From the NCBI GenBank assembly GCA_965221155.1, contig OZ244869.1, forward strand, positions 4,519,790 through 4,583,789: DNA of 64,000 nt. Reading direction: 5' to 3'. Positions 1 through 64,000 of the stretch are shown here, piece after piece. The stretch comes from an uncultured Candidatus Binatia bacterium (GTDB lineage Bacteria; Desulfobacterota; Binatia; UBA9968; JAJDTQ01). A model generated the notes under the pieces. It searched no databases. It was not told the origin of the DNA and saw only the letters and a list, made by a program, of their open reading frames with translations. Made by a program: the position numbers and the translations under genes. Position 1 is the first letter of the stretch. Every line of letters starts with the position of its first letter.

Positions 1-63
1 GGGAGAGAACGCCAAGGGGCTCTACGGCTGGAACTAGCCGGGTGGCGGGCAACCGGATTTCGA

Positions 64-555
64 GTGAAACTGACACTGACACCCAGGACGCTCTTCAGCC
101 TTCTGGTCCTGGTCTTCTTCGGCTACCTGGTCTGGGAAGCCCAGGAGTGGCGCCTGCAGGCCCGCCTTTACCCTTTGGCCATCGGTATTCCCATGATCTT
201 CCTGGCGGTCATCAACATCGTGCAGGAGCTCAGGGGGCCGAAGAAGGAAGAGGCATCGAACACCCCTGTGGATTTCCAGCTTACCCAGACCGTTGAGCCG
301 GCCGTGGCGGTCCGGCGGACCTTGAACATGCTGTCCTGGATCGTGGGTTTCCTGGCGGGCATATGGGTCTTGGGATTCTCCATCACCATTGCCGGCATGA
401 CCTTTGGGTTTCTGAAGATACAAAACAAGGAAGGCTGGAGGATGTCGCTGGTGCTCACGGCCTCGGCGTGGCTGGTGTACTACGTGGTGTTCGAGCGAAC
501 GCTGCTGCTACCGTTTCCCGAGGGCCAGGTCTTCCGTTGGCTGGGTATGGAGTAA
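64..555 (+). CDS. TctB-family small membrane subunit of tripartite tricarboxylate transporter (TTT)
   Basis: 163-aa ORF with GTG start and about 4 hydrophobic helices. It lies directly next to TctC-like and TctA-like genes on the same strand. Confidence 0.6.
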   Translation: MKLTLTPRTLFSLLVLVFFGYLVWEAQEWRLQARLYPLAIGIPMIFLAVINIVQELRGPKKEEASNTPVDFQLTQTVEPAVAVRRTLNMLSWIVGFLAGIWVLGFSITIAGMTFGFLKIQNKEGWRMSLVLTASAWLVYYVVFERTLLLPFPEGQVFRWLGME

Positions 556-625
556 CCGGGCGCGTATACGTGGGCGAGACAAAAGCGAGTCGTAAACATT
601 GGGTGCCGAACACCGGAGGTGTGCA

Positions 626-1684
626 ATGACGAAGCGAGCGATCTGTCGAACTTTTCTCGTGCTGTTGCTGGCGGGTTTCCTGTTCATGAGCTTCGCGGGT
701 CAGGCCGCGGCCAAGGACTTCTATGAAGGCAAGACCATCCGCATACTGGTCTGCTGCACGCCGGGCGGTTTTTACGACCGGTGGTCCAGGCTGTTCGCGC
801 GGTACATGGGCAAGTATATTCCCGGGAAGCCCGAAATCATCGTCCAGAACATGCCCGGGGCGGGCGGGCTCATCGCCACCAACTACACCTACAAAGTCGC
901 CAAGCAGGACGGCACGGCCATCGTCTCGCCGCTGGGCGGACAGTACCTGGATCAGGTGGCCGGTCGGAAGGAGGTGCTATTCGACTTTGGCAAGTTCCAG
1001 TGGCTGGGGACGCAGGAAGTGAGTCACTCGGTGCTCTTCTGCCGCCGTGACTCGAAATTCCAGAGTGTCGAGGACCTGATCAAGAACAAGAAGGAACCGG
1101 CAAAGCTCGGCAATACCGGGACCTCGGGCAGCAGCTATTTCATCGGCAAGGTCCTGGAGAACGCCGTGGGTGCAAACTTCAACTTCGTCATGGGCTATCA
1201 GGGGGGCAGCGAGATCGACCTGGCGGTGGAAAGAGGCGAGGTCGCGTGCCGCGGTATGACCATTCCGCCGCACTTCGGCCGGGAGCCCTATCTGACCTGG
1301 CACAAGACCAACTTCATCACGCAACTGATACAGACCGGAAGCGAGCGGGATTCGCGAATGAAGGATGTTCCCACGCTCACTGAGGTGATGGAAAAATACA
1401 ATACGCCCGCCGACGTCCGGGCCATCGCCAAGGTGATCTTTGCCAGCGGCGACTTCGGGCGCCCCCTCGGGGTGGGGCCGGGTGTCCCGGCGGACCGGGT
1501 CAAGATATTGCGTACGGCCTACATGAAGGCGCTGCAGGACCCGGGGCTGATGGCCGATGCCGAGAAGGGGCGGATGACGCCTATAATACCGAGCAGCGGC
1601 GAGAAGGTTCAGGCGTTGGCCGAGTTCGTGTCGAACCAGCCGCAGGAAGTGGTGGACGGCGTGAAGGCGATCCTGGGGAGGTAG
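626..1684 (+). CDS. TctC/Bug-family periplasmic substrate-binding protein (TTT)
   Basis: Signal-peptide-like N-terminus (LVLLLAGFLFMSFAGQAAA). Bug-family pattern GKTIRILV..PGG..D...R.....QNMPGAGG. ATG at 626 is preceded by GGAGG; the ORF track starts at 599. Confidence 0.8.
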   Translation: MTKRAICRTFLVLLLAGFLFMSFAGQAAAKDFYEGKTIRILVCCTPGGFYDRWSRLFARYMGKYIPGKPEIIVQNMPGAGGLIATNYTYKVAKQDGTAIVSPLGGQYLDQVAGRKEVLFDFGKFQWLGTQEVSHSVLFCRRDSKFQSVEDLIKNKKEPAKLGNTGTSGSSYFIGKVLENAVGANFNFVMGYQGGSEIDLAVERGEVACRGMTIPPHFGREPYLTWHKTNFITQLIQTGSERDSRMKDVPTLTEVMEKYNTPADVRAIAKVIFASGDFGRPLGVGPGVPADRVKILRTAYMKALQDPGLMADAEKGRMTPIIPSSGEKVQALAEFVSNQPQEVVDGVKAILGR

Positions 1685-1694
1685 CTGACCGGCC

Positions 1695-3212
1695 ATGATG
1701 CTCGACGCCTTCATAGAGGGACTGTATCACGTCCTTTCCTGGCCGGCCTTCGGCTTTCTGCTCCTGGGCGCGTTGGTGGGTTTCATCGTGGGGATTCTCC
1801 CCGGCCTGGGTGGCTTGGCCACCCTGGCCCTGATGCTCCCCTTCGCCTACAAGATCGGGGAGCCGATCTCGGCCTTTGCCTTTCTCCTGGGTATGCACGC
1901 CATCACCGGCACCACCGGTGATCTCACCTCGATTCTCTTCGGCATCCCGGGAGAGGGCACGGCCGCGGCCACCATCATGGACGGCTACCCCATGACCAAG
2001 AAAGGGGAGGCCGGCCGGGCCATGGGCGCCGCGCTCATGAGCTCGCTGGTGGCCGGCCTTGAAGGCGCCCTCATTCTGGCCCTCGCCATTCCCATCATGC
2101 GCCCGCTGGTGCTGTTTTTCGGCTCTCCGGAGCTGTTCATGCTGGCGATTCTGGGTATCACCTTCATCGCCTCGCTCAGCGGGTCTTCACTCACCAAGGG
2201 ACTCCTGTGTGGCGGCATCGGCCTCCTGCTGGCGGCCATCGGTGTCGATCCTCAAACCGGTACCCTGCGTTACACGTTGGGCACGCTCTATCTCTGGGAT
2301 GGCCTGAGTCTCGGCCCCGTGGTGGTGGGACTCTTCGCCATCCCGGAGATCATCGATCTGGCGGTGCGGGGCACCAGCATCGCCGAAGGCAAGGTGGAGA
2401 AGATCACCGGGGTCATGGAAGGGGTCAAGGACACCTTCCGCCACTTCGGCCTGACCATGCGCTGCGGCTTCATCGGCGCGTTTATCGGCGCCTTGCCGGG
2501 CCTCGGCGGCGGCGTTTCGCAGTGGCTGGCCTACGGCCACGCGGTGCAGTCGTCGAAGGACCAGAGCGGGTTCGGCAAGGGCGACGTCCGCGGCGTCCTG
2601 GGACCCGGGGCCGCCAACAACTCGAAGGAAGGGGGCAACCTGATCCCCACCGTGGCCTTCGGCATTCCGGGCAGCAGCGCCATGGCGATCCTGCTGGGGG
2701 CGTTTCTCATCGTCGGCCTCAACCCTGGTCCTGAGATGCTCACCAAGCATCTGGACGTGACCTTTGCCATGGTGTGGATCCTCGTGATCGCCAACATCAT
2801 TACCGCGAGCGCGTGCTTCCTGTTCCTGAATCATCTCGTGAAGCTCACCTTCGTCAGGGGCCACCTGCTGATACCGTTCCTGCTCATGTTCGTCTTTCTG
2901 GGCGCCTTCGCGGCTCACAACAACTTCAGCGACATGATCGTCACGGTCATTTTCGGTGTGGTGGGCTACGTCATGGTGCTGTTCCAGTGGCCGAGGCCGC
3001 CTTTCGTGCTGGGCCTGGTGCTGGGGACCATCGTCGAGAACTATCTGTGGATTTCCAGCAGCGCCTATGGAGCGGCGTGGCTCTTGCACCCCACGGTGGT
3101 CAGCATCTTCATCCTGATGGTGGGAACCCTGGTATACTCCATGGTTCAGACGCGCAGAGGCAAGTCCATCGAGGACGAGATCCGGAAAGGCGCCGAAGGA
3201 AAGGTGGAGTAA
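1695..3212 (+). CDS. TctA-family large permease (TTT)
   Basis: 505-aa polytopic membrane protein. It has typical TctA motifs (GILPGLGG, GIPGEG, ALPGLGGG) and follows the TctC-like gene. Confidence 0.85.
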   Translation: MMLDAFIEGLYHVLSWPAFGFLLLGALVGFIVGILPGLGGLATLALMLPFAYKIGEPISAFAFLLGMHAITGTTGDLTSILFGIPGEGTAAATIMDGYPMTKKGEAGRAMGAALMSSLVAGLEGALILALAIPIMRPLVLFFGSPELFMLAILGITFIASLSGSSLTKGLLCGGIGLLLAAIGVDPQTGTLRYTLGTLYLWDGLSLGPVVVGLFAIPEIIDLAVRGTSIAEGKVEKITGVMEGVKDTFRHFGLTMRCGFIGAFIGALPGLGGGVSQWLAYGHAVQSSKDQSGFGKGDVRGVLGPGAANNSKEGGNLIPTVAFGIPGSSAMAILLGAFLIVGLNPGPEMLTKHLDVTFAMVWILVIANIITASACFLFLNHLVKLTFVRGHLLIPFLLMFVFLGAFAAHNNFSDMIVTVIFGVVGYVMVLFQWPRPPFVLGLVLGTIVENYLWISSSAYGAAWLLHPTVVSIFILMVGTLVYSMVQTRRGKSIEDEIRKGAEGKVE

Positions 3213-3317
3213 GACCTGCTCCCCGTTGCCCTGGCCCTTCTGGCCTCCTTTGCCTTCGCGTGCACGGCAACGCTGGTTCATCGTGGGGTCCAATATCTCG
3301 ATCCCTTCAGCGGCCTG

Positions 3318-4097
3318 GTGGTGGATCTCTTCTTCAATGGCGTGTGCCTGTGGCTCTTCCTGTTCACCTTTCATGACCTGTCGGAACTCTGGTCCGGCGC
3401 CAACCTGATTTTCGCGGTCTCCGGCCTCGTCGTGCCGGGACTCTTTCGCCTGGTGGCCTTCAATGGTATCGAGCGGATGGGAGCCTCGGCGGCCACCGCG
3501 GTGCTCAATTCAGCTCCGCTCTTTGCCGTGCTCCTGGCCATGCTGCTCCTGGATGAGCAACCCGGTCCCGCCAACCTCCTGGGCGCCGTGGCCGTCGTTT
3601 GCGGCCTGGTCTTTCTCTCGTGGAAGGGCAAATCGCGATCCTGGCGGCCCAAGGACCTGTTCTTCCCGGCATCCGGGGCGCTGCTCGCGGCGCTGCGCGA
3701 CAACATGGTCCGTTTCGGCCTTCTTGCCGGGCCGGCCCCCATGGTGGGGGCCACGATCACGGTGAGCGCGTCGTTCCTGACCATGTCAGCGGTATATTTC
3801 CCGGCCAACGGCCTGACGCGTCTGAGAGTTTGCGGGTGGGGGACCCTTGGCTGCTTCGCCTTGATTGGATTCGTGCACTTCGTGGCCTACTACCTGATGT
3901 TCACAGCCCTGGGCATGGCGGACGTCGCGGTGGTATCCCCGCTGGTGCACTGCTTCTCGCTCTTTACCCTGGGGCTTTCCCCGCTTATTCTGGGTGACTC
4001 GGACCCGATCACGCAGCGCAAGGCAGTCGCTACCTCCATGGTCGTGCTGGGGGTGCTGCTGATCGCGTGGTCGAGGTGGTCGTACGCGGCTTCATGA
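3318..4097 (+). CDS. EamA/DMT-family transporter (start uncertain; frame is open from 3213)
   Basis: Multi-TM protein with EamA-like repeats. The reading frame is open from immediately after the tctA stop and encodes a further TM helix (LLPVALALLASFAFACTATLV), but there is no ATG/GTG/TTG before 3318. Confidence 0.6.
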   Translation: MVDLFFNGVCLWLFLFTFHDLSELWSGANLIFAVSGLVVPGLFRLVAFNGIERMGASAATAVLNSAPLFAVLLAMLLLDEQPGPANLLGAVAVVCGLVFLSWKGKSRSWRPKDLFFPASGALLAALRDNMVRFGLLAGPAPMVGATITVSASFLTMSAVYFPANGLTRLRVCGWGTLGCFALIGFVHFVAYYLMFTALGMADVAVVSPLVHCFSLFTLGLSPLILGDSDPITQRKAVATSMVVLGVLLIAWSRWSYAAS

Positions 4098-4137
4098 AGG
4101 GTCCCGTCGACGTTATGTGGACACTGCCGAACCTGCC

Positions 4138-4168
4138 GTAGGGGCGGGTTTCAAACCCGCCCGTGCCC
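4138..4168. repeat. REP-A palindromic element (GTAGGGGCGGGTTTCAAACCCGCCCGTGC), copy 1
   Basis: Perfect GGGCGGGTTT/AAACCCGCCC hairpin. The same unit occurs at 14832, 20689, 23205 and 34501. Confidence 0.9.
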
Positions 4169-4187
4169 CCATGTGTGAGCCAATATC

Positions 4188-4778
4188 ATGTGGACATTGC
4201 CGAACCTGTTGAGTCTCTTCCGGATCCTTCTGGTGCCGTTCCTGGCCTACCTGCTGGCGTTCACGGATCCGGTGTCCTGCGCGCTGGCCGCGCTGATCTT
4301 CATCATCGCATCCGTGACCGATATGCTCGACGGTTATCTGGCGCGCCGGAACAAGAGCGTATCCGACTTCGGCAAGCTCCTGGACCCGTTGGCGGACAAG
4401 CTGCTGGTGGTGACCGCCCTCATCATGCTGGTGGCCATCGACCGTCCCGGCGATGCCGACGTACCCGCGTGGCTGGTGGTGATCATCGTCGCCCGCGAGG
4501 TGGCCGTGACCGTGCTGCGCGGCATCGCCCTCAGCGAGGGCATCGTCATCCCGGCCGATGAGTTGGGCAAGTACAAGCTGCTGGTGCAGACCTTCGCCCT
4601 CGTGGGACTGATGGTCCACTACAGCTACCTCGGAATCGATTTTTTCGTCGCGGGCATGTATTTCCTGGTGCTTTCCACCGTGCTCGCGGTCTGGTCGGGG
4701 GTAGAGTACCATGTCCGGTTCCTGCGTTCCCTGCGCGCCGGATCCCGGCTCTCCGGCGCCGCTCGTACGCAGAAGTGA
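4188..4778 (+). CDS. pgsA: CDP-diacylglycerol--glycerol-3-phosphate 3-phosphatidyltransferase
   Basis: CDP-alcohol phosphatidyltransferase motif DMLDGYLARRNKSVSDFGKLLDPLADK. N-terminus is MWTLPNLLSLFRILLVP. Length 196 aa. Confidence 0.9.
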   Translation: MWTLPNLLSLFRILLVPFLAYLLAFTDPVSCALAALIFIIASVTDMLDGYLARRNKSVSDFGKLLDPLADKLLVVTALIMLVAIDRPGDADVPAWLVVIIVAREVAVTVLRGIALSEGIVIPADELGKYKLLVQTFALVGLMVHYSYLGIDFFVAGMYFLVLSTVLAVWSGVEYHVRFLRSLRAGSRLSGAARTQK

Positions 4779-4797
4779 GCAGCGACACCCCTAATCC

Positions 4798-4825
4798 GTC
4801 ATTCCCGCGAAAGCGGGAATCCAGG
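4798..4825. repeat. REP-C unit (GTCATTCCCGCGAAAGCGGGAATCCAGG), solo copy
   Basis: Hairpin CCCGC-GAAA-GCGGG. The same unit forms the inverted ends of about 100-bp composites at 16628-16727 and 18023-18269. Confidence 0.85.
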
Positions 4826-4867
4826 AGGGGATGGGTGCCACCATGTGGCCGGATGAAGTCTCACAAA

Positions 4868-4896
4868 TTGACAAGGATCGGCTGATGATGTAGGAA
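4868..4896 (+). promoter_or_regulatory. Possible sigma70-type promoter for tRNA-Gly
   Basis: TTGACA (4868-4873), a 17-nt spacer, then a weak -10 TAGGAA (4891-4896), 12 nt upstream of the tRNA 5' end. Pattern match only. Confidence 0.25.
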
Positions 4897-4908
4897 GTGT
4901 CGCAGGAT

Positions 4909-4985
4909 GCGGGTGTAGCTCAGTTGGCTAGAGCGTATGCTTGCCAAGCATAAGGTCGCCGGTTCGACCCCGGTCACCCGCTCCA
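4909..4985 (+). tRNA. tRNA-Gly (anticodon GCC), CCA encoded
   Basis: Folded by hand. Acceptor stem GCGGGTG/CACCCGC, D stem GCTC/GAGC, anticodon stem TATGC/GCATA with loop TTGCCAA, T stem GCCGG/CCGGT with loop TTCGACC, discriminator T, then CCA. Confidence 0.93.
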
Positions 4986-5045
4986 ATTCCCACCCCCTAC
5001 AGGCTGTTCCCGACAAGATCCGTGATCCCATCCCCGGTCGTTTCC

Positions 5046-5612
5046 GTGCAGAAGCCGCTGAAATTCGCCACCTCCAACAAGCACAAGTTCAGCGAGGCAA
5101 GCGCCATCCTCGGAGAATACGGAATATCCGTGGAGATGGCGCCGCTGGAGCTTCGCGAGATCCAGGCCGACGTCCTGGAAGAGATCGCCGCGGAGAAGGC
5201 CCGGGAGGCCTGCCGAAGACTCGACGGCCCGGCCATGGTGGAAGACACCGGGCTGTACATCGACGGATTGAAGGGCTTCCCCGGCCCCTACTCGGCGTAC
5301 GTCTTTCGCACTCTGGGGAACCAGGGCATCCTGCGCCTGTTGGAGGCCGCCCCGGACCGGAGCGCGACCTTCCGGTCCGTGTTCGCCTACTGCCGTCCCG
5401 GCGGCTCGCCCGAGTGCTTTCCCTCCGCCGTGGCCGGCACCATCGCCCCGGAGTGCAGGGGAGAGGGCTGGGGCTACGATCCGATCTTCATCGCCGAGGG
5501 CGCTTCGGGCAGGACCTACGGCGAGCTCGGCGACGACAAGAACCAACTATCCCACCGCCGCATGGCCCTGGAGAGTCTGGCTCGCTGGATTCACAACCCG
5601 GTCTCGCGCTAA
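5046..5612 (+). CDS. rdgB: RdgB/HAM1-family non-canonical purine NTP pyrophosphatase
   Basis: N-terminus KFATSNKHKFSEA, and GYDPIF..........LSHRRMAL near the C-terminus. GTG at 5046 was chosen because the longer ORF (from 4941) overlaps the tRNA. Confidence 0.8.
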   Translation: MQKPLKFATSNKHKFSEASAILGEYGISVEMAPLELREIQADVLEEIAAEKAREACRRLDGPAMVEDTGLYIDGLKGFPGPYSAYVFRTLGNQGILRLLEAAPDRSATFRSVFAYCRPGGSPECFPSAVAGTIAPECRGEGWGYDPIFIAEGASGRTYGELGDDKNQLSHRRMALESLARWIHNPVSR

Positions 5613-5872
5613 GCGTCTGAAACAGCCAGGTGGACCTGAGCCGCGGGTTTGAAGGAAGCGGTTGACCGACTACGGCTATTTTGGGACTGGTAGGACATGA
5701 CGTCGTGACTCGAACACACCGAGCGATCAGGTTGCCTCCTCCCATGACATCGAGCGATGTGGCGCCAGCGATTCGGTTTCGACCAGACAGTGATCGGCCG
5801 TTCAAGGGTGGGAGCGGTCGGTCTCGGTGTCCGCGTGCTGCCATTCGATGGGATCGGACAACCGGCGTCCCG

Positions 5873-6784
5873 TCACACAAGCCCGCGGTCATCGAGGAAC
5901 TGGAGAGCCAGGGCTGCACACGTCTCCGGCTTTTCGAGTTGGAGCAGATGAGTCGTCTCGGGGATGAAGTCGTAGTCGGCGAGCAGGAGTTCCCTCATGT
6001 CCATGCTTGGCATGTACGAGTACGGAATGGTGGGGTCGGCTCCGATGGCCTTTACGGGACACGTGACGTTCTTGAGGTCCACGCTCATCGCCCAACAGAA
6101 GAAATAGTCACAGATTTGCGCTTCGTGCTCGCGTGGGCAGCAAAGCTCCCAAGCTGCCCCGTCGGCGGCGGGGCGGAGCGTCGTCCGGGCAAAGAGGTCC
6201 ACGGCGCCGGGGCACGCGCGATCGAAAACGCCCTTGTGGAAAAGATACTCCGCGAACTCTTCCGGAGTCTCGAACCGGTCCTGACGCCTGCGGGCGATCA
6301 TGCCCAGCCGTCGCCCCACGGTCTCCATGTCGTGCGGAAATTTGCCGGGCGGGCAGACGGGTGGATCGAACAGGACGAGGGCCGAGAAGGCGTGCCTATC
6401 CCCCTTGGCAGCCTGAAGGAGCGCCGTCAGCGCCGAGAGCGAATGAAACAGGCCGATTATCGGTTTCTCCCCGAAGTGACGGTCGATATCGCGGACAACG
6501 CACTCCTGGTCGCGGACAAACGTTGGGACGTTGTGAACACGGCGATCGCTAATCGGGTTCCATCCGTGGCTCCGGATATCGTAGATGAAGAGGTCGAAAC
6601 GGTCGGTGAACCGCGACCAGAAAGGATAGTACGAATCGATCGAAGACCCGTTGCCGTGGCTCATAACAAGCCGCGGGCCGTTCGGATTGCCGTGCCGACG
6701 GACGACGATAGGCGTGCCGTCGTCCGTGTGCACCTCGCGTACAGTGAGTGGTTCGGGGACTTCCCAGTGCGCGGGTCCAGTCAT
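5873..6784 (-). CDS. Alpha/beta-fold hydrolase
   Basis: 303 aa. Oxyanion-type HGNGSS motif after strand LVMSHG, and nucleophile-elbow-like IIGLFHSLSA. The antisense 400-aa ORF was rejected. Confidence 0.7.
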   Translation of the reverse strand: MTGPAHWEVPEPLTVREVHTDDGTPIVVRRHGNPNGPRLVMSHGNGSSIDSYYPFWSRFTDRFDLFIYDIRSHGWNPISDRRVHNVPTFVRDQECVVRDIDRHFGEKPIIGLFHSLSALTALLQAAKGDRHAFSALVLFDPPVCPPGKFPHDMETVGRRLGMIARRRQDRFETPEEFAEYLFHKGVFDRACPGAVDLFARTTLRPAADGAAWELCCPREHEAQICDYFFCWAMSVDLKNVTCPVKAIGADPTIPYSYMPSMDMRELLLADYDFIPETTHLLQLEKPETCAALALQFLDDRGLV

Positions 6785-6964
6785 CTCGGCGTCTTCAGTC
6801 CCGTCGACAACCGGTGGGTCGGGGACCGTTTCGAAACCGCCCTGCCGTTGGCCGGCGGGTCAATCCATGATACCAGTGAATGATGGGTGTGAATTGCAGA
6901 GCCGGGCGTACCAAATGCCGGGTATGTTCGCACAGCGCAAGGGCATGGAAGGGAGTGTGGCGAG

Positions 6965-7210
6965 ATGAGTAACATGGAAGAACCCCTCAGGAACCTTCTC
7001 GTAGAGCAGCTTGGCGTCGCGAGAGAGAAAGTGACTCTGGACGCTACTCTTGCGGAAATGGGTGCCGATTCCCTGGATTCGGTCGAGCTGATACTTGCGA
7101 TCGAGCGAGAGTTCAACGTTCACATCTCCGATGAGGACAGCCTAAAGATGGACACCATGCGCAAGACGCTCGCCTATATCGCGGCTCACGCCGAAGATGG
7201 GCCGGCATAA
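6965..7210 (+). CDS. Acyl carrier protein
   Basis: 81 aa with the phosphopantetheine attachment motif GADSLDSVELILAIE. Confidence 0.85.
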   Translation: MSNMEEPLRNLLVEQLGVAREKVTLDATLAEMGADSLDSVELILAIEREFNVHISDEDSLKMDTMRKTLAYIAAHAEDGPA

Positions 7211-7226
7211 GACCAACCCCGAACGC

Positions 7227-8375
7227 CTACGCTCCCCAAACAATCGACGCGTAGAGTGTCGGGGGCATTCGGAACAAACTCCCGCCGATCATCGAGTGCG
7301 GATTGTCGACCAGCCGAGCACCGTGAACTTCATTCATGAGAGCGCGCAGTACAGCCTTTACTTCTTGTTTTGCTATGGCCGCTCCGGGGCAGAAATGGTC
7401 GCCGTGGCCGAACATCAGGTTCGTCGAACCCGGGCGCGTCAAATCTAACCGGTGAGGTTCCGGAAACTTGTGGGGATCCCGGCAGGCGGCGGCGAGACAG
7501 AGGTGAACCGGCGTCCCGGCCTTGACGGGGATGCCGCAGATATCAAGGGGACCGACCGCAAATCGGGGCATTGAAAAAATGGGGGGCTGATACCGAAGCA
7601 ACTCGGCCACGGCTGCGTCCAACCGCTCCGGTTCCAGTTTCCGCAATCGACGGAGTAGGGTCCCGTCCGTCGCTATCATCCAGAGCATATTGGATATGGC
7701 GCAAACGGTGGTTTCGGTTCCGGCCAGGAAAATGATGATCCGATTGCGAGCGAGTTCCGGCGCGCTTAGCCGATTCTCGCTGACCGCTTTCTCCAGCGCA
7801 TGGGTCAGTGCCCCGGAACGCTCTCGATTGGCATAGACGTCAAGCGCTTCAAGCAAGTTCGCCTTCGCCTCTTCCAACGCCGAGGCGTTGCCGGAGACGA
7901 CTTCAACAACCGGACGGTAGAGCGTGTAGAGGTGCAACGATTCCTCGGGCAGGAGACCCGTCAGGATCGCCATGACTTCGGTTGCGACACGGATGGAGAG
8001 CCCGCCAATCAATTCCGCCGTCCGGTGGCTACGCAAATCCGCCAGCGCTCTGGCCGCGATTTCGTCGATTTTCTCCGCATTGAGCAATTCCGCCCTGCCG
8101 TTCGCCAAGCCCTCGACGACCGGCGCTCTCTGCCGATGGTGGTCATGCCCATCAAGCTCGATGATGGTCGGTCCGAACAGGAGGAGACTGGCGCGGAACC
8201 GGTGCCTTACCGTCAGTCCTGGATTTGTGAAAGCATCGATCACATCGGCGTAACGGAGCACGGCAACCGACTTGTCATTCGGCAAGTTGAGCGCGCCGGC
8301 TTCGGTTTGGATGCGGCCGAGGTCTGAAAACGACAGGCTGGACAGTTCGTTCAGGGACAGCGGCGTCAACACCAA
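7227..8375 (-). CDS. Cytochrome P450
   Basis: I-helix AGTETT, ExxR (ELLRY) and the heme-thiolate loop FGHGDHFCPG. Start is uncertain: TTG/GTG candidates at 8375, 8372 and 8369 follow GGAGGG. Confidence 0.88.
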   Translation of the reverse strand: MVLTPLSLNELSSLSFSDLGRIQTEAGALNLPNDKSVAVLRYADVIDAFTNPGLTVRHRFRASLLLFGPTIIELDGHDHHRQRAPVVEGLANGRAELLNAEKIDEIAARALADLRSHRTAELIGGLSIRVATEVMAILTGLLPEESLHLYTLYRPVVEVVSGNASALEEAKANLLEALDVYANRERSGALTHALEKAVSENRLSAPELARNRIIIFLAGTETTVCAISNMLWMIATDGTLLRRLRKLEPERLDAAVAELLRYQPPIFSMPRFAVGPLDICGIPVKAGTPVHLCLAAACRDPHKFPEPHRLDLTRPGSTNLMFGHGDHFCPGAAIAKQEVKAVLRALMNEVHGARLVDNPHSMIGGSLFRMPPTLYASIVWGA

Positions 8376-8433
8376 ACCCTCCGACGTCGCCGGAACATTC
8401 GTTTGTCCAAAGATGTCCGGCGCGGCGCGTCAA

Positions 8434-9564
8434 TCAATGCGCAGTACGGACCCGAACGTCGCCAACCGTCCCGTTTACAGCGGCGGAAACCCATATGTAC
8501 TGGCTCCAGAAGCTCTCGGATATCTCGATCCATGTCTTCAGAAGTTGGCAGTTTTGCCGAAACTTGTGCACGTTCGTCAACAGCCAACTGAAAACGGCCT
8601 GGCTGTCGCGGCAGCCCTCGCAGTGGCCGGATGTGCAGCAGAAGTTGACCGTCGCTAGGTCCGCGGCCCAGGTATTGAAGCCGGGCAAGACGGGGTTTCC
8701 GTTCGCGAGCCGCGCGGCATGGTCGGGATGATCGATGCTGATGCTCGGGCAGACCTGATATCCGAAGTCAGCCCAGTGCGACCGGCCTGTGATCATGGTT
8801 TCGATATAGTAGGGGTGACTCGCGACCGTATCCGGATGGAGTTGCTTCACCCTGAGCGCGGTATCGAGCAGTCTCTTGCCGTCCTTGACCCTCAGGGGAT
8901 CGTTGCCGTCGTATTTGCTGTAGAAGCTGAAGTGCAGACGATTCCCGTTGTCTCCGATTCGCTTCACCGCCTCTTCGATCTGATCGATACCGTCTCCCGT
9001 AATCGCGAAGAGAAAGAAGGCGCGTGGGTCGTGGCGGTAGTTCTTGAGAGATTCGCCGAGCAAGCCCGTAAATCGCCCTCCGCCGGGCCTTATGGCGCGC
9101 AGCTCGTCATCCAGGCGACTGCCCCCGAACAGCGCCACCAGCACGGCCACCTTCTCGAATCCTTGTGTCGGGAACTTCTTGAGACCGTTGGTCCCGACGG
9201 TGACATAGTCCATGTGCTCGACAAACGCGGCGATTCGGTTCGGGAACAAGGTGGGTTCGCCGCCGATGACAAGGGCGGCGTTGACGCCGCGGTCGCGCTC
9301 TTTCTTCAAGAAGGCATTCAGCGAAGAGAGATCCTTGACATCCCTGGTGCGCTGGTCGAAATCGTACTCGAAGAACCAACATCCCTTGCAGCGGAGATTG
9401 CACGCGTTGGTGATCTGGTATTCGGAGGTCCTGATCTCCCGAGTCAGTTCTCTCAGACGCAGCCATCTTTCGAGATAGTCGCGGTCGCCGCCCAATAGAT
9501 CGAGAATGGCGCGGTGCGAGGTCTTGAGACCAGATCCGGCTCCATCAACTCGATGAGTGCTCAT
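8434..9564 (-). CDS. Radical SAM protein with Cys-rich C-terminal region
   Basis: CxxxCxxC motif (CNLRCKGC), then GGEPTLF, and a C-terminal CCTSGHCEGC cluster. ATG at 9564 has an AGGGGA RBS; the track ORF extends to a TTG at 9588. Confidence 0.8.
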   Translation of the reverse strand: MSTHRVDGAGSGLKTSHRAILDLLGGDRDYLERWLRLRELTREIRTSEYQITNACNLRCKGCWFFEYDFDQRTRDVKDLSSLNAFLKKERDRGVNAALVIGGEPTLFPNRIAAFVEHMDYVTVGTNGLKKFPTQGFEKVAVLVALFGGSRLDDELRAIRPGGGRFTGLLGESLKNYRHDPRAFFLFAITGDGIDQIEEAVKRIGDNGNRLHFSFYSKYDGNDPLRVKDGKRLLDTALRVKQLHPDTVASHPYYIETMITGRSHWADFGYQVCPSISIDHPDHAARLANGNPVLPGFNTWAADLATVNFCCTSGHCEGCRDSQAVFSWLLTNVHKFRQNCQLLKTWIEISESFWSQYIWVSAAVNGTVGDVRVRTAH

Positions 9565-9594
9565 TGGTTCCCCTTTTGGCAAAGACAAAACAAA

Positions 9595-9782
9595 CTAGTG
9601 TCCTGCGTCGCAAATACTCATATGAAGATGCGAGGGCTTTTGGCCGTCGGTTGCGTTGCTCTTCCTCGCGTGGTGCACGCCCTGGGGCGACCGCAGGTCG
9701 CCCCAGGGCTCGTCATCGCGCCTTGCCGACAACCGAAATGCCCTCGCATCTTCATATGAGTATTTGCTAGGCAGGACACTAG
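9595..9782. mobile_element. MITE-like long-hairpin element (CTAGTGT...ACACTAG), copy 1
   Basis: Arms of about 43 nt are complementary except for a 3-nt bubble. The roughly 100-nt core is shared with 27537-27701, plus an extra inner hairpin CCTGGGGCGACC/GGTCGCCCCAGG. Confidence 0.7.
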
Positions 9783-9894
9783 CACAAGTCTTTCGTTATG
9801 GAAAAGAGGGGGGCGCGGCGTTCTTCAGCGTCCGCGGTTCGAAAGCGTCATGCGTCTCCTCGTTCGCGGTAACATGGCGCGCCGCCCAAACCGC

Positions 9895-11802
9895 TCAAGC
9901 GGGGCGGAGCCTTCGTTGGTAGACGAACTGAACGGCGACAATCGCGACAATCGCGCCGAGCCCGATGACGTCTGTCCCCAGGTCGGGCACGATGAGCAGC
10001 GGTCCCGCGCAGAACAGGGGTACGCGGAGGACCATGGACAGGGGGCCGAACAAGTAGCCGCCGGATGCGGCAGCCATCACCGCCACGCCGATGACGGCGG
10101 TGGCCAGCACTTGCAGAATCTCTTGGGCCTCGCCCATCAGGAGCAAGGCCGGATTGAGGGTGAACGCATAGGGGATGAGGAACCCGGGCACGGCCAGGAG
10201 AAAAGCCCGTGCCCCGGTGCCCCACAGGCTGGCGCCGCTGATCCCTGCCGCGGCGAAGGCCGACAACGCCACCGGCGGCGTCACCATCGAGAGGATGCTG
10301 AAGTAGAGGATGAACAAGTGCGCCGGCAAGGCCGGCACGCCGAGAGTCTGGAGAGCCGGCGCCACCAGGATGGCGGAAACCAGATAGGCCGCCGCCGTCG
10401 GCATCCCCATGCCGAGGATGATGGTGAGGACCATGGCCCCGGCGAGTGATACGGCGAGCGAGTCGCCGGCCATATCCAGAAGCCAACGCTGAAGTCGCAG
10501 GGCCATGCCTGTATGCACCAGGGTTCCCACGATGATGCCGGCGATGGCCGAAGGAATCGCCACCTCGGAGGCCGAGCGCACGCCACCCGTCACGGCTTCG
10601 AAAATCAGGCCCGGTCTCATTCGGGTCGCCTTGCGGAGCAAGCTGACCAGGATGATGAGGCCGATGGTGTAGGAACCGGTGGTCATCAAGGAATATTGAG
10701 AGATGAGCAGGTAGATCATGAAGCCGAGAGGGATCAGGAGATGCCACCGCTCGGCCAGTCCGGCCAGGTGCTCCTGGATCGGCAGATCGAGATCGGGCTT
10801 GAGCCCGTTCCGCAGGCTGTAGAAGTGGACCAACAGGAATAGCGAGGTGTAGTACAGGATCGCCGGCACAATGGCAGCGGACACCACTTCGACGTAGCGC
10901 ACGCCGACCACGTCGGCGAGAATGAACGCGGCCGCCCCCATGATGGGTGGTGCGAGCTGTCCCCCGGTCGACGCCGTCGCCTCGATGGCGCCGGCAAGCG
11001 TGCGCTTGAAGCCCGACCGGATCATCAGCGGGATGGTCATCAGGCCGCTTAGCAGCACGTTGGCAACGGCGCTGCCCGACACCGTCCCGAACAAGGCTGA
11101 GGCGATGACGGCCGCCTTGCCGGCGCCGCCCCAGGACCGGGCCGTGGCTCCATAGGCGATGTCGACGAACAGCTTGCCGGCTCCCGAACGTTCGAGAAAT
11201 GCGCCGACCAGTACGAAGTAGAACACCATGTTCGCCGACGCCGAGACCGGCGTTCCGAACATGCCCGAGGTCGACAGCACCTGAAGGTCGATAAACCGCT
11301 TGAGGGACAGTCCGCGATGGGAGATCAGGTCGGGCAGATAGGGTCCGGTGAAGACGTATGCGATGAACACCGCCCCCACCAACATGAGCGTGGTGCCGGC
11401 CGCACGCCGGCATGCTTCGAGCAGAACCGCGATGAAGACGATGCCGGCAACGTAGTCGAGAGCATGGACGGCGTCCACACCCTCCGTGCGCTCCGCCACT
11501 CTCTGGCCCTGACTCACGAAATACGCCGTGCACGCAAGCGCGGCGCCAACCAGTATCATGTCGAGAAGGGGAACGCCTTCCCCCTCGCGCCGCCTTGCAC
11601 CGGCGATTCCGTTGATCATCAGGGCGATGGCCACCGCCGAGCCCACGTGCGTGCTCAGCAGAACGACCTCGTATTCGTATCCGCCCGTGTACAACGGCAG
11701 GAACTGCACGAAGCACCATACCAGCGCGGTGCCCGCATAGACGTAGCGGACAACGCGCGCCGGTATGGTCGGTAACACGACGGGCAAGCCGAGCGAAGCC
11801 AT
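9895..11802 (-). CDS. TRAP transporter fused permease (DctQ/DctM-type, TAXI-associated)
   Basis: 635-aa polytopic membrane protein immediately downstream of a TAXI-type solute receptor. Size and architecture are typical of fused 4TM/12TM TRAP permeases. Confidence 0.8.
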   Translation of the reverse strand: MASLGLPVVLPTIPARVVRYVYAGTALVWCFVQFLPLYTGGYEYEVVLLSTHVGSAVAIALMINGIAGARRREGEGVPLLDMILVGAALACTAYFVSQGQRVAERTEGVDAVHALDYVAGIVFIAVLLEACRRAAGTTLMLVGAVFIAYVFTGPYLPDLISHRGLSLKRFIDLQVLSTSGMFGTPVSASANMVFYFVLVGAFLERSGAGKLFVDIAYGATARSWGGAGKAAVIASALFGTVSGSAVANVLLSGLMTIPLMIRSGFKRTLAGAIEATASTGGQLAPPIMGAAAFILADVVGVRYVEVVSAAIVPAILYYTSLFLLVHFYSLRNGLKPDLDLPIQEHLAGLAERWHLLIPLGFMIYLLISQYSLMTTGSYTIGLIILVSLLRKATRMRPGLIFEAVTGGVRSASEVAIPSAIAGIIVGTLVHTGMALRLQRWLLDMAGDSLAVSLAGAMVLTIILGMGMPTAAAYLVSAILVAPALQTLGVPALPAHLFILYFSILSMVTPPVALSAFAAAGISGASLWGTGARAFLLAVPGFLIPYAFTLNPALLLMGEAQEILQVLATAVIGVAVMAAASGGYLFGPLSMVLRVPLFCAGPLLIVPDLGTDVIGLGAIVAIVAVQFVYQRRLRPA

Positions 11803-11823
11803 CGCGGAACGGAGCTCGGAAGG

Positions 11824-12831
11824 CTACATCATGCCCTTCTCTTTGTAGTACTTGATCGCGCCGGGATGGAACGGGCAGTTGCCTATCAGGCCGGCCTTGG
11901 CCACGCCCTTCGGGTCGAACTTGGAAAGGCCGGCGTGGATCAGCCTCAGCTTGGCCGCGTTCTCGATGATGGTCTTGGTGGTGATGTAGGCGACATCGTC
12001 GGAAACGCCTTCGCGAATCAGGACATTGGTGGCCGCCTTGACGGTCTTGACCGGCGCGGTCTGGCCCTTGAACGTGTTGGGCGGAATGACCGCCTCCACC
12101 CAGCCGTGCTTGTCGACCATTCCCTTGATCACCTTGTCCGAGAGCGGCAGCATGTTCATGTTTGTGAGCGTCGTCAGCTCGGTGGCTACGGGATGTCCCC
12201 TGGTCACAACGTGGGCCCAACCGTCGGCCTTGCCGTCGCCGATGGCGGCAGCCGTAGCCGTGCGCGCCAGTGACTTGACACTGCCTCCCTTCTTGGCCAC
12301 GCTCGCTTTGCTGCTTCCGTAAAGCCCGAGGATTTGGCGCAAGCCCATCTCGCCGGAACCGCCGACCTTGGTCGTGGCCAGCCGTGCCTTGCCGCCGGCG
12401 ATCTCTTCCCAAGACTTGATTCCGGATTTCACCGTAACGAAGGTGCCGTAATAGTACACGTCGAGCCCGCCCATGAGCCCGCGCACCTTGTCCTGCTTCT
12501 TGTCGAACTCGCCAAACCCGCCGCAGCCTTCGGCCGCCGCCATGGGAAAGCTGAGAGCCAACTCGGTTTCGCCGCTTTGCAGCAGTTTTATGTTCCCGAA
12601 GGTGCCGGCAATCGGCAGCACGTCTACCGTCGAGCCCTTCGGAAGATTGGGCTTCATCAGGTCGGCGATGCCGGCGCCATAGTTGTACCAGGCCGAACCG
12701 ATTCCCACCGTTGCGAACCGGAGCTGCACGGCGTCCGCCGCCGCGGCGACGGACGGCACGGTCAAGGCGACGGCCATCACCGCGCACATCGTCAAACGCG
12801 ACAAACGTTTACGCCCGTTCCTGCTACTCAT
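11824..12831 (-). CDS. TAXI-family TRAP transporter solute-binding protein
   Basis: Signal peptide, then LRFATVGIGSAWYNYGAGIADL....GTFGNIKLLQSGETELA, typical of the TAXI family. ATG at 12831 has a GGGAGGGA RBS. Confidence 0.82.
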   Translation of the reverse strand: MSSRNGRKRLSRLTMCAVMAVALTVPSVAAAADAVQLRFATVGIGSAWYNYGAGIADLMKPNLPKGSTVDVLPIAGTFGNIKLLQSGETELALSFPMAAAEGCGGFGEFDKKQDKVRGLMGGLDVYYYGTFVTVKSGIKSWEEIAGGKARLATTKVGGSGEMGLRQILGLYGSSKASVAKKGGSVKSLARTATAAAIGDGKADGWAHVVTRGHPVATELTTLTNMNMLPLSDKVIKGMVDKHGWVEAVIPPNTFKGQTAPVKTVKAATNVLIREGVSDDVAYITTKTIIENAAKLRLIHAGLSKFDPKGVAKAGLIGNCPFHPGAIKYYKEKGMM

Positions 12832-12974
12832 GTCTTGGTCCCTCCCTTGGTTGATTATCTCACCGCCCCCCAGCGTGGCAGTCACGGTGATGGTGGGCAG
12901 TTTGGCGCGACATTAAACTCTCCATCGACAGATTGTCAACGGCGGCGGGAATGGCGATTGTCGTGGCCTTCCAT

Positions 12975-13274
12975 TCAAGATCGAGCACGGCCCTTTCCGT
13001 CAATCAGCGCCTGCGATTTGCGCATGACCTGTTCGTGTGGAACCGCGGGGCGCGGATCGTCCAGGGCTTCCCGTACCTTGGCGCGGAACCATGCGTCGTG
13101 GGCTTCAGGATCTGCGGTCAGGCCGGCCGGCAAGCCACCCTCTGCGGCAACACGGGTCAGGAGGATGCGTACGGCATCCGAGAGCGTCAGACCGACGCCA
13201 GCCAGCGTGTCGGCGGCTTTGGCCTTGAGTTGATCGTCCACACGGACATGGAGCATCGAAGTATGAGTTGGCAT
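12975..13274 (-). CDS. RelB/DinJ-family antitoxin (orphan)
   Basis: N-terminal ribbon-helix-helix pattern MLHVRVDDQLKAKAADTLAGVGLTLSDAVRILLTRV. No toxin-sized ORF lies on either side. Confidence 0.65.
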   Translation of the reverse strand: MPTHTSMLHVRVDDQLKAKAADTLAGVGLTLSDAVRILLTRVAAEGGLPAGLTADPEAHDAWFRAKVREALDDPRPAVPHEQVMRKSQALIDGKGRARS

Positions 13275-13380
13275 TGGGTAACCTTTCGTTTGCCAACCGT
13301 ATACATCTCATTTGAGATACGTCAAGTGGTCGGGATGAAATCCTGACAGGTGACCTCTTTTCTGTACCATAAGAGGAGAT

Positions 13381-14796
13381 TTAGCTTTGGGTTGACACGG
13401 CCCGGTAGTGCTCTTGCAGCACTCGTGCAACGCACCCCGTGAGGTTCATGGCCGTCTCGAGGTGCAGGAACTCGTTGGGGCCGTGCGCGTTGGACCTGGG
13501 ACCCAGCACCCCGGTGATCATGAACTGGGCCTTGGGGAACTTCTCGGCCAGCATGGCCATGAAGGGGATGGTGCCGCCTTCGCCGGTGGCGCAGGCGTCC
13601 TTGCCGAAGAACTCGCGGGAAGCGCGGGTCATGGAGTCTTCCAGCCACGGCTTGAACGGCGGCGCGTTCCAGCCGCCGGTGCCCTGTCCCGCGTCGAAGG
13701 TGACCTTGGCCCGGTATGGTGGGTCCTTGGTCAACGTATCCCGCAGACAGGCTACCGCGGCGTCGGGGCCGGCGGTAGGGGGAAGACGCAGAGACAGCTT
13801 CACCCGGGTCTCGGGGCGGAGGACGTTGCCGGCCTGCTCCAGGGTCGGGAGTCCGGCGGCGCCGATGATCTCGAGCTGCGGCCGCCACGTACGGTTCAGC
13901 AGCAGCTCCGCCGCATCGTCCCCCACGGGCGTGGTGCCGGGGTGAAACGGATAGTTTTCATGCAGCCCTGCGCCGAGCACCTGCGCCGCGGTCCTGGCCT
14001 GCGCCAGCCGGTCGGGCGGGATTTCCGCGTGAAGTTCGCGTGGCAGGATTTGTCCGGTGTTCTCGTCTTCCAGGCGGCTCAACAGGCGCCGGAGGATCCG
14101 GAAGCTCGAGGGGACGATGCCGCTGGCGGCGCCGGAATGAACTCCTTCGGTCAAGGTCGATACCGAAAGCGTGGCGTTGATCACTCCCCGGAGTGAGGTG
14201 GTGACCCACATCCGTTCGTAGTCGCCGCATCCCGAATCCAGGCACACCACGAGATCCGGCGTGCCGATCCGGTCTGCCAGCGCGCTGACGTAGTGAGGCA
14301 GATCGAAGCTGCCGCTTTCCTCGCAGGCCTCGATAAGGATCACGCAACGCGCGCAGGGGATGGACTGGAGCTTGAGCGCTTTGACCGCGGTCAGGGCCGC
14401 GAACATTCCGTAACCGTCGTCCGCTCCGCCTCGGCCGTAAAGTTTGCCGTCCTCCAGAACCGGGGTCCAGGGTCCCAGTTCCGGGCGCCATCCCTCCATG
14501 GGAGGCTGCTTGTCGAGATGGCCGTACAGAAGGACCGTGCCCTGGCCGGACCCGGGTATCTCCATGATGAGCACGGGGGTCCGGCCTTCGGCCCGGGCCA
14601 CGTGAAGATCGAGGCCCGGTACGTTCTGAGCCTTTGCCCAGCGCGCAAAGAGATCCACGGCGCGGTCCATGTGCCCGTGCTTCCGCCACTGTGCGTCAAA
14701 GGCCGGAGACTCGTTGGGGATGGCGATATATTCTTGCAATGCCGGAACAATGCTCGCCTGCCAGGTTTCGCGTATGAATGATTGGAGTTGGTCCAT
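13381..14796 (-). CDS. M20-family metallopeptidase/dipeptidase
   Basis: Metal-ligand motifs YGHLDKQP and GRGGADDGYG, then the acid/base EACEESGS. Length about 471 aa. Confidence 0.8.
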   Translation of the reverse strand: MDQLQSFIRETWQASIVPALQEYIAIPNESPAFDAQWRKHGHMDRAVDLFARWAKAQNVPGLDLHVARAEGRTPVLIMEIPGSGQGTVLLYGHLDKQPPMEGWRPELGPWTPVLEDGKLYGRGGADDGYGMFAALTAVKALKLQSIPCARCVILIEACEESGSFDLPHYVSALADRIGTPDLVVCLDSGCGDYERMWVTTSLRGVINATLSVSTLTEGVHSGAASGIVPSSFRILRRLLSRLEDENTGQILPRELHAEIPPDRLAQARTAAQVLGAGLHENYPFHPGTTPVGDDAAELLLNRTWRPQLEIIGAAGLPTLEQAGNVLRPETRVKLSLRLPPTAGPDAAVACLRDTLTKDPPYRAKVTFDAGQGTGGWNAPPFKPWLEDSMTRASREFFGKDACATGEGGTIPFMAMLAEKFPKAQFMITGVLGPRSNAHGPNEFLHLETAMNLTGCVARVLQEHYRAVSTQS

Positions 14797-14831
14797 GTGG
14801 GCTGCGTGGGCTCCTTTTCCGTGGTGCCGTC

Positions 14832-14860
14832 GCACGGGCGGGTTTGAAACCCGCCCCTAC
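14832..14860. repeat. REP-A element, copy 2 (inverted relative to copy 1)
   Basis: GCACGGGCGGGTTTGAAACCCGCCCCTAC. Its CTA (14857-14859) is the TAG stop of thiI. Confidence 0.9.
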
Positions 14861-16059
14861 ACGTCGCCGGCTGATACAGGATGCGGCTCCTCTCCGCGCT
14901 CGGGGGAGTGGAAGCGTTCGATCTCGACGTGGTCGGCGCCAAGGCGTACCAGTTCCTCTACGTCGAGCGCCGCTTCGGCCTCATGCGCCCGCCGCAGGGT
15001 GGCCTTTACCGCCGGGTGCTTCGGGATGAAGAGCTGGCAGCAGTCCTGATCGGGCAGGACCGAGGTCTCGAAGGTGCCGATGTCCATGGCCTGGTTGATG
15101 ATTTCCTGCTTGTCCATGCCGATGAGCGGGCGTAGCACCGGGAGCCGGGAAGCCTCCTCGATGACCGCGATGTTGGGCAGCGTTTGGGACGCCACCTGGG
15201 CCAGGCTCTCGCCGGTCACCAGCGCCCGCGCGCGTTCCTTGGCGGCGATGACGGAGGCGATCCGGAGCATCATCCTGCGGTAGATCACGACCCGGAGCGG
15301 GCGGAGCACGGCGGCAACGATCCGTCGTTGAATCTCGCCGAAGGGAACCAGGTAGAGCCGTGAGTTGTACTGGTAGCGGGTGAGCATGTCCACCAGCACC
15401 TTGGCCTTTTCCTGGGACGAGCGGTCGAGGAACGGGCTGCTGTGGAAGTGGACATAGATGAGACGGCAGCCGCGCTGCATCATCCGGTAGGAAGCCACCG
15501 GCGAATCGATGCCTCCGGAGATGAGCGATACGAGCCGCCCGCTGGTGCCCACCGGCAGCCCGCCGGGTCCCGGCACGCGCCGCAGGCTCAAGAACGCGCT
15601 GGACGGAAGGATCTCCACCGACACCGTCAACTCGGGCCGGGTCAGGTCCACGCGCGCTCCCGAGTGGGCCTGGACCAGGGCGCCCAGCTCCCGGTTGATG
15701 TCGTTGGAGGTCAGCGGAAAGCGTTTGTCGACACGTCTGGTCTCGACGCGAAAGGAGTCGAAGGACTGTCCGCGGAGGGCTTCCAGGATACGCGCGCCCA
15801 GCACCCCCACGTCGTTCTCGGTGCGTTCCACCAACGAGAAATTGGCGATGCCGAAGACCCGACCGAGCCGGTCGGTCAGTTCGTCCGCCGGCACGTCGTG
15901 ATTGAAGTTCAGCAGCAGCCTGCCGGAGGCGTTGCGGATCTCCTTGAGTCCCATTCCCCGCAAGGCCGTGCTGAGGTTCCTCTTGAGATGGTCGACGAAA
16001 TAGGCCCGGTTGCCGCGTTTGAGGGCGATCTCGTGGTATCGAACCAGGGCCGAGTGCAT
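14857..16059 (-). CDS. thiI: tRNA 4-thiouridine(8) synthase ThiI (no rhodanese domain)
   Basis: N-terminal ferredoxin-like/THUMP-like region, PP-loop SGGIDSPVA, about 400 aa. ATG at 16059. Confidence 0.85.
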   Translation of the reverse strand: MHSALVRYHEIALKRGNRAYFVDHLKRNLSTALRGMGLKEIRNASGRLLLNFNHDVPADELTDRLGRVFGIANFSLVERTENDVGVLGARILEALRGQSFDSFRVETRRVDKRFPLTSNDINRELGALVQAHSGARVDLTRPELTVSVEILPSSAFLSLRRVPGPGGLPVGTSGRLVSLISGGIDSPVASYRMMQRGCRLIYVHFHSSPFLDRSSQEKAKVLVDMLTRYQYNSRLYLVPFGEIQRRIVAAVLRPLRVVIYRRMMLRIASVIAAKERARALVTGESLAQVASQTLPNIAVIEEASRLPVLRPLIGMDKQEIINQAMDIGTFETSVLPDQDCCQLFIPKHPAVKATLRRAHEAEAALDVEELVRLGADHVEIERFHSPERGEEPHPVSAGDV

Positions 16060-16141
16060 TGTGAAGCAATAGCAGATCCATGGAACTTTTGCATGGAAGG
16101 CCGCCTGTGATACCATGAGCGCTTCGCCCCGGAGGGTTTAT

Positions 16142-16468
16142 ATGGAAACGTTCAAAAGGGTTTCGGAAGTCGCGCAATTTTCCCCGGAGAAGATGAAGAA
16201 GAACGGTGTCTTCGAGACCGAGCGCCTGTTCTGCGACGTGTACTGCTTCGAGGCCGGACAGGCCCAGAGCGTGCATACTCACGAGGGCTCGGACAAGGTC
16301 TACTTCGTGCTGGAGGGCAGGGGGCTGTTTCACGTCGGCGGGGAGCAGCGGGAGCTCGGCAAGGACGAGGTGGCACTGGCGCCGTCGGGGGAGCCCCACG
16401 GCGTGGAGAATCCCGGACCGGGGCAACTGAAGCTGCTGGTGTTCATGGCACCGCTCCCGAGCCACTGA
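16142..16468 (+). CDS. Cupin-domain protein
   Basis: Cupin motifs HTHEGSDKVYFVLEG and GEPHGVEN. ATG at 16142 lies 5 nt after GGAGGG. Confidence 0.75.
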   Translation: METFKRVSEVAQFSPEKMKKNGVFETERLFCDVYCFEAGQAQSVHTHEGSDKVYFVLEGRGLFHVGGEQRELGKDEVALAPSGEPHGVENPGPGQLKLLVFMAPLPSH

Positions 16469-16606
16469 GAGGACCCAGCGAACAATGAAAGGCACGCGGA
16501 CCCTTCGTGTCCGCGTTGGTATGAAAATGGCACCGCACCTCGAATACGTCATTCCTGCGGAACAGGCTGTGTCAAACGCCAACTTCGGGGCACGAACGGC
16601 CAATCC

Positions 16607-16810
16607 GTCATTCCCGTGCTCCCTTCCGTCATTCCCGCGAAAGCGGGAATCCAGGGGTGGTGGAGGGGCGCTACAGCGGCGTTTCCCGCCCCCACCCCAC
16701 CTGGATTCCCGCTTTCGCGGGAATGACGATTTCGGGGGTCGTTGCCTCTCCCGGATTGAGTTTTGGCACACCTTGGGAAGCGGGAATCCGGGGGTGGTGA
16801 GGGGAGCGGA
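16607..16810. repeat. REP-C cluster including a roughly 100-bp composite (16628-16727) with inverted REP-C ends
   Basis: GTCATTCCCGCGAAAGCGGGAATCCAGG ... CCTGGATTCCCGCTTTCGCGGGAATGAC, flanked by partial units at 16607 and 16776-16810. Confidence 0.85.
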
Positions 16811-16813
16811 ACT

Positions 16814-17230
16814 ATGACGGCAGAAGATCCCGTGAACGATGTCAACCGGCGCTTTTACGAGGCGTTCGAGAGCCTCGATTTCAAGCGCATGGAAGGAATC
16901 TGGCTGCGCGAGGACTACATCAAGTGCGTCCACCCCGGATGGGCATTGCTGTCCGGCTGGGACGCCGTCATGGAGAGCTGGCGGCGGATCTTCGAGAATA
17001 CTCAGCAGATGCGCTTTACGCTCACCAACGTGGAGGCGCGGGTACGGGGCGACCTGGCCTGGGTCACGCTGTACGAGAACCTCAACTCCACGCTGGAAGG
17101 GCAGACCAACGCGGCCGTGGTGCTTACCACCAACATCTATGAACAACGGCCGGACGGCTGGTTCATGATCCACCACCACGGCTCGCCCGTGATGATGGCC
17201 GAGCCGGAACCCCATTCCACCGTTCAGTGA
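16814..17230 (+). CDS. SnoaL-like / NTF2-fold (DUF4440-like) protein
   Basis: 138 aa. VNRRFYEAFESLDFKRMEGIW....C.HPGW..L.GW..V is typical of NTF2-like proteins. Confidence 0.65.
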   Translation: MTAEDPVNDVNRRFYEAFESLDFKRMEGIWLREDYIKCVHPGWALLSGWDAVMESWRRIFENTQQMRFTLTNVEARVRGDLAWVTLYENLNSTLEGQTNAAVVLTTNIYEQRPDGWFMIHHHGSPVMMAEPEPHSTVQ

Positions 17231-17946
17231 AGCTCCTCCAGGACAAGGTCTGCATCGTCACCGGCGCGGGCCGGGGCATCGGCCGCGCCATTGCACTGCT
17301 GGCCGCGGAGAACGGCTGCCGCACGGTGCTTGCGTCGAGAAGCGCGGACCAGCTCGAAGCGGTCGAGGCCGAGATCCTGGACCGGGGCGGACAGGCTTTC
17401 TGGATCCGCACCGATCTGTCCAGACAGGAGGATCTGGCGGCGCTGGTGCAGCGGACCCTCGACCGCTTCGGCGCCATCGACTTCCTCGTCAACAACGCCG
17501 GCTGGGGCATCAAGGCCAACGTCGTCAAGGCCAGGGTGCAGGACTGGGAGCAGACCCTCCGAGTCAATCTGTTGGCGCCCATGATCCTGAGCCAGCTCGT
17601 CCTGCCGACCCTGATGGCCAGGCAAGCAGGCGCCGTCGTGAACATCGCGTCGATATCGGGACGGGCAGGGCAGGGCGGGTCCGCGGCCTATGCCGCCTCG
17701 AAGGCCGGGCTCATCGCCTTCAGCCAGTCACTGTTCGAGGAGGTGCGGGAGCACGGTATCAAGGTGGCGGCCATCGTGCCCGGCTTCGTTGACACCGGGA
17801 TGATACCGCCGGTCCGGCATCTCGACCGGGCCAGGATGATCATGCCCGAGGATGTGGCTCAGGCGGTGCTGTTCGTACTGACGGCGCCGCCCACCGCTTG
17901 TCCGGTGGAAATCACCGTTCGTCCGCAGCGCACGCCGTATCGGTAG
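17227..17946 (+). CDS. SDR-family short-chain dehydrogenase/reductase
   Basis: TGAGRGIGRAIA cofactor motif, NNAG, and the catalytic S...YAASK. The GTG start overlaps the upstream stop. Confidence 0.88.
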   Translation: MKLLQDKVCIVTGAGRGIGRAIALLAAENGCRTVLASRSADQLEAVEAEILDRGGQAFWIRTDLSRQEDLAALVQRTLDRFGAIDFLVNNAGWGIKANVVKARVQDWEQTLRVNLLAPMILSQLVLPTLMARQAGAVVNIASISGRAGQGGSAAYAASKAGLIAFSQSLFEEVREHGIKVAAIVPGFVDTGMIPPVRHLDRARMIMPEDVAQAVLFVLTAPPTACPVEITVRPQRTPYR

Positions 17947-18022
17947 GATCGCCGGCATCGTATTTCGAAGACAGGGACCGCGCACCCGCCACTGGCGGTA
18001 AACGGTGACGACGCCCCCTTCC

Positions 18023-18269
18023 GTCATTCCCGCGAACTAGGCTGTGTTTCCAAAGACTCTGATCAATTGCCGCCGAGTAATGATGGCGCCCTTCGACAAG
18101 GCTCAGGACAGGCGTAGCGAAGCGAAGTCGAAGGGCGCTGGCTCTAAGGGCGACGGCACAATTGATCCGAGTCGTCCTCCCCGAAAGCGGGAATCCAGGT
18201 GGGGTGGGGCCGGGAAACACGCCGCCGCATCCCCCTCCACCCCTGGATTCCCGCTTTCGCGGGAATGAC
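18023..18269. repeat. REP-C composite whose left end is split by a nested hairpin insertion of about 145 bp
   Basis: GTCATTCCCGCGAA | insert 18037-18180 (inverted repeats GATCAATTGCCGCC.. / ..GGCACAATTGATC and GGCGCCCTTCGAC / GTCGAAGGGCGC) | CCGAAAGCGGGAATCCAGG ... GGGAATGAC. Confidence 0.75.
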
Positions 18270-18331
18270 AGAGGAGGGGGGTGACGGTGTATTCGGATGG
18301 ATCGTGTCGTTCCCAGGATCTGCCTGGGTCG

Positions 18332-19504
18332 TCAGGCCGCTCCCTGGAGATTGCAGAACTCCTCGTAGTCGATGAGCTCGTGAATGGTGGGCTTTTCGCC
18401 GCACATCGGGCACTCGGGGTCCTGCCGCAAGCGGAGTGTGTTGATCTCCATGGTCAACGTATTGAAATGGAGTAGCCGCCCGGCGAGAGAGTCGCCCTTG
18501 CCGAGGATGAGCTTGATGGCCTCCACGGCCTGGATCGTGCCGATGAGCCCGGGCAGGACTCCCAGCACCCCGGCCTCGGCGCAGCTCGGCGCCATGCCCG
18601 GGGGAGGGGGCTCGGGGTAGAGGCAGCGGTAGCACGGGCCGTTGCCCGGGTGGAACACCGATACCTGACCCTCGAACTGGAAGATGCTGCCGTGGACGTT
18701 GGGCTTGCCGGTCATCACGCAGGCATCGTTCACCAAGTAGCGGGTGGCGAAGTTGTCGCAGCCGTCCACCACGATGTCGTAGTCCTTGATGATCTCCATG
18801 ATGTTGTCGGAGGTCAGCCGCTCCGCGTAGGGGACCACGTTGACGTCGGGGTTCAGTCCCTGAAGGGTCTTCCGCGCCGATTCGGTCTTGAGCTCGCCGA
18901 TTCGGTCGTTGGTGTGGAGGATCTGGCGCTGCAGGTTGGACAGGTCCACCACGTCATGGTCGACGATGCCCATGGTGCCGACGCCGGCCGCCGCCAGGTA
19001 GTAGGCGGACGGTGACCCCAGGCCGCCGGCGCCTACCATCAGCACCTTGGCGTCCAGCAACTTGGCCTGCCCCTCTTCCCCTACCTCGGGCAGCAGGAAG
19101 TGGCGGCTGTATCGGGTGAGCTGCTCCTGCGTGAACTGTCGGTCCTGCGCGAAGGAGTAACCCTCGTTCTTCCAGGCGCCATATCCGCCGGACATGGAGA
19201 TCACGTCCTCGTAGCCCATCTCCTGCATCACCTTGCCGGCCAGGAGCGATCTCACGCCGCCGGCGCAATAGGCGATGATGGGAGTCGACTTGTCGGGCAC
19301 CTCGGCGTCCATCTTCATCTCGAGGAAGCCCCGCGGCACCGACACCGCGCCCTCCAGGTGTCCTTCCCGGTATTCCTCTTTTTCCCGGACGTCCAGGACC
19401 ACGTGCTTGCCGTTGTTCTGCAGCAACTCGTGCACCTGCTGAGGCGACAACTCCTTTACGGTGCCGCGCGCCTCGTCCATCAACTGCTGAAATGTCTTGG
19501 CCAT
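18332..19504 (-). CDS. Rhodanese-ThiF/MoeB-family adenylyltransferase fusion (rhodanese N-terminal)
   Basis: Residues about 10-110 look like a rhodanese domain with active-site loop CAGGVRS. They are followed by the ThiF/MoeB fold (GAGGLGSPSAYYLAAAGVG) and two CxxC pairs (CYRC, CPMC). Confidence 0.8.
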   Translation of the reverse strand: MAKTFQQLMDEARGTVKELSPQQVHELLQNNGKHVVLDVREKEEYREGHLEGAVSVPRGFLEMKMDAEVPDKSTPIIAYCAGGVRSLLAGKVMQEMGYEDVISMSGGYGAWKNEGYSFAQDRQFTQEQLTRYSRHFLLPEVGEEGQAKLLDAKVLMVGAGGLGSPSAYYLAAAGVGTMGIVDHDVVDLSNLQRQILHTNDRIGELKTESARKTLQGLNPDVNVVPYAERLTSDNIMEIIKDYDIVVDGCDNFATRYLVNDACVMTGKPNVHGSIFQFEGQVSVFHPGNGPCYRCLYPEPPPPGMAPSCAEAGVLGVLPGLIGTIQAVEAIKLILGKGDSLAGRLLHFNTLTMEINTLRLRQDPECPMCGEKPTIHELIDYEEFCNLQGAA

Positions 19505-19579
19505 GATCTCTCCCTGGCGGAAGTACCCAAACAATAACTAAGTATTCAGGTTTCTATTATAAGTTATTCTCTGCGATTG

Positions 19580-20641
19580 TCAATTCAGTGCGTAAAAGCG
19601 GTTCGCGTTGTCGGCGAGGATCTTACGCTTGGCCGTATCCGAGACGTCCTCCCTGGCGCAAAGTTCGGGGATATCCTTGAAATATTCCTCGCGCGGACGC
19701 TCGTGGGGATAGTCGGAAGCGAAGAAGATGTGGTCCTCGCCAAGGAGTTCGACGACGTAGGGCAGGGTGCGTTCCTCCGACTCGACGGAGACGTAGACGC
19801 TGCCGCTCTTGATGTAGTGGCTGGGGGAGTGCTTCAGCCGGGGCGCCCACTTCTTGCCGCGCCGCTCGTAGCCCTCGTCGAGCCGGTCCATCATGAACGG
19901 TACCCAACCCGCGCCCGCCTCCAGGTAGGCGACGCGGAGGTCGGGAAAGAGCTCGAACACGCCCTGGAACACCATGTTGGTCAGATGGATCAGCAGGGGA
20001 ATGGGATGTTCCAGCGCGTGGACCTCGGCGAAGCTGTCGAGATAGTCGAAACCCAGCCCGCGGCTGGGCGCGCCGTGGACGGCCAGCGCCATGTCGAGGC
20101 GGCACGCCTCTTCGTAAAGCGGAAAGAAGCTCTCGTGGCCGTACCCCTTGCCCAGCGAGTTCACCGACGGCAGCACCGCGCCCGGCATGCCCAGTTCTTC
20201 CTTGGCCCGCCGCATCTCCTTGATGGCGTCGTCGATGCTGTGAATCGGGATCAGCGCCGCGCCGAGGACTCTCGGCGTGTGCTTCATGTAGTAGTCGTGG
20301 AGCCACGAGTTGTAGGCGTGGGCGATGTTGACGGCATAGGCCGGATCCTGGATCAGCCCGAATCCCAGGCCGGAGGTCGGATAGACGATGGTCCGGTCGA
20401 TGCCGCAGTCTTCCAGGAACGACACCCACATGTCGCAGTCCGGATAGTCCCTGAGCCCGGACGAGCTCATGTTGGACAACCGGGTCCATCCGTCCAGCGA
20501 CGGGAACAGGGAGTACATGCGGGCCCAGGCGGGCTGGCCGTCGCTGCCCACGTATTTCTCTCCCATGAAGGGCATCATTTCGCTGGCATTTTCCATGATG
20601 TGTCCGTCGCCGTCGATGACTGGATAGGCATTCGCGCGCAT
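19580..20641 (-). CDS. Amidohydrolase_2 (ACMSD-like, PF04909-type) family protein
   Basis: N-terminal IDGDGH metal motif, C-terminal SDYPH...AKRKILADNANRFY. ATG at 20641 has an AAGGAG RBS. Confidence 0.8.
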   Translation of the reverse strand: MRANAYPVIDGDGHIMENASEMMPFMGEKYVGSDGQPAWARMYSLFPSLDGWTRLSNMSSSGLRDYPDCDMWVSFLEDCGIDRTIVYPTSGLGFGLIQDPAYAVNIAHAYNSWLHDYYMKHTPRVLGAALIPIHSIDDAIKEMRRAKEELGMPGAVLPSVNSLGKGYGHESFFPLYEEACRLDMALAVHGAPSRGLGFDYLDSFAEVHALEHPIPLLIHLTNMVFQGVFELFPDLRVAYLEAGAGWVPFMMDRLDEGYERRGKKWAPRLKHSPSHYIKSGSVYVSVESEERTLPYVVELLGEDHIFFASDYPHERPREEYFKDIPELCAREDVSDTAKRKILADNANRFYALN

Positions 20642-20688
20642 GGGATTCTCCTTTTGTTCCAAAGCAGGGTAGCAGCGGGGTGGCTGCA

Positions 20689-20716
20689 CACGTGCGGGTT
20701 TGAAACCCGCCCCTAC
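20689..20716. repeat. REP-A element, copy 3
   Basis: CACGTGCGGGTTTGAAACCCGCCCCTAC. Its CTA (20713-20715) is the TAG stop of the adjacent amidohydrolase gene. Confidence 0.85.
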
Positions 20717-21804
20717 GCGATTCCGTAGAACCGCTTGGCGTTATCGCTCAGCATCTTGTCGGCCACCCGCTCGGGAATGTCTTCCCGGCCGCGGATGGTA
20801 GCTGTGAGTTCGGGCTCGTGCGACGGGTCCTGATGGCCGTAGTCCGACCCGATCAGGATATGGTCCTCGCCGATGTAGTCCACGAGATAGGGGACGTCCT
20901 CGTCCGCCTCGCAGGCGACGAACATCCGGTAGTCCTCGAACAGCCCTTCGTCCGTCTTGTGCTTCCAGTCGCTCTTGAGCAGCCGCTTCAGGATGTGCAG
21001 CATGAACGGCACCCAGCCCGCCGAGGCTTCGATGAAGCCGATGCGCAGGCCCGGAAACTCCTCGGGTATGCGGTTGGCAATCAGGTCCCGGAAGGCGAAC
21101 ACCGGCAGGATCCTGCCCTGGGCGAACGAGAAGTTCCGCTCGAAGCTGAACAGGTTGATGATCGAAGGCGCCCCCATGCCGGTATGGATGCAGATGGGCA
21201 GGTCCAGCTTGGCGGCCTCTTCGTAAATCGGGAAGAAGTAGGGGTCGTCCAGGGTGCGGTCCCCCTCCATGCCGCGAAAGAAGATGCCGACGGCGCCGTG
21301 CTCCTTGGCCAGCCGCATCTCGTCGATGGATGCTGTGATGGAGAGCAACGGCAGCACCGCGGTCCACAGCAGCCGGTTCTGCCCGGTGCGGTGCACCCCC
21401 CACATGTACCGGTTGTAGGCGCGGCACAGGGCGATATCCAACTCCGTATCGTGGGTCAGGTAAACCAGGAAGAGGGTGGGATAGATGACCTGGACGTCGA
21501 TGCCGAGCCGGTCCATATCGGCCAGTCTCACCTCGGGCTGGGTGATCTCGCGGCTGGCGATGAGGCTGTCGCTGCGCGACGACTCAAGCTTCGTGGCCGA
21601 CGGCGTCACCAGGCGGTAGCTCCCCTTGCCGTTGGGTTTCGGCACGATGTTGCCGTCGATGAGCCAGAAGGCATTGCGCGGGCCGTAAAGCGTGTCTTCG
21701 GGGACGGAGGCGAGCACCGGCCGACGCGAATACATGCCCTTGTCCATGTGGTCCCACATGGCAAGGGGTTCGGCGATATGCGTGTCGGAATCGATGATCA
21801 TCAT
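20713..21804 (-). CDS. Amidohydrolase_2 family protein
   Basis: IDSDTHIAEP ... GSDYGHQD ... DNAKRFYGIA. Tandem paralogue of 21860-22951. Confidence 0.8.
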   Translation of the reverse strand: MMIIDSDTHIAEPLAMWDHMDKGMYSRRPVLASVPEDTLYGPRNAFWLIDGNIVPKPNGKGSYRLVTPSATKLESSRSDSLIASREITQPEVRLADMDRLGIDVQVIYPTLFLVYLTHDTELDIALCRAYNRYMWGVHRTGQNRLLWTAVLPLLSITASIDEMRLAKEHGAVGIFFRGMEGDRTLDDPYFFPIYEEAAKLDLPICIHTGMGAPSIINLFSFERNFSFAQGRILPVFAFRDLIANRIPEEFPGLRIGFIEASAGWVPFMLHILKRLLKSDWKHKTDEGLFEDYRMFVACEADEDVPYLVDYIGEDHILIGSDYGHQDPSHEPELTATIRGREDIPERVADKMLSDNAKRFYGIA

Positions 21805-21859
21805 GGGACGCGGCTCCCGGTGCCTTATGCGGCCGAACGCTCCCGGCCGCATAAGCCCC

Positions 21860-22951
21860 TCAAAATGAATAAAGGTGCTTCGGGTTCTCGCACAGGATCT
21901 TGTCGGCGATGGCCGGCGACAGGTCTTCCCGCGACCGGATGGTCTGGGCCAGCTCCGGCTCGAACGACGGATCGTTGTGACCGTAGTCGGAGCCGATGAT
22001 GATGTTATCCTCGCCCATGTGCCGGATCAGGTACGGAATGTCCTCGTCGGCCTCGCAGGCGACGAACAGCCGGTACTTCTGAAACAGCTCGACGCTGGAA
22101 TCGAACTTGAACTGCTGCTTCAGCAGCCGCCGCAGGATGTGCAGCAGAAACGGCACCCAGCCCGCCGACGCCTCGATGAACCCGAACCGCAGCTTCGGAA
22201 ACATCTCCGGGATCCGGTTGTGGATGATGTCCCGGAACGCGAAGATGGGCAGAACCCTGCCGTGCGCGAAGGTGTGGTTGCGCTCGAGATTGAACATGTT
22301 GGTGAGCGTCGGACAGCCCGAGCCCGTATGGATGCAGATCGGCAGCTCCAGGGAATTGGCTTCCTCGTACACCGGAAAGAAGTAGGGGTCGTCCAGGGTC
22401 CGTTCCCCCTCCATGCCGCGGAAGAAGATCCCCACCGCGCCGTGCTCCTTGGCGAGCCGCATCTCCTTCACCGACTCGTCGATGGATCCGAGCGGCAGGA
22501 TGGCGTTCCAGCGAAGCCTCCCCTGACCCTTCTCCTCGATCTCCCACATGTAGCGGTTGTAGGCCTTGCACAGCGCGATCTCGAGGTCCACGTCCTCGGT
22601 GAGATAGACCAGAAAAAGGGTCGGGTAGATCACCTGGGTGTCGATGCCGAGGCGGTCCATGTCCTTCAGTCGCACGTTGACGTCGGTGATCTCGCGGCTG
22701 GCGATGAGGCTGTCGTTCCGTTCCGTCTCCGAGGTCGCGGCCGTCGGCGTGACCAGCCTGAATCCGCCCTTGCCCGAAGGCTTGGGAAAGATGTTCCCGT
22801 CGATGAGCCAGAACTTGTTGCGGGTGCCATAGAGTGTGTCGTCGGTGATCGACGTCAGCACCGGCCTGCGCGGGTGCATGTCCTCGTCGAAGAATTTCCA
22901 CATCGCCTCGGGCTCGGCGATATGCGTATCCGCATCGATGACTCCTGCCAT
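21860..22951 (-). CDS. Amidohydrolase_2 family protein
   Basis: IDADTHIAEP ... GSDYGHND. Roughly two-thirds identical by eye to the downstream neighbour. ATG at 22951 has an AGGAGG RBS. Confidence 0.8.
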   Translation of the reverse strand: MAGVIDADTHIAEPEAMWKFFDEDMHPRRPVLTSITDDTLYGTRNKFWLIDGNIFPKPSGKGGFRLVTPTAATSETERNDSLIASREITDVNVRLKDMDRLGIDTQVIYPTLFLVYLTEDVDLEIALCKAYNRYMWEIEEKGQGRLRWNAILPLGSIDESVKEMRLAKEHGAVGIFFRGMEGERTLDDPYFFPVYEEANSLELPICIHTGSGCPTLTNMFNLERNHTFAHGRVLPIFAFRDIIHNRIPEMFPKLRFGFIEASAGWVPFLLHILRRLLKQQFKFDSSVELFQKYRLFVACEADEDIPYLIRHMGEDNIIIGSDYGHNDPSFEPELAQTIRSREDLSPAIADKILCENPKHLYSF

Positions 22952-23096
22952 GGCTTGCCTCCTTGGAAAATAGGCACCGCGGGTCGGAACGCGCGAAAGC
23001 ACGGACGGTGCCCGTAGCTGTTTTTACTGCCAGCGGTGACGGCTTGTCAAACGCGCATGGGGCGCAGGAATCACGACGATGAACACGGTTTCCCAT

Positions 23097-23175
23097 GTAG
23101 GTCGGGTTAGCCGAAGGCGTAACCCGACAGACACGCCGGGCCGTGTCGGATTACGCTTCGCTAATCCGACCTACG
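23097..23175. repeat. REP-B inverted dimer (GTAGGTCGGRTTAGCCGAAGGCGTAAYCCGAC ... GTCGGATTACGCTTCGCTAATCCGACCTAC)
   Basis: Two inverted units. Related copies occur at 29352 (single) and 45370 (dimer). Confidence 0.85.
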
Positions 23176-23204
23176 AGGAGCGAGGGGAACTTTGGGTGTT
23201 CCGT

Positions 23205-23233
23205 GTAGGGGCGGGTTTCAAACCCGCCCGTGC
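23205..23233. repeat. REP-A element, copy 4
   Basis: GTAGGGGCGGGTTTCAAACCCGCCCGTGC, 30 bp from the REP-B dimer. Confidence 0.9.
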
Positions 23234-23272
23234 CCGCACCGCGCGGACGGACAATGCCCGCTGAACCGCCCC

Positions 23273-23983
23273 TCATCCCTCGGTGCACAGACGCCCGAGC
23301 CCCGGGATCGACGTCGGCCGGCCCATGCGCCGCAGGCAGGCCCACAGGGCGGCTTGGTTGCTGGACACCACCGGACGGGCGAGGCGGCTCTCCACCGCTT
23401 CGATGGTCTCGATCATGCGCGTGTTGGTGCAGCTCAGGAAGTAGCCCTCGGCCTCCGGGCGGCTGTTGTCGCAGGTTATGTCCAGCCACTGGTCCGGGGT
23501 CACCGCGATGTAGGCGTCGCTTCCGGGGAGGCCCAAGCCCAGCTCGTGAACCACCTCGAAGCCGGCTTCCGTCATGTAGCGCAACTCCGACTGGTTGGTT
23601 GCCTCCACGTAGGGGCTGATGAGCACGAGCCTGCGGATCGCGAGCGCGTTCAGCGCCTCGGTGATTGCCTGGCTGGTGGTCACGGCTGTGCATCCGCTTG
23701 CCCGGGCGACCCATTCGGTGATTCGCTCCTCGCCGGCGAGGCCCCCCTCCATGGAGTTTGCCGTGCAGTGGAACACAATCACGTCCGGGCTGGTGTCGGA
23801 CAATACGGCCGCGGCTTCCTCGATGGCTCCCTGGAACTGGTCAAGAGGCTTGCTCCACTTTCCGGTCATGCGCAGCCGGGTGACGTGAATGCCCACGTCC
23901 GCCGGCGCGTATTGGTTGAACTGCGGCTCGGTGAGCCGATTGGCGGATGGAATGATAAGGCCGATGCGCGCCTGGCTGTCCAT
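23273..23983 (-). CDS. Asp/Glu-racemase superfamily protein, maleate isomerase / arylmalonate decarboxylase-like
   Basis: 236 aa. IGLIIPSAN.. N-terminus and two candidate catalytic Cys motifs (VFHCTANS and FLSCTNT). Confidence 0.7.
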   Translation of the reverse strand: MDSQARIGLIIPSANRLTEPQFNQYAPADVGIHVTRLRMTGKWSKPLDQFQGAIEEAAAVLSDTSPDVIVFHCTANSMEGGLAGEERITEWVARASGCTAVTTSQAITEALNALAIRRLVLISPYVEATNQSELRYMTEAGFEVVHELGLGLPGSDAYIAVTPDQWLDITCDNSRPEAEGYFLSCTNTRMIETIEAVESRLARPVVSSNQAALWACLRRMGRPTSIPGLGRLCTEG

Positions 23984-24089
23984 GTGTTCCTCCGTTCCTG
24001 TAATCGATCTCGTTTGTTCGATGCCTGAGAGACGAACACGGCGGCGGACCCCGGTCAGGGCGACCGCCGGTCGCCCCTACGAGAGGTCC

Positions 24090-25286
24090 CTATGCCGGCG
24101 GAACCGCGTCGTTCCCGTTTCCCCACGAGCCCATGGCCTTGGCCAGGGCTTTCGGCTCCGGCAGGTCCTTCAGGTCGAAGAACTCGACGGCGTTTTTGTA
24201 AAGGACCAGCTCTTTCTGGGCGAAGCTCAGGTCGTCGCCCGAGATGATGTCCCGGACGGAGTAGGGGAAGTGGCAGTCCCAGTGGCAGTAGTCCGAGGCG
24301 TACAGCACGGAGGCCGGTCCGGAAGCGTCCAGCACCCGGTCCAGTCCGGTTTCCTCGGACTCGCATGACAGGACGAGCTGCTCGCTCCGGATGACCTCGC
24401 TGGGACGGCGACCCATCTCGGGCATCTGCGGCGCCAGCTTCTCCATGTGCTCGTCCAAACGCTCCATCCAGAAGGGCAGCCAACCGGCGGCGCCTTCCAT
24501 GTAAGCCACTTTCAGCCGGGGATAGCGATCGAACACACCTTCGCCCAGCATGTGCATCATGGCGATCATCAACTCGAAAGGGAAGGCGGTCATGTGGACG
24601 TAGACGTATTTGTAGAAGCGCCGGCTTCCGGCGCCCATAACCCCGGACACTCCTGGAACGCCGTCGTGGCCGGTCTGCGGGTGGACCGAGAGCGGCATGC
24701 CGATCTCCTGGGCGGCGGCGTAGATGGGATCGAACATGGGGTCGCCCATGTTCCGGCCGTAGACGTTGGTGGGGAGCATGGCGGTGGTGGCGCCGTGCTC
24801 GGCCAGGTAGTGCAGCTCCTGCACCGCCGCCGCCGGGTCCTGGCACGGAATGAGCCCCACGCCGCGCAGGCGCCGCGGGTCGGCGGAGCAGTAATCCAGC
24901 AGCCACTCGTTGACCGCATGGCACATGGCCCCGGCCAGGCCCTTGTCCATCAGGCCGTTGACCGTCAGGGCGATCTGCGTGCCGAAGATCACGGCCACGT
25001 CGATGCCTTCCAGGTCCATGTCCTTGAGGCGTTCCTTGGGCTCGGTCATGCCGGGACGGCCCTTCCTCGCCTCCTCGGTCATGGGTCCGGTCACGCCGGG
25101 GCCCGGCCCCTCGTTGGCCGGCCAGATGCGGCCCTCCAGCAGCAGCCGGTTGCCGCCCCGGTTGTCCTTCAGGCGCACCGGCGCCAACGATTTGTACTTC
25201 TCGGGCAGCAAGGGCTTGAAGTCGATGTCGCCCTCGTTGACGTGACCGTCCGCGTCGATCACGAGGGTGTTGGTATAGTCTTCCAT
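24090..25286 (-). CDS. Amidohydrolase_2 family protein
   Basis: IDADGHVNE ... ASDYCHWDCHFP ... YKNAVEFF. ATG at 25286 has a GGAGCA RBS. Confidence 0.8.
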   Translation of the reverse strand: MEDYTNTLVIDADGHVNEGDIDFKPLLPEKYKSLAPVRLKDNRGGNRLLLEGRIWPANEGPGPGVTGPMTEEARKGRPGMTEPKERLKDMDLEGIDVAVIFGTQIALTVNGLMDKGLAGAMCHAVNEWLLDYCSADPRRLRGVGLIPCQDPAAAVQELHYLAEHGATTAMLPTNVYGRNMGDPMFDPIYAAAQEIGMPLSVHPQTGHDGVPGVSGVMGAGSRRFYKYVYVHMTAFPFELMIAMMHMLGEGVFDRYPRLKVAYMEGAAGWLPFWMERLDEHMEKLAPQMPEMGRRPSEVIRSEQLVLSCESEETGLDRVLDASGPASVLYASDYCHWDCHFPYSVRDIISGDDLSFAQKELVLYKNAVEFFDLKDLPEPKALAKAMGSWGNGNDAVPPA

Positions 25287-25497
25287 GGTGTGTGCTCCGA
25301 TCAAACGCTCCTGTCACGGCAGGGAGCGTGCTGTAGATCTTTGGTGGGTCATATTCCGATCAAGCGCCCGGACGGCGTCGAGTTCGCCTGCGCCGGCCGG
25401 CCTCCAATGACTTCCCCGGCTATCGACGCACCGCAATGTACGGTTACTACTACCACCGATTTTGTGTCAAGATGCCCATTCGTCGTTGAGGAACCCG

Positions 25498-26532
25498 ATG
25501 GATACTGACTCCAACGCTCCGGGCGGACCGTTGCTGGAGGTCAAGGACCTGCGAACCTGGTTCTTCACCCGGTCGGGAACGGGCAAGGCGGTGGACGGCG
25601 TCTCCTTCACGCTGAATGAGGGGGAATCGCTGGGGCTTCTGGGCGAGTCGGGCTGCGGCAAGAGCATGACCAGCCTCTCCATCCTCCGGCTGGTACCGAG
25701 ACCGGCCGGACGCATCGTCTCGGGCGAGGTGCTGTTCCAGGGCCGGGACCTGCTGAAGATTTCGGAGCAGGAGATGCGCCGGGTCCGGGGCAAGCAGATC
25801 GCCATGATTCTGCAAGACCCCCTGAGCACCCTCAATCCGGTCTTCTCCATCGGCAACCAGGTGGCGGAGCCTCTCCGGGTCCACGGCATCGTGCCTCGGT
25901 CCGGCATCCGGGAGCGGGTCGCGAAGCTCCTGAGCCTCGTACGTATACCCGCGCCGGAATCCAGGTTGAAGGACTACCCTCACCAGTTCAGCGGCGGCAT
26001 GCGCCAACGGGTTGTTGGCGCCACGGCCATCTCCGCCGGGCCGAAGGTCCTCATCGCCGACGAGCCCACGACCTCTCTGGACGTCACCATCCAGGCCCAG
26101 TACCTGCGGCTGCTGAAGGAGCTTCAGAGGGAATCGAACCTGTCCATCATCTATATCACCCACGACCTGGGCACCCTGGCGCGGATCTGTGACCGGGTGG
26201 CGGTCATGTACGCCGGCAAGATCGTGGAGCAATTGACCGTGGATGCGCTTTTCGAAAGTCCCGCGCATCCCTATACGGAAGCGTTGCTGCAGTCCATCCC
26301 CCGCATGGACCGCAAGGTCCACCGGTTCCAGTCCATCGAGGGCAGTCCGCCGGTGGTCTACGATCTACCCCCCGGCTGCGCCTTTGCGCCGCGTTGTCCC
26401 AAGGTCAAGGATATCTGCCGGTCGGAGTCCCCGCCGATAACGAGCCTCGACCCGAACCACAGCGTGGCTTGCTGGCTGCACGTGAAGGATCACCATGAAT
26501 CCGCCCCTGCTGGAAGCCAGGAACGTCCGTAA
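25498..26532 (+). CDS. ABC transporter ATP-binding protein (DppD/OppD type)
   Basis: Walker A GESGCGKS, signature FSGGMRQR, Walker B LIADEPTT, and the oligopeptide-type C-terminal extension (PGCAFAPRCP). Confidence 0.88.
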   Translation: MDTDSNAPGGPLLEVKDLRTWFFTRSGTGKAVDGVSFTLNEGESLGLLGESGCGKSMTSLSILRLVPRPAGRIVSGEVLFQGRDLLKISEQEMRRVRGKQIAMILQDPLSTLNPVFSIGNQVAEPLRVHGIVPRSGIRERVAKLLSLVRIPAPESRLKDYPHQFSGGMRQRVVGATAISAGPKVLIADEPTTSLDVTIQAQYLRLLKELQRESNLSIIYITHDLGTLARICDRVAVMYAGKIVEQLTVDALFESPAHPYTEALLQSIPRMDRKVHRFQSIEGSPPVVYDLPPGCAFAPRCPKVKDICRSESPPITSLDPNHSVACWLHVKDHHESAPAGSQERP

Positions 26533-27463
26533 ACATTTCCCGGTGACCAAGGGATTGATCTTCGGCGGCAACGTCGGCTGGGTCCACGCCGTGGACGATG
26601 TCAGCTTTCGTATCGACAGCGGCGAGACCCTGGGACTGGTGGGGGAGTCGGGTTGCGGCAAGAGCACCACCGCCAAGATGGTCCTGTTGCTGGAGCACCC
26701 CACCGGCGGCGAGATACTCTACCAGGGGGTCGGCCTGGAACAGATGTCAGGCGCCGACCTGCGGCAGTACCGCAGCACCGTGCAAGCGGTGTTCCAGGAT
26801 CCACAGAGCTCCCTCAATCCCAGGATGCGGGTGGGCGATATCGTCGGCGAGCCGCTGGAGGTGAACGGGGGTCTTCCCCGGGCTGCGGTGCGAGAGCGGG
26901 TCGCGGAGGTCCTGAAGGACGTCAACCTGGACGCGGCCTTTGCCCGGCTCTATCCCCACGAGTTCAGCGGCGGGCAGCGGCAGCGCATCGCCTTGGCCCG
27001 GGCCCTGGTCACCCATTCCCGACTCATCGTGCTGGATGAGCCGGTGGCCTCTCTCGATGCCTCCATCCGGAGCCAGATCATCAACCTGCTGAAGGACCTT
27101 CAGGACGAGCACGGCCTGAGCTATCTGCTCATCACCCACGACCTGGCCGTGTCGCGGCACCTCAGCCACCGGGTGGCGGTCATGTACCTGGGACGGATCG
27201 TGGAGGAAGGGAAGGCGGACGCGCTGTACGGGGAACCCTTGCACCCGTACACGAAAGCGCTCATTTCCGCCGCCCTGCCGGTCCGAGCAGGGCAGGACTC
27301 GGAGGAGATGGTCCTGGCCGGTGAGGTCCCCAACCCCATGAACCCGCCCTCAGGCTGCCGTTTCCACCCCCGTTGTCCCTTGGCCATGCCGCGGTGCTCG
27401 GAAGAGGAGCCCGCGCTCCTGGAGGTGGCCCCGGAGCGGAAGGTGGCTTGCCACCTGTTCTAG
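26495..27463 (+). CDS. ABC transporter ATP-binding protein (DppF/OppF type)
   Basis: Walker [10 protein letters not shown], signature FSGGQRQR, Walker [10 protein letters not shown], and C-terminal [11 protein letters not shown]. Overlaps the upstream ATPase gene. Confidence 0.88.
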
Positions 27464-27536
27464 GAGTCATCGGCACGGAGCCGATCGGCAGGGGTTCGTC
27501 CAGTGCCCGGGTACGGCTGTCGAACGTGTGGGGTTT

Positions 27537-27701
27537 CTAGTGTGGTGTCTCACAAATACGCTTACGAATCTGCGGGTCCTTTTGGCCGTCGGCTGCGTTG
27601 CTCTTCCTCGCGTGGTACACGCCACTGCTCGTCATCGCGCCTTGCCGACAACCAAAATGCCCTCGCAGATTCACAAGCGTATTTGTGAGACACCACACTA
27701 G
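27537..27701. mobile_element. MITE-like long-hairpin element, copy 2
   Basis: CTAGTGTGGTGTCTCACAAATACGCTT..GAATCTGCG arms, self-complementary apart from 2 mismatches. The core matches 9595-9782. Its terminal CTA (27698-27700) is the TAG stop of the next gene. Confidence 0.7.
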
Positions 27702-28411
27702 TGTTCGCGCAACAGGCGGCCGTAGCCGTTGATACGGTCCGTCACGCCGGAGCGGCGTAGCGTTTCCCAGATGATGGCCTGTGTCGCGGTGATCACCTTC
27801 ACCCCGAGCTCGCGCTCCAGCGGCTCGATGATCTCGATGACTCCCCAGGGCGCCGGCATGTATAGGGTGTCGGCATCGGGATGCTGCCGGTAGAGGGCCT
27901 CCGCGATCCCTTTCACCTCGTCCTGGGAGATGGTGGCCAGATCGGCCACGGTCTTGCCGGCGCCCTTGAATCCCATCAGCTCGAAGCCGTAATGGGCCAC
28001 GTATTCTGCGTGAAATCCCTCGGGATCGGAAAAGGGATGGACAAGAATGAGCTTTTCAGCGCCTACGGCTCTGAGCGCGTTCACCTGCGCGGTCATGCTG
28101 GAAGTTACGGTAACACCGATCGCCTCCTCGGTCTTCCGCATGGTCTCATCGAGTCCGTCATAGCCCAATGACAGGTTCAGCGGGACGCCTCCAAACATGA
28201 CGATGTCGACGTTTGCCCGTCCCATTTCGCGGGCCGCTTCGAGGGTCATCTCGACGCTCCGGGCCACATCTTTCTCCGCGAGCTGCTTGACCGCAAGAGT
28301 GGTGAGAACGAGCGTTACTCCCTCCGGGACCATCTTGTAGAATTCGTACGGGAACGTCTCCGTCAAGTAAGGCGGGGATGTATAGCCGATCCGGGCGCGG
28401 TAACCGTACAT
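27698..28411 (-). CDS. Asp/Glu-racemase-superfamily (arylmalonate decarboxylase-like) protein, paralogue 1
   Basis: 237 aa. Alignable by eye to 23273-23983, but with FGGVPLN and MPAPWG at the two positions that hold Cys in that protein. Confidence 0.6.
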   Translation of the reverse strand: MYGYRARIGYTSPPYLTETFPYEFYKMVPEGVTLVLTTLAVKQLAEKDVARSVEMTLEAAREMGRANVDIVMFGGVPLNLSLGYDGLDETMRKTEEAIGVTVTSSMTAQVNALRAVGAEKLILVHPFSDPEGFHAEYVAHYGFELMGFKGAGKTVADLATISQDEVKGIAEALYRQHPDADTLYMPAPWGVIEIIEPLERELGVKVITATQAIIWETLRRSGVTDRINGYGRLLREH

Positions 28412-28502
28412 ACTGCAGTTCCCTTACATACCGGTGGTCACTGACCGCAAGGTCGCCTGCCACCTGTTTTGGCAGCGGGCGGCGGGTATGCTCGGATCGT
28501 GT

Positions 28503-29219
28503 TCAGAAGTCGCGCAGCAGGCGGCCGTAGCCGTTGATTCGGTCGTTCACGCCGGAGCGGCGCAGGGTCTCCCAGACGATGGCCTGTATCGCGATGACCA
28601 CGTTGACTCCGAGCTCCTGCTCCAGCGGCTCGATGAGCTCGATGATGCCCCAGTGGGGGGCGGGGATGTAGAGGGTGTCGGCGTCGGGGTGCTCGCGGTA
28701 GAGGGCTTCCGCGAGGGCCTTGACCTCGTCCTGTGAAATGGTGGCCAGATCCGCCACGGTCTTCTGGGCGCCTCTGAACCCCAGCAGTTCGAAGCCATAG
28801 TGGGTCACGTACTCCGCGTGGAAACCCTCCGGGTCCTTGAAAGGGTGAAGGAGGACCAGCTTTTGTGCCCCCACGGCCCGAAGCGCGTTCACCTGCGCGG
28901 TGATGCTGGAGGTGACCGGCACGCCGATCTCCGCCTCGGTCTTGCGCAGGGTCTCCTCGAGTCCGTCGTAGCCCAGCGACAGGTTCAGCGGCACGCCGCC
29001 GAAAACCATGATATCGACCCCGGCATTGCCCATTTCCCGGGCCGCCTCCAGGGTCATCTCGACGCTACGGGTCGTTTCCTTCTCCGTAAGCTGCTTGATG
29101 GCCAGGGTCGTGAGGACGAGGGTCACGCCTTCCGGCACCATCTTGTAGAATTCGTAAGGAAAGGTCTCGGTCAGATAGGGCGGGGAAGTATAGCCGATTC
29201 GGGCACGATATCCGTACAT
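28503..29219 (-). CDS. Asp/Glu-racemase-superfamily (arylmalonate decarboxylase-like) protein, paralogue 2
   Basis: 238 aa, more than four-fifths identical by eye to 27698-28411. The first 40 residues are identical. Confidence 0.6.
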   Translation of the reverse strand: MYGYRARIGYTSPPYLTETFPYEFYKMVPEGVTLVLTTLAIKQLTEKETTRSVEMTLEAAREMGNAGVDIMVFGGVPLNLSLGYDGLEETLRKTEAEIGVPVTSSITAQVNALRAVGAQKLVLLHPFKDPEGFHAEYVTHYGFELLGFRGAQKTVADLATISQDEVKALAEALYREHPDADTLYIPAPHWGIIELIEPLEQELGVNVVIAIQAIVWETLRRSGVNDRINGYGRLLRDF

Positions 29220-29351
29220 AGTAGAGCCTCCTCTTGGTCAAGGGGTGTCACACATCAATAATTCGAAGTCCATTGTTTCTTGCCGTCCTCTTGGGGTCAG
29301 CGTCCTACTCTGCCTCTTGCCGTCCTCTCAAGGTCAGCGCCCCGCTCTGCC

Positions 29352-29383
29352 GTAGGTCGGATTAGCCGAAGGCGTAATCCGAC
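29352..29383. repeat. REP-B element, single unit
   Basis: GTAGGTCGGATTAGCCGAAGGCGTAATCCGAC. Confidence 0.85.
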
Positions 29384-29393
29384 TCCCTCCTCC

Positions 29394-30276
29394 TCAAGTC
29401 AGATTCCGAGTCCTGGGATCCAGAAAGTCCCGCAGCCAGTCGCCCAGCAGGTTGATGGAGAGCACCACCAGCACCAGCGCCACGCCCGGGAAGAACGACA
29501 GCCACCACGCCGTGGTGATATGCGACCGCCCGTCCGCGATCATCGCTCCCCACGAAGGCGTCGGCGGGGGAATCCCCGCGCCCAGAAAGCTCAACGAAGC
29601 CTCGACGATGATGACCCAGCCCACCTGCAGCGTCGCCAGCACCACCAGCGGGTTGATGATGTTGGGGAAGATGTGGCGCTGTAGAATCCGGAACGAGGAG
29701 CAGCCCGCCACCCGCGCCAGGGCCACGAACTCGCGTTCCTTCCAGCTCAGCACCTCGCCCCGCACGAGGCGGGCGAACCTCGCCCACATGACCAGGCCCA
29801 GAACCAGGATGAGATTCCGGAAACTCGGGCCGAACACGACCGCGAAGAGCAGCGCGATCAAGATGATGGGCAGCGACAGCATGGCGTCCGTGGTGCGCAT
29901 GATCAGCGTGTCGGCCCAGCGTCCGTAGTAGCCGGAGATGAGCCCCAGCAGGGTGCCGATGATACCCCCGACGGCTACGGCCGCGAGTCCGGCGGCAATG
30001 GAGACCCGCGCCCCGTGGATGATGCGGCTGGTCATGTCCCGGCCCAGCCGGTCGGTGCCCAGGGGATGCGTGAGCTTGCCGCCTTCCTGCCAGAACGGCG
30101 GCAGCAGGCGCGCCCTCAGGGCGATCTTGTTGGGCGGGTAGGGGGCCACGACGTCCGCCAGCACCCCGAGCCCGCCGAAGGTGACGAGGATCAGCAGGGG
30201 CAGCAGCAACAGCTTCCGGGCGCGGGCGCGCACGGACCTCGGAAGATCGGTGTCCGCGGTGACGGTTATTTCCGAA

Positions 30277-30284
<8 letters not shown>
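29394..30284 (-). CDS. ABC transporter permease (DppC/OppC type)
   Basis: 296-aa, 6-TM protein with a BPD_transp_1-type EAA region (EFVALARVAGCSSFRILQRHIFPN). Confidence 0.85.
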
Positions 30285-31200
<916 letters not shown>

Positions 31201-31242
31201 CGAATCCCGCGGGTGTGAGCTGGAATTTCCTCTCGCTCGCGG

Positions 31243-32820
31243 CTATTTCGCCGGAGTCGCCGTCACCAGGCTGGGCTCGATGTAGCCCCGGTGGGGCCGC
31301 AACTGAATGTCCTTCACCTGGTTCCCGTAACCCCACAGGATTCCCTTGACGTCCGCGATGGGCACGCCGCGGTACTCGCTGTGCAGAACCTTGTAGGCCT
31401 TGCTCACCTGGGCCGCGATGCCGTCGATGGTGGCCTCGCCCGCCGCTTTGCTGGCGATGTCGTCCACGGTGTTGGCCATCTTGATGATCCTGCCCTTTGC
31501 GGACCACCAGATACGCAGATCATCGGAGCCGTTGAGGCGTCCGGTGGTGGCGAAGGTGCCCGCCTGGCCGACGATCTTGGGAGACTGCGGGTTGGCGATG
31601 TAGAGCGGACGAAACGCCCCGATGTCGGTAGGGACGATGCTCGCCTTCACGCCAATGGCCTCCCAGTATCCGGCCACGATCTCGGCGAGCTGGAGGTACT
31701 GGGTGAAGCCGGCCGTGGGCAACGCGAACAGCTTGATGGAGAAGCCGTTGGGATAGCCGGCGTCCGCCAATAGCTTCTTGGCCTTGGCCGGGTCGTAGGG
31801 GTACGGCTTCAGGTCCGCGGGAAAGCCGATGGAGATGGGGGAGATGGGGAACACCGCCGCGGGTTTGCCCTTGCCGTGCAACAGCGTGTCCACGATCTCC
31901 TGCTTGTTGACAGCCAGGTTCAGGGCCTGGCGGACCCGGACGTCCTTCACCGGACCCGCCTTGTCGTAGTAGGTGGCGTAGAGGTGTATCCGCACCGACG
32001 TGGGTTGCGGGTCCTCGGCGATCTTGAATCCCGCCTTGGTCATGTCCGGGACCTCGTCCAGGGAGATTCGCGCCAGGTCCACCTGACCGGTTTTCAGCAT
32101 GGCCACGCGGGTGGAGGTCTCGGGCACGAGCAGAATGCGGAGGCGGTCGAATCGCGGCGATTTGCGCCAGTGGTTCTTCACGGCCTCGAACTCGATGAAG
32201 TTGCCCACCTCGTGCTTGACGAACTTCCAGGCGCCGGTGCCCACGGGCTTCTGGGCGAAGCCGTCCCAGCCGACCTTCTTGATGTAGGCCTTGGGAAGCA
32301 CGATGCCCTCGATGCCGGGCTGATTGGCCATGTCATAGGGGAAGGTGGGCCACGGCCGCGCCGTGACGATCTTCACCGTGTGGCCGTCGACCACCTGTAC
32401 GTCCTTGATGCCCTTGCGAAACTGCCGCACCCGGGAGCTCTTGGCCTTGGGCCGGCGGAAGCCCTCCATGAGGGTGAACTGTACGTCCTCGGCAGTCATC
32501 TCGCTGCCGTCGTGGAATGTGACCCCGGACCGGAGCTTGAAGGTCCAGGAGAGTCCGTCTGCCGCCGGCTCCCAGCTCAGCGCGAGCCCCGGCGTGAGCT
32601 TGCCGTTGGCGTCCACTTCCGTGAGCCAGTCCCACAGCGGGCCCACCAGCCCGAGGGAGGCGCTGATCGAAGTGCGGGTGGGATCCATGGATTCCTCGCC
32701 GAAGTTCCCGGCGGCGTACCGGAGGGTGCTTTCGGCCGCGTGGGCCGGTGGCCCCGCAAGCAACGTCAGGAAGGCTGCGAGAACCAGGAATTGAAAGAGT
32801 CTTTTTGAAGCGTTCAACAT
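31243..32820 (-). CDS. ABC transporter substrate-binding protein, family 5 (DppA/OppA-like)
   Basis: Signal peptide plus an SBP_bac_5-like body of about 525 aa, heading the permease genes. ATG at 32820 has a GGAGGA RBS. Confidence 0.85.
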   Translation of the reverse strand: MLNASKRLFQFLVLAAFLTLLAGPPAHAAESTLRYAAGNFGEESMDPTRTSISASLGLVGPLWDWLTEVDANGKLTPGLALSWEPAADGLSWTFKLRSGVTFHDGSEMTAEDVQFTLMEGFRRPKAKSSRVRQFRKGIKDVQVVDGHTVKIVTARPWPTFPYDMANQPGIEGIVLPKAYIKKVGWDGFAQKPVGTGAWKFVKHEVGNFIEFEAVKNHWRKSPRFDRLRILLVPETSTRVAMLKTGQVDLARISLDEVPDMTKAGFKIAEDPQPTSVRIHLYATYYDKAGPVKDVRVRQALNLAVNKQEIVDTLLHGKGKPAAVFPISPISIGFPADLKPYPYDPAKAKKLLADAGYPNGFSIKLFALPTAGFTQYLQLAEIVAGYWEAIGVKASIVPTDIGAFRPLYIANPQSPKIVGQAGTFATTGRLNGSDDLRIWWSAKGRIIKMANTVDDIASKAAGEATIDGIAAQVSKAYKVLHSEYRGVPIADVKGILWGYGNQVKDIQLRPHRGYIEPSLVTATPAK

Positions 32821-33004
32821 GGTAAATCCTCCCCGTGGTCGATTCAGATGAATAGCCCGTGTTTGCCGCCCAAGCTCGACACGCCCGCACATTACTCTGG
32901 ATGCAGTTCCGAGTGCAAGAGTTGCGTGGAGCCGGTAGGATGATCTTCACACCCGTTGTGCCGGGCTTGACCCGGAATCCCATCCCTGACACTCACTTGC
33001 TGAC

Positions 33005-33751
33005 ATGGACCTCGAAGCCCTGTTGATCATCTTCGTCGCGCTTGGCGCCGGTGCATTGTCGAAGGGCGCCACGGGAATGGGCCTCCCGCTCATCGCCGTG
33101 CCCATCATGGCAGGCTTCCTCGGCGCCCAACAAGCCGTCATCGTCATCACCATCCCCAACATGGTGAGCAACTTCTGGGTCATGTGGTCCTACCGTTCCC
33201 GGTTCCATACCGTGCCCGGGCTCGCCTTCGCTACCATGGCGGGCGCCCTGGGCGTAGCCGCCGGCACCTGGTTCCTGGCCACCGCCGACGAGCGCATGCT
33301 GACCCTCGCGCTGGCGGTTTGTGTGGGCGCCTACCTGGTGCTGCTGGCCTTCCGCATCGAGATCCGCTTCACCGGGCGGCTGGGCCGCGTCCTCTCGCCG
33401 CTCATCGCCGCCCTGGCCGGTGTCTCCCAGGGCGCGGCCGGCATGTCCAGCGCGGTGGTGGCGGCCTGGGTGCGCGCGTTCCAACTGGAGAAAGAGGCGT
33501 ACATCTTCGCGGCATCGACGATGTTCCTGGGCCTCACCACCATGCATTTTCTCTTTGTCCTGGCCGCCGGCCTGTTCGATCAGGAGCGTTTCGGCCAGGC
33601 CGTTCTCGCGCTCATCCCCATCGCGCTGTTCCTGCCCCTTGGCATGCGGGTGACTCCCTACATCAGCAAGCAGTGGTTCAACCGGGTCATCGTCACACTC
33701 ATCATCGTGATGGAGGTCAAACTGATCTGGCAGGGGATGGTGGGTCAATGA
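33005..33751 (+). CDS. TauE/SafE (TSUP) family anion exporter-like membrane protein
   Basis: 248 aa, about 8 TM helices. Gly-rich motifs GAGALSKGATGMG and GVSQGAAGM are typical of DUF81/TauE. Confidence 0.75.
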   Translation: MDLEALLIIFVALGAGALSKGATGMGLPLIAVPIMAGFLGAQQAVIVITIPNMVSNFWVMWSYRSRFHTVPGLAFATMAGALGVAAGTWFLATADERMLTLALAVCVGAYLVLLAFRIEIRFTGRLGRVLSPLIAALAGVSQGAAGMSSAVVAAWVRAFQLEKEAYIFAASTMFLGLTTMHFLFVLAAGLFDQERFGQAVLALIPIALFLPLGMRVTPYISKQWFNRVIVTLIIVMEVKLIWQGMVGQ

Positions 33752-33885
33752 ACTGTCCGGGTCCGGCTAAAGAATCGACGCGATGAGGCGATTACTATTC
33801 CCGGGATCGGGATTCCGCTCCTCCAAGGATGTTGAATTTTCGAATTACCGGTCTATAATCAGCGGTATATCGCGGGGAAAGTCCC

Positions 33886-34470
33886 ATGAGCCTGATCGTA
33901 TCCGAAATCTATGATGCGCTGATCGAAGCCGGCACTTCCAAGGACAAGGCCAAGGCGGCCGCGGCTGCGGTCCCGTCTGTCGGACGTTTGGCCACCAAGG
34001 AGGACATTGCCAGGCTGGAAGGGGCCACCAAGGAGGACATTGCCAGGCTGGAAGGGGCCACCAAGGAGGACATTGCCAGGCTGGAAGGGGCCACCAAGGA
34101 GGACATTGCCAGGCTGGAAGGGGTCACCAGGGGGGATATTGCCAAGCTGGAAGGGGTCACCAAGGAGGACATTGCCAGGCTGGAAGGGGTCACCAAGGAG
34201 GACATTGCCAGGCTGGAAGGGGTCACCAAGGAGGACATTGCCAGGCTGGAAGGGGTCACCAGGGGGGACATTGCCAAGCTGGAAGGGGTCACCAGGGAGG
34301 ACATTGCCAAGCTGGAACGGGTCACCAGGGAGGACATTGCCAAGCTGGAAGGGGTCACCAGGGAGGACATTGCCAAGCTCGACAAGAGAGTTGCCGTACT
34401 GAGTCTCGCGGTCTTCAGTCTCCAACCGGCGATTCTGGCGTTACTGGTGAAGCTGGTTTTCTTTCCCTAG
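33886..34470 (+). CDS. Tail-anchored coiled-coil repeat protein (DUF1640-like) with a 12 x 11-aa tandem repeat
   Basis: N-terminus IYDALIEAGTSKDKAKAAAAAV, then 12 copies of [AV]T[KR][EG]DIA[RK]LEG, then one C-terminal hydrophobic helix (LSLAVFSLQPAILALLVKLVFF). Confidence 0.6.
   Translation: MSLIVSEIYDALIEAGTSKDKAKAAAAAVPSVGRLATKEDIARLEGATKEDIARLEGATKEDIARLEGATKEDIARLEGVTRGDIAKLEGVTKEDIARLEGVTKEDIARLEGVTKEDIARLEGVTRGDIAKLEGVTREDIAKLERVTREDIAKLEGVTREDIAKLDKRVAVLSLAVFSLQPAILALLVKLVFFP
33991..34386 (+). repeat. 33-bp tandem repeat x12 (in-frame, inside the CDS)
   Basis: The unit GYCACCARGGRGGAYATTGCCARGCTGGAAGGG repeats head-to-tail with no spacers. Four identical units are followed by a 1+3 pattern and then diverging units. 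Confidence 0.95.
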
Positions 34471-34500
34471 GAGCCAGTATCGGCCGGCAGCGCCGCGCGG

Positions 34501-34529
34501 GCACGGGCGGGTTTGAAACCCGCCCCTAC
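34501..34529. repeat. REP-A element, copy 5
   Basis: GCACGGGCGGGTTTGAAACCCGCCCCTAC. Confidence 0.9.
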
Positions 34530-34575
34530 ATCGGATGCCGGGTTCCTGCGGCGCAGACTCCTAGTCGCCCTCGGC

Positions 34576-35532
34576 TCATTTCGGCAGGTGCGCGGTCTCG
34601 GGAAGGCCGAGCATGAGGTTGAGGTTCTGGATAGCCACGCCGCTGGCGCCTTTGCCGAGGTTGTCGAGGAGGGCCACCAGCAACGTGTGGCCGGAGGGAT
34701 GCGGCACCACGTGCAGCTCCATCCAGTTGGTGTCGTTGCACGCCTGCGGATCGAAGCTGCGCTCGTGTGCGTCGCGCGGATCCGGATGAGGAACCACGCG
34801 GATGAAGGGCTCCCCGTCGTAGCGTTCCAGCAGACACTCCAGGATCGCCGAACTGGTTCCGCCCATGGGCACCATGCCGAGATGAATCGGCACCTCCACC
34901 CGCATGCCGCAGCGAAACGGTCCTACCGCCGGCACGAACTGAGGCTCGACGGTTAGCCCGCTGTAGGCCAGCATCTCCGGGACGTGCTTGTGCCGGGCTC
35001 CCAGGGCATAGGGTGCCTCGTAGGGGAGTGAGCCCAGGCCTTGGTCCGGGCTCTCCCATTTCTCGATCAGTCCCCGCCCGCCGCCCGAATAGCCCGACAG
35101 TGCATGGATGGAAACCGGGGTATCGTGGGGCAACAGTCCCTCCTCCACCAGCGGCCGCGTCAGCAGGATGAAAGCGGAGGGGTAGCATCCGGGGTTGGCC
35201 ACGAAGCAAGCCTCGCGGATGGCGTCCCGCCGGCCGGCCTCGAGCTCCGGGAGCCCGTAGGTCCATCCGTCGGCCACCCGATGAGCCGTGCTGGCGTCGA
35301 TAACCCGCGTTCCGCATTCACCAGCCCACCGCGCCGCTTCCCGGGCGGCGTCGTCCGGCAGACACAGCACCGTGAGGTCCGACGCCTCGATGGCCGCGCG
35401 CCGCGCACCGTGGTCCTTCCGCCGGTCTTCGTTCAGCGTGGATACCTCGATGTCCCCGCGTCCCGCGAGCCAGTCGCGTATCCGCAGGCCCGTGGTGCCC
35501 ACGTGGCCGTCTATGTAGACCTTGGGTGGCAT
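34576..35532 (-). CDS. argC: N-acetyl-gamma-glutamyl-phosphate reductase (short, type-2 form)
   Basis: N-terminus KVYIDGHVGTTGLRI, catalytic-Cys motif NPGCYPSA, about 318 aa. Confidence 0.85.
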   Translation of the reverse strand: MPPKVYIDGHVGTTGLRIRDWLAGRGDIEVSTLNEDRRKDHGARRAAIEASDLTVLCLPDDAAREAARWAGECGTRVIDASTAHRVADGWTYGLPELEAGRRDAIREACFVANPGCYPSAFILLTRPLVEEGLLPHDTPVSIHALSGYSGGGRGLIEKWESPDQGLGSLPYEAPYALGARHKHVPEMLAYSGLTVEPQFVPAVGPFRCGMRVEVPIHLGMVPMGGTSSAILECLLERYDGEPFIRVVPHPDPRDAHERSFDPQACNDTNWMELHVVPHPSGHTLLVALLDNLGKGASGVAIQNLNLMLGLPETAHLPK

Positions 35533-35646
35533 GGTTCGGCTCGGATGGCCTTTCAAGTTGAATTTACCAGAAACCTTTCGATATTGGCACGAAGCCTCGG
35601 ACTCCTACTTGTCCGGGTTCCACATTTCGTGGCGTTTCGCATTGGG

Positions 35647-36693
35647 TCAGGCCGTGTTGCGTGTGCGCCGGATCATGGCGTCGACATCCGGATTTGCATT
35701 GAACGGAACGAGCTCGACGTTGGGGTGTGCCCGGACAAACACGCGAAACACCTCGTCAGCGAAGGCCTGTCCGACCTGCTCGACTCCATCAAAGTCCAAG
35801 ATCACCTTCTTGAAGCGGTCGAATCGTGTCAACAGCCGCTTGGCTTGAGAACGCGATATCAACGCTTCGTCCCCGTACTGAACCAACCTGACAGGTACGA
35901 CGGTCTTCGAGAACCCGTAGTCTCCGGCCTCGGTATATTCGTCAAACACTTGTTTCAGCGTCTTTTCCGTATCGTTGTTCAGTTCAAGAATGACCCAGGT
36001 GCCGCGAACGCCTGACGTGTTGTCATTCAACGGGATTTCTTGAATCCAATCCTCTTCTGTTGCACTGTCGTGCGAGAAAAAGACCTTATGAGAAAGCATA
36101 TTGAACTCGTCGAACATGCGTGAGGTAAAGAAGATGCCTTCGCCCGTATGTTTCTCCGGGTCGGTAGTCAGCTTTCCTTTCCTCAGTTCGAGGACTGCAT
36201 GCCGTTCGTCGTCGAGTTGCAGTTCTCTGGTAATCTTGCGGAAGATTCCCTCCCCATCATCGATCAGACGAATTCTCACATCGACAGCCGTCCGCGTGAT
36301 CATTATTCTCACCGATGTTCCCGACGAGTGGTCGATTGCATTGTTCATCATCTCGGTAAAGCCGTATTGCCAAACATCCCGAGCTCGCCGAGGTATACCC
36401 GCCAGAATCGGCTCTACTTCCGTCCGCCAAACGGTGTCTTCGTCGATCCCTTCGGCGAGCGGGACGACCATGTCCTTCCCGTCCAATACGCCCAGCGAGT
36501 AGCGGCGGTTGCGTGTCGCTCCTTCGGCCGTCAAAAAACCGACGGCAACGAGACTACCGAGGTGCTTGTTGACGGCTTGGCGCGAAATGCCAAAATGGTC
36601 AGCACATATTTGCGCGATGTCATCAGGATGCGTGCGGACGTGTGTGGTAATGTAGTCACGAATTGCGCGGCCCCGTTCTCGTGTTCCCGGCAT
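35647..36693 (-). CDS. wHTH - GHKL (HATPase_c-like) ATPase - DUF4325/STAS-like domain protein
   Basis: wHTH (ISRQAVNKHLGSLVAVGFL). GHKL N-box EMMNNAIDHS, G1 box DDGEGI, G2 box GEGIFF. C-terminal RSQAKRLL..F..FKKVILDF.GV..VGQAFADEVFRVF is typical of DUF4325. A hand count of 36101-36200 gives 51 G+C per 100 nt. Confidence 0.65.
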   Translation of the reverse strand: MPGTRERGRAIRDYITTHVRTHPDDIAQICADHFGISRQAVNKHLGSLVAVGFLTAEGATRNRRYSLGVLDGKDMVVPLAEGIDEDTVWRTEVEPILAGIPRRARDVWQYGFTEMMNNAIDHSSGTSVRIMITRTAVDVRIRLIDDGEGIFRKITRELQLDDERHAVLELRKGKLTTDPEKHTGEGIFFTSRMFDEFNMLSHKVFFSHDSATEEDWIQEIPLNDNTSGVRGTWVILELNNDTEKTLKQVFDEYTEAGDYGFSKTVVPVRLVQYGDEALISRSQAKRLLTRFDRFKKVILDFDGVEQVGQAFADEVFRVFVRAHPNVELVPFNANPDVDAMIRRTRNTA

Positions 36694-36966
36694 GATTGAC
36701 AGTCTCCTTTTGTCAACTCGACAATATCCTATTGTCAACCTTATCCATGAGATTGTCAACTCTATGCGCTGATACTTGACTGCCTGTGAGGCGAGTAGGG
36801 TTGTGGACGAGCCATCGCCGCAGAGGAAGATGGGCGCAGCCACAAGTCGATGACACGGCCTACATCTTTACGGCCTCCCCCGGAATTGCTAGTTTTGCTG
36901 TCAATTCCAGGCCCGCGCGCGCATGGCGGCGGCACGGGCGATTCCAGCAGATTCAAGGAGGAAAGA

Positions 36967-37116
36967 ATGGACGCCGATGCCAAGAAGACCGCGCTGCGCA
37001 TGATCCCTTACGGACTGTACGTTTTGACCAGTGAAGCCAAGGATGGCCGGGTGGCCGCCGATGACGCCACCCTCCTGCTCAAGGACCTGGGAGAGAAGAC
37101 CTTTTACGGCGGTTGA
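36967..37116 (+). pseudogene. Probable remnant of a flavin-reductase-like (split-barrel) gene
   Basis: The 49-aa ORF has a strong RBS (AAGGAGGAAAGA) and begins KKTALRMIPYGLYVLTSEAKDGRVAA like flavin reductase N-termini. It then diverges and stops. The intact domain would be about 160 aa. Confidence 0.35.
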
Positions 37117-37190
37117 CGTCCGGAGCCGGGGAACCCTTAACGAACTGCGGGGATCCCCGGCAAAACCCGCTCCGGAAGCGGTGCACCATC

Positions 37191-38618
37191 ATGATCACCG
37201 AACGGCTTCTGGGCTCTTTGCGCGACATCGCGGGCGGCGACGGCGTCGTGTCGCATGCCACGGAGTTGAGCGTCTACGACTGCGACGGCTACACGCTGGA
37301 GAAGTCGGCGCCGGAAGTCGTGGTGTTGCCACGCTCCACCGAGGAGGTGGCCGCCGTTCTGAAGGAGCTGAAGGGCGAAGGGGTGCCGTTCGTGCCCCGC
37401 GGTACCGGCACCGGCCTGAGCGGCGGGTGCCTCCCGCTGGGAGCGCCGGTGATGGTGAGTCTGACCCGCATGAACCGCATCCTCGAGCTGGATCCGGCCA
37501 ACCGCCGCGCCGTGGTCGAGAGCGGGGTCGTCAATGCCTGGGTAAGCCGGGCGGCCAAGCCCCACGGGCTGCATTACGTGCCGGATCCTTCGAGCCAGAT
37601 GGCCTGCTCCATCGGCGGCAACGTGGCCGAGAACTCCGGCGGTCCCCACACGCTCAAGTACGGCGTCACCACCAACCATGTCCTCGGCGTGACCCTGGTC
37701 TTGCCGGACGGCGAGGTGGTCCGTCTCGGCGGCATGACCGAGGACACCCCGGGATACGACCTCCTCGGTGTCACGGTCGGCTCGGAAGGCACCTTCGGCA
37801 TCGTTACCGAAGCCATCCTCAAGCTGTATCCGCTGCCTCAGGGCTACAAGACGCTGCTGGCGGTTTTCGATTCCGTTGCCGACGGCAGCGCCGCGGTGGC
37901 GGGCATCGTCGCCAGCGGCATCGTTCCCGCTGCCCTGGAGATGCTGGACCGTCTCATTATCCAGGCGGTGGAAGACGCGTTCCACTTCGGTTTCCCCCGT
38001 GACGCGGGTGCGGTGCTGATCGCGGAGTTGGACGGCCTCCAGGGCGGCCTCGAGGGCGCTGCCGCCAGAATCCGCGAGGTGTGCGAGGCCCACGGCGCCA
38101 CCGAGATACGGGTCGCCCGGGACGACGACGAGCGCGACGCTCTGTGGAAGTGCCGCAAGCGGGCCTTCGGCGCCTTGGGGCGTCTGGCGCCCAACTTCTG
38201 CTGCCAGGACGGCGTGGTGCCGCCGACACGGTTGCCGGAGATCATGGAGCGCATCGCCGCCATCGGCGACGCCTACGACCTCCAAATCGGCAATGTCTTC
38301 CACGCCGGCGACGGTAACATCCATCCGATTCTTCTTTACGATGAACGAGACAGGGAGCAGACAGAGAGGGTGGTGGCCGCCGGCCGGGAGATCCTCCGGG
38401 AGTGCGTGGCCCTGGGGGGCAGTCTGACCGGTGAGCACGGTATCGGCGTCGAGAAAGTTGCGCTGATGCCGTTGATCTTCACGCCGGAGGACCTCAACGT
38501 GATGGAGGAGGTCCGTTCCGTGTTCGATCCCGAGGACCGTTGCAATCCCAACAAGATATTCCCGTCGGCGGAACAGCAGGTCGAGGTCCGCGCGCCGCGG
38601 CGTCAGGCGGCGATGTAG
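37191..38618 (+). CDS. glcD: FAD-linked oxidase, glycolate oxidase subunit GlcD-like
   Basis: FAD_binding_4 region (VVLPRSTEEVAAVLK..VPFVPRGTGTGLSGG) and C-terminal GGSLTGEHGIG. Followed by GlcE-like and GlcF-like genes. Confidence 0.85.
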   Translation: MITERLLGSLRDIAGGDGVVSHATELSVYDCDGYTLEKSAPEVVVLPRSTEEVAAVLKELKGEGVPFVPRGTGTGLSGGCLPLGAPVMVSLTRMNRILELDPANRRAVVESGVVNAWVSRAAKPHGLHYVPDPSSQMACSIGGNVAENSGGPHTLKYGVTTNHVLGVTLVLPDGEVVRLGGMTEDTPGYDLLGVTVGSEGTFGIVTEAILKLYPLPQGYKTLLAVFDSVADGSAAVAGIVASGIVPAALEMLDRLIIQAVEDAFHFGFPRDAGAVLIAELDGLQGGLEGAAARIREVCEAHGATEIRVARDDDERDALWKCRKRAFGALGRLAPNFCCQDGVVPPTRLPEIMERIAAIGDAYDLQIGNVFHAGDGNIHPILLYDERDREQTERVVAAGREILRECVALGGSLTGEHGIGVEKVALMPLIFTPEDLNVMEEVRSVFDPEDRCNPNKIFPSAEQQVEVRAPRRQAAM

Positions 38619-38659
38619 GGCCGGCATCGTGTTTTCGATGACTTGCCACGAGGATCCAT

Positions 38660-40006
38660 TTGGCAGCCGCTCAGAAGCAGGAAACCCTTCTTGAGCCCAC
38701 GCCCGATTGGGTCGGGTTCGACGACGACCTGCGAGAGTCCCCGGACACTCCGGAAACCGGGACGGCCGCGGACGTCGCCCGGTTCGCCATCGACGGCGTC
38801 CACCCGGAACGGGTGGTCTGCCCGACCTCGGTCCCGCAGGTCTGCGGGATCATGAAGATCGCGTCCGCGCGGGGTCTGGCCGTTGTGCCCGCGGGCTTCG
38901 GCGCCCACCTGGGCCTGGGCGCGGCTCCGCGACGGCCGTTTCTAGCGGTCTCTCTCGCGTCATTGAACGCGCTGGTGGACCACCAGCCCGCCAACATGAC
39001 TCTGACCGCGCAAGGCGGGATGACCCTCGCGCGGATTCAGGCCACGGCGGCAAGCAGCGGTCAGTGGTTGCCCGTGGATCCGCCTCTTGCCGCCGCCACC
39101 AGCGTGGGTGGCCTGATCGGCGCCAACCTGAGCGGTCCGTCCCGTTTCTCCCAGGGAACCGTCCGGGATCTGCTCATCGGCATCACGGTGGTGCGCGCCG
39201 ACGGTACGCTTGTCAAGAGCGGGGGCAGGGTGGTCAAGAACGTCGCCGGTTACGACCTGGGAAAGCTCTACTGCGGCTCCCTGGGCACCCTGGGCGTCAT
39301 CGTCGAGGCTACTTTCAAGCTGCGCACGTTGCCCGAGGCGAGGGCAGTGGCTCGCATCACCTGCCCGGAGACGACGCGGGTTGGGGAGTTGTTGGAGCGG
39401 ATTTTGACCGCGCCTCTGGAGCCCCTGTTCATCGATCTCTTGGCTGATGTTCCGGCTCGCGGTTCGGGTTGTGTGCTCCTGGTGGGGTTCGGCGGACCGA
39501 AGGGCGACGTGGACGATCAGACGGCCACGTTGAGATCGTTGGTGCACGGACAAGGGTTGGAGAGGCTCTCCGATGAGGACGCGGCCACGGTCATGGCGGA
39601 GTTGCGGGACTCCCGTGCCTTGGGGGAAGCGTTCCTGCAGCTCAAGGTGAGTCTGCTGCCTACCAAGGTGCCGTTCTTCATGGCAGCCTTGAAAGATGAG
39701 AATGAGAGATCGGGCTTGACGATGGCCGTTCAAGCCCATGCCGGCAACGGCATCATCCATGTGCGCGTGGAGCGCCCGGATGCGCGTGACCCGCGCGGTT
39801 TGGCGCGCCCCGTGGTTGAGGAGTTGCGGGCGGAAGCGGCTGCGCTCGGCGGCACCCTGGTGGTGGAGCGGGCTGCTCCGGACGTCAAGCCGGACCTCGA
39901 TCTCTGGGGCGGCGGGATCGAGGCCCTGGCATTGATGAAACAGATCAAACAGACCCTGGACCCCGAAAACATTCTTTCACCGGGAAGATTCGTCGGCGAA
40001 ATCTAG
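38660..40006 (+). CDS. glcE: FAD-binding oxidoreductase, glycolate oxidase subunit GlcE-like
   Basis: FAD-binding PCMH-type region (VVCPTSVPQVCGIMKIA...VVPAGFGAH; KNVAGYDL). It sits between the glcD-like and glcF-like genes. The N-terminal extent is uncertain. Confidence 0.75.
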   Translation: MAAAQKQETLLEPTPDWVGFDDDLRESPDTPETGTAADVARFAIDGVHPERVVCPTSVPQVCGIMKIASARGLAVVPAGFGAHLGLGAAPRRPFLAVSLASLNALVDHQPANMTLTAQGGMTLARIQATAASSGQWLPVDPPLAAATSVGGLIGANLSGPSRFSQGTVRDLLIGITVVRADGTLVKSGGRVVKNVAGYDLGKLYCGSLGTLGVIVEATFKLRTLPEARAVARITCPETTRVGELLERILTAPLEPLFIDLLADVPARGSGCVLLVGFGGPKGDVDDQTATLRSLVHGQGLERLSDEDAATVMAELRDSRALGEAFLQLKVSLLPTKVPFFMAALKDENERSGLTMAVQAHAGNGIIHVRVERPDARDPRGLARPVVEELRAEAAALGGTLVVERAAPDVKPDLDLWGGGIEALALMKQIKQTLDPENILSPGRFVGEI

Positions 40007-40021
40007 TGTGTCGAGTTAAAG

Positions 40022-41299
40022 ATGCCAGGTCAAGTCGCTGATTTCGAAAGCTCGGGTAACTGTATCCATTGCGGGCTCTGCGTCGCATCGTGCCCCACGT
40101 TCCTTGAGCTGGGGACGGAAATGGACTCGCCACGGGGGCGGATCCAGCTCATGCGCTCGATTGACCAGGGCACGGTGCCCCTGGACGACATGAGCGTCAG
40201 GCACCTGGACCTTTGCCTCGGCTGCCGGGCGTGTGAGACCACGTGCCCGTCGGGAGTCCTCTACGGTGCGCTCATCGAGGGCGCGCGTCATTTCATCGAG
40301 TCCCGTCACCGCCGGTCCTGGCCGGACCGTGCGAAACGCTGGCTGGTGAACCGGACGTTTCCCAATCCCGCAATCATGCGAGCGTTCGGATGGGCCGCGC
40401 GGTTAATGACGCGGCTGGGTCTCCATCGGCTGGCGCGTTCGCGCGTGTTGCCGGAGGCGATCCGCGGGTTGCTGCGCTACCTTCCGGACCGGGAGACTGC
40501 CTTCCGGTCGGTGCGTCTTCCCGAACGGACCGCCCCGCCAGGCGAATCCCGCCATCGCGTGGGCCTGCTGGCCGGTTGCGTCATGCAGAGCCTTTTCGGC
40601 GACACCCATACGAGCACGGTCGAACTACTGGCGCAGCACGGCTGCGAGGTGCGAGTGCCCGCGGGCGCTGGCTGCTGCGGCGCCCTGTTGTTGCACAACG
40701 GCGCCCGGGAGCGGGGTCTGGAGCTCGCGCGCCGCACTATTGCCGCCTTCGACGCGCTGGAGCTCGATGCCGTGTTGACCAACGCGGCCGGGTGCGGCGC
40801 GGCCATGCGGGAATACGGTGAGCGTTTCAAGGACGACCCCGCGCTCCGGCCAGCCGCGGAGCGCGTTGCCGCAAAGGTGAGGGATGTGGCAGAGTTCCTT
40901 CATGGGCTGCCTGATTTCCGCCCCGAGAAGAGCCTGAACGTCAGGGTGGCCTACCACGACGCATGCCATCTGCTGAACGGGCAAGGCGTGCAGGCGCAAC
41001 CGCGGCAGCTCCTCAGGAGTATCCCGGGAGTCGAGTTGGTGGACTTGCACGAGGCCGAGGTGTGCTGCGGCAGCGCCGGGAGCTACAACCTGACGGAGCC
41101 GGAGCTGGCCGGCAGGCTGGCCGCGCGAAAGGCCAGGAACGTGGTGGCGACGGGCGCGGAGGTCCTGGTCACTGGAAACCCGGGCTGCATCCTCCAGATC
41201 AGGGCGGCGCTCCGGGATCAGGGCTCGTCCATCCGGGTCATGCATACGGCGGACTTCCTGGCCGAGGCGTATACCAAAGGCGCGGCGGACCGGCGCTGA
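40022..41299 (+). CDS. glcF: Glycolate oxidase iron-sulfur subunit GlcF-like
   Basis: Two 4Fe-4S motifs (CIHCGLCVASCP, CLGCRACETTCP) followed by two CCG-type Cys-rich repeats. Confidence 0.85.
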   Translation: MPGQVADFESSGNCIHCGLCVASCPTFLELGTEMDSPRGRIQLMRSIDQGTVPLDDMSVRHLDLCLGCRACETTCPSGVLYGALIEGARHFIESRHRRSWPDRAKRWLVNRTFPNPAIMRAFGWAARLMTRLGLHRLARSRVLPEAIRGLLRYLPDRETAFRSVRLPERTAPPGESRHRVGLLAGCVMQSLFGDTHTSTVELLAQHGCEVRVPAGAGCCGALLLHNGARERGLELARRTIAAFDALELDAVLTNAAGCGAAMREYGERFKDDPALRPAAERVAAKVRDVAEFLHGLPDFRPEKSLNVRVAYHDACHLLNGQGVQAQPRQLLRSIPGVELVDLHEAEVCCGSAGSYNLTEPELAGRLAARKARNVVATGAEVLVTGNPGCILQIRAALRDQGSSIRVMHTADFLAEAYTKGAADRR

Positions 41300-41327
41300 G
41301 ACGGCCCGCCGGGAACGGAGACATCCC

Positions 41328-42467
41328 ATGGCGAGAGACGGCTTGAGGATACTCGACAGCGACATGCACGTGTTCGAGCCCCACGACCTCTACCTCAACT
41401 ACATGAACCCCAAGTGGGGTGACCGCATTCCCCGCGGCGAGCCGCGGGAAGGACGCGAGGACAAGGGACTCACGCGCCATGGAATGACGCGTTATGTTCT
41501 GGGCGACGGCAGCCCCATCCGGACCCCGGGCAAGGTCGTGAGTTTTCACGAGAAGCGCCAGAAGGACGCGTACACCCGGCCCGCCAGCCAGAACTACAAC
41601 AACGTCTCGCAGATCGAAGCCATGGACGAGGAAGGACTGGACGTGGCCGTCCAGTTCCGGACCTCGCCGCTGCATACCAACGAGGACTTTGAGCCCGAGT
41701 ACGCCAACGACCTTTGCAAGGCCTGGAACGAGTGGATGCGGGACTTCTGCAGCGCCGATCCGTCGCGGCTCAAGGGTTCGGCCTTGATCACGCTGCACGA
41801 CGTGGAGCTTGCCGTCCAGGAAGCTCGGCGCTCGGTAAAGGAACTGGGCGCGGTGGGGCTGTCCCTCTGCCCGGAGCCCATCAACGGGCGCCACATCCAC
41901 GACCGGGAGTTCGATGCGCTGTGGGCCGAGGCCGTGGACCTCGACGTGCCCATCTGCTTCCATCCGCCGGCCCGTCCCAACCAGGTGCAGGTGTCCCGCC
42001 GCTTCGAGGGGCATCCGAATGAACAACTGCTGGTCAATCCCCTGCGCAATCCCGTGGAGCTGATTCTGGCCGTAAGCGCATTCTGCGCCAGCGGGGTGCT
42101 GGAGAAATTTCCCAAGCTGCGGGTAGCCTTCCTCGAGGGTAACTGTAGCTGGCTGCCGTGGTTGCTGTACCGCCTGGACGAGTACTGTGAGCTCCAGGGG
42201 GCCATGGCGGAAATCCCGCTGCGAAAGAAGCCCAGCGAGTACTTCCGCGACCAATGCTTCATCTCCGCGGATGTGGACGAGGGGCTGGTGGTCAGCGTCA
42301 TTGACTACCTGGGCGACGACAACATCGTCTTCTCCACCGACTACCCGCACATCGACTCCCGCTGGCCCGAGGCCGTCTCTACCTTCACGTCGTTGCCCGG
42401 CCTCAAGAAGGAGTCCCTGGAGAAAATTTTCTGGACCAACTGCGCGCGGCTGTACGGAGTGGAGTAG
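41328..42467 (+). CDS. Amidohydrolase_2 family protein
   Basis: LDSDMHVFEP ... STDYPHID ... WTNCARLYGVE. Paralogue of 53834-54949. Confidence 0.8.
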   Translation: MARDGLRILDSDMHVFEPHDLYLNYMNPKWGDRIPRGEPREGREDKGLTRHGMTRYVLGDGSPIRTPGKVVSFHEKRQKDAYTRPASQNYNNVSQIEAMDEEGLDVAVQFRTSPLHTNEDFEPEYANDLCKAWNEWMRDFCSADPSRLKGSALITLHDVELAVQEARRSVKELGAVGLSLCPEPINGRHIHDREFDALWAEAVDLDVPICFHPPARPNQVQVSRRFEGHPNEQLLVNPLRNPVELILAVSAFCASGVLEKFPKLRVAFLEGNCSWLPWLLYRLDEYCELQGAMAEIPLRKKPSEYFRDQCFISADVDEGLVVSVIDYLGDDNIVFSTDYPHIDSRWPEAVSTFTSLPGLKKESLEKIFWTNCARLYGVE

Positions 42468-42548
42468 GGCGGCACGAACACCATGAACACCCGACGTCCG
42501 GCCATGTCTCGGCCGGGCCATGTCTCGGTCATCCCGGGCCACCTCTCC

Positions 42549-42577
42549 GTCATCCCGGGCTTGACCCGGGATCCAGG
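42549..42577. repeat. REP-C stem-variant unit (GTCATCCCGGGCTTGACCCGGGATCCAGG)
   Basis: Same GTCAT...ATCCAGG flanks as REP-C, but with a different self-complementary stem (CCCGGG/CCCGGG). Preceded by short direct repeats at 42501-42548. Confidence 0.6.
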
Positions 42578-42628
42578 CATTGAGGCGCCGGCCTGACGGT
42601 TCCACCAGCATAGGACGAGGTAACACCG

Positions 42629-44011
42629 ATGACGCAGCAGAACGTAGTCTGGAATCCCCCCGCCGAGGTGCCGCGAGAGCAGTGTCTGGCGGACTCCACC
42701 ACGGTGTTGGCGATGCCCGACATTCCCTTCAAGGAATACGAGGATCTGGTCCGCATCCGGGCGGTAGGGATGGAATGGGACATCGGCGCACAGATCTACG
42801 AGCCGGAAGACCCCGGAAGGATCCTCGTGGGCGCGGACGGGCGGAAGGCGGGGGCCTACCTCCTGTCGGGCGGTGACGGCGACTTCAAAACCATGGCGCC
42901 GGTGGCGCGGCTTCTGGCCGGCAAGTTCGGGTTCAAGGTCGCCACAATGACCTATCCGGGGCGTCTCTATCTGGACGACCTGTCTCGGAATTGGCCCGGG
43001 GACACCATCAACCCGGACGGCACCATTCGTACGCCCATCTGGCTCAGCGGCGAGCACATCACTCCGGACCAGTACGAGGTGGTGAAGGACAGCTCCATCC
43101 GCGAACGCTACGGCACCCGCACCGTGCTTCACGCCAAGCCCGGCACGACCTTCTGGTACCGTATGGCGGGCTGGCCCGCGGCCTTCGAGGAGGGCGGCAA
43201 GCAGGTGATGGCGCGCAACCTGCCGGACGGTGAATACTCGATCTATGTCCACGGCCATTCCACCGGCGGCCCGTTCGTCTTCATGCTGTCCCAGCGCGTG
43301 CCCAACGTCGCCGGCGTCATGGCCGTGGAGAACTCCTCTTTCGGCTTCATCAACGAGGCCAAGCTGGCGGTCACCGGCTCCCTCGGCGCCATCGGCGACT
43401 ACGAGAGGCGGGTTACCGAAACCAAGCGCGTCGATCCCTTCTATGAGCTCTACATCCGCACATGGCGCGACAAGGCCCGCTATATCGGGCCGGAGAAGCT
43501 CGGCCAGGACGGGCCCGTGGCTCTCATGCGGCTGCCGCTGGTCATCGAGGAGGTCATGGCGGCCTGGGAAGCCGCCAAGACCCAGCCCCAGTTCAAGTGC
43601 GAGTACATCGTCAGCATGAACATCGAGCCGTCGCTGGAGGAGGCCGCGCGGGTCGCGGCCGGGCAGCTGGGCCTCGACAAGAACGGCACCGAAGCGCTGG
43701 TGCGGCAGTACCTGGACTACGGGCGGGAGCTCCAGGGCCCCGATGTCAAACCGGTGCCGCCGATCCTTTTCTGCGTCACCAAGGACAGCCGCGACCACAC
43801 GGCTGACGGCTACCGGAGCATGGTGATGCCCATGTTCGCCCGCATGGAGCCGGCGCCCAAGACCGCGTTGATGCACTTCCAGGCAGGCGTCCATTCCTAC
43901 TGGACGCCGGAGACGGACTTGCCGGCGGGGGTGGCGCCGGGCGTCGCCAAGACGTGGCACGATGCCGTCGCCGGCGGCTACTTCCTGCCCGGGAACGGCG
44001 GCAACGGCTGA
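42629..44011 (+). CDS. Hypothetical alpha/beta-hydrolase-like protein
   Basis: 460 aa. Nucleophile elbow VHGHSTGGP in a beta-strand context. No other family is recognisable. Confidence 0.5.
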   Translation: MTQQNVVWNPPAEVPREQCLADSTTVLAMPDIPFKEYEDLVRIRAVGMEWDIGAQIYEPEDPGRILVGADGRKAGAYLLSGGDGDFKTMAPVARLLAGKFGFKVATMTYPGRLYLDDLSRNWPGDTINPDGTIRTPIWLSGEHITPDQYEVVKDSSIRERYGTRTVLHAKPGTTFWYRMAGWPAAFEEGGKQVMARNLPDGEYSIYVHGHSTGGPFVFMLSQRVPNVAGVMAVENSSFGFINEAKLAVTGSLGAIGDYERRVTETKRVDPFYELYIRTWRDKARYIGPEKLGQDGPVALMRLPLVIEEVMAAWEAAKTQPQFKCEYIVSMNIEPSLEEAARVAAGQLGLDKNGTEALVRQYLDYGRELQGPDVKPVPPILFCVTKDSRDHTADGYRSMVMPMFARMEPAPKTALMHFQAGVHSYWTPETDLPAGVAPGVAKTWHDAVAGGYFLPGNGGNG

Positions 44012-44112
44012 TGTCCGGCGAAGCCGCGAAGTTGGAATACACGACTCAACACCAGCGTTGCACCTTGGCGGGTGGTGAGCGTATTCTTTGACCGTGGCAT
44101 GAAAGGAAAGTT

Positions 44113-44313
44113 GTGAAACTGCATGTCGATAAGGACGCCGACGCGCTGTACCTGCGCCTCGACGACTCCACCATCGCCGATTCCGAAGAGGTCTCACCGG
44201 GCGTGGTGCTCGATTACAATGAGTCGAACGAGGTAGTGGGCGTGGAAATGCGCTACCTCTCGAAACGTTCTTCCAGGCTGAAACTCTCTGCGCTGGAATT
44301 CGAGACCGTTTAA
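44113..44313 (+). CDS. DUF2283-domain protein (putative orphan antitoxin)
   Basis: 66 aa. MKLHVDKDADALYLRLDDS......V..GVVLDYNESNEVVGVEM is characteristic of DUF2283. No DUF4258-like partner is adjacent. Confidence 0.7.
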   Translation: MKLHVDKDADALYLRLDDSTIADSEEVSPGVVLDYNESNEVVGVEMRYLSKRSSRLKLSALEFETV

Positions 44314-44397
44314 CCCCTGATCCAACAAGAACAGGAGTCAGAGTACAAGGTTACGTCTCGTCGCCGACGGTGTCCGTTCTCTAGCCGGTTCGAAGGG

Positions 44398-45351
44398 GTG
44401 TCTGTGACCACGCTGATTACCGGTTCAGGACTCGTCGGGACGTCCTTCGCCCAGGTCGCTCGGCGAAGACGCGCCCGGTTGGTCTTCTATGACGTGCAAC
44501 CTCACGGAGAATTCCTCAAGAGAAAACTGCCGGGAGCCGACGTTGCCTTCGTCCAGGGAGACATTCTGGATCTCCCCGCGCTGTTGCACACGACCAGGCA
44601 ATACGGCGTGGACACCGTGGTACACACTGCGGGTCTGGTCGGCCCCAAGGTCGCGGAAGCGCCCTACACCGGCGTCCGGATCAATGTCATGGGAACCATC
44701 AACGTCCTCGAAGCCGTGCGGCTCTCCGGCGTGAGGCGGCTGGTGCACATCAGCTCCCTCAGCGTCTACGACCAGCGCCGCGACTGCCCCGCGCCCTTGT
44801 GGGAGGCCTTTCCCCGTGGCAACGGCCGGCTGTACGACAACACCAAAGTAGCCAAGGAACTCATGGTCGAGGCATACCAGCGTCTTTACGGCTTCGAGGT
44901 CGTCGTCCTCCGCCTGGCAAAGCTCTATGGCCTCGGCCACTTCCAGGGCGGCTCCGCCGGCGGCCGCCTCATCCAGACCCTGGTGCAATGCGGCCTGCGT
45001 GGGGAGGTGGCACGTGTGCCCCGGCCTCTGACCACGGACTTCGAGTACGTCTACGCCAAGGACGTGGGCCGTGCCGTCGACGTAGCCGCCACCATTCCTC
45101 TGCCGAAAGAGACCTGCTTCAACATCGGGAGCGGCGAGGTGTTGACGTTCGACGAGCTTACGCGGGCCATTAGGGAAGTCCTCCCGGAATTGGAAGTGGA
45201 GATCCTGCCCGGGCCACCGCCCGGAGTTCAGGTGAAACAGCCCATTGACTGCTCCAAAGCCAGAGACCTGCTCGGATGGGAGCCGCGGTACACGATGGAG
45301 GAAGCATTCAGGGACTATGTGGCGGATCTGGAAGACGTGGCGGGCCGGTAA
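44398..45351 (+). CDS. NAD-dependent epimerase/dehydratase (extended SDR)
   Basis: Rossmann motif ITGSGLVGTSFA and YDNTK catalytic motif. Paralogue at 57533-58483. Confidence 0.8.
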   Translation: MSVTTLITGSGLVGTSFAQVARRRRARLVFYDVQPHGEFLKRKLPGADVAFVQGDILDLPALLHTTRQYGVDTVVHTAGLVGPKVAEAPYTGVRINVMGTINVLEAVRLSGVRRLVHISSLSVYDQRRDCPAPLWEAFPRGNGRLYDNTKVAKELMVEAYQRLYGFEVVVLRLAKLYGLGHFQGGSAGGRLIQTLVQCGLRGEVARVPRPLTTDFEYVYAKDVGRAVDVAATIPLPKETCFNIGSGEVLTFDELTRAIREVLPELEVEILPGPPPGVQVKQPIDCSKARDLLGWEPRYTMEEAFRDYVADLEDVAGR

Positions 45352-45369
45352 CCAGGGTTCATTTCCCAC

Positions 45370-45449
45370 GTAGGTCGGATTGGCGAAGCGTAATCCGACA
45401 CTGGGACACAGTACGATGTCGGGTGACCCCTTCGGCCAACCCGACCTAC
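45370..45449. repeat. REP-B inverted dimer
   Basis: GTAGGTCGGATTGGCGAAGCGTAATCCGAC ... GTCGGGTGACCCCTTCGGCCAACCCGACCTAC. Its terminal CTA (45446-45448) is the TAG stop of the ParD-like gene. Confidence 0.85.
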
Positions 45450-45706
45450 AAGGGAACCTTGTTCCTCGCAGTGACGTCCGAAGCCGAGAGGGGATGGAAC
45501 GAGGCATCCGGCGTTGCGAAAGCAAGTTCGAGTTCTGCCTTGAGGCGGTCGAAAGCCTGCCGTTCCCACCGCTCTTTGTCCCGCCGGATTAGATCGCGGA
45601 TGTATTCGTTGACGTTCGCGTAGGCCCCGTTCTCACCGACATTTGCCGAGACGAAGTCGCCGAGCGCCCCGTTGAGGCGAACCGTCACCGTTTTCGTGTG
45701 TGGCAT
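45446..45706 (-). CDS. ParD/CopG-type (CC2985-like) antitoxin, orphan
   Basis: 86 aa. TVRLNGALGDFVSANVGENGAYANVNEYIRDLIRRDKER is typical of ParD-family antitoxins. The position where parE would lie is occupied by REP-B. Confidence 0.7.
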   Translation of the reverse strand: MPHTKTVTVRLNGALGDFVSANVGENGAYANVNEYIRDLIRRDKERWERQAFDRLKAELELAFATPDASFHPLSASDVTARNKVPL

Positions 45707-45834
45707 GGCTAGTGCTCTTCCATCCCGTAACGTCCTGACTTTATGGCCTTTGCGCAGGAGTATGTTAAAGATGGGTTGACGATGCAACTGCGGATGCACG
45801 TTGCAGGTCTCCAGGTAGGTGAGGAGAAAGCACA

Positions 45835-46136
45835 ATGTCGAGCCTGAAGAGAGTCGAGATCAAGGGCTTTCGATCCATCAAGGAGATGACGCTGGATCTC
45901 CGGCCTCTCAATGTCTTGATCGGTGCCAACGGAGCAGGGAAGAGCTGGCCCGTCTACGCTTCTTCGTCGAGGGTCCAACAGAACAGACGTTCGCGGACAC
46001 CCTCTTGAAGCGCCATTTGGCGAACTTCGGGGCTGAGACTATTGGCTTGGAGAATCTCCGGTCCAAGTGTCCTCACTTCAAAAGATGGATTGAGCGACTT
46101 GAGAAACTCGGAGCGGAGTCCCTCCGGGAGCCATGA
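45835..46136 (+). pseudogene. Collapsed remnant of an AAA/ABC-type ATPase gene plus a DUF4276 (Toprim/OLD-like) gene
   Basis: Frame 1 reads MSSLKRVEIKGFRSIKEMTLDLRPLNVLIGANGAGKS (Walker A) and then breaks. Frame 0 from about 45950 reads RLRFFVEGPTEQTFADTLLKRHL (DUF4276 N-terminus) joined to CPHFKRWIERLEKL (DUF4276 C-terminus). Confidence 0.6.
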
Positions 46137-49100
46137 CGCCGATGACGAGAACGACGAAAGGATTGGCGGCGGCGGTGGAGGCCTATCTCGCCGATCTCAG
46201 GCGCGTGCGCGCGTCGGGCGGCGCCACCGGGGAGCGGTCGAGCTACGGCCCGTTGGTGAACCTGCTCAATGCGGTGGGCGCGACGCTCAAGCCCAAGGTG
46301 TTCTGTGTCGGCGAGTTGGCGGACCAGGGTGCGGGCCATCCCGACTTCGGCCTCTACGCGGCCAAGCAGTTGCAGAAGGGGAGACCCAGGGAAGGGCAGG
46401 CTCCCGAGCGCGGCGTTGTCGAGGTCAAGTCCGCCGGCGACGACGCGTGGCTGGTCGCGGACAGCGATCAGGTGAACCGCTACTGGGGCCGCTACCAACT
46501 GGTGCTGGTGACGAACACGCGCGACTTCGTGCTCGTCGGCCCGGACCCGGCCAGAGGCGGTGCGGTGCTCGAGTCTTTCCGTCTGGCCGACAGCGAGGCA
46601 GCGTTCGATCTTGCGCTGGAAAAGCCGCGCGCATTCGCCCGCGAAGTCGGCTCGGGCTTGGCTGAGTATCTCTGTCGCGCGTTGTCCCATCAAGCCGCTC
46701 TGACCGAGCCAAAGGACTTGGCTTGGCTGCTCGCGTCCTATGCCCGCGACGGCCTCTCACGTGTCGAGGCCGCGGGCAGCGCTCCGTCCCTCAACGCCGT
46801 TCGTTCGGCCCTTGAAGAGGCGCTCGGCGTGCGCTTCGAGGGGGAGAAGGGCGCGCGCTTCTTCCTGTCGACACTGGTGCAGACCCTCTTCTACGGCGTC
46901 TTCTCTGCCTGGGTGCTGTGGGCGCGGCAACTCCCGTCACCTGCCGGCAATTTCAACTGGCATGAAGCGGTCTGGCATCTGCGCGCGCCGGTGCTGCGGG
47001 CGCTGTTCCAGCAGCTTTCCGATCCCGGCCGGCTGCAACCCCTCGGCTTGGTCGAGGTGTTGGACTGGACCGCGGCCGCCCTCGACCGGGTGGACCGGCC
47101 TGCGTTCTTCGCCCGCTTCAACGAGGGCGAGGCGGTGCCGTACTTCTACGAGCCGTTCCTCGAAGCCTTCGACCCCGAGCTGCGGAAACAGTTGGGCGTC
47201 TGGTACACGCCAGCGGAGGTAGTTCGCTACATGGTCGCTCGCGTTGACAAGGCGTTGAAGGACGACCTGGGTGTTGCCGAGGGCCTCGCCGCGGAAAACG
47301 TCTACGTGCTCGACCCGTGCTGCGGCACCGGTGCGTATCTCGCAGAAGTGCTGCGCCGCATCGCCGGCAATCTCGAAGGACGGGGTCTCGGCGCCCTCGC
47401 GGGCGCGCGGGTGAAGCAGGCGGCCACGGAACGCGTGTTCGGGTTCGAGATCATGCCCGCACCCTTCGTCGTTGCGCATTTACAAGTCGGGCTCACCATG
47501 CAGGACCTCGACGCGCCGCTGGCGGATGACGAAAAGGAGCGCGCCGGTGTCTTTCTAACCAACGCGCTCACCGGCTGGGAGCCAAGGACGAACAAGCCCC
47601 TGCCGTTTCCCGAGCTCGAAGAAGAACGCGACCGCGCCGAGCGCGTGAAGCAGGAAACGCCCATCCTCGTAATCCTCGGCAACCCGCCCTACAACGGCTT
47701 CGCCGGCATGGCGGTGGACGAGGAGCGGGAGCTCTCGGGAGCCTATCGCAAGACGAAGCGCGTGCGCCGGCCCGAGGGCCAGGGCCTGAACGATCTCTAC
47801 GTCCGCTTTTTCCGCATGGCGGAACGGCGCATCGCCGAGAAGACCGGACGGGGTGTGGTCTGCTTCATCTCGAACTACTCCTGGCTTGACGGGCTGTCCT
47901 TCACGGGAATGCGGGAGCGATACCTTGAAGCGTTCGACGCGGTCCGCATCGACTGCCTGAACGGCGACAAGTATAAGACCGGAAAGGTGGCGCCTGACGG
48001 CTCGCCGGACCCGAGCGTCTTCTCGACGGAAGGCGACCCGGTGGGCATCCAGGTCGGTACCGCCATCACGACGCTGGTGCGCAAGGCCGACCACGCCCCG
48101 GCCGGGGAGATCGGCTTTCGCCATTTGTGGGGACAGACTAAGCCTGCAGAACTGATGGAATCGTCGGAAGCGGAGCCGGTGGCACTCTACGACGGCATCG
48201 AGCCGGTACTGCCGCTGGGTCTGCCGTTTGTGCAAACGGCCTTCAGCGAGGACTGGTTCGACTGGCCGGCGCTGCCCGACCTGTTTCCGGCTTCATTTCC
48301 AGGGATCGAGACTGCCCGCGACGGATTTCTCGTCGATACCGATCTCGACCGGCTCAGGACCCGCATCGCCGACTACTTCGACGCAGATTTGAGCCATGAG
48401 GACATCGCGCGACGTTATCCGGGAGCGATGAAGAACATATCGGGGTTCGATGCTCGTTCGGTACGTGAAATACGGCTTAAGCGAGGGGGCCCTGACGAGG
48501 CCGGCTTTGTCCGCCATGCCTACCGGCCGTTCGACAATCGGTGGCTCTACTGGGAAGCAGATGGCGGTTTGCTCAGGCGTCCGGTAGGTGACTACAGGCC
48601 GCATGTATTCGAAGGAAATCGGTGGCTTTCCAATGCCCAACACTTACGGAAAGGCGCGGCGGCACCGCAGGCATGCTTCACTCAACATATCGGCGGTCGG
48701 CATTTGATAGAGCGCGGTGCCAATTGGTTTCCTGCTTGGCTTCGTGGCGATGGCGTTGGAAAGACTGGCAACCGCGCGCGCCGTGCAAATCTTTCGGAGA
48801 CGGCACGACGCTACCTCAGACGTCTCGGTGTGGGCGTGGAGGACTTGTTCCATCACGTCCTCGCCATCCTTCACGATCCGGCTTACCGCGAGGCCAATGC
48901 CGGAGCACTCAGGATGGAATGGCCGCGCATCCCGCTTCCCGGCTGGCCGAGTGGCGGGGCCGAGGGCGCAGCGGAAGTGCTCGCCCGGTCGGCGGCGCGC
49001 GGTCACGAACTCGCCCGGCTACTCGATCCCGACACGCCCGTTCCGAGCGTGACCCAAGGGACCCTGCGCCCGGAGATCGCCAGCATCGCTGTACCTACCA

Positions 49101-49483
49101 CCGTCGATGGACACAACATGACTGGCGACGATTTCGCGCTGACCGCCGGATGGGGACATTACGGAACCGGCGACGCCGTAATGCCCGGCCAGGGCCGCAT
49201 CGTTGAGCGCGAGTACACGTCGGACGAACGCGCCGCGTTGGGGGAGGCGATATCCACGCTGGGCGCAAAGACCTTGGACGTGTATTTGAACGACCGTGCC
49301 TATTGGCGCAATGTCCCCGCCGTCGTCTGGAGCTACAAGCTCGGCGGTTATCAGGTGCTCAAGAAATGGCTGTCGTATCGTGAACGCGATGTCCTCGGGC
49401 GGGCGCTGTTACTGGGGGAAGTCCAGCACTTCACGGACACCGCGCGGCGGGTTGCCATGATAGCGGCTATGCCAAGAACCTAA
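46133..49483 (+). CDS. Single-polypeptide type IIG/IIL-like restriction-modification enzyme (N6-adenine MTase with type ISP-like C-terminal domain)
   Basis: MTase motif I VLDPCCGTGAYL and motif IV GNPPYNGFAG. The post-MTase region (ISNYSWLDGLSFTGMRERYL; long C-terminal domain) resembles type ISP/MmeI-class enzymes. The N-terminus has a PD...EVK pattern (P70-D71, E97-V98-K99). No helicase motifs. Confidence 0.75.
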   Translation: MTPMTRTTKGLAAAVEAYLADLRRVRASGGATGERSSYGPLVNLLNAVGATLKPKVFCVGELADQGAGHPDFGLYAAKQLQKGRPREGQAPERGVVEVKSAGDDAWLVADSDQVNRYWGRYQLVLVTNTRDFVLVGPDPARGGAVLESFRLADSEAAFDLALEKPRAFAREVGSGLAEYLCRALSHQAALTEPKDLAWLLASYARDGLSRVEAAGSAPSLNAVRSALEEALGVRFEGEKGARFFLSTLVQTLFYGVFSAWVLWARQLPSPAGNFNWHEAVWHLRAPVLRALFQQLSDPGRLQPLGLVEVLDWTAAALDRVDRPAFFARFNEGEAVPYFYEPFLEAFDPELRKQLGVWYTPAEVVRYMVARVDKALKDDLGVAEGLAAENVYVLDPCCGTGAYLAEVLRRIAGNLEGRGLGALAGARVKQAATERVFGFEIMPAPFVVAHLQVGLTMQDLDAPLADDEKERAGVFLTNALTGWEPRTNKPLPFPELEEERDRAERVKQETPILVILGNPPYNGFAGMAVDEERELSGAYRKTKRVRRPEGQGLNDLYVRFFRMAERRIAEKTGRGVVCFISNYSWLDGLSFTGMRERYLEAFDAVRIDCLNGDKYKTGKVAPDGSPDPSVFSTEGDPVGIQVGTAITTLVRKADHAPAGEIGFRHLWGQTKPAELMESSEAEPVALYDGIEPVLPLGLPFVQTAFSEDWFDWPALPDLFPASFPGIETARDGFLVDTDLDRLRTRIADYFDADLSHEDIARRYPGAMKNISGFDARSVREIRLKRGGPDEAGFVRHAYRPFDNRWLYWEADGGLLRRPVGDYRPHVFEGNRWLSNAQHLRKGAAAPQACFTQHIGGRHLIERGANWFPAWLRGDGVGKTGNRARRANLSETARRYLRRLGVGVEDLFHHVLAILHDPAYREANAGALRMEWPRIPLPGWPSGGAEGAAEVLARSAARGHELARLLDPDTPVPSVTQGTLRPEIASIAVPTTVDGHNMTGDDFALTAGWGHYGTGDAVMPGQGRIVEREYTSDERAALGEAISTLGAKTLDVYLNDRAYWRNVPAVVWSYKLGGYQVLKKWLSYRERDVLGRALLLGEVQHFTDTARRVAMIAAMPRT

Positions 49484-49580
49484 GAGTTTCAGCTTGCATT
49501 ACCTCGGAGATTGAGACCCTGCGTCAACAGTTGTGGGATATTCGCGCTAGTTGGGGTTGGTTCTCAGGAAACACCCAATA

Positions 49581-52500
49581 ATGAACGCTGACGACTTTTT
49601 CAATGCGGGTACTACCGCGGACATTCTCCCGAAGGGCGACGCTGCGCGTCAAGCAGTCGATTCTCTGCGAGGCTATGCGTATCAGGCATTGGCGGCGGCC
49701 CTTGCATGGCTCGATATCAACGAAAAGGATCGGCTTTTTCTGGAAGTCGCTGAAGACTATGCGATTATAGCGAAGCAGGCACTTCAAGCTGTTCAAGTCA
49801 AAGACACAGAAGGATCCGGATCGGTCACCTTGAATAGCCCAAGCGTCCACAAGGCGATCGCTGCGTTTGTCGATCTTGCCGAGCGAAATCCCGACATTCA
49901 GGTTTCCCTCCGTTTCTTCACGACATCGAAGATGGGAATCGAGCAAGCTATTGCCGATCGCCCGGCGGGGATGGCTGGATTGGAGTATTGGCGAAAAGTC
50001 GCCGGTGGAGCGGACCCGTCACCCCTCCGCACAATATTGGAGAGCGACAGATTCCCGGAATCTGTAAGAACCTTCTCCAAGGTTCGCGAGGACGCGGCGC
50101 TCCGTAGCGACCTCATTCTGAGGATACATTGGGACTGCGGTAAGCGGGACTTCTCGACGCTTCGCCAAGAACTTGAGGAGCGGCTGGTCGTCGTAGGCCG
50201 TGACCGATTCCATCTTCCAGCTCCAGAGGCGCGGCGGCTTGCCGATCCCTTGGTCTATCGGGTGCTTAAGAAAAGTATCCTAAATGCCCCTCAGGATCGT
50301 GTTCTTACACGCGCTGACCTGTACGAGGCGATCGATGCGGCGACCCTAACTTCAGTGCCGAGCGCTACTGTAGAGGGTCTCGCCCGACTTGCCGCGGGCT
50401 TGACGGGATCGTTTGGCGGAGGTCTGGATCCAGGCAATCCTCTCTCCGTTACGGAAACAGACTGGCTCATTGACGGTACCACGCTTCCCGTCCCGCAGGG
50501 GATGCTCGTCCGGGACGCCGTCGAGTCCACGGTGACTGACGCTCTCAGGACTTTCGGAGCAAGCATGCTCGTAGGCAGCAGCGGTCTTGGCAAGACCACC
50601 GTGTCACGGGCCGTCGCCGTCGCGCAGGCCGGTGCATTCTTCGTGTTGGACTTTCGGAATGCTGACGCGGACGAAACACGTCGCCGGCTGGACATGGTTC
50701 TTGGCCGAATTGGAGGTCTACCCTCTTCGGTACTGATCCTGGACGACCTGAACCATTTTGACGACACGCGTGTTACGTTGTCGTTGGCGCGTGTCATTGA
50801 AGCTTCACGTCGGCGCGACCGCGAGGTGCTCGTAACGTGCTACCGGAAACCCTCCTTGAAGGCGCTGGCTGAGGTCGGCTTCGATCAAGGTTGCGTCGTG
50901 GTTTGCCCATATTTCTCGAAGGATGAAGTCCGTGCGCTTGTCCTTAACAACAACGGGGATCCGGATGAATGGTCGCCTCTCGCATACCTGGCAGGAGCTG
51001 GCGGTCATCCCCAGCTTACACATGCTTTCGTAACAGGGATCGCGGCGCGTGGATGGCCCGTCAAGGAGATTGAAGACATCCTCAGTTGCGGTCTGTCGTC
51101 CGGTGACATTGATGCGGCCCGCGATGCAGCACGGCGCCATTTGATGTCCGCGCTTCCCGAACAAACGCGTAACCTTCTCTATCGACTCAGTCTTATAATC
51201 GGCCGCTTCAATCGGTCACTAGCGTTAGCGATTGGCGGGATTCCTCCGCCCGTATCCCAAACTGGTGAATGCATGGACCGCCTAGTCGGGCCATGGATCG
51301 AAGCTGCCGGCAGGGATCAATTCCGAGTCTCACCACTGGCGAGAAGTTTTGGGCCTGAGATGCTGCCCTCTGATGAGCAAAAGCGCATCCATGAGACCAT
51401 CGCAGTGCAGATGCTTGGAACGGGCAAGATCGATGCGAGCGATGTCGACACCATCATATTGCATGCAATCAAAGGTAAATCGCCGCAAAGCCTAGCCGTG
51501 CTTGGGCTTAGTGTGCTGTCGGCCGATGCTCGCGTAGTCGAGTCGCTCGCAGAACACCTCTCGCTCTTCCGCATTCTCCCAACCAATGGATCTATCTACG
51601 CCGAGGACTCTTTAGCGTCCGCGATACTTCGGCTCATGCAGTTCAAACTGGCCGCTGTGGCAGGTGAAGGAAGCAAGATTTCTGACATTGCAGTAGCACT
51701 TTTCAGTGAGATTGACGCCTTGCCGGAAGGTGAAATGAAGCGTGCTATTGAAGTGATGGCGATAGTCACTGTGCTCGGCACGATGGGGGTCGCAAATTAT
51801 CTCAACAATTGGGTTGGCCTTTTAGTTCGTCTGAAAACCATGGTTGAGACCGACAAGGACTTGCAAGTTGTTGCTGCGAGTCTCCAAGGTTCGGACGATG
51901 CGGGTGGCTCGAACCTCTTTGCTATGCTCCTTGCTATCGGAAGCGCCAATGTCGCATCTGTAGAGCGGCTTGAGCAACTCGTAGACGAACTCGATGAGCT
52001 GGACGCGAACGAGCGAGTACTTTGGCTAAAACCGCTAGAAAAAGATTCTTCCGACTACGCCGTGTTCATCAATGGCCCTTGGGCTACGCAGAGTCGCAGT
52101 GACACTTTCGACCCAGCAGACTCCGCAGTGCGCTACAAACGAATGGCGGAGAAGACGCGGTGTTGGGGCATTCGCGCCCTTTCGCTTCAGTGTTCTGTGG
52201 CTCAGGCGGCCATGTTGGATGAGTATCAGAACAACAAAGAGGGTGCACTAGCGGTCCTCAAGGAAGCGGTATCCGTCCAGGGAGCGGATGTCATCCTCGA
52301 TCGCGCCATAGCCAAAGTTCACTGGCGTCATGGCGAACATAGGACAGCCCTCAACATCCTGCGTGGCATCGCCGATCAGGTTGGTAGGGACAGTCCTGTT
52401 GAGCGTGCTTTCGCGCTACGTGAGGCGGCGATCAGCGCGGCGAAATGCGACGACTGGTCGCAAGCGGAGAAATGGTTTCTTGACGCACAAAGCGCCGCCA

Positions 52501-53675
52501 AATCAGTTCAACTCAATAGCATGGAGGTAATGGCTATTGGCCTGGGAGCCGATTCGGCTGTGGCTGCTCTTGAGGCTGAGGATGTGGACTCGGCGCTGAG
52601 GCGACTTGCGGAAGCGGTAGAGGCGCTGGCGGATGTCGACCCCAAGGCTACGCTGAGCGCGGCATACTGCCATCGTGTCATTCGCCATACTGTCCTATGG
52701 TCGCAATCCCGCATCGTGGGAAGCGACGTCAAAATCGGCGGACGGCCAATCGGAATGGAGGCAGGGACCTGCAGCAATCCGGACCCGTTGCCAGCAGTCA
52801 AGGAGCTTCCACTCGAACACATTGATATTACTTGGTACATGCTGGCCGTGGCGGAGACCGCAGCCGGCGTCGACGTGGGAATCACGACGGGACTCGAAGG
52901 TCGCCTGGCGGAAGGTCCAATTCCGGCAATGGAGTTCGAATTGCATACCCAAGCGATACAGCAGGATATCGGTAGCCTCGATTCCGTCGGATTTACAGAT
53001 CACTTTACGGCGTATGTCGGGTCCGCCGACTACATGTTAAAGGAGGTTGGCCGACTCCGGACAACTTTCGATCCGGTGGTACCGGAAAGAAGGCAGAAGC
53101 CCGTTCCTGACGAAAAGGCGCCATTTGGTCCTCGGGTGGAACAGGTGGCAAAAGAAACCATTCTAGCCTATGGGATCATCGCCGCGTTGGCAGACCAACA
53201 TGATGCGATGACGCAACTTGAAGCCGCCATGCATAGTCGATTGACAAAGCCGTTTCCCGGGAAACCCGTATTCGACCATTGGAACGGAGAGTCGAGTTTG
53301 CTCGCAGAATTGGACCACATTGTTGTAGACATCATCAAGGCGCTTCTCCGAAACGAGCATCTCAAACCTGATGAGTTCTGGATGGCGGGGTTCCGCCTTT
53401 TTGAGTGGATCAACCTATCCAATTTTAAGCTTCTTCTCATGAAGCGCCTCGCCGCGTGGCAGAGATCCGGATGGGAGCGAATATCCACTGAAGAATCATT
53501 CCGTCTTTCCAGACCGCGTCAGAGTTTGCCTCCCATTGAGGAAGTTCTAAGGATACCCGCAAATGATCGGAGGTTCGTCGCGAAGCTTCTCCTAGCAAGT
53601 TCCGAGGCAGTCGGCGCCCCTCTTGGGTCGGCATCTCGGGATGTCCTTAAGGCTGTGGCAGAAGGAGCAGAATGA
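49581..53675 (+). CDS. Cap4/DUF4297-like nuclease - P-loop (STAND-like) NTPase - helical-repeat protein, 1364 aa
   Basis: GYAYQ (aa 31-35), LFLEVAED (52-59), QVK (72-74). Walker A LVGSSGLGKT (330-339) and Walker B VLILDD (384-389). About 800 aa of Ala/Leu-rich helical sequence follow. A hand count of 49801-49900 gives 54 G+C per 100 nt. The start is ATG 49581 or GTG 49551. Confidence 0.7.
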   Translation: MNADDFFNAGTTADILPKGDAARQAVDSLRGYAYQALAAALAWLDINEKDRLFLEVAEDYAIIAKQALQAVQVKDTEGSGSVTLNSPSVHKAIAAFVDLAERNPDIQVSLRFFTTSKMGIEQAIADRPAGMAGLEYWRKVAGGADPSPLRTILESDRFPESVRTFSKVREDAALRSDLILRIHWDCGKRDFSTLRQELEERLVVVGRDRFHLPAPEARRLADPLVYRVLKKSILNAPQDRVLTRADLYEAIDAATLTSVPSATVEGLARLAAGLTGSFGGGLDPGNPLSVTETDWLIDGTTLPVPQGMLVRDAVESTVTDALRTFGASMLVGSSGLGKTTVSRAVAVAQAGAFFVLDFRNADADETRRRLDMVLGRIGGLPSSVLILDDLNHFDDTRVTLSLARVIEASRRRDREVLVTCYRKPSLKALAEVGFDQGCVVVCPYFSKDEVRALVLNNNGDPDEWSPLAYLAGAGGHPQLTHAFVTGIAARGWPVKEIEDILSCGLSSGDIDAARDAARRHLMSALPEQTRNLLYRLSLIIGRFNRSLALAIGGIPPPVSQTGECMDRLVGPWIEAAGRDQFRVSPLARSFGPEMLPSDEQKRIHETIAVQMLGTGKIDASDVDTIILHAIKGKSPQSLAVLGLSVLSADARVVESLAEHLSLFRILPTNGSIYAEDSLASAILRLMQFKLAAVAGEGSKISDIAVALFSEIDALPEGEMKRAIEVMAIVTVLGTMGVANYLNNWVGLLVRLKTMVETDKDLQVVAASLQGSDDAGGSNLFAMLLAIGSANVASVERLEQLVDELDELDANERVLWLKPLEKDSSDYAVFINGPWATQSRSDTFDPADSAVRYKRMAEKTRCWGIRALSLQCSVAQAAMLDEYQNNKEGALAVLKEAVSVQGADVILDRAIAKVHWRHGEHRTALNILRGIADQVGRDSPVERAFALREAAISAAKCDDWSQAEKWFLDAQSAAKSVQLNSMEVMAIGLGADSAVAALEAEDVDSALRRLAEAVEALADVDPKATLSAAYCHRVIRHTVLWSQSRIVGSDVKIGGRPIGMEAGTCSNPDPLPAVKELPLEHIDITWYMLAVAETAAGVDVGITTGLEGRLAEGPIPAMEFELHTQAIQQDIGSLDSVGFTDHFTAYVGSADYMLKEVGRLRTTFDPVVPERRQKPVPDEKAPFGPRVEQVAKETILAYGIIAALADQHDAMTQLEAAMHSRLTKPFPGKPVFDHWNGESSLLAELDHIVVDIIKALLRNEHLKPDEFWMAGFRLFEWINLSNFKLLLMKRLAAWQRSGWERISTEESFRLSRPRQSLPPIEEVLRIPANDRRFVAKLLLASSEAVGAPLGSASRDVLKAVAEGAE

Positions 53676-53833
53676 CTTCAAGTGCCGCATAGTTTCAGAT
53701 ACTCTACCATCTCGATCTGGGTCTAACGGAAACTGGAGTAGCAGAAACTCCCTCTGCGGGGAGCTCTCGCCGGAGTTGATACAGATTTCATAGCCGCCAA
53801 TAGGATGCCAGGACGGCAGTAAGGAGCAGGGAT

Positions 53834-54949
53834 ATGGCCAGGAACGGTTACCAGGTATTCGACAGCGACATGCACGTCTACGACGCGCAGAATCTCTATG
53901 AGAAGTACATGAACCCCAAGTGGGGGGAGCGGATTCCCGTCGGCAGCGCCCGCAGCAAGCACGGGCGCATCGTGTTCAGCTTGGGCAACGGCACCGTGAT
54001 GCGGCCGCGGGAGAAGCTGCTGGAGCACGGCGAGGACAAGGTGGCGGACCGTTACGGCTACGCGCTGGAGCACGGCTACGACGCACCGTCCCAGGTAGTG
54101 GCCATGGACAACGAAGGGTTGGACGTGGCGGTGATGTTCCGCACCTCTCCGCTGCACTGCGACGACAGCTTCGAGGCGGAATACGCCAACGACCTGTGCC
54201 GGGCGTGGAACGATTGGATCGCGGCCTTCTGCGGCGAGCGGCCGGAGCGCATGAAGGCGTCGGGGCTGTTGACGCTGCACGATGTGGATATGGCCGTGGA
54301 CGAGGCGCGGAGAGCGGTGACGGAACTGGGCGTGGTAGGCCTTTCGGTTTGCCCGGAGCCTGTCAACGGCCGGCGCATCCACGACCGTTACTACGACCCC
54401 CTGTGGGCCGAGATCGACCGGCTGAAGGTGCCGCTGTGCTTTCATCCGCCGGCAAATCCCAAGCAGCAGCAGGTGGCGCGGGAGTTCTACGGCCATCCCA
54501 ACTCCAGCGTGATTGCCATGGCGCTGCGCAACCCCATCGAGCTTCAACTGGCGGTGTCCGCCTTCTGTGGCGGGGGCGTGCTGGAGAAGTTCCCGACCCT
54601 GAAGGTGGCGTTTCTCGAAGGGAACTGCGCGTGGTTGCCTTGGCTGTTGTACCGGCTGGACGAAAGGGCCGAGCTCCACGGCGCCCTCACCGACGTCCCG
54701 CTGTCCCGGAAGCCCAGCGAGTACTTCCTTGACCAGTGCTACATCTCCGTGGACGTGGACGAGTATCTGGTCACCGACGTCGTCGGGCGTCTGGGAGACG
54801 ACAACATCGTCATCTCCACGGACTACCCGCACATCGACGCGCACTACCCGCACGCGGTGGAGGAGTTCATGGAGACCCCAGGCCTGAGCAACAGTTCCCT
54901 CAAGAAAATCCTCTGGGACAACTGCGCGAGGCTCTACGGCGTGAGTTGA
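53834..54949 (+). CDS. Amidohydrolase_2 family protein
   Basis: FDSDMHVYD ... STDYPHIDAHYPH ... WDNCARLYGVS. Confidence 0.8.
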   Translation: MARNGYQVFDSDMHVYDAQNLYEKYMNPKWGERIPVGSARSKHGRIVFSLGNGTVMRPREKLLEHGEDKVADRYGYALEHGYDAPSQVVAMDNEGLDVAVMFRTSPLHCDDSFEAEYANDLCRAWNDWIAAFCGERPERMKASGLLTLHDVDMAVDEARRAVTELGVVGLSVCPEPVNGRRIHDRYYDPLWAEIDRLKVPLCFHPPANPKQQQVAREFYGHPNSSVIAMALRNPIELQLAVSAFCGGGVLEKFPTLKVAFLEGNCAWLPWLLYRLDERAELHGALTDVPLSRKPSEYFLDQCYISVDVDEYLVTDVVGRLGDDNIVISTDYPHIDAHYPHAVEEFMETPGLSNSSLKKILWDNCARLYGVS

Positions 54950-55020
54950 CGGCCTCGCGCGGCCTGCGCCCAAATAGGGAGGGGATTGCGGTTGATTTCG
55001 AGTGCGCTTCGGTAAGACGC

Positions 55021-56289
55021 TTATTGAGGCAGGTGCGACTCCCGCGCACCCTTGTACACAATGGGCAGGAGTGACGGGTCTGTGACGCTGGAGTCCGCGT
55101 GCAGATGTATCACGCTGCGGCCCGTACCGCAGTCCCCGAAGTCATCGCAGGTAAGCGTGCCGATGATGCCCTGGAAACCTGCGGTGCCGTCCAAGGCATC
55201 ACGGAGTGCCGCGCGGTCGATGTACAGCGTCTCTCCATCTACGACCGCAATCTGCTTGATAGCCGAGAGCAACAATGTCGTGGCGTCATAGCCGTGCGCC
55301 CAGTACGGCGACGTCGGAGGCCCTCCATGGGTGGCCTTGAACGCGGTTAGTACATCCGCAGCGCTTCTGCCTGTCGCCTGGTTCGTGTTCCTGCTGTCTC
55401 CAAGATCAGGTCCCGTGAAATAGACGCCCTCCGATTCCGGCAACGCAAGAACCTTAGCCGCTAATGTGGCGGCGCCACTGATTCTCGTCACGCCTTTCAG
55501 GGCGCCGAGGCGGGCTGCCTGTCGAATCAAGGACGTTGCCTCCGCCGGGAAGAGCGGGATGAACACGCCATCGGGGGCGGCTTCCTCGAACCGGGCGAGA
55601 ACAGCGGCCATGTCAGTCTGGCCTTTCGCCACTTGGGCGATGACCGGAACAGTGCCGCCATGCTTCCTGAAAGCAACGGCAAAAGCGTTCGAAATGGCGC
55701 TGGTATACGGGTCACCGTCATGAATCGTCACCATCCTGCGCAATCCCAGTTCATCGTAGCTGAAATGCGCGACAATGCTCGCCTCGATGAGGTCGTTGTC
55801 CGCAACACGGTAGTAACCCTTGTGGTAGTCGGGACCGGCATTTCCGGACAGGTCGGACGTGAGGACAGGCGACGTGTTGGACGGCGATATCATCGATAGG
55901 CCCGCCTTGCTGATAACGGGCGACGCCTCCACCGCGGCACCGGAGCACAAGGTGCCGATGACGCCGACGACCTGCGCGTCGGCAACGACGGCTTCAGCCG
56001 CCGCGCGCCCACCCTCGCCCGAGCACAGCTCGTCGAAGGTTTCGGTGGAGACTTGGCGCCCGTGTATGAGGCCGAAGTCCTTGGCCGCTATCTCGATGGC
56101 GGTCTGAATGAGAGGGGACACGGACGGCACGACCGTATCGGAAAGGAGCACGCGGATTTCGATCGGCTGACCGAGCTTGATCTCAACCGCACCGAGTGGC
56201 CCCGATTTGAAGCCACTGCTGAAAGCGGCGGTCGCGAACACCATGAAAGCGAGTACCAAGCCCTGTCCGATGAAAAACGACCTGCTCAT
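55021..56289 (-). CDS. Periplasmic binding protein, branched-chain amino acid (LivJ/Peripla_BP_6) type, orphan
   Basis: Signal peptide MSRSFFIGQGLVLAFMVFATAAFS, then VIGTLCSGAA...SPSNTSP. No cognate ABC permease or ATPase genes are nearby. Confidence 0.8.
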   Translation of the reverse strand: MSRSFFIGQGLVLAFMVFATAAFSSGFKSGPLGAVEIKLGQPIEIRVLLSDTVVPSVSPLIQTAIEIAAKDFGLIHGRQVSTETFDELCSGEGGRAAAEAVVADAQVVGVIGTLCSGAAVEASPVISKAGLSMISPSNTSPVLTSDLSGNAGPDYHKGYYRVADNDLIEASIVAHFSYDELGLRRMVTIHDGDPYTSAISNAFAVAFRKHGGTVPVIAQVAKGQTDMAAVLARFEEAAPDGVFIPLFPAEATSLIRQAARLGALKGVTRISGAATLAAKVLALPESEGVYFTGPDLGDSRNTNQATGRSAADVLTAFKATHGGPPTSPYWAHGYDATTLLLSAIKQIAVVDGETLYIDRAALRDALDGTAGFQGIIGTLTCDDFGDCGTGRSVIHLHADSSVTDPSLLPIVYKGARESHLPQ

Positions 56290-56318
56290 TTCAACTCCTC
56301 GGTCGGGATGGATCCGCA

Positions 56319-56535
56319 AACCGGCTGGCCGAGAGGGCCGAGTACACGGCGCCCTCACCGACGTCTCGCTGTCCGCCTGGGAGACGACAACATCGTCATC
56401 TCCATGGACTACCAGCACATCGACGCGCACTACCCCCACGCCGTGGAGGAGTTCGTGGAGACTCCCGGGCTGAGCAAGAGTTCCCTCAAGAAGATTCTCT
56501 GGGACAACCGTGCGAGGTTGTACGGCGTGGACTAG
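56319..56535 (+). pseudogene. 3'-end remnant of an amidohydrolase_2 gene (degenerate copy of 54651-54949)
   Basis: Nucleotide-level match to the 3' end of 53834-54949, with an internal deletion of about 84 nt. Encodes RLGDDNIVISMDYQHIDAHYPHAVEEFVETPGLSKSSLKKILWDNRARLYGVD. Confidence 0.8.
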
Positions 56536-56689
56536 CGAGCTCGGACCGCCCCGCAGTCAACGGCTAGTCCTTCTTCTTCGGCGGTGGAAGGGGAGGTGGC
56601 GGCGGTTTCCTGATTGGTTTGGCAGCGACCCCGTCTCGTACATTGGCCACCCGCCTTGAAGGCGGAGGGTTCGGTTCCTTGGCCATGAT

Positions 56690-57289
56690 TCATTCCTCTG
56701 GTTCGTCGTGAGCTTCACGCACGAACTCGACTAATTCTACCTGGTCTGCCGGTATCAGAATCGCGGACACGCCCGTCGCGGGGATACGCTCATTTTCGAT
56801 CAACCACTCGGCTTCCGCAATTCGAAAGTGTCCTTCGTCGGGACGACTTGGCCACTCCTCGGGCCAGCCATAGAGATGACGTTCTCCCTTGAGGTGTAAC
56901 GTAACATAGCAATCGCAGTGGCGCGAGAAGGCGGAATACCACTCAGACGGGTACGAAGTCTCCCTGGTTACGCCGATCCGGCGAAGAAGACGGTGAACCG
57001 TGTCCCTGTTGAGGAAATAGGAAGTCAGCAGCCCAAGGACGACAGCGATCGCCACAGAGAGAAGGATCTCCCAGTTCTTGCCCTTAGGTTCACTGTCCAG
57101 AACGCTTCCGAGCAACAGGATAGCATCCCTGATGGCATGCCCGATTACGGTGAAGATGAGCGCTTGAACGACGCGGTCAAAGGGGCTGGGCTTGGGATAG
57201 GAAGTGAGGGAGTAGAAGATGCTCGCTGCTACGAATCCAGGCAAGAGGAAAGTCAGGACGCCTATAATGTCGCCGGATGCCCAACTCAC
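56690..57289 (-). CDS. Hypothetical membrane protein (3-4 N-terminal TM helices plus a soluble C-terminal domain; possibly DUF6338-like)
   Basis: 199-aa ORF with hydrophobic segments at aa 8-30, 45-65 and 75-95, in a lower-GC stretch. The family assignment is tentative. Confidence 0.45.
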   Translation of the reverse strand: MSWASGDIIGVLTFLLPGFVAASIFYSLTSYPKPSPFDRVVQALIFTVIGHAIRDAILLLGSVLDSEPKGKNWEILLSVAIAVVLGLLTSYFLNRDTVHRLLRRIGVTRETSYPSEWYSAFSRHCDCYVTLHLKGERHLYGWPEEWPSRPDEGHFRIAEAEWLIENERIPATGVSAILIPADQVELVEFVREAHDEPEE

Positions 57290-57532
57290 GATTGCTTAAC
57301 CTCCTCCCGCTTTCGCAATGCAACGCTTAGTGGATCACAGCACCGGCACCGAATTTCGTTGATCGGTGTCCGGGTTCCTTGAACCTCATACAAGTGAGCA
57401 AACACCATGCCAGTGGCTGCATCCCTTCCTGTGAGGTGGGCAAACCGACTGGTGGTGGCGGTTTGCCTCCTCATCTTCGGCGGACACCGTAACCTCTCCA
57501 AACCCTCCGCCGTCCATGTTAGATTGCTCAGC

Positions 57533-58483
57533 ATGGCGACTCTGATTACAGGCAGTGGGCTTATCGGCGCCTCCTTCGGGGCCTATGCCGCGGCGCGGGG
57601 CGAACGTCTGGTCTTTCTCGACTTCCAGCCGCGGGATGAGTTTCTGAAGAGCAAGCTCGGGTCCGCGGACTACGTATCCCTTCAGGGGGACGTGCTGGAC
57701 CTGCCGGCACTCACCGGAATCATCAAGGCCCATGGCATCGATACGGTGCTGCACACGGCGGCCATCATCGCCGGCCGTGTGGCCCAGGAGGGCTATTGGG
57801 CCTTCAACGTCAATATCCAGGGCACCATCAATGTAGCCGAGGCAGCGCGGTTGGCTGGGGTCCGGCGTGTGGTGCACATCAGCACCCTCAGCGTTTACAA
57901 CCGCGCGTTCGAGGGAGCGGGCTCCGTGCCCGAGACGCTCCAGCGCGGCGACAGCACGGCCTACGGCAGCTCCAAGGCCGTCCAGGAGCTGGTGCTGGAG
58001 GCGTACCAGGGGCTCTACGGCGTCGAGCTGATGGTGGTGCGGCTGGCCCACGTGTTCGGGCTGGGGCATTTCCTGGGCGGGGCCGAGAGCGGCGCCATCA
58101 CGCATACGCTCCTCACCTGCGGCCGGGACGGCGGAGTCGCCAAGATCGCCCGGCGCCAAGCGAGGCCGCTGGAGCGGATCTATGCCAAGGACGTGGGCCG
58201 CGCGGTGGATCTGGCGGCGACCGTGCCGGTGCCCCCGGTCAACGTGTTCAATATCGGTACGGGCTCGGTGACCACCTTCGACGAACTGGTGGCGGAGGCA
58301 AGAGCGATCTATCCGGGGCTGGAGGTGGAGGTGGTGCCGGACGGGACGCCGCATGTGGGGGCGAAGCAGCCCTTGGATATCACCCGGGCGAAGGAATATC
58401 TGGGCTGGGAGCCCCAGTTCACCTTGGGTTCGGCGCTGCAGGACTATGTCAGCGATCTGGACGCGTTGGCGCATGGGTCGTGA
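57533..58483 (+). CDS. NAD-dependent epimerase/dehydratase (extended SDR)
   Basis: ITGSGLIGASFG Rossmann motif and YGSSK catalytic motif. Paralogue of 44398-45351. Confidence 0.8.
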   Translation: MATLITGSGLIGASFGAYAAARGERLVFLDFQPRDEFLKSKLGSADYVSLQGDVLDLPALTGIIKAHGIDTVLHTAAIIAGRVAQEGYWAFNVNIQGTINVAEAARLAGVRRVVHISTLSVYNRAFEGAGSVPETLQRGDSTAYGSSKAVQELVLEAYQGLYGVELMVVRLAHVFGLGHFLGGAESGAITHTLLTCGRDGGVAKIARRQARPLERIYAKDVGRAVDLAATVPVPPVNVFNIGTGSVTTFDELVAEARAIYPGLEVEVVPDGTPHVGAKQPLDITRAKEYLGWEPQFTLGSALQDYVSDLDALAHGS

Positions 58484-58535
58484 AGCCACGGCTCACGGGC
58501 CGGGCTCGAGCGCCCCGCGAAGAGGGGAGTGAGTG

Positions 58536-59984
58536 ATGAGTTCAGGACAGGCATTGGAATCCGAAGCCGTTCGCGCCCGGCTTGACCATCCGATCATCGA
58601 TACCGACGGCCACACGGTTGAGCTGACTCCGCTGTACCTCGACTATCTCAAGGAACTGGGCGGCGCCGACATGCCGCGGCGCTATGCGGAGGCCACGAGC
58701 GCCCGCTCCAACAGCCGCTGGTCCTCCATGACGGAAGCCGAGCGCCGCAGCGTCCGGGCGCATTGCCCGCCCTGGTGGGCGCGTCCGGCGAGCAACACCC
58801 TGGACCGGGCCACGGCGTCGTTGCCGCGGCTGCTGCACGAGCGAATGGACCGGCTGGGTATCGACTTCGCGGTGCTGTATCCCACCGAGGGGTTGGCCGG
58901 CCCGCCCCGGTTCGAGGATGAGGAGCTTCGCCGGGTTTCCTGCCGGGCATTGAACAAGTTCCACGCGGAATTCTACGGCGAATGCTCGGACCGGATGACC
59001 CCGGCCGCGGTGATTCCCACCCACACCCCGGAAGAGGCCATCGAGGACACCGAATACGCCATCCGCGAGCTCGGCCTCAAGACCATCGTCATCTCCCACG
59101 TGGACCGGCCCATCCCGCGGGTAGCGGAAGCACGGCCGGACCTGGCGCCCTTCGCCCGCTACATCGACAACCTGGCTCTGGACAGCGAGTATGACTACGA
59201 TCCGTTCTGGCAGCGGTGCATGGAGCTGGGCGTGGCGCCGACGTCCCACGCCAGCGGCCAGGGCTGGGGTAGCCGGCGCTCGGTGTCCAACTACATGTAC
59301 AACCACATCGGCCACTTCGCCGCGGCTGGTGAGGCTATGTGTAAGGCGATGTTTTTCGGCGGGGTTACGTATCGGTTTCCAATGCTCAACTTCGCTTTCT
59401 TGGAGTGCGGGGTCGGGTGGGCGTGCGGCTTGTACAGCGACATCCTGGAGCACTGGGAGAAACGCAACCGGGACGCCATTGCCACGCTGGACCCGGAGAG
59501 CCTCGACGTCGATCTCATGATGAAGCTCGTGGCGGAGTACGGCGGCATCGAAGGCGAGGAGAAGCTCGACCGGATCCGCGCGTCGCTGGGCCGGAAGGAG
59601 CGTCGTCCGGAGATCCTCGATGACTGGTCCCGTTGCGGCATTGAGCAGGCCGAGGACATCCGCGACCGCTTCGTGCCGCGCTTCTACTTCGGTTGCGAGG
59701 CCGACGACCGCATGATCGCCTGGGCCTTCAACGACAAGCTGAACCCCTTCGGCGCCCGGCTCGGAGCCATGATGAGCTCGGACATCGGCCACTGGGACGT
59801 CACCGACATGACCGAGGTGGTGGCCGAGGCCCACGAGCTGGTGGACCGGGGGCATATCACCGAAGAGGATTTTCGCGACTTCAGCTTCACCAACGCGGTG
59901 CGCTTCTATTCCGGCATGAATCCGGATTTCTTTGCCGGTACGGCCTGTGAGGAAGCGGCCGCCCGGGTGACGGCGGCGAGTTAG
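58536..59984 (+). CDS. Amidohydrolase_2 family protein (long form)
   Basis: IDTDGHTVE N-terminal metal motif and C-terminal SSDIGHWD. About 482 aa. Confidence 0.75.
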   Translation: MSSGQALESEAVRARLDHPIIDTDGHTVELTPLYLDYLKELGGADMPRRYAEATSARSNSRWSSMTEAERRSVRAHCPPWWARPASNTLDRATASLPRLLHERMDRLGIDFAVLYPTEGLAGPPRFEDEELRRVSCRALNKFHAEFYGECSDRMTPAAVIPTHTPEEAIEDTEYAIRELGLKTIVISHVDRPIPRVAEARPDLAPFARYIDNLALDSEYDYDPFWQRCMELGVAPTSHASGQGWGSRRSVSNYMYNHIGHFAAAGEAMCKAMFFGGVTYRFPMLNFAFLECGVGWACGLYSDILEHWEKRNRDAIATLDPESLDVDLMMKLVAEYGGIEGEEKLDRIRASLGRKERRPEILDDWSRCGIEQAEDIRDRFVPRFYFGCEADDRMIAWAFNDKLNPFGARLGAMMSSDIGHWDVTDMTEVVAEAHELVDRGHITEEDFRDFSFTNAVRFYSGMNPDFFAGTACEEAAARVTAAS

Positions 59985-60043
59985 CTCCAGGCCGTTTTAC
60001 ACGCCGAATCGACAGTCGACTTGGAAAGGGGAGAGGAACGCTC

Positions 60044-61150
60044 ATGAAAGACGGATTGAAGATCATGGACTCGGACATGCACGTGCGCGAGCCCGCGGAC
60101 CTGTGGGAAAAGTACATGGAGCCCGAGTGGCGCGACCGAGGGCCCAGGATCCTGAGCACCACCACCCGCAGCTCGGCCATGGTCATGGTCGACGGCAAGA
60201 TCCTCAAGGGCTACCCGCCCAGCTACCGCGGCGGCATCTTCGACGCCACCCGCATCGACGCGGAGATCGCGGACGCCCGGGCACGGGGCTTCGACGGCGT
60301 CTCGCAGCTCGACGCCATGGAGAAGGAGGGGCTGGATCTGGCCGTCATGTATCCGTCCATCGGCTTGGGCGTCATGATGCGCGAGGACATGGACCCCAAG
60401 CTCGGCGCCGCGGTGGCCCGGGCCTACAACAACTGGCTCCATGATTTCTGCCAGACCGACCCCAAGCGGATGAAGGGTGCGGCCATGATCTCGCTCCACG
60501 ACGTCACCGAGGCCGCGAAGGAGGCCCGGCGGGCGGTGGAGGAGCTGGGCTTCGTGGCGGTGTTCGCGCGTCCGGAGCCGCTCCGCTCCATGCCCTGGCA
60601 CGCCCGCTACTACGACATTCTGTGGTCCACGCTAGAGGAGCTGGGCATCCCCATGGGCTTCCATTCGGCCGCTTCCGCCGGCGAGGTCCGGCAGATAGGC
60701 GACGTGTTTGGCGATGACCTCTTGCTGCGGCACATCTGCGAGCACCCCATGTCCAACATGATGGCCATGATCGACATCATCGGCGGCGGCGTTCTGGAGC
60801 GCCACCCCAAGCTCAAGGTGGCTTTCCTCGAGTGCTACTGCGGCTGGGTCTCCTTCATGCTCCACCGCATGGACGTCACCGTGGCCAAGGCCCGGAACCC
60901 CACCATCTCGGAGCTGAAGCCCAGCGAGTTCTTCAAGCGGCAGTGCTGGATCTCCACCGAATCCGAGAAGGAACTCCCCATGGTCGCCGAGCTCATCGGC
61001 GACGACAACATCGTCTACTCCACCGACTACCCGCACGGCGACTCGGACTTCCCCCACGCCGTGGAAGAGTTCCTGGAGGTCGAAGGCGTCTCCAAGGAGA
61101 CCAAGCGGAAGATACTGTGGGACAACTGCGCGCGGCTGTACGATCTGTAA
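60044..61150 (+). CDS. Amidohydrolase_2 family protein
   Basis: MDSDMHVREP ... STDYPHGDSDFPH ... WDNCARLYDL. Confidence 0.8.
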   Translation: MKDGLKIMDSDMHVREPADLWEKYMEPEWRDRGPRILSTTTRSSAMVMVDGKILKGYPPSYRGGIFDATRIDAEIADARARGFDGVSQLDAMEKEGLDLAVMYPSIGLGVMMREDMDPKLGAAVARAYNNWLHDFCQTDPKRMKGAAMISLHDVTEAAKEARRAVEELGFVAVFARPEPLRSMPWHARYYDILWSTLEELGIPMGFHSAASAGEVRQIGDVFGDDLLLRHICEHPMSNMMAMIDIIGGGVLERHPKLKVAFLECYCGWVSFMLHRMDVTVAKARNPTISELKPSEFFKRQCWISTESEKELPMVAELIGDDNIVYSTDYPHGDSDFPHAVEEFLEVEGVSKETKRKILWDNCARLYDL

Positions 61151-61231
61151 GGGGTGGCTTCAGGCCCATGGCATGAAGGCTATAGGTTCAAGTAGTAGAC
61201 TGATCGCGAAGTCACTCGTGCAAAGAATGCT

Positions 61232-62185
61232 ATGAGCATGAAGCAGAGTGGCGAGATGTCCAAATCCGCCATACGACCTAGCGAAGGCGACGAGAGGCTT
61301 AAACTAGATGCGCTAGTGGCCAGCATCCTTTCGAACGAGATTGCAATCTTCGATTTGCTGGGCTCTGCACCAAGCGGTGACTACTGGGCGTTTGTTCAGC
61401 GCGAACGCTTGTTCCACGCTCTATCGCGCGAACCACGCGTTCTGGGGCACTTTGTGGCAGAGTTGCGCTCGAAGATCGTCGAGGCGGGCGGTAACCCCGA
61501 CGATGACGCGATCACGAAGGAGCTTACACGTAAGGATGGCCTCCGCCGGTTCTCGAAGCTCGAAAACGAGCGGTCTCAAGCGTTCAGCGTCCAGCCTTCG
61601 CTCCTATCCGGCGAGACCTTTGAGGCATGCCTTGAGCAGTACAAGGCTCTCATTGCGTATGTTGAAAGTTTGTGGGCAGACGCGTCCCAACTCTACAATC
61701 TTGGAAATTTTCCACTCGCCACGTTCCTTTCAATCCTTGTAATCGAAGAGGTCGGGAAACTGACCCATCTCGCGCTGGATCTCGTTTCTTATGATATGCC
61801 ACGTACCCCTACGCAGGGTGACGTAGTCGAACGAAGTCATCGGCGGAAGCACTTCATTGGCGTGATGTCAGGGGCATTGATCAACGCCCGCTTGGATCGC
61901 GTGTTGGGGAAGGATGTTATCCGCAAAGTACTACACCAAGCCGAAAGTGACGAACTCGAAAAGATCCGGCAAAGCTGTCTCTACATCGACATGAGAGACG
62001 GTCGCGTGATGACGCCCAGAGAACGCATTGACGCTGAATGCGCCAGGGTGCTCACGGTCCTTGCTGGTGAGCTGTTGGCAGAAGTTCTGGGTCATTTCCC
62101 TTGGGAGTTCGAACGCATGCTCAATGCAGTGATAGCCTTCGAACGCGCGATAGGTATCCCTGAGGAGAAGGTCAGGCCTGCGTAG
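61232..62185 (+). CDS. AbiV-like (HEPN_AbiV) abortive-infection family protein with an N-terminal extension of about 140 aa
   Basis: The C-terminal half has GNFPLATFLSILVIEEVGKL followed by ERSHRRKHF (R-x-H type HEPN motif) and CLYID, the pattern I associate with AbiV. A hand count of 61301-61400 gives 52 G+C per 100 nt. Confidence 0.6.
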   Translation: MSMKQSGEMSKSAIRPSEGDERLKLDALVASILSNEIAIFDLLGSAPSGDYWAFVQRERLFHALSREPRVLGHFVAELRSKIVEAGGNPDDDAITKELTRKDGLRRFSKLENERSQAFSVQPSLLSGETFEACLEQYKALIAYVESLWADASQLYNLGNFPLATFLSILVIEEVGKLTHLALDLVSYDMPRTPTQGDVVERSHRRKHFIGVMSGALINARLDRVLGKDVIRKVLHQAESDELEKIRQSCLYIDMRDGRVMTPRERIDAECARVLTVLAGELLAEVLGHFPWEFERMLNAVIAFERAIGIPEEKVRPA

Positions 62186-62304
62186 ACGAGCAAGATGGCA
62201 GTACACAAAACCTGAGGCTGATTTCTCTCTAAACACCCCCTCATAGACAAGCTTGTCCCGTAAATGTTTGCTTGCAGATTACGCAAGCAACTGTTATCAA
62301 CGTG

Positions 62305-62559
62305 ATGAACAGCAAGCAGCGCAAGACCCTTGCAGCGGTCTTCACCGACCCTGTGTCAGGGACCATCGAATGGGTAGCGGTCGAGGGCCTGCTTCTCGCC
62401 GCTGGCGCGCGGCTGATCGAAGGGCGAGGCTCAAGGGTACGGTTCGAGAAGGATGGCGAGGTTGAAACGTTTCACCGGCCGCACCCCACCAAGGAAGCTA
62501 AGCGCTATCAGATCCGTGCGGTCCGCGCATTTCTGGAGCGAATCGGAGTAGCGCCATGA
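62305..62559 (+). CDS. hicA: HicA-family mRNA interferase toxin
   Basis: MNSKQRKTLAAVFTDPVSGTIEW..VE.LL...GA...EGRGSRVRF......ETFHRPHP is the characteristic HicA/YcfA pattern. Confidence 0.85.
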   Translation: MNSKQRKTLAAVFTDPVSGTIEWVAVEGLLLAAGARLIEGRGSRVRFEKDGEVETFHRPHPTKEAKRYQIRAVRAFLERIGVAP

Positions 62560-62888
62560 CCAATACCATGAGCTACAAGGGCTATTCAGCCCGAATCGAA
62601 TATGACGACGAAGACGGAATCTTCACGGGCCGGATCGCCGGCATTCGTGATGGCGTGGGCTTTCATGCGGAGGCGGTGGATGGACTGCGAGAAGCCTTTC
62701 ATGAGGCCGTTGAGGATTACATCGAGACCTGCGCCAGGATCGGCAAGGAACCGCAGAAGGCTTTTTCCGGTCAAGTGATGTTCCGTATCAGCCCTGAAGT
62801 TCACCGCAAGGCCGCCCTTGCGGCTGAATTGTCCGGCAAGAGCCTGAACCAATGGGCGGAAGAGGTGTTGGCGCGCGCCGCGACTTAG
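62556..62888 (+). CDS. hicB: HicB-family antitoxin
   Basis: YKGYSARIEYDDEDGIFTGRI.....V.FHAE....L...F.EAVEDYIETC, plus a C-terminal RHH (FSGQVMFRISPEVHRKAALAAELSGKSLNQW). 4-nt overlap with hicA. Confidence 0.85.
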   Translation: MTNTMSYKGYSARIEYDDEDGIFTGRIAGIRDGVGFHAEAVDGLREAFHEAVEDYIETCARIGKEPQKAFSGQVMFRISPEVHRKAALAAELSGKSLNQWAEEVLARAAT

Positions 62889-62927
62889 CCATGAGTCCAG
62901 TCGCTGACATGCCTGGTGGAGTCGAGA

Positions 62928-63203
62928 ATGAGTGACTTGCCGACCTACGTGCTGGAGCGGGTATTCGACGCGCCGCGTGAGTTGGTGTGGAGGACGTGGA
63001 CCGATGCGGAGTTGTTGCCGCGCTGGTACGGGCCGAGGGTGGAGAAAGAGGGCGCTCAGACGAGGATGCGCTTCACCTGGGTGCCGCACGAGCCGAGCGA
63101 GGCCGAGATTGCCTGTTTCGCCTCGGCGATGAGCGGCATGGACAAAGGCTGGGGCGCCGGCATGGAGTTGCTCGCGGAGTTGGTGTCTGAATTGCAGGCT
63201 TGA
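62928..63203 (+). CDS. SRPBCC/AHSA1-like protein, apparently internally shortened
   Basis: The N-terminus YVLERVFDAPRELVWRTWTDAELLPRWYGP is typical of the Aha1-like SRPBCC family. The protein is only 91 aa against the usual 140-160, so it may be a decayed gene. Confidence 0.5.
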   Translation: MSDLPTYVLERVFDAPRELVWRTWTDAELLPRWYGPRVEKEGAQTRMRFTWVPHEPSEAEIACFASAMSGMDKGWGAGMELLAELVSELQA

Positions 63204-63262
63204 CGGCCACTGCACGTTTGCCGCCCGCCTACACGTCATCCCCTATTATTACGCGACGTCCC

Positions 63263-63634
63263 TCAGCCCGAACTCTTCTCGTAGTCCGGCTGGTAGAGCT
63301 GCATGCGCACGCCGCCCGGCATCTCGAATTGGATGGCGAGGCCGAAGCCGGCATCGGCCACTTCGCCGTCGAAGACCACGCCGCGACTCTTCAACTCGGC
63401 CACCGTGGCCTGGATGTCGTCGCAGTAGAAGGATATGTCATGGGTGCCGGCGGGCGCGCCGGCGGCGCGGGTCGGGTCGGCCGGGTGCACGCCCATGTCG
63501 GCTTCGGGGAGGTCGAAGATGAGCCAGCCGCCGCCGACGTCGCTGAAGGAGGTGAAGCCGAGCCTGTCGCGCAGGAATGCGCGCAACGCCTCCGGCTCTG
63601 ACGAGTAGAACATAGCGTGCACGCCCTTGATCAT
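63263..63634 (-). CDS. VOC-family (glyoxalase/bleomycin-resistance fold) protein
   Basis: 123 aa. Paired beta-alpha-beta-beta-beta pattern with HAMFYS...FLRD.LGF and THDISFYCDDIQATVAELKSRGV. Confidence 0.7.
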   Translation of the reverse strand: MIKGVHAMFYSSEPEALRAFLRDRLGFTSFSDVGGGWLIFDLPEADMGVHPADPTRAAGAPAGTHDISFYCDDIQATVAELKSRGVVFDGEVADAGFGLAIQFEMPGGVRMQLYQPDYEKSSG

Positions 63635-63660
63635 CGTCCCGCTCTCCGCATTCCAGTCTC

Positions 63661-63999
63661 TCACCCTGTTTTCTGTCCCCGCTTGTTGTCGTACTCCGCC
63701 TTGGCCGCCGCCACGCCGTCGGCCGCGGCCGCGTGAAACTCCGGTTGCCTCTCCGCGGCTACGTCATAGCTGGTCTGCCTTCCATCGAACTGGCCTTGGA
63801 AGTGGGGAATGACATGCCGTGCGAACAGCTCGTAGCTGCGCCGCGTGGCGTCCCAGTCGGCCCAGTCGTGGCACATGAACAACACCATGCCGAACCCGCC
63901 GGTCCCGGCCTGCATGTGCTCGATCTGCCGGATGACGTCCTCGGGTGTGCCGATGATGGCGCGCCCGTTGTCGATGATGAACTTGCGGACGTCGGTGAC
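63661..63999 (-). CDS. LLM-class (luciferase-like) flavin-dependent oxidoreductase, C-terminal part (runs off the window)
   Basis: The frame is open to the window edge. ...IIGTPEDVIRQIEHMQAGTGGFGMVLFMCHDWADWDATRRSYELFARHVIPHF is typical of LLM C-termini. Confidence 0.6.
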   Translation of the reverse strand, partial: VTDVRKFIIDNGRAIIGTPEDVIRQIEHMQAGTGGFGMVLFMCHDWADWDATRRSYELFARHVIPHFQGQFDGRQTSYDVAAERQPEFHAAAADGVAAAKAEYDNKRGQKTG

Positions 64000-64000
64000 T

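Follow-up and report, generated by a model that had tools for sequence, protein, structure and literature searches.

An Avs-like STAND gene beside a single-chain restriction-modification gene: probably a stacked defence island

Two very large genes lie on the same strand in the window, as we call the whole 64-kb stretch of DNA analysed here, and the locus raises the question whether they form one machine or merely adjoin. An earlier sequence-only reading had offered both options: a two-gene, modification-dependent module, or a stacked island built by independent acquisition.

The gene pair and its spacer

The two open reading frames and the element between them are the following:

46133 to 49483, + strand: gene 1, ATG start, predicted Type IIG/IIL restriction-modification enzyme of 1116 aa (PADLOC, Pfam and PDB matches)
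49496 to 49580, + strand: putative gene 2 5' leader (motifs common to gene 2 loci in other phyla)
49581 to 53675, + strand: gene 2, ATG start, predicted Avs-like antiviral STAND protein of 1364 aa (full-length family, predicted structures and fold searches)

Coordinates, strand and the 97 bp that separate the gene 1 stop (49483) and the gene 2 ATG (49581) were verified as first described. The longest open frame of gene 2 runs from 49551 to 53675. The alternative start at 49551, which would leave a 67-bp gap, had been given as GTG; the distance is correct and the codon is TTG. Because M1 is invariant and the N-termini line up at ATG 49581 in 21 homologues, and because AGGAA lies 13-17 nt 5' of this ATG, the gene 2 product is likely to be 1364 aa long.

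The reported sharp fall in G+C at about 49.5 kb was reproduced in 1-kb windows (0.63-0.67 in gene 1, 0.55-0.58 in gene 2) and in GC3, which is 0.777 for gene 1 and 0.585 for gene 2, a gap of 0.19; flanking housekeeping genes have a GC3 of 0.79-0.89 (core genes about 0.85). No other ORF of at least 700 aa with coding-like GC3 was found in the 64-kb window, so that BrxC, PglZ and helicase-sized partners are absent, in line with the earlier statement that BrxA/B/C, PglZ and helicase genes are missing.

A simple scan of the + strand of the spacer found neither terminator-like nor promoter-like sites, although such consensus scans are not calibrated for the host organism and sequence settles neither reading of transcription. 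Folding was at the level of shuffled sequence (z = 0.32) and a strong hairpin was not seen, as had been noted before. Read-through from gene 1 is conceivable for this reason, which counts against two wholly separate systems.

Most of the spacer is occupied by the leader, with the motifs TTGAGACC at 49511, TTGTGGGATAT at 49531 and the RBS-like CTCAGGAA at 49563. Their offsets from the gene 2 start (-70, -50 and -17) are the same at other gene 2 loci. All three motifs occur in L001 (Binatia) and L024 (Latescibacterota), and the first two in L002 (Latescibacterota), loci which carry leader and gene 2 homologue without gene 1. Identity over 88 nt is 0.70-0.72, against a maximum of 0.64-0.67 in 200 shuffles. 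By this comparison, the spacer (a leader of about 85 nt) is part of the gene 2 cassette and travels with gene 2. The leader also holds a TTGAGA -35-like box. This box is kept in other phyla even where no same-strand gene lies upstream, which suggests that gene 2 has its own promoter.

This box bears on one alternative, namely that the genes were acquired independently and now form one transcript by read-through from the gene 1 promoter, co-regulated and without biochemical coupling. The shared strand, the 97 bp without terminator-like structure and the same arrangement in three relatives (L163, L081 and L164) would fit such a transcript. The conserved leader speaks against it, and we regard the alternative as unlikely.

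Domain architecture of the two proteins

Gene 1 matched the PADLOC REase_MTase_IIG models over nearly its full length (8.9e-87 and 6.1e-72). Pfam matches were Type_ISP_C (8e-40), N6_Mtase and Eco57I, and PDB matches were DrdV (7lo5, 1.7e-32), LlaGI and LlaBIII. Three domains are predicted:

46181 to 46582, + strand: N-terminal PD-(D/E)xK nuclease domain, about aa 17-150, with D71, E97 and K99 (motif conservation)
47138 to 48127, + strand: gamma-class N6-adenine methyltransferase domain, about aa 336-665 (Pfam and PDB matches)
48278 to 49402, + strand: target-recognition domain (TRD), Type_ISP_C, aa 716-1090 (Pfam)

The nuclease motifs HPDFG and VVEVK were invariant in 121/121 family members. 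PD...E-x-K also persists in the listed distant homologues from metagenomes, the lowest at 37% identity, with one exception (L153, with PN). The methyltransferase domain is the most conserved part of gene 1 (89-96% identity), with invariant motif I (DPCCGTG at 394) and motif IV (NPPY at 517). Within the family, sequence varies most in the TRD (56% identity over aa 851-900), as expected of a specificity domain. Gene 1 is thus predicted to be an intact, self-sufficient single-chain Type IIG/IIL restriction-modification enzyme with complete catalytic motifs.

Type IIL/IIG enzymes (DrdV, MmeI family) likewise combine a PD-ExK nuclease, a gamma-class N6A methyltransferase (NPPY) and a TRD in one chain, without a separate methyltransferase or specificity subunit. 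However, the DrdV match is limited to the methyltransferase core of gene 1 (aa 336-652), and Pfam MmeI_Mtase reached 21.3 bits against a cut-off of 27 bits. The Type ISP enzymes LlaGI and LlaBIII have the methyltransferase core and the Type_ISP_C domain in common with gene 1. Unlike them, gene 1 lacks an SF2 helicase-like ATPase motor, nor is there a helicase gene nearby, and it therefore cannot use ATP-driven translocation and collision. BREX PglX is also a large N6A methyltransferase of the Eco57I/MmeI-like class, but its model matched gene 1 weakly (2.2e-5), the nuclease motif of gene 1 is intact, and BrxA, BrxB, BrxC, PglZ and BrxL genes are not present in the window. Of the earlier label 'MmeI/PglX-like', the Type IIG nuclease-methyltransferase part held; the closer relatives are DrdV and the Type ISP methyltransferase-TRD unit rather than MmeI or PglX.

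The full-length family of gene 2 comprises at least 512 matches, none of them functionally named (hypothetical at most). Its predicted parts are:

49644 to 50219, + strand: putative N-terminal Cap4/DUF4297/LmuA-like PD-(D/E)xK nuclease effector, aa 22-213 (HMMs and invariant residues)
50466 to 51500, + strand: STAND NTPase module with NBD, helical domain and winged helix (Foldseek and motifs)
51381 to 53672, + strand: C-terminal all-alpha TPR-like solenoid, presumed sensor, aa 601-1364, about 760 aa (AlphaFold and Foldseek)

In the nuclease region, E55, E58, D59 and K74 are invariant and Q72 is kept in 90% or more. Residues 23-213 matched PADLOC LmuA (4.7e-10); Pfam Cap4_nuclease (1.2e-3) stayed below the Pfam cut-off, NCBIfam DUF4297_antiphage gave 8e-4, and the family profile matched PDB DUF4297 (8ziq) at 0.011. 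Near the putative active site (residues 57-79), pLDDT falls below 50. The nuclease assignment combines weak HMM scores with conserved motifs and the structural similarity to Avs3. For the NTPase, Walker A (GSSGLGKT, 332-339) and Walker B (LILDD, with D389) were located, and G335, G337, K338 and D389 are invariant. The best fold match was Avs3 (8dgc, 4e-10); the others included Apaf-1 (3shf), STAND-TPR (6mfv), CED-4, plant NLRs, NRC1 NB-ARC (TMt 0.61) and MalT (8bob, TMt 0.57). The C-terminal domain was modelled with helices throughout (mean pLDDT 88.9), and Foldseek returned TPR and solenoid proteins only; a sequence match to any solved structure was not found. This domain is present in 934 representative clusters, and in all the full-length proteins among them (about 1290-1390 aa) it begins near residue 590 and extends to the C-terminus.

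A putative nuclease, a STAND NTPase and a TPR-like sensor in one polypeptide is the Avs architecture, here predicted for an unnamed family. The same three-part layout is found in Avs proteins with a Cap4-type nuclease (SeAvs3, PDB 8dgc; SeAvs7, PMC13581612), and gene 2 resembles them also in standing alone in defence islands. It differs in matching no PADLOC AVAST/Avs model, no NCBIfam model and, by sequence, no solved Avs chain, in a sensor of a distinct family, and in being shorter (1364 aa; Avs3 has about 2000 aa). The earlier description of gene 2 as a STAND-like nuclease agrees with these domain and fold matches. DUF4297-HerA and Lamassu (LmuA with Cap4 nuclease, plus LmuB) have a nuclease domain of the same type, and nuclease activity of DUF4297 is described (PMC11291478). 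Their nuclease, however, is paired with a second protein (HerA or SMC), whereas that of gene 2 is fused to the NTPase; an adjacent HerA or LmuB gene was found neither in the window nor in 80 other gene 2 loci.

Distribution of the genes and history of the locus

Homologue co-occurrence across genomes, the check proposed with the module, was searched in both directions. For gene 2, loci in 80 species (80 loci, 26-68% identity) were searched for a gene 1 homologue within 10 kb, and 0/80 had one. Likewise, 0/80 metagenome gene 1 loci had a gene 2 homologue (downstream sequence of at least 1.5 kb in 60 and at least 4.2 kb in 37). Five additional close gene 2 homologues (69-73%) all lack gene 1. 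The commonest neighbour family occurred at no more than 5 of the 80 gene 2 loci and 10 of the 80 gene 1 loci, and neither gene has a conserved partner.

Gene 2 homologues are patchy across phyla, plasmids included, and stand alone in every other context examined. They separate hsdS from hsdR in a type I RM operon (annotated in L005; judged by homologous ORFs in L027), adjoin type I RM (L001, L169) or Shedu, or sit between a Bil-like E2/ThiF system, a TumE toxin-antitoxin pair and CBASS. On a Paraburkholderia plasmid, the homologue immediately follows HEC-01. Further neighbours match PADLOC SIR2, HmaA, RT and AriA-like models. These contexts bear on the reading of gene 2 as a housekeeping or regulatory STAND protein, like MalT or AfsR, that merely lies near defence genes. 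MalT is indeed among the fold matches, and no curated defence model covers the entire protein. On the other side stand an N-terminus resembling a Cap4/DUF4297/LmuA nuclease, with invariant residues of PD-(D/E)xK type, rather than a DNA-binding output domain, the better match to Avs3, the patchy distribution, the low GC3 relative to host genes and the repeated embedding in RM operons and defence islands. We consider this reading very improbable.

The pair itself was found only in the lineage of the window, at four loci: the window, L163 (97% nucleotide identity), L081 (91%) and L164 (90%). Gene calling splits gene 2 of L164 into three ORFs, possibly through decay or through an assembly error at low coverage. 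Retention of the pair across relatives diverged to about 90% counts against a merely accidental neighbourhood. The syntenic locus L165 has the order HEC-01, gene 1, intact peptidase M24 and amidohydrolase gene, and gene 2 is absent. HEC-01 is a PADLOC candidate system of an AAA_15/21 ATPase and a DUF4276 protein. Comparison with L165 revealed these remnants:

45835 to 45945, + strand: HEC-01A (AAA_15/21/23 ATPase) remnant, codons 1-37, including Walker A GANGAGKS (tblastn)
45945 to 46124, + strand: HEC-01B (DUF4276) remnant, aa 1-28 fused directly to aa 199-230 (tblastn and Pfam)
53761 to 53790, + strand: peptidase M24 remnant, last 10 codons, marking where the gene 2 replacement ends on the right (nucleotide homology and tblastn)

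The intact L165 ATPase matches PADLOC HEC-01A at 2e-141, and its aa 1-37 align to 45835-45945 at 86%. For HEC-01B, 45945-46028 correspond to aa 1-28 and 46029-46124 to aa 199-230, the C-terminus matching Pfam DUF4276 (1.2e-10); the remnant ends in a stop codon that shares bases with the gene 1 start (ATGA), as read directly from the sequence. With just 37 + 28 + 32 codons left directly 5' of gene 1, this deleted HEC-01 copy, unlike the intact pair in L165, cannot be functional. At the other edge, nucleotide homology with L165 picks up again at 53761, and L165 M24 aa 405-414 match the remnant at 80%. Because L165 has gene 1 followed by intact M24 and the window keeps 10 codons of it, the gene 2 cassette replaced M24 downstream of an already resident gene 1.

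These results bear most directly on a co-evolved two-gene system, in which gene 1 would mark self DNA and the STAND nuclease would read the mark or be controlled by it, like BREX or a split Type ISP. The same strand, the close spacing without terminator and the adjacency retained at four loci suggested such a system. Against it are the absence of co-occurrence across phyla, the locus L165 with gene 1 alone at the same chromosomal position, the stand-alone gene 2 elsewhere, the GC3 gap, a spacer belonging to the gene 2 cassette and the fact that each protein, taken alone, already has the full domain set of a known self-sufficient system. The co-occurrence test largely refutes the two-gene module, and we give it hardly any credence.

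Proposed origin and function

The island half of the sequence-only reading fared better, as comparison with relatives shows that gene 2, with its own leader, took the place of M24 beside a resident gene 1. We hold it highly probable that this is an ordinary stacked defence island, with two independent one-gene anti-phage systems adjoining by historical accident. A chromosomal hotspot flanked by a housekeeping epimerase gene and the amidohydrolase gene collected three unrelated systems at different times: HEC-01, an ATPase and DUF4276 pair since reduced to a deletion remnant in this genome, gene 1, and finally gene 2, whose cassette with its leader of about 85 nt replaced M24 just past the gene 1 stop.

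In the stacked island, the C-terminal TRD of gene 1 would read an asymmetric site, the NPPY methyltransferase would mark host adenines, and the N-terminal PD-ExK nuclease would cleave unmodified incoming DNA. For gene 2, we infer a mechanism analogous to that of Avs3 and Avs7; how Cap4-nuclease Avs proteins work has been described (PMC13581612). A conserved phage protein would be recognised by the TPR-like C-terminal half, and this binding would release autoinhibition; the NTPase domains, with ATP bound, would then form oligomers, and the Cap4-like N-terminal nucleases brought together in them would degrade any DNA, leading to abortive infection. The proteins of gene 1 and gene 2 would thus provide a layered defence in which the two layers are mechanistically separate.

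The gene pair and its surroundings

Gene 1 (46133..49483, + strand) encodes 1116 aa and gene 2 (49551/49581..53675, + strand) encodes 1364 aa when counted from its ATG, and the distance from the gene 1 stop to this ATG is 97 bp. Two co-directional ORFs with this spacing had been proposed from sequence, and this was borne out. In the case of the alternative gene 2 start at 49551, the codon is TTG and not GTG as had been proposed. Because M1 is invariant and the N-termini line up at the ATG in 21 aligned homologues, the start of gene 2 was taken as 49581. The + strand of the spacer showed no terminator-like or promoter-like consensus site, such a scan being uninformative for this organism, and the spacer folds no better than shuffled sequences (z = 0.32). 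This agrees with the earlier view that no obvious terminator hairpin lies between the genes. The sharp drop in G+C proposed at about 49.5 kb was also detected, both in the G+C profile (from 0.63-0.67 to 0.55-0.58) and in GC3, which is 0.777 in gene 1, 0.585 in gene 2 and 0.79-0.89 in the flanking genes. The flanking epimerase and Amidohydro_2 genes lie within a run of FAD-oxidase, CCG, amidohydrolase and binding-protein genes.

Features of the island and its surroundings (window positions; L163 and L164 are same-lineage loci with the gene pair, L165 is a syntenic relative)
35647-36843, - strand: low-GC HATPase_c-like plus DUF4325 STAS-like gene, GC3 0.63, inserted beside FAD-oxidase genes; no PADLOC match
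44398-45351: epimerase gene, flank of the island
45446-45706, - strand: 86-aa ORF (MPHTKTVTVRLNG...), conserved in L165 and L163
45835-46124, + strand: deletion remnant of HEC-01 (two-gene candidate defence system of PADLOC); ATPase codons 1-37 fused to DUF4276 codons 1-28, and these to codons 199-230
49496-49580, + strand: gene 2 leader, about 85 nt, conserved upstream of gene 2 across phyla
53761-53790, + strand: peptidase M24 remnant, last 10 codons; the whole gene is at the same position in L165
53834-54949: Amidohydro_2 gene, flank of the island
56690-57289, - strand: DUF6338 gene, lying between amidohydrolase and second epimerase as it does in L164 and L165
61232-62185 and 62556-62888, + strand: AbiV-type HEPN gene (Pfam 1.3e-24, PADLOC AbiV 1.6e-27) and HicB antitoxin

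Several smaller features accompany the island. Palindromic REP-like sequences (gtaggtcggattggcgaagcgtaatccgacac / gtcgggtgaccccttcggccaacccgacctac) are found at about 45365-45460, between the epimerase gene and the island. The ORF at 45446-45706 resembles an RHH/ParD-type antitoxin by eye; it had no Pfam or PADLOC match and no obvious toxin partner, and was not retained as such. A periplasmic-binding-protein gene (55021-56439) stands between amidohydrolase and DUF6338 in the window and is missing in L164 and L165. The AbiV/HicB patch at 61232-62888 is small and of low G+C (about 0.55), with no counterpart between the amidohydrolase and glyoxalase genes of L165, and it is another defence or toxin-antitoxin insertion. 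Paralogous Amidohydro_2 (41328-42467, 53834-54949, 58533-61150) and epimerase (44398-45351, 57407-58483) genes are present on both sides of the island. These copies share 65-72% nucleotide identity, and such flanking repeats could favour rearrangement at a hotspot.

Domain composition of the two proteins

Gene 1 matched the PADLOC REase_MTase_IIG models at 8.9e-87 and, nearly full length, at 6.1e-72, with the alignment starting at residue 16. Pfam matches were Type_ISP_C (8e-40), N6_Mtase and Eco57I. The earlier description as an MmeI/PglX-like RM methyltransferase-nuclease was roughly right; gene 1 is closer to DrdV and to the methyltransferase and TRD of Type ISP enzymes than to MmeI or PglX, and the matches to the MmeI_Mtase and PglX models were weak. 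Solved relatives found by sequence, namely DrdV (7lo5, 1.7e-32), LlaGI and LlaBIII, cover the methyltransferase core only. In detail, the nuclease residues D71 (HPDFG) and E97-x-K99 (VVEVK) are invariant in 121 family members, and the same holds for the methyltransferase motifs I (DPCCGTG) and IV (NPPY). The PD-(D/E)xK motif is kept down to 37% identity, and L153 (PN) is the sole exception among the distant homologues listed. The methyltransferase core is 89-96% conserved, and variation is greatest in the TRD (56% identity at aa 851-900).

Two known systems had to be weighed here. Type ISP enzymes like LlaGI carry an SF2 helicase-like ATPase motor between nuclease and methyltransferase, whereas no helicase domain was found in gene 1 by Pfam and PADLOC, and its 1116 aa compare with 1406-1578 aa in LlaGI and LlaBIII. 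BREX combines PglX with BrxA/B/C, PglZ and BrxL or BrxH, whereas gene 1 matched the PglX model only at 2.2e-5 and its neighbours are metabolic. No further coding-like ORF of at least 700 aa was detected in the window, and BrxA/B/C, PglZ and helicase genes are absent, as first noted. Gene 1 has instead the features that define a Type IIG/IIL enzyme, with a nuclease in the same chain as a gamma-class N6-adenine methyltransferase and a C-terminal TRD. Because the motifs are invariant, the TRD is variable and a helicase domain is absent, gene 1 reads from its sequence as an intact single-chain Type IIG/IIL enzyme, and not as Type ISP or PglX.

The Type IIG family of gene 1 is huge, with at least 8000 candidate matches and many clusters that are about 80% identical, and gene 1 is unremarkable within it. 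Nucleotide homology breaks 28 bp before the gene 1 stop, and a recombination joint within the gene was therefore considered; such a joint is not required, the C-terminal tail being variable in the family (39% identity). More than 120 clusters (90% identity level) lie 79-87% identical to gene 1, on contigs of widely differing size, one of them named as Gemmatimonadota. For an RM enzyme this conservation is unusually tight, and it suggests that a single Type IIG lineage has spread widely and recently by horizontal transfer.

In the case of gene 2, sequence matches were found mainly at the N-terminus, with LmuA as the best (4.7e-10, aa 23-213), followed by weak Cap4_nuclease and DUF4297 matches. 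The Pfam nuclease match was below its cut-off, the AAA match was weak, and there was no match to the PADLOC AVAST (Avs1-5) and NCBIfam models. Searched by sequence against PDB chains, both halves gave generic AAA+, DUF4297 or TPR noise only, and the C-terminal half had no relative among solved structures. AlphaFold models were built from a 44-sequence alignment in two pieces, residues 1-640 (mean pLDDT 77.4, low across residues 57-79 of the nuclease region) and 601-1364 (mean pLDDT 88.9). The N-terminal half matched the folds of Avs3 with terminase (8dgc, 4e-10), Apaf-1, STAND-TPR 6mfv, CED-4 and plant NLRs, and further those of the NRC1 NB-ARC (TMt 0.61) and MalT (TMt 0.57). The C-terminal half is a 764-aa all-alpha solenoid whose fold matches were TPR proteins only. 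The nuclease residues E55, E58, D59 and K74 are invariant, Q72 is at least 90% conserved, and the Walker A/B residues G335, G337, K338 and D389 are invariant.

As in Avs proteins, gene 2 has a central STAND NTPase (NBD, HD and WHD), an N-terminal effector domain and a C-terminal repeat sensor of at least 400 aa. Sequence and models together thus point to an Avs layout of Cap4-type nuclease, STAND NTPase and TPR sensor, which is also the layout of Avs3, Avs7 and at least 90 families (Lee et al. 2026, PMC13581612). Nuclease activity of a DUF4297-type domain has been demonstrated for DUF4297-HerA (PMC11291478). Lamassu and DUF4297-HerA differ in having a separate SMC (LmuB) or HerA partner; gene 2 has neither in the window. 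No such partner is conserved at its homologues either, and when ORFs of at least 70 aa within 6 kb were clustered no neighbour family, and hence no conserved partner, was found in more than 5 of 80 loci.

At E <= 1e-3 the sensor domain was found in 934 representative clusters, and 313 remain at E <= 1e-30; full-length members measure about 1290-1390 aa, the sensor taking up everything from about residue 590 to the C-terminal end. The gene 2 family (about 900 representative clusters) extends over Binatia, Latescibacterota, Acidobacteriota and Pseudomonadota, plus plasmids. Homologues on 18 plasmids are labelled hypothetical protein, AAA family ATPase or TPR protein, and in one case ABC transporter ATP-binding protein. 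The sensor domain defines one coherent family, for which the sources searched give no functional name. Among the well-known Avs proteins gene 2 is new and unnamed, and it may already be covered by the 2026 Avs catalogue, which has 198 defence clades and 684 sensor clusters.

Co-occurrence and order of arrival

The sequence-only reading had left a choice between a two-gene module of RM enzyme and STAND protein and a stacked island of independent acquisitions. Gene 2 was scanned with one genome per species, giving 80 loci of 26-68% identity in Binatia, Latescibacterota, Terriglobia, many Pseudomonadota and others. By tblastn, none of them had a gene 1 homologue within 10 kb (0/80), against 80/80 for the gene 2 control, and the faint gene 1 matches near gene 2 were limited to methyltransferase motif I in type I HsdM genes. 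Conversely, 80 metagenome loci of gene 1 (51-78% identity; downstream sequence of at least 1.5 kb in 60 and at least 4.2 kb in 37) held no gene 2 homologue. They also held no conserved neighbour gene such as a separate M or S subunit, the commonest neighbour in the same clustering being a small HTH-type ORF upstream (10/80). Further close gene 2 homologues (69-73% identity) were likewise found without gene 1. Adjacency of the pair is confined to four loci of one lineage, i.e. the window, L163, L081 and L164. Because homologues of both genes do not recur as neighbours in the loci searched outside this lineage, the very outcome that the earlier reading had named as speaking against it, the module is refuted.

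Comparison with close relatives gives the order of events. L163, L081 and L164 are 97%, 91% and 90% identical to the window at the nucleotide level and have the same 97-bp spacer. In L164 (9x assembly) the gene 2 reading frame is split over three ORF calls, a possible result of decay or of assembly indels. L165 is a 4.2-Mb genome, about 83% identical to the window and with the same flanking synteny, in which gene 2 is absent. There, gene 1 comes after an intact AAA_15/21/23 ATPase gene (368 aa) and a DUF4276 gene (233 aa), and is itself followed by an intact gene for peptidase M24 (414 aa) and then by the amidohydrolase gene. Homology between L165 and the window ends near the gene 1 stop and returns at window position 53761. 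This gap, and the remnant of the last 10 residues of M24, show that the gene 2 cassette replaced the M24 gene once gene 1 was already present.

The HEC-01 remnant lies immediately upstream of gene 1. L165 still has both HEC-01 genes intact, and the intact proteins matched PADLOC HEC-01A and HEC-01B at 2e-141 and 1.3e-74; in L163 the decay is partial (ATPase of 165 aa, DUF4276 in two pieces). An overlap between the HEC-01 stop and the start of gene 1 raised the question whether HEC-01 is the real partner of gene 1, and this was rejected. Only 1/80 gene 1 loci has HEC-01, so it is not a general partner, and HEC-01 also adjoins gene 2 homologues without gene 1.

The motifs of the gene 2 leader are TTGAGRCC at -70, TTGTGRNAYAY at -50 and YTCAGRAA at -17 relative to gene 2, the window form of the first being TTGAGACC at 49511. 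The -70 and -50 motifs occur at the same offsets in L001 (Binatia) and in L002 and L024 (Latescibacterota), and the -17 motif in L001 and L024; gene 1 is absent at all three loci. Over 88 nt the leader reaches an identity of 0.70-0.72, more than any of 200 shuffles. Nearly all of the 97-bp spacer belongs to the gene 2 cassette, and the leader may be a promoter or regulatory element moving with gene 2. As no conservation was seen 3' of gene 2 beyond the lineage, a cassette end, repeat or att site was not identified. Taken together, the reciprocal neighbourhood analysis and one syntenic relative show that gene 1 and gene 2 were separate acquisitions. The stacked island is therefore the part of the earlier reading that holds, with gene 1 and M24 but not gene 2 in L165 and with a leader common to gene 2 loci elsewhere.

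Elsewhere, gene 2 homologues are seen next to other defence genes. In L005 (annotated; 5936-18529) and L027 (by homologous ORFs) a close homologue is embedded in a type I RM operon, with hsdS on one side and hsdR on the other, and in L001 and L169 one lies beside type I RM (hsdM). Other defence genes likewise lodge inside type I RM loci. One homologue adjoins a Shedu gene, one lies between a Bil-like E2/ThiF system, a TumE toxin-antitoxin pair and CBASS, and on a Paraburkholderia symbiosis plasmid another directly follows HEC-01. When 132 neighbours from 22 loci were scanned with PADLOC, the matches included SIR2, HmaA, RT, AriA-like and MADS models, counted as raw occurrences. A stand-alone gene near defence systems, as in Avs, is what these occurrences describe. 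The repeated landing beside or inside RM operons (Type IIG in the window, type I in the four loci above) could be due to a favoured insertion context or to selection for layers of RM and Avs defence, and not to chance.

Proposed action and significance

Domain architecture, motif integrity and the evolutionary independence of the two genes were observed directly. By analogy with the families named, gene 1 would be a classical one-protein RM system, in which the N6A methyltransferase, guided by the TRD, would protect sites in the host and the PD-ExK nuclease would cut DNA that lacks the modification. For gene 2, the same kind of analogy would supply both activity and trigger: the TPR sensor would bind a conserved phage protein, which would release autoinhibition. 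ATP-dependent STAND oligomerisation would then assemble the Cap4-like nucleases, and these would degrade DNA, leading to abortive infection. Together the two genes probably form a layered defence without biochemical coupling, and their co-transcription by read-through is possible from the arrangement of the sequence. Given that it has no sequence relative among solved structures, the sensor of about 760 aa may respond to a phage component for which no sensor is known so far. We consider this wider reading, in which gene 2 represents an Avs family new to experiment with a novel phage target, a dedicated regulatory leader and a non-chance RM adjacency, quite unlikely.

The main value of the analysis is that a false lead was prevented, as these two large co-directional defence-type genes without a terminator between them look like an operon. 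The locus is a clean worked example of hotspot turnover, with HEC-01 decayed, the Type IIG RM enzyme resident and the gene 2 cassette recent, the latter having come with its own leader and overwritten a housekeeping gene. The gene 2 family is a reasonable candidate for trigger-discovery screens like those for Avs7-21. The most useful leads are thus the trigger of the gene 2 sensor family and the conserved leader that travels with gene 2.

Follow-up and report, generated by a model that had tools for sequence, protein, structure and literature searches.

A candidate Avs-like antiviral STAND receptor with a Cap4-type nuclease head

We used profile searches, structural models, residue conservation, and gene neighborhoods to characterize one gene in a 64-kb stretch of DNA (the window), and in our view its product is probably an Avs-like antiviral STAND receptor that acts on its own. 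The domain order of the 1364-aa protein is a Cap4/DUF4297-type PD-(D/E)xK nuclease, a STAND-type P-loop NTPase (nucleotide-binding domain, helical domain, and winged helix), and a TPR-like solenoid of ~760 aa (Table 1). A preliminary description had proposed a nuclease-armed, single-gene STAND-type sensor; judged from sequence and models, the head, NTPase, tail, and context all held up. The motif positions given there were exact (GYAYQ at aa 31-35, LFLEVAED at 52-59, QAVQVKD at 69-75, LVGSSGLGKT at 330-339, and VLILDD at 384-389), as were two hand counts of G+C (54 in 49801-49900 and 74 in 46201-46300). The gene translates to 1364 codons and a stop. The longest possible ORF opens at a TTG at 49551, and the ATG at 49581 was taken as the fitting start because homologues open with MNxxDLFNAG.

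Table 1. Positions in the window of the gene, its domains, and two upstream features.
Feature	Position	Strand	Residues and motifs	Basis
Complete gene: Cap4 nuclease, STAND-like NTPase, and TPR sensor protein	49581..53675 (stop codon included)	+	1364 aa	Translation, homologues
Cap4/DUF4297/LmuA-type PD-(D/E)xK nuclease head	49581..50348	+	aa 1-256; GY.YQ 31-35, E55, E58-D59, Q72.K74	PADLOC, Pfam, Foldseek, structure alignment, conservation
Linker, low-confidence and poorly conserved	50349..50465	+	aa 257-295	AF2 pLDDT, column conservation
P-loop nucleotide-binding domain	50466..50915	+	aa 296-445; pre-P-loop R311, Walker A 332-339 (K338), Walker B 384-389 (D388/D389), sensor-1 region T419	Pfam, family vote, model, conservation
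Helical domain and winged helix	50916..51380	+	aa 446-600; GHP 475-477 (GxP motif), W492, helices 527-568, beta-hairpin 573-583	AF2, conservation, Foldseek
All-alpha TPR-like solenoid, presumed sensor	51381..53672	+	aa 601-1364	AF2, Foldseek, Pfam TPR in relatives, conservation
Type ISP/IIG restriction-modification gene, 97 nt upstream on the same strand	46133-49483	+		Type_ISP_C 8e-40; PADLOC REase_MTase_IIG 9e-87
Collapsed remnant of an AAA_15 ATPase and DUF4276/OLD-TOPRIM defense pair	45819..46136	+		Profile matches

Nuclease head and NTPase

The assignment of the head as a Cap4/DUF4297/LmuA-type PD-(D/E)xK nuclease, already proposed from its motifs, is supported by both profiles and structures. 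The PADLOC LmuA profile matches the window protein over aa 23-213 (4.7e-10) and reaches 8.5e-18 at its best across the family, with LmuA matching 26 and DUF4297 matching 22 of the 36 members searched. The Pfam Cap4_nuclease model (PF14130) scored 1.2e-3 and 19.6 bits on the window protein, under its 26.2-bit cut-off. The head aligns to the solved DUF4297 structures 8ziq and 8xav, its GY.YQ, ED, and Q.K motifs align one by one with those of the solved HerA-associated DUF4297 nuclease, and Foldseek matched it to 9c1m_G (1.3e-6) and LmuA 9nxx (1.3e-5). The AF2 model of the N-terminus has a pTM of 0.38, with low confidence about the catalytic loop (aa 56-71).

Conservation was evaluated among 96 divergent full-length relatives (26-50% identity), in which the nuclease head is the most conserved block of the whole protein. 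G31 was found in 90 of these relatives, Y34 in 88, Q35 in 91, E55 in 92, E58 in 91, D59 in 93, Q72 in 90, and K74 in 86 (with Arg in 8 more). Beyond the head, column conservation is 0.35 across aa 251-300, and the model falls under a pLDDT of 50 in aa 257-265 and in aa 267-292. The stretch from aa 120 to 320, previously called unfamiliar, is actually the rest of the Cap4/LmuA-type domain, this disordered linker, and a pre-P-loop helix.

Residues 296-600 are supported as a P-loop NTPase with a helical domain and winged helix behind it, and they have STAND hallmarks. The AF2 model displays the strand-helix pattern of the P-loop domain and the secondary structure of aa 446-600 (pLDDT mostly 80-94). 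Among the same 96 relatives, K338 is invariant, D389 is kept in 92, and R311 in 95; G475 and H476 are each found in 95, and P477 and W492 in all 96. The canonical sensor-1 Arg is weak (R422 in just 42), and no Arg that could serve as an arginine finger is conserved between sensor 1 and beta5 in this set. Throughout this very large family, purifying selection acts on the catalytic residues of both nuclease and NTPase, which are kept in members down to 26% identity.

Structure and raw sequence gave different nearest neighbors for this domain. The best Foldseek match was Avs3 (8dgc, 2e-13), aligned over 739 columns that cover both nuclease and NTPase; next came CED-4, ZAR1, MalT, Sr35, NRC3, RPP1, and Avs4. 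At the sequence level, the window protein cleared the cut-off of just one Pfam model, AAA (21.9 vs. 21.2 bits), and the matches among 36 members were AAA (28), AAA_16 (24), nSTAND3 (17), NPHP3_N (9), NB-ARC (5), and NACHT (3), with nSTAND3 above its cut-off in member P0241. The raw-sequence P-loop core scores best with classical AAA proteins, so it is structure and motifs that carry the STAND assignment; the earlier claim of a STAND NTPase thus stands on the Avs3-first Foldseek result, pre-P-loop Arg, GxP motif, winged helix, and missing arginine finger.

Those scores could also be read as a nuclease driven by a classical, non-STAND AAA+ ring ATPase, that is, a HerA-DUF4297-like or nuclease-NTPase system fused in one chain, whose tail would be an adaptor and not a pattern-recognition sensor. 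The family profile retrieves VCP-like, Cdc48, and p97 AAA proteins as its best PDB sequence matches (7e-9 to 1e-6), p97 and Rix7 are among the Foldseek matches (about 1e-6 to 1e-5), and the head sequence is nearer to HerA-partnered DUF4297 than to Avs heads. We nevertheless think this arrangement unlikely. The AAA matches span just Walker A to Walker B/sensor 1 (aa 322-419), and no arginine finger is conserved past that point, whereas the GxP motif is invariant and accompanied by the pre-P-loop Arg and winged helix. STAND proteins make up eight of the ten top Foldseek matches, with Avs3 ahead by six orders of magnitude, and the nSTAND3, AAA_16, NPHP3_N, NB-ARC, and NACHT matches recur in the family. 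The long C-terminal TPR solenoid is itself the typical layout of a STAND sensor.

C-terminal tail and relation to known systems

A TPR-like solenoid, presumably the sensor, is the supported reading of the tail, which AF2 predicts to be all-helical (pLDDT 89.2, pTM 0.77). Pfam TPR_2, TPR_14, and TPR_19 score above their cut-offs in relatives at aa ~875-1005, and Foldseek yields generic TPR superhelices only, with no likeness to the sensors of Avs3 and Avs4. Within the tail, a hairpin and loop (G1062-x-C-S1065-N-P-x-x-P1069) are conserved, and the sequence varies most at aa ~700-800 and ~1100-1300. There is no convincing TM segment, since the maximum 19-residue Kyte-Doolittle hydropathy is 1.59. 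The tail had been described as helical, TM-free, and rich in Ala and Leu; the first two points hold, but the composition (13.1% Ala and 10.9% Leu) is not tail-specific, as the whole protein is alike.

Avs3 and Avs7 share the order of Cap4 nuclease, STAND NTPase, and repeat sensor, so the suggestion of a new system was overstated: this is a very large, unnamed, horizontally mobile family and not a new kind of system. SeAvs3 (8dgc) is likewise a single gene with a helical-repeat sensor; however, Avs3 is about 2,000 aa long, is 12% identical to the protein described here, and senses terminase, while the present tail does not retrieve its sensor. Avs7 is one polypeptide in which a Cap4 head of ~225 aa and a bilobed TPR sensor flank a STAND NTPase with a Walker A Lys, a Walker B Asp, and a WHD His, and it is activated by Cap4 tetramerization (SeAvs7; Lee et al., 2026, PMC13581612). 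We liken the family to Avs7 by description, our Foldseek library predating the Avs7 structures (9N00, 9N01, 9YIX) and the structural comparison thus covering other systems. Avs7 and Dsr1 have homologous sensors, whereas the PADLOC AVAST/Avs, Dsr1, and PD-Lambda-4 models found no match among the 36 family members searched. Avs5 (SIR2-STAND; PMC12931631) has an nSTAND3 NTPase (PF20720, the most frequent STAND-specific Pfam match of this family at 17 of 36) and TPR-type C-terminal repeats, but its effector is SIR2 and not a Cap4 nuclease, and there was no PADLOC AVAST type V match. Some Avs families often exchange their heads, whereas this one keeps a rigid architecture and a fairly conserved sensor. 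The survey that describes Avs7 catalogued 589 STAND clades (PMC13581612).

The head is also homologous to the nucleases of HerA-DUF4297 and Lamassu LmuA. Those nucleases are separate proteins under HerA hexamers or LmuB/C SMC complexes, whereas here the nuclease is fused to an NTPase and TPR module, and none of the inspected members has a HerA or LmuB/C partner gene next to it. CBASS Cap4 belongs to the same nuclease fold family (hence the weak PF14130 match); unlike CBASS Cap4, the present protein has neither a SAVED domain nor a CD-NTase neighbor and is therefore not under the control of cyclic oligonucleotides.

By analogy with SeAvs3, SeAvs7, HerA-DUF4297, and Lamassu LmuA, the resting protein would be a monomer, probably ADP-bound, with an inactive nuclease. 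When a phage infects the cell, the TPR solenoid may bind a ligand derived from it, most likely a protein, which would open the NTPase and allow ATP binding to drive oligomerization. Cap4 heads brought into dimers or tetramers would then form the active site, and indiscriminate dsDNA cleavage could keep the phage from replicating, though the infected cell would be lost. The Cap4 tetramers of SeAvs7 and SeAvs3 are a mechanistic precedent (PMC13581612), as are DUF4297, which is switched on by dimerization, and the HerA-DUF4297/LmuA kind of Cap4-type nuclease in general, turned on by dimerization or tetramerization (PMC11291478).

Family, mobility, and genomic context

The family has a fixed architecture of ~1,350 aa and numbers at least 1,783 cluster representatives. 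Full-length homologues with 51-93% identity number more than 120. Members occur on chromosomes and plasmids of Acidobacteriota, Binatia, and Alpha- and Betaproteobacteria, with 57-68% identity across phyla. The term orphan, used earlier, is apt in that the gene has no partner, but hundreds of full-length homologues exist. The proposed horizontal acquisition is supported by this patchy spread, composition, and divergence. The GC content of the gene is 0.563, below that of every other 4.1-kb stretch in the window, its GC3 is 0.585 (neighboring genes have GC3 of 0.78-0.88), and its dS is 0.10 against 0.40-0.51 in its flanks. It was exchanged more recently than its flanks and recently acquired in this genome.

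The preliminary description had also placed the gene directly downstream of a type IIG-like RM gene and next to decayed defense genes, and both neighbors were identified (Table 1); in the decayed pair, an N-terminal AAA_15 fragment (45835-46008, 2e-9) abuts DUF4276 fragments (45819-46136, 1e-10). A survey of homologue neighborhoods found mostly defense genes, often RM systems, and no partner gene conserved across the family, in agreement with a single-gene system. The neighbors include type I, type ISP, and type III-like RM, DUF1156/DUF499, HEPN-MNT pairs, AAA_15 and DUF4276 pairs, Gabija-like pairs, SIR2, GmrSD, TIR-STAND, IS elements, and an integrase. The family thus sits in defense islands and mobile elements.

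PrrC guards EcoprrI and PARIS senses Ocr, and the recurrence of RM genes raises the question of a similar role, in which the same STAND and nuclease machinery would watch, in place of a phage structural protein, either the neighboring RM system or the anti-restriction proteins of phages. The type ISP RM gene 97 nt upstream in the window is found likewise in L016. A type I hsdM directly follows the gene in L005, L010, and L011, either overlapping it or lying no more than 12 nt away, with the same layout in L001 and a decayed version in L017; in L002, a Terriglobia genome, the gene sits between hsdM and hsdR. A DUF1156 methylase system is directly downstream in L007 and L012, and the relatively conserved sensor would suit a conserved ligand. 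We give this role little weight, however, because RM systems are the commonest defense-island genes and adjacency is expected by chance, and because several of the type I cases come from a single recR-locus island and are not independent. No RM is nearby in seven loci (L004, L008, L009, L013, L014, L015, L018), RM types vary between loci, and in the window the RM gene has a host-like composition (GC3 0.78), unlike the nuclease-NTPase gene, and a different divergence history.

A cellular function outside defense, such as a regulatory STAND or DNA-repair nuclease, could be suggested by L004, where few recognizable defense genes are found, but is very improbable. The antiviral receptor reading is favored over it by the high identity of a patchy, cross-phylum distribution, the atypical composition and recent exchange, the defense-dominated neighborhoods, and a head from a nuclease family known in defense systems. 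The carriage of some members by plasmids and an integrative element and the inactivation of the L003 member by an IS element also speak against such a function.

Domain organization of the target protein

Translation of the target gene gave 1364 aa plus the stop codon, and the five motifs quoted in the preliminary description all sat exactly at the residues it had assigned to them. An alternative, longer reading frame begins at a TTG at 49551. We favored the ATG at 49581 as the start because homologues open with MNxxDLFNAG; an AGGA sequence lies about 11-14 nt 5' of this ATG.

The nuclease head is the most conserved block of the whole protein. On the basis of profile matches and of the conservation of its catalytic acidic and lysine residues, it is predicted to be a Cap4/DUF4297-type nuclease, in agreement with the initial proposal. 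The PADLOC LmuA model covered aa 23-213 of the target (4.7e-10) and matched 26 of 36 divergent family members (best 8.5e-18), while DUF4297 matched 22 of the 36. The profile comparison that had been suggested with Pfam Cap4_nuclease (PF14130) thus succeeded with the LmuA and DUF4297 models but not with PF14130 itself, whose score on the target was sub-threshold. In alignment, the GY.YQ, E..ED and Q.K motifs coincided with those of a solved HerA-associated DUF4297 nuclease; GY.YQ, E55, E58/D59 and Q72.K74 were conserved at ≥90% among 96 divergent full-length relatives (26-50% identity). The stretch between head and P-loop (aa 120-320), at first called unfamiliar, turned out to be the helical rest of the Cap4/LmuA-type domain, a disordered linker (257-292) and a pre-P-loop helix.

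Sequence searches with the NTPase were by themselves ambiguous between AAA and STAND. On the AAA side, PF00004 was the sole Pfam model above its cut-off for the target, by a small margin, and the family profile retrieved classical AAA proteins (VCP/Cdc48) first from the PDB, spanning only Walker A to sensor 1. On the STAND side, related Pfam models recurred among the 36 members (AAA_16 in 24, nSTAND3 in 17, NPHP3_N in nine, NB-ARC in five and NACHT in three), and one family representative, P0241, exceeded the nSTAND3 cut-off (28.8 vs 27.2 bits). The Avs5 NTPase belongs to the nSTAND3 class (PMC12931631).

The AF2 model (pLDDT 76.8) placed a five-stranded P-loop core before a helical bundle (helices 447-523) and a winged helix (527-583; three helices and a beta-hairpin), with pLDDT mostly >80 in the latter two. 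STAND features, as reportedly set out by Leipe et al. in 2004, include, downstream of the NBD, a helical domain carrying a conserved GxP motif and then a winged helix. In the 96 relatives, the GxP motif (G475-H476-P477) was conserved in 95-96 at each position and the pre-P-loop R311 in 95. Walker A (GSSGLGKT, 332-339; pattern GxxxxGK[ST]) kept K338 in all 96; Walker B (VLILDD, 384-389; pattern hhhhD[DE]) had D or E at position 388 in 95 and D389 in 92. In the sensor 1 region, where STAND proteins have an arginine ending beta4 (hhhT[ST]R), T419 was found in 93 but R422 in only 42 (K in 10), and no arginine reached 80% conservation from T419 to beta5 (aa 439-442), where an SRH arginine finger was sought. 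The top Foldseek match was Avs3 (2e-13), in an alignment spanning nuclease and NTPase, followed by CED-4 (1e-7), ZAR1 (5.5e-7), MalT (5.8e-7), Sr35 (6.6e-7) and Avs4 (4e-6), with NRC3 and RPP1 also present; p97-type AAA proteins were weaker (5e-6 or worse). The fold similarity, the GHP motif with R311, the missing conserved arginine finger and the recurring STAND Pfam models together favor a STAND-type NTPase, as originally supposed.

The C-terminal tail was modeled confidently as 38 helices (pLDDT 89.2, pTM 0.77). Its Foldseek matches were exclusively generic TPR superhelices (CNOT10, Ctr9, OGT, Ski3, APC/C), and Pfam TPR models exceeded their cut-offs in relatives around aa 875-1005, which supports the earlier view of a repeat-sensor-like tail. 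No resemblance to solved Avs sensors was found with Foldseek or PDB sequence search. The tail is moderately conserved, with near-invariant R684, Q687, R812, W834, W862, R947 and G987/D991, and is most variable at ~700-800 and ~1100-1300. A short beta-hairpin interrupts the TPR solenoid and is followed by a near-invariant G-x-C-S-N-P-x-x-P loop; among 36 divergent sequences, G1062, S1065 and P1069 did not vary. A ligand contact or an autoinhibitory contact is a possible role for this loop.

A large family of Avs-like proteins

A word-indexed search identified 512 relatives, all of them unnamed; full-length sequences with 51-93% identity numbered more than 120. When aa 300-1364 served as the query of an exhaustive HMMER search, the family grew to 1,783 representatives of 50% clusters (E≤1e-3), 683 of which had E≤1e-30. 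The target had been called an orphan; this holds in that no conserved partner gene was found across about 15 contexts, but not for the protein itself, given these numbers of relatives. Nearly all of the top 150 representatives are 1,330-1,375 aa long, with the NTPase beginning at ~280-310 and identity down to 26%. Shorter entries (P0159, P0174, P0165, P0252 and others) were considered as head-swapped relatives and rejected, since they are truncated at the N terminus and collinear with the head.

Among the hosts are Binatia and Terriglobia MAGs and Kiloniellaceae. The gene is also carried on plasmids of Paraburkholderia, Bradyrhizobium, Agrobacterium, Rhizobium and Caulobacter, where it is labeled uninformatively or wrongly ("hypothetical", "AAA family ATPase", "tetratricopeptide repeat protein", "ABC transporter ATP-binding protein"). 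The RefSeq entries WP_015004466.1, WP_247774339.1, WP_318765618.1 and WP_127846912.1 belong to the family. No members were found in the phage genomes of the collection searched.

A single gene joining an effector, a STAND NTPase and a large C-terminal repeat has the general Avs layout, and the tripartite order together with the lack of a conserved partner bears out the layout first described. Avs3 and Avs7 share the same architecture (Cap4 effector, STAND NTPase, TPR-like tail). Other systems with related heads depend on obligatory partners: LmuB/LmuC SMC proteins in Lamassu, the HerA ATPase in HerA-DUF4297, and a CD-NTase plus a SAVED domain in CBASS. Neither LmuB/LmuC SMC, HerA nor CD-NTase genes were neighbors in the window or the inspected loci, and the target has no SAVED domain.

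The PADLOC v2 models for Avs1-5 (AVAST I-V), for Avs7 (Dsr1-type sensor) and for Avs8 (PD-Lambda-4) matched neither the target (E≤0.1) nor the 36 members (E≤0.01), and no Avs proteins were among the PDB sequence matches for the whole protein, the head alone or the tail alone. With no match to these models and no sensor resemblance, the family falls outside the named Avs types tested, in keeping with the first reading, which could assign none. Starting from a seed set in which BLAST matches to Cap4 effectors were present, Lee et al. (2026) arrived at 589 STAND clades and 684 sensor clusters (PMC13581612); because of these seeds, the family is probably within their data set. Of the proposed new antiviral STAND system, the Avs-like architecture stands, but not a new kind of system, since the layout is that of Avs3 and Avs7. 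The target is an unnamed, uncharacterized relative of already known Avs-type proteins.

Gene neighborhoods and possible mode of action

A genome-contig scan yielded only three loci, and further contexts came from member-encoding contigs and plasmids. By qualitative inspection, defense or mobile-element genes lay within 10 kb of the family gene in nearly all contexts, L004 being the weakest, as expected of the defense gene originally proposed.

Neighbors of family members at loci in other genomes and plasmids
Locus	Neighbors
L001, L005, L010, L011, L017	type I RM directly downstream
L002	gene sits between hsdM and hsdR
L006	UvrD and type III-like RM
L007, L012	DUF1156/DUF499 and HEPN-MNT pairs
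L008	intact AAA + DUF4276 pair, IS66
L013	SIR2, GmrSD, TIR-STAND, IS elements
L014, L015	Gabija-like ATPase + helicase pairs, HEPN, HipA/VapBC
L018	integrative element: DUF927, tyrosine integrase

In six loci (L001, L002, L005, L010, L011, L017) the gene is just 5' of or within a type I RM operon (hsdM-hsdS-hsdR-YgjP), with its stop overlapping or directly adjoining the start of hsdM in L005 and L010. An island beside dnaX-ybaB-recR is common to L001, L005, L010 and L011. The Terriglobia copy in L003 is interrupted at residue ~569 by an insertion (11707-12838 of that locus) encoding a 371-aa IS630-type transposase; its two halves differ in identity to the target (70% vs 57%).

Domain composition, conservation of both catalytic centers, single-gene status and defense-island context are established here; a mode of action can be proposed from known relatives. 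By analogy with SeAvs3 and SeAvs7 (PMC13581612), the resting state would be an autoinhibited monomer. The TPR solenoid would first capture a ligand, after which nucleotide exchange and oligomerization could bring the Cap4 heads together as an active dimer or tetramer, as DUF4297/LmuA biochemistry suggests (PMC11291478). The outcome would be dsDNA degradation and abortive infection. As an RM-linked guard, the Cap4-STAND protein would use its unusually conserved TPR sensor to detect anti-restriction factors of phages, or failure of the neighboring RM system, rather than the core phage proteins sensed by Avs1-24. Such a role would explain why, across phyla, the gene has repeatedly inserted beside or into operons of type I, type ISP and DUF1156 methylase systems; even so, we consider a guard quite improbable.

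If an Avs-type function is confirmed, a very large family (1,783 or more clusters at 50% identity) would join the bacterial pattern-recognition receptors, leaving the current picture of how Avs-type proteins work unchanged. The family is mainly environmental (Acidobacteriota, Binatia, Rhizobiales, Burkholderiales, Caulobacter), whereas tested Avs families are mostly from Enterobacteriaceae. With a fixed architecture and a comparatively conserved sensor, it is a tractable candidate for trigger discovery, and the recurrent RM-operon linkage offers a testable idea of defense-system cooperation.

The defense islet and a probable recent exchange of the target gene

Features of the target protein and the window
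Feature	Position	Strand	Annotation
HATPase_c gene	35647-36843	-	398 aa; C-terminal DUF4325 (STAS-like), weak MarR-like signal
Glycolate oxidase genes	37113-41299		GlcDEF-like
Amidohydro_2 paralogues (four)	41328-42467, 53834-54949, 58533-59984, 60044-61150
129-aa ORF	45446-45835	-	no Pfam match at E≤0.01
DUF4276/OLD-TOPRIM fragments (two)	45819-46136	+	AAA_15 remnant runs into them
AAA_15 remnant	45835-46008	+	first ~37 residues incl. Walker A, 2e-9
RM gene	46133-49483	+	type ISP/IIG; Type_ISP_C 8e-40, PADLOC REase_MTase_IIG 9e-87
Target gene	49581-53675	+
Nuclease head	aa 1-256		predicted Cap4/DUF4297/LmuA-type PD-(D/E)xK nuclease
NTPase	aa 296-600
C-terminal tail	aa 601-1364
Tail loop	52764-52787 (aa 1062-1069)		G-x-C-S-N-P-x-x-P
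DUF6338-family gene	56690-57289	-	2.6e-16
HEPN_AbiV gene	61232-62185	+	Pfam 1.3e-24
ORF	62586-63239	-	no Pfam match

The flanks encode ordinary metabolism (glycolate oxidase, amidohydrolases, an epimerase, a solute-binding protein), and we therefore place the defense islet at ~45.4-53.8 kb. Profile matches confirmed both the type IIG-like RM gene upstream of the target and the decayed defense genes that had been noted there. The AAA_15 and DUF4276/OLD-TOPRIM pieces have a PARIS-type gene arrangement, and the remnant directly abuts the RM gene start. Conserved synteny with the AAA + DUF4276 pair of the Paraburkholderia locus L008 was considered and rejected: tblastn found no similarity between that pair and the decayed one, so the link is co-occurrence only.

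The target is compositionally foreign within the window, with a GC3 of 0.585 against 0.78-0.88 for neighboring genes; the two 100-nt G+C counts made earlier by hand (54 and 74) were exact. Compared with L016, a related strain with the same arrangement, the target (its counterpart at 2980-7071 of L016) had a dS of 0.10 and a dN/dS of 0.34, whereas the flanking amidohydrolase had 0.40 and 0.06 and the RM gene 0.51 and 0.15. Since its dS is 4-5 times lower, the target gene alone appears to have been recently exchanged or replaced, more recently than its flanks. These differences in GC3 and dS support the horizontal acquisition previously suspected, and the higher dN/dS suggests that purifying selection has been weaker on the target than on the flanks. 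A search of 45200-54100 for repeats revealed neither boundary repeats nor att-like scars. An uninformative promoter/terminator scan, with fewer sites than in shuffles, gave none in the interval from the RM gene to the target.

Several other genes in the window were observed. The C-terminal half of the 129-aa ORF resembles, by eye, a ParD/ribbon-helix-helix antitoxin (…VTVRLNGALGDFV…YIRDLIRRD…); a toxin gene was not identified next to it. A second low-GC patch (61-63 kb, GC 0.55-0.58) contains an intact HEPN_AbiV abortive-infection gene, which neighbors the ORF at 62586-63239. The HATPase_c gene, near the glycolate oxidase genes in a low-GC kilobase (0.546, 36001-37000), may be another acquired gene. 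The DUF6338-family gene is downstream of the solute-binding protein gene. Finally, the four Amidohydro_2 paralogues lie within 20 kb, and two of them bracket the defense islet.
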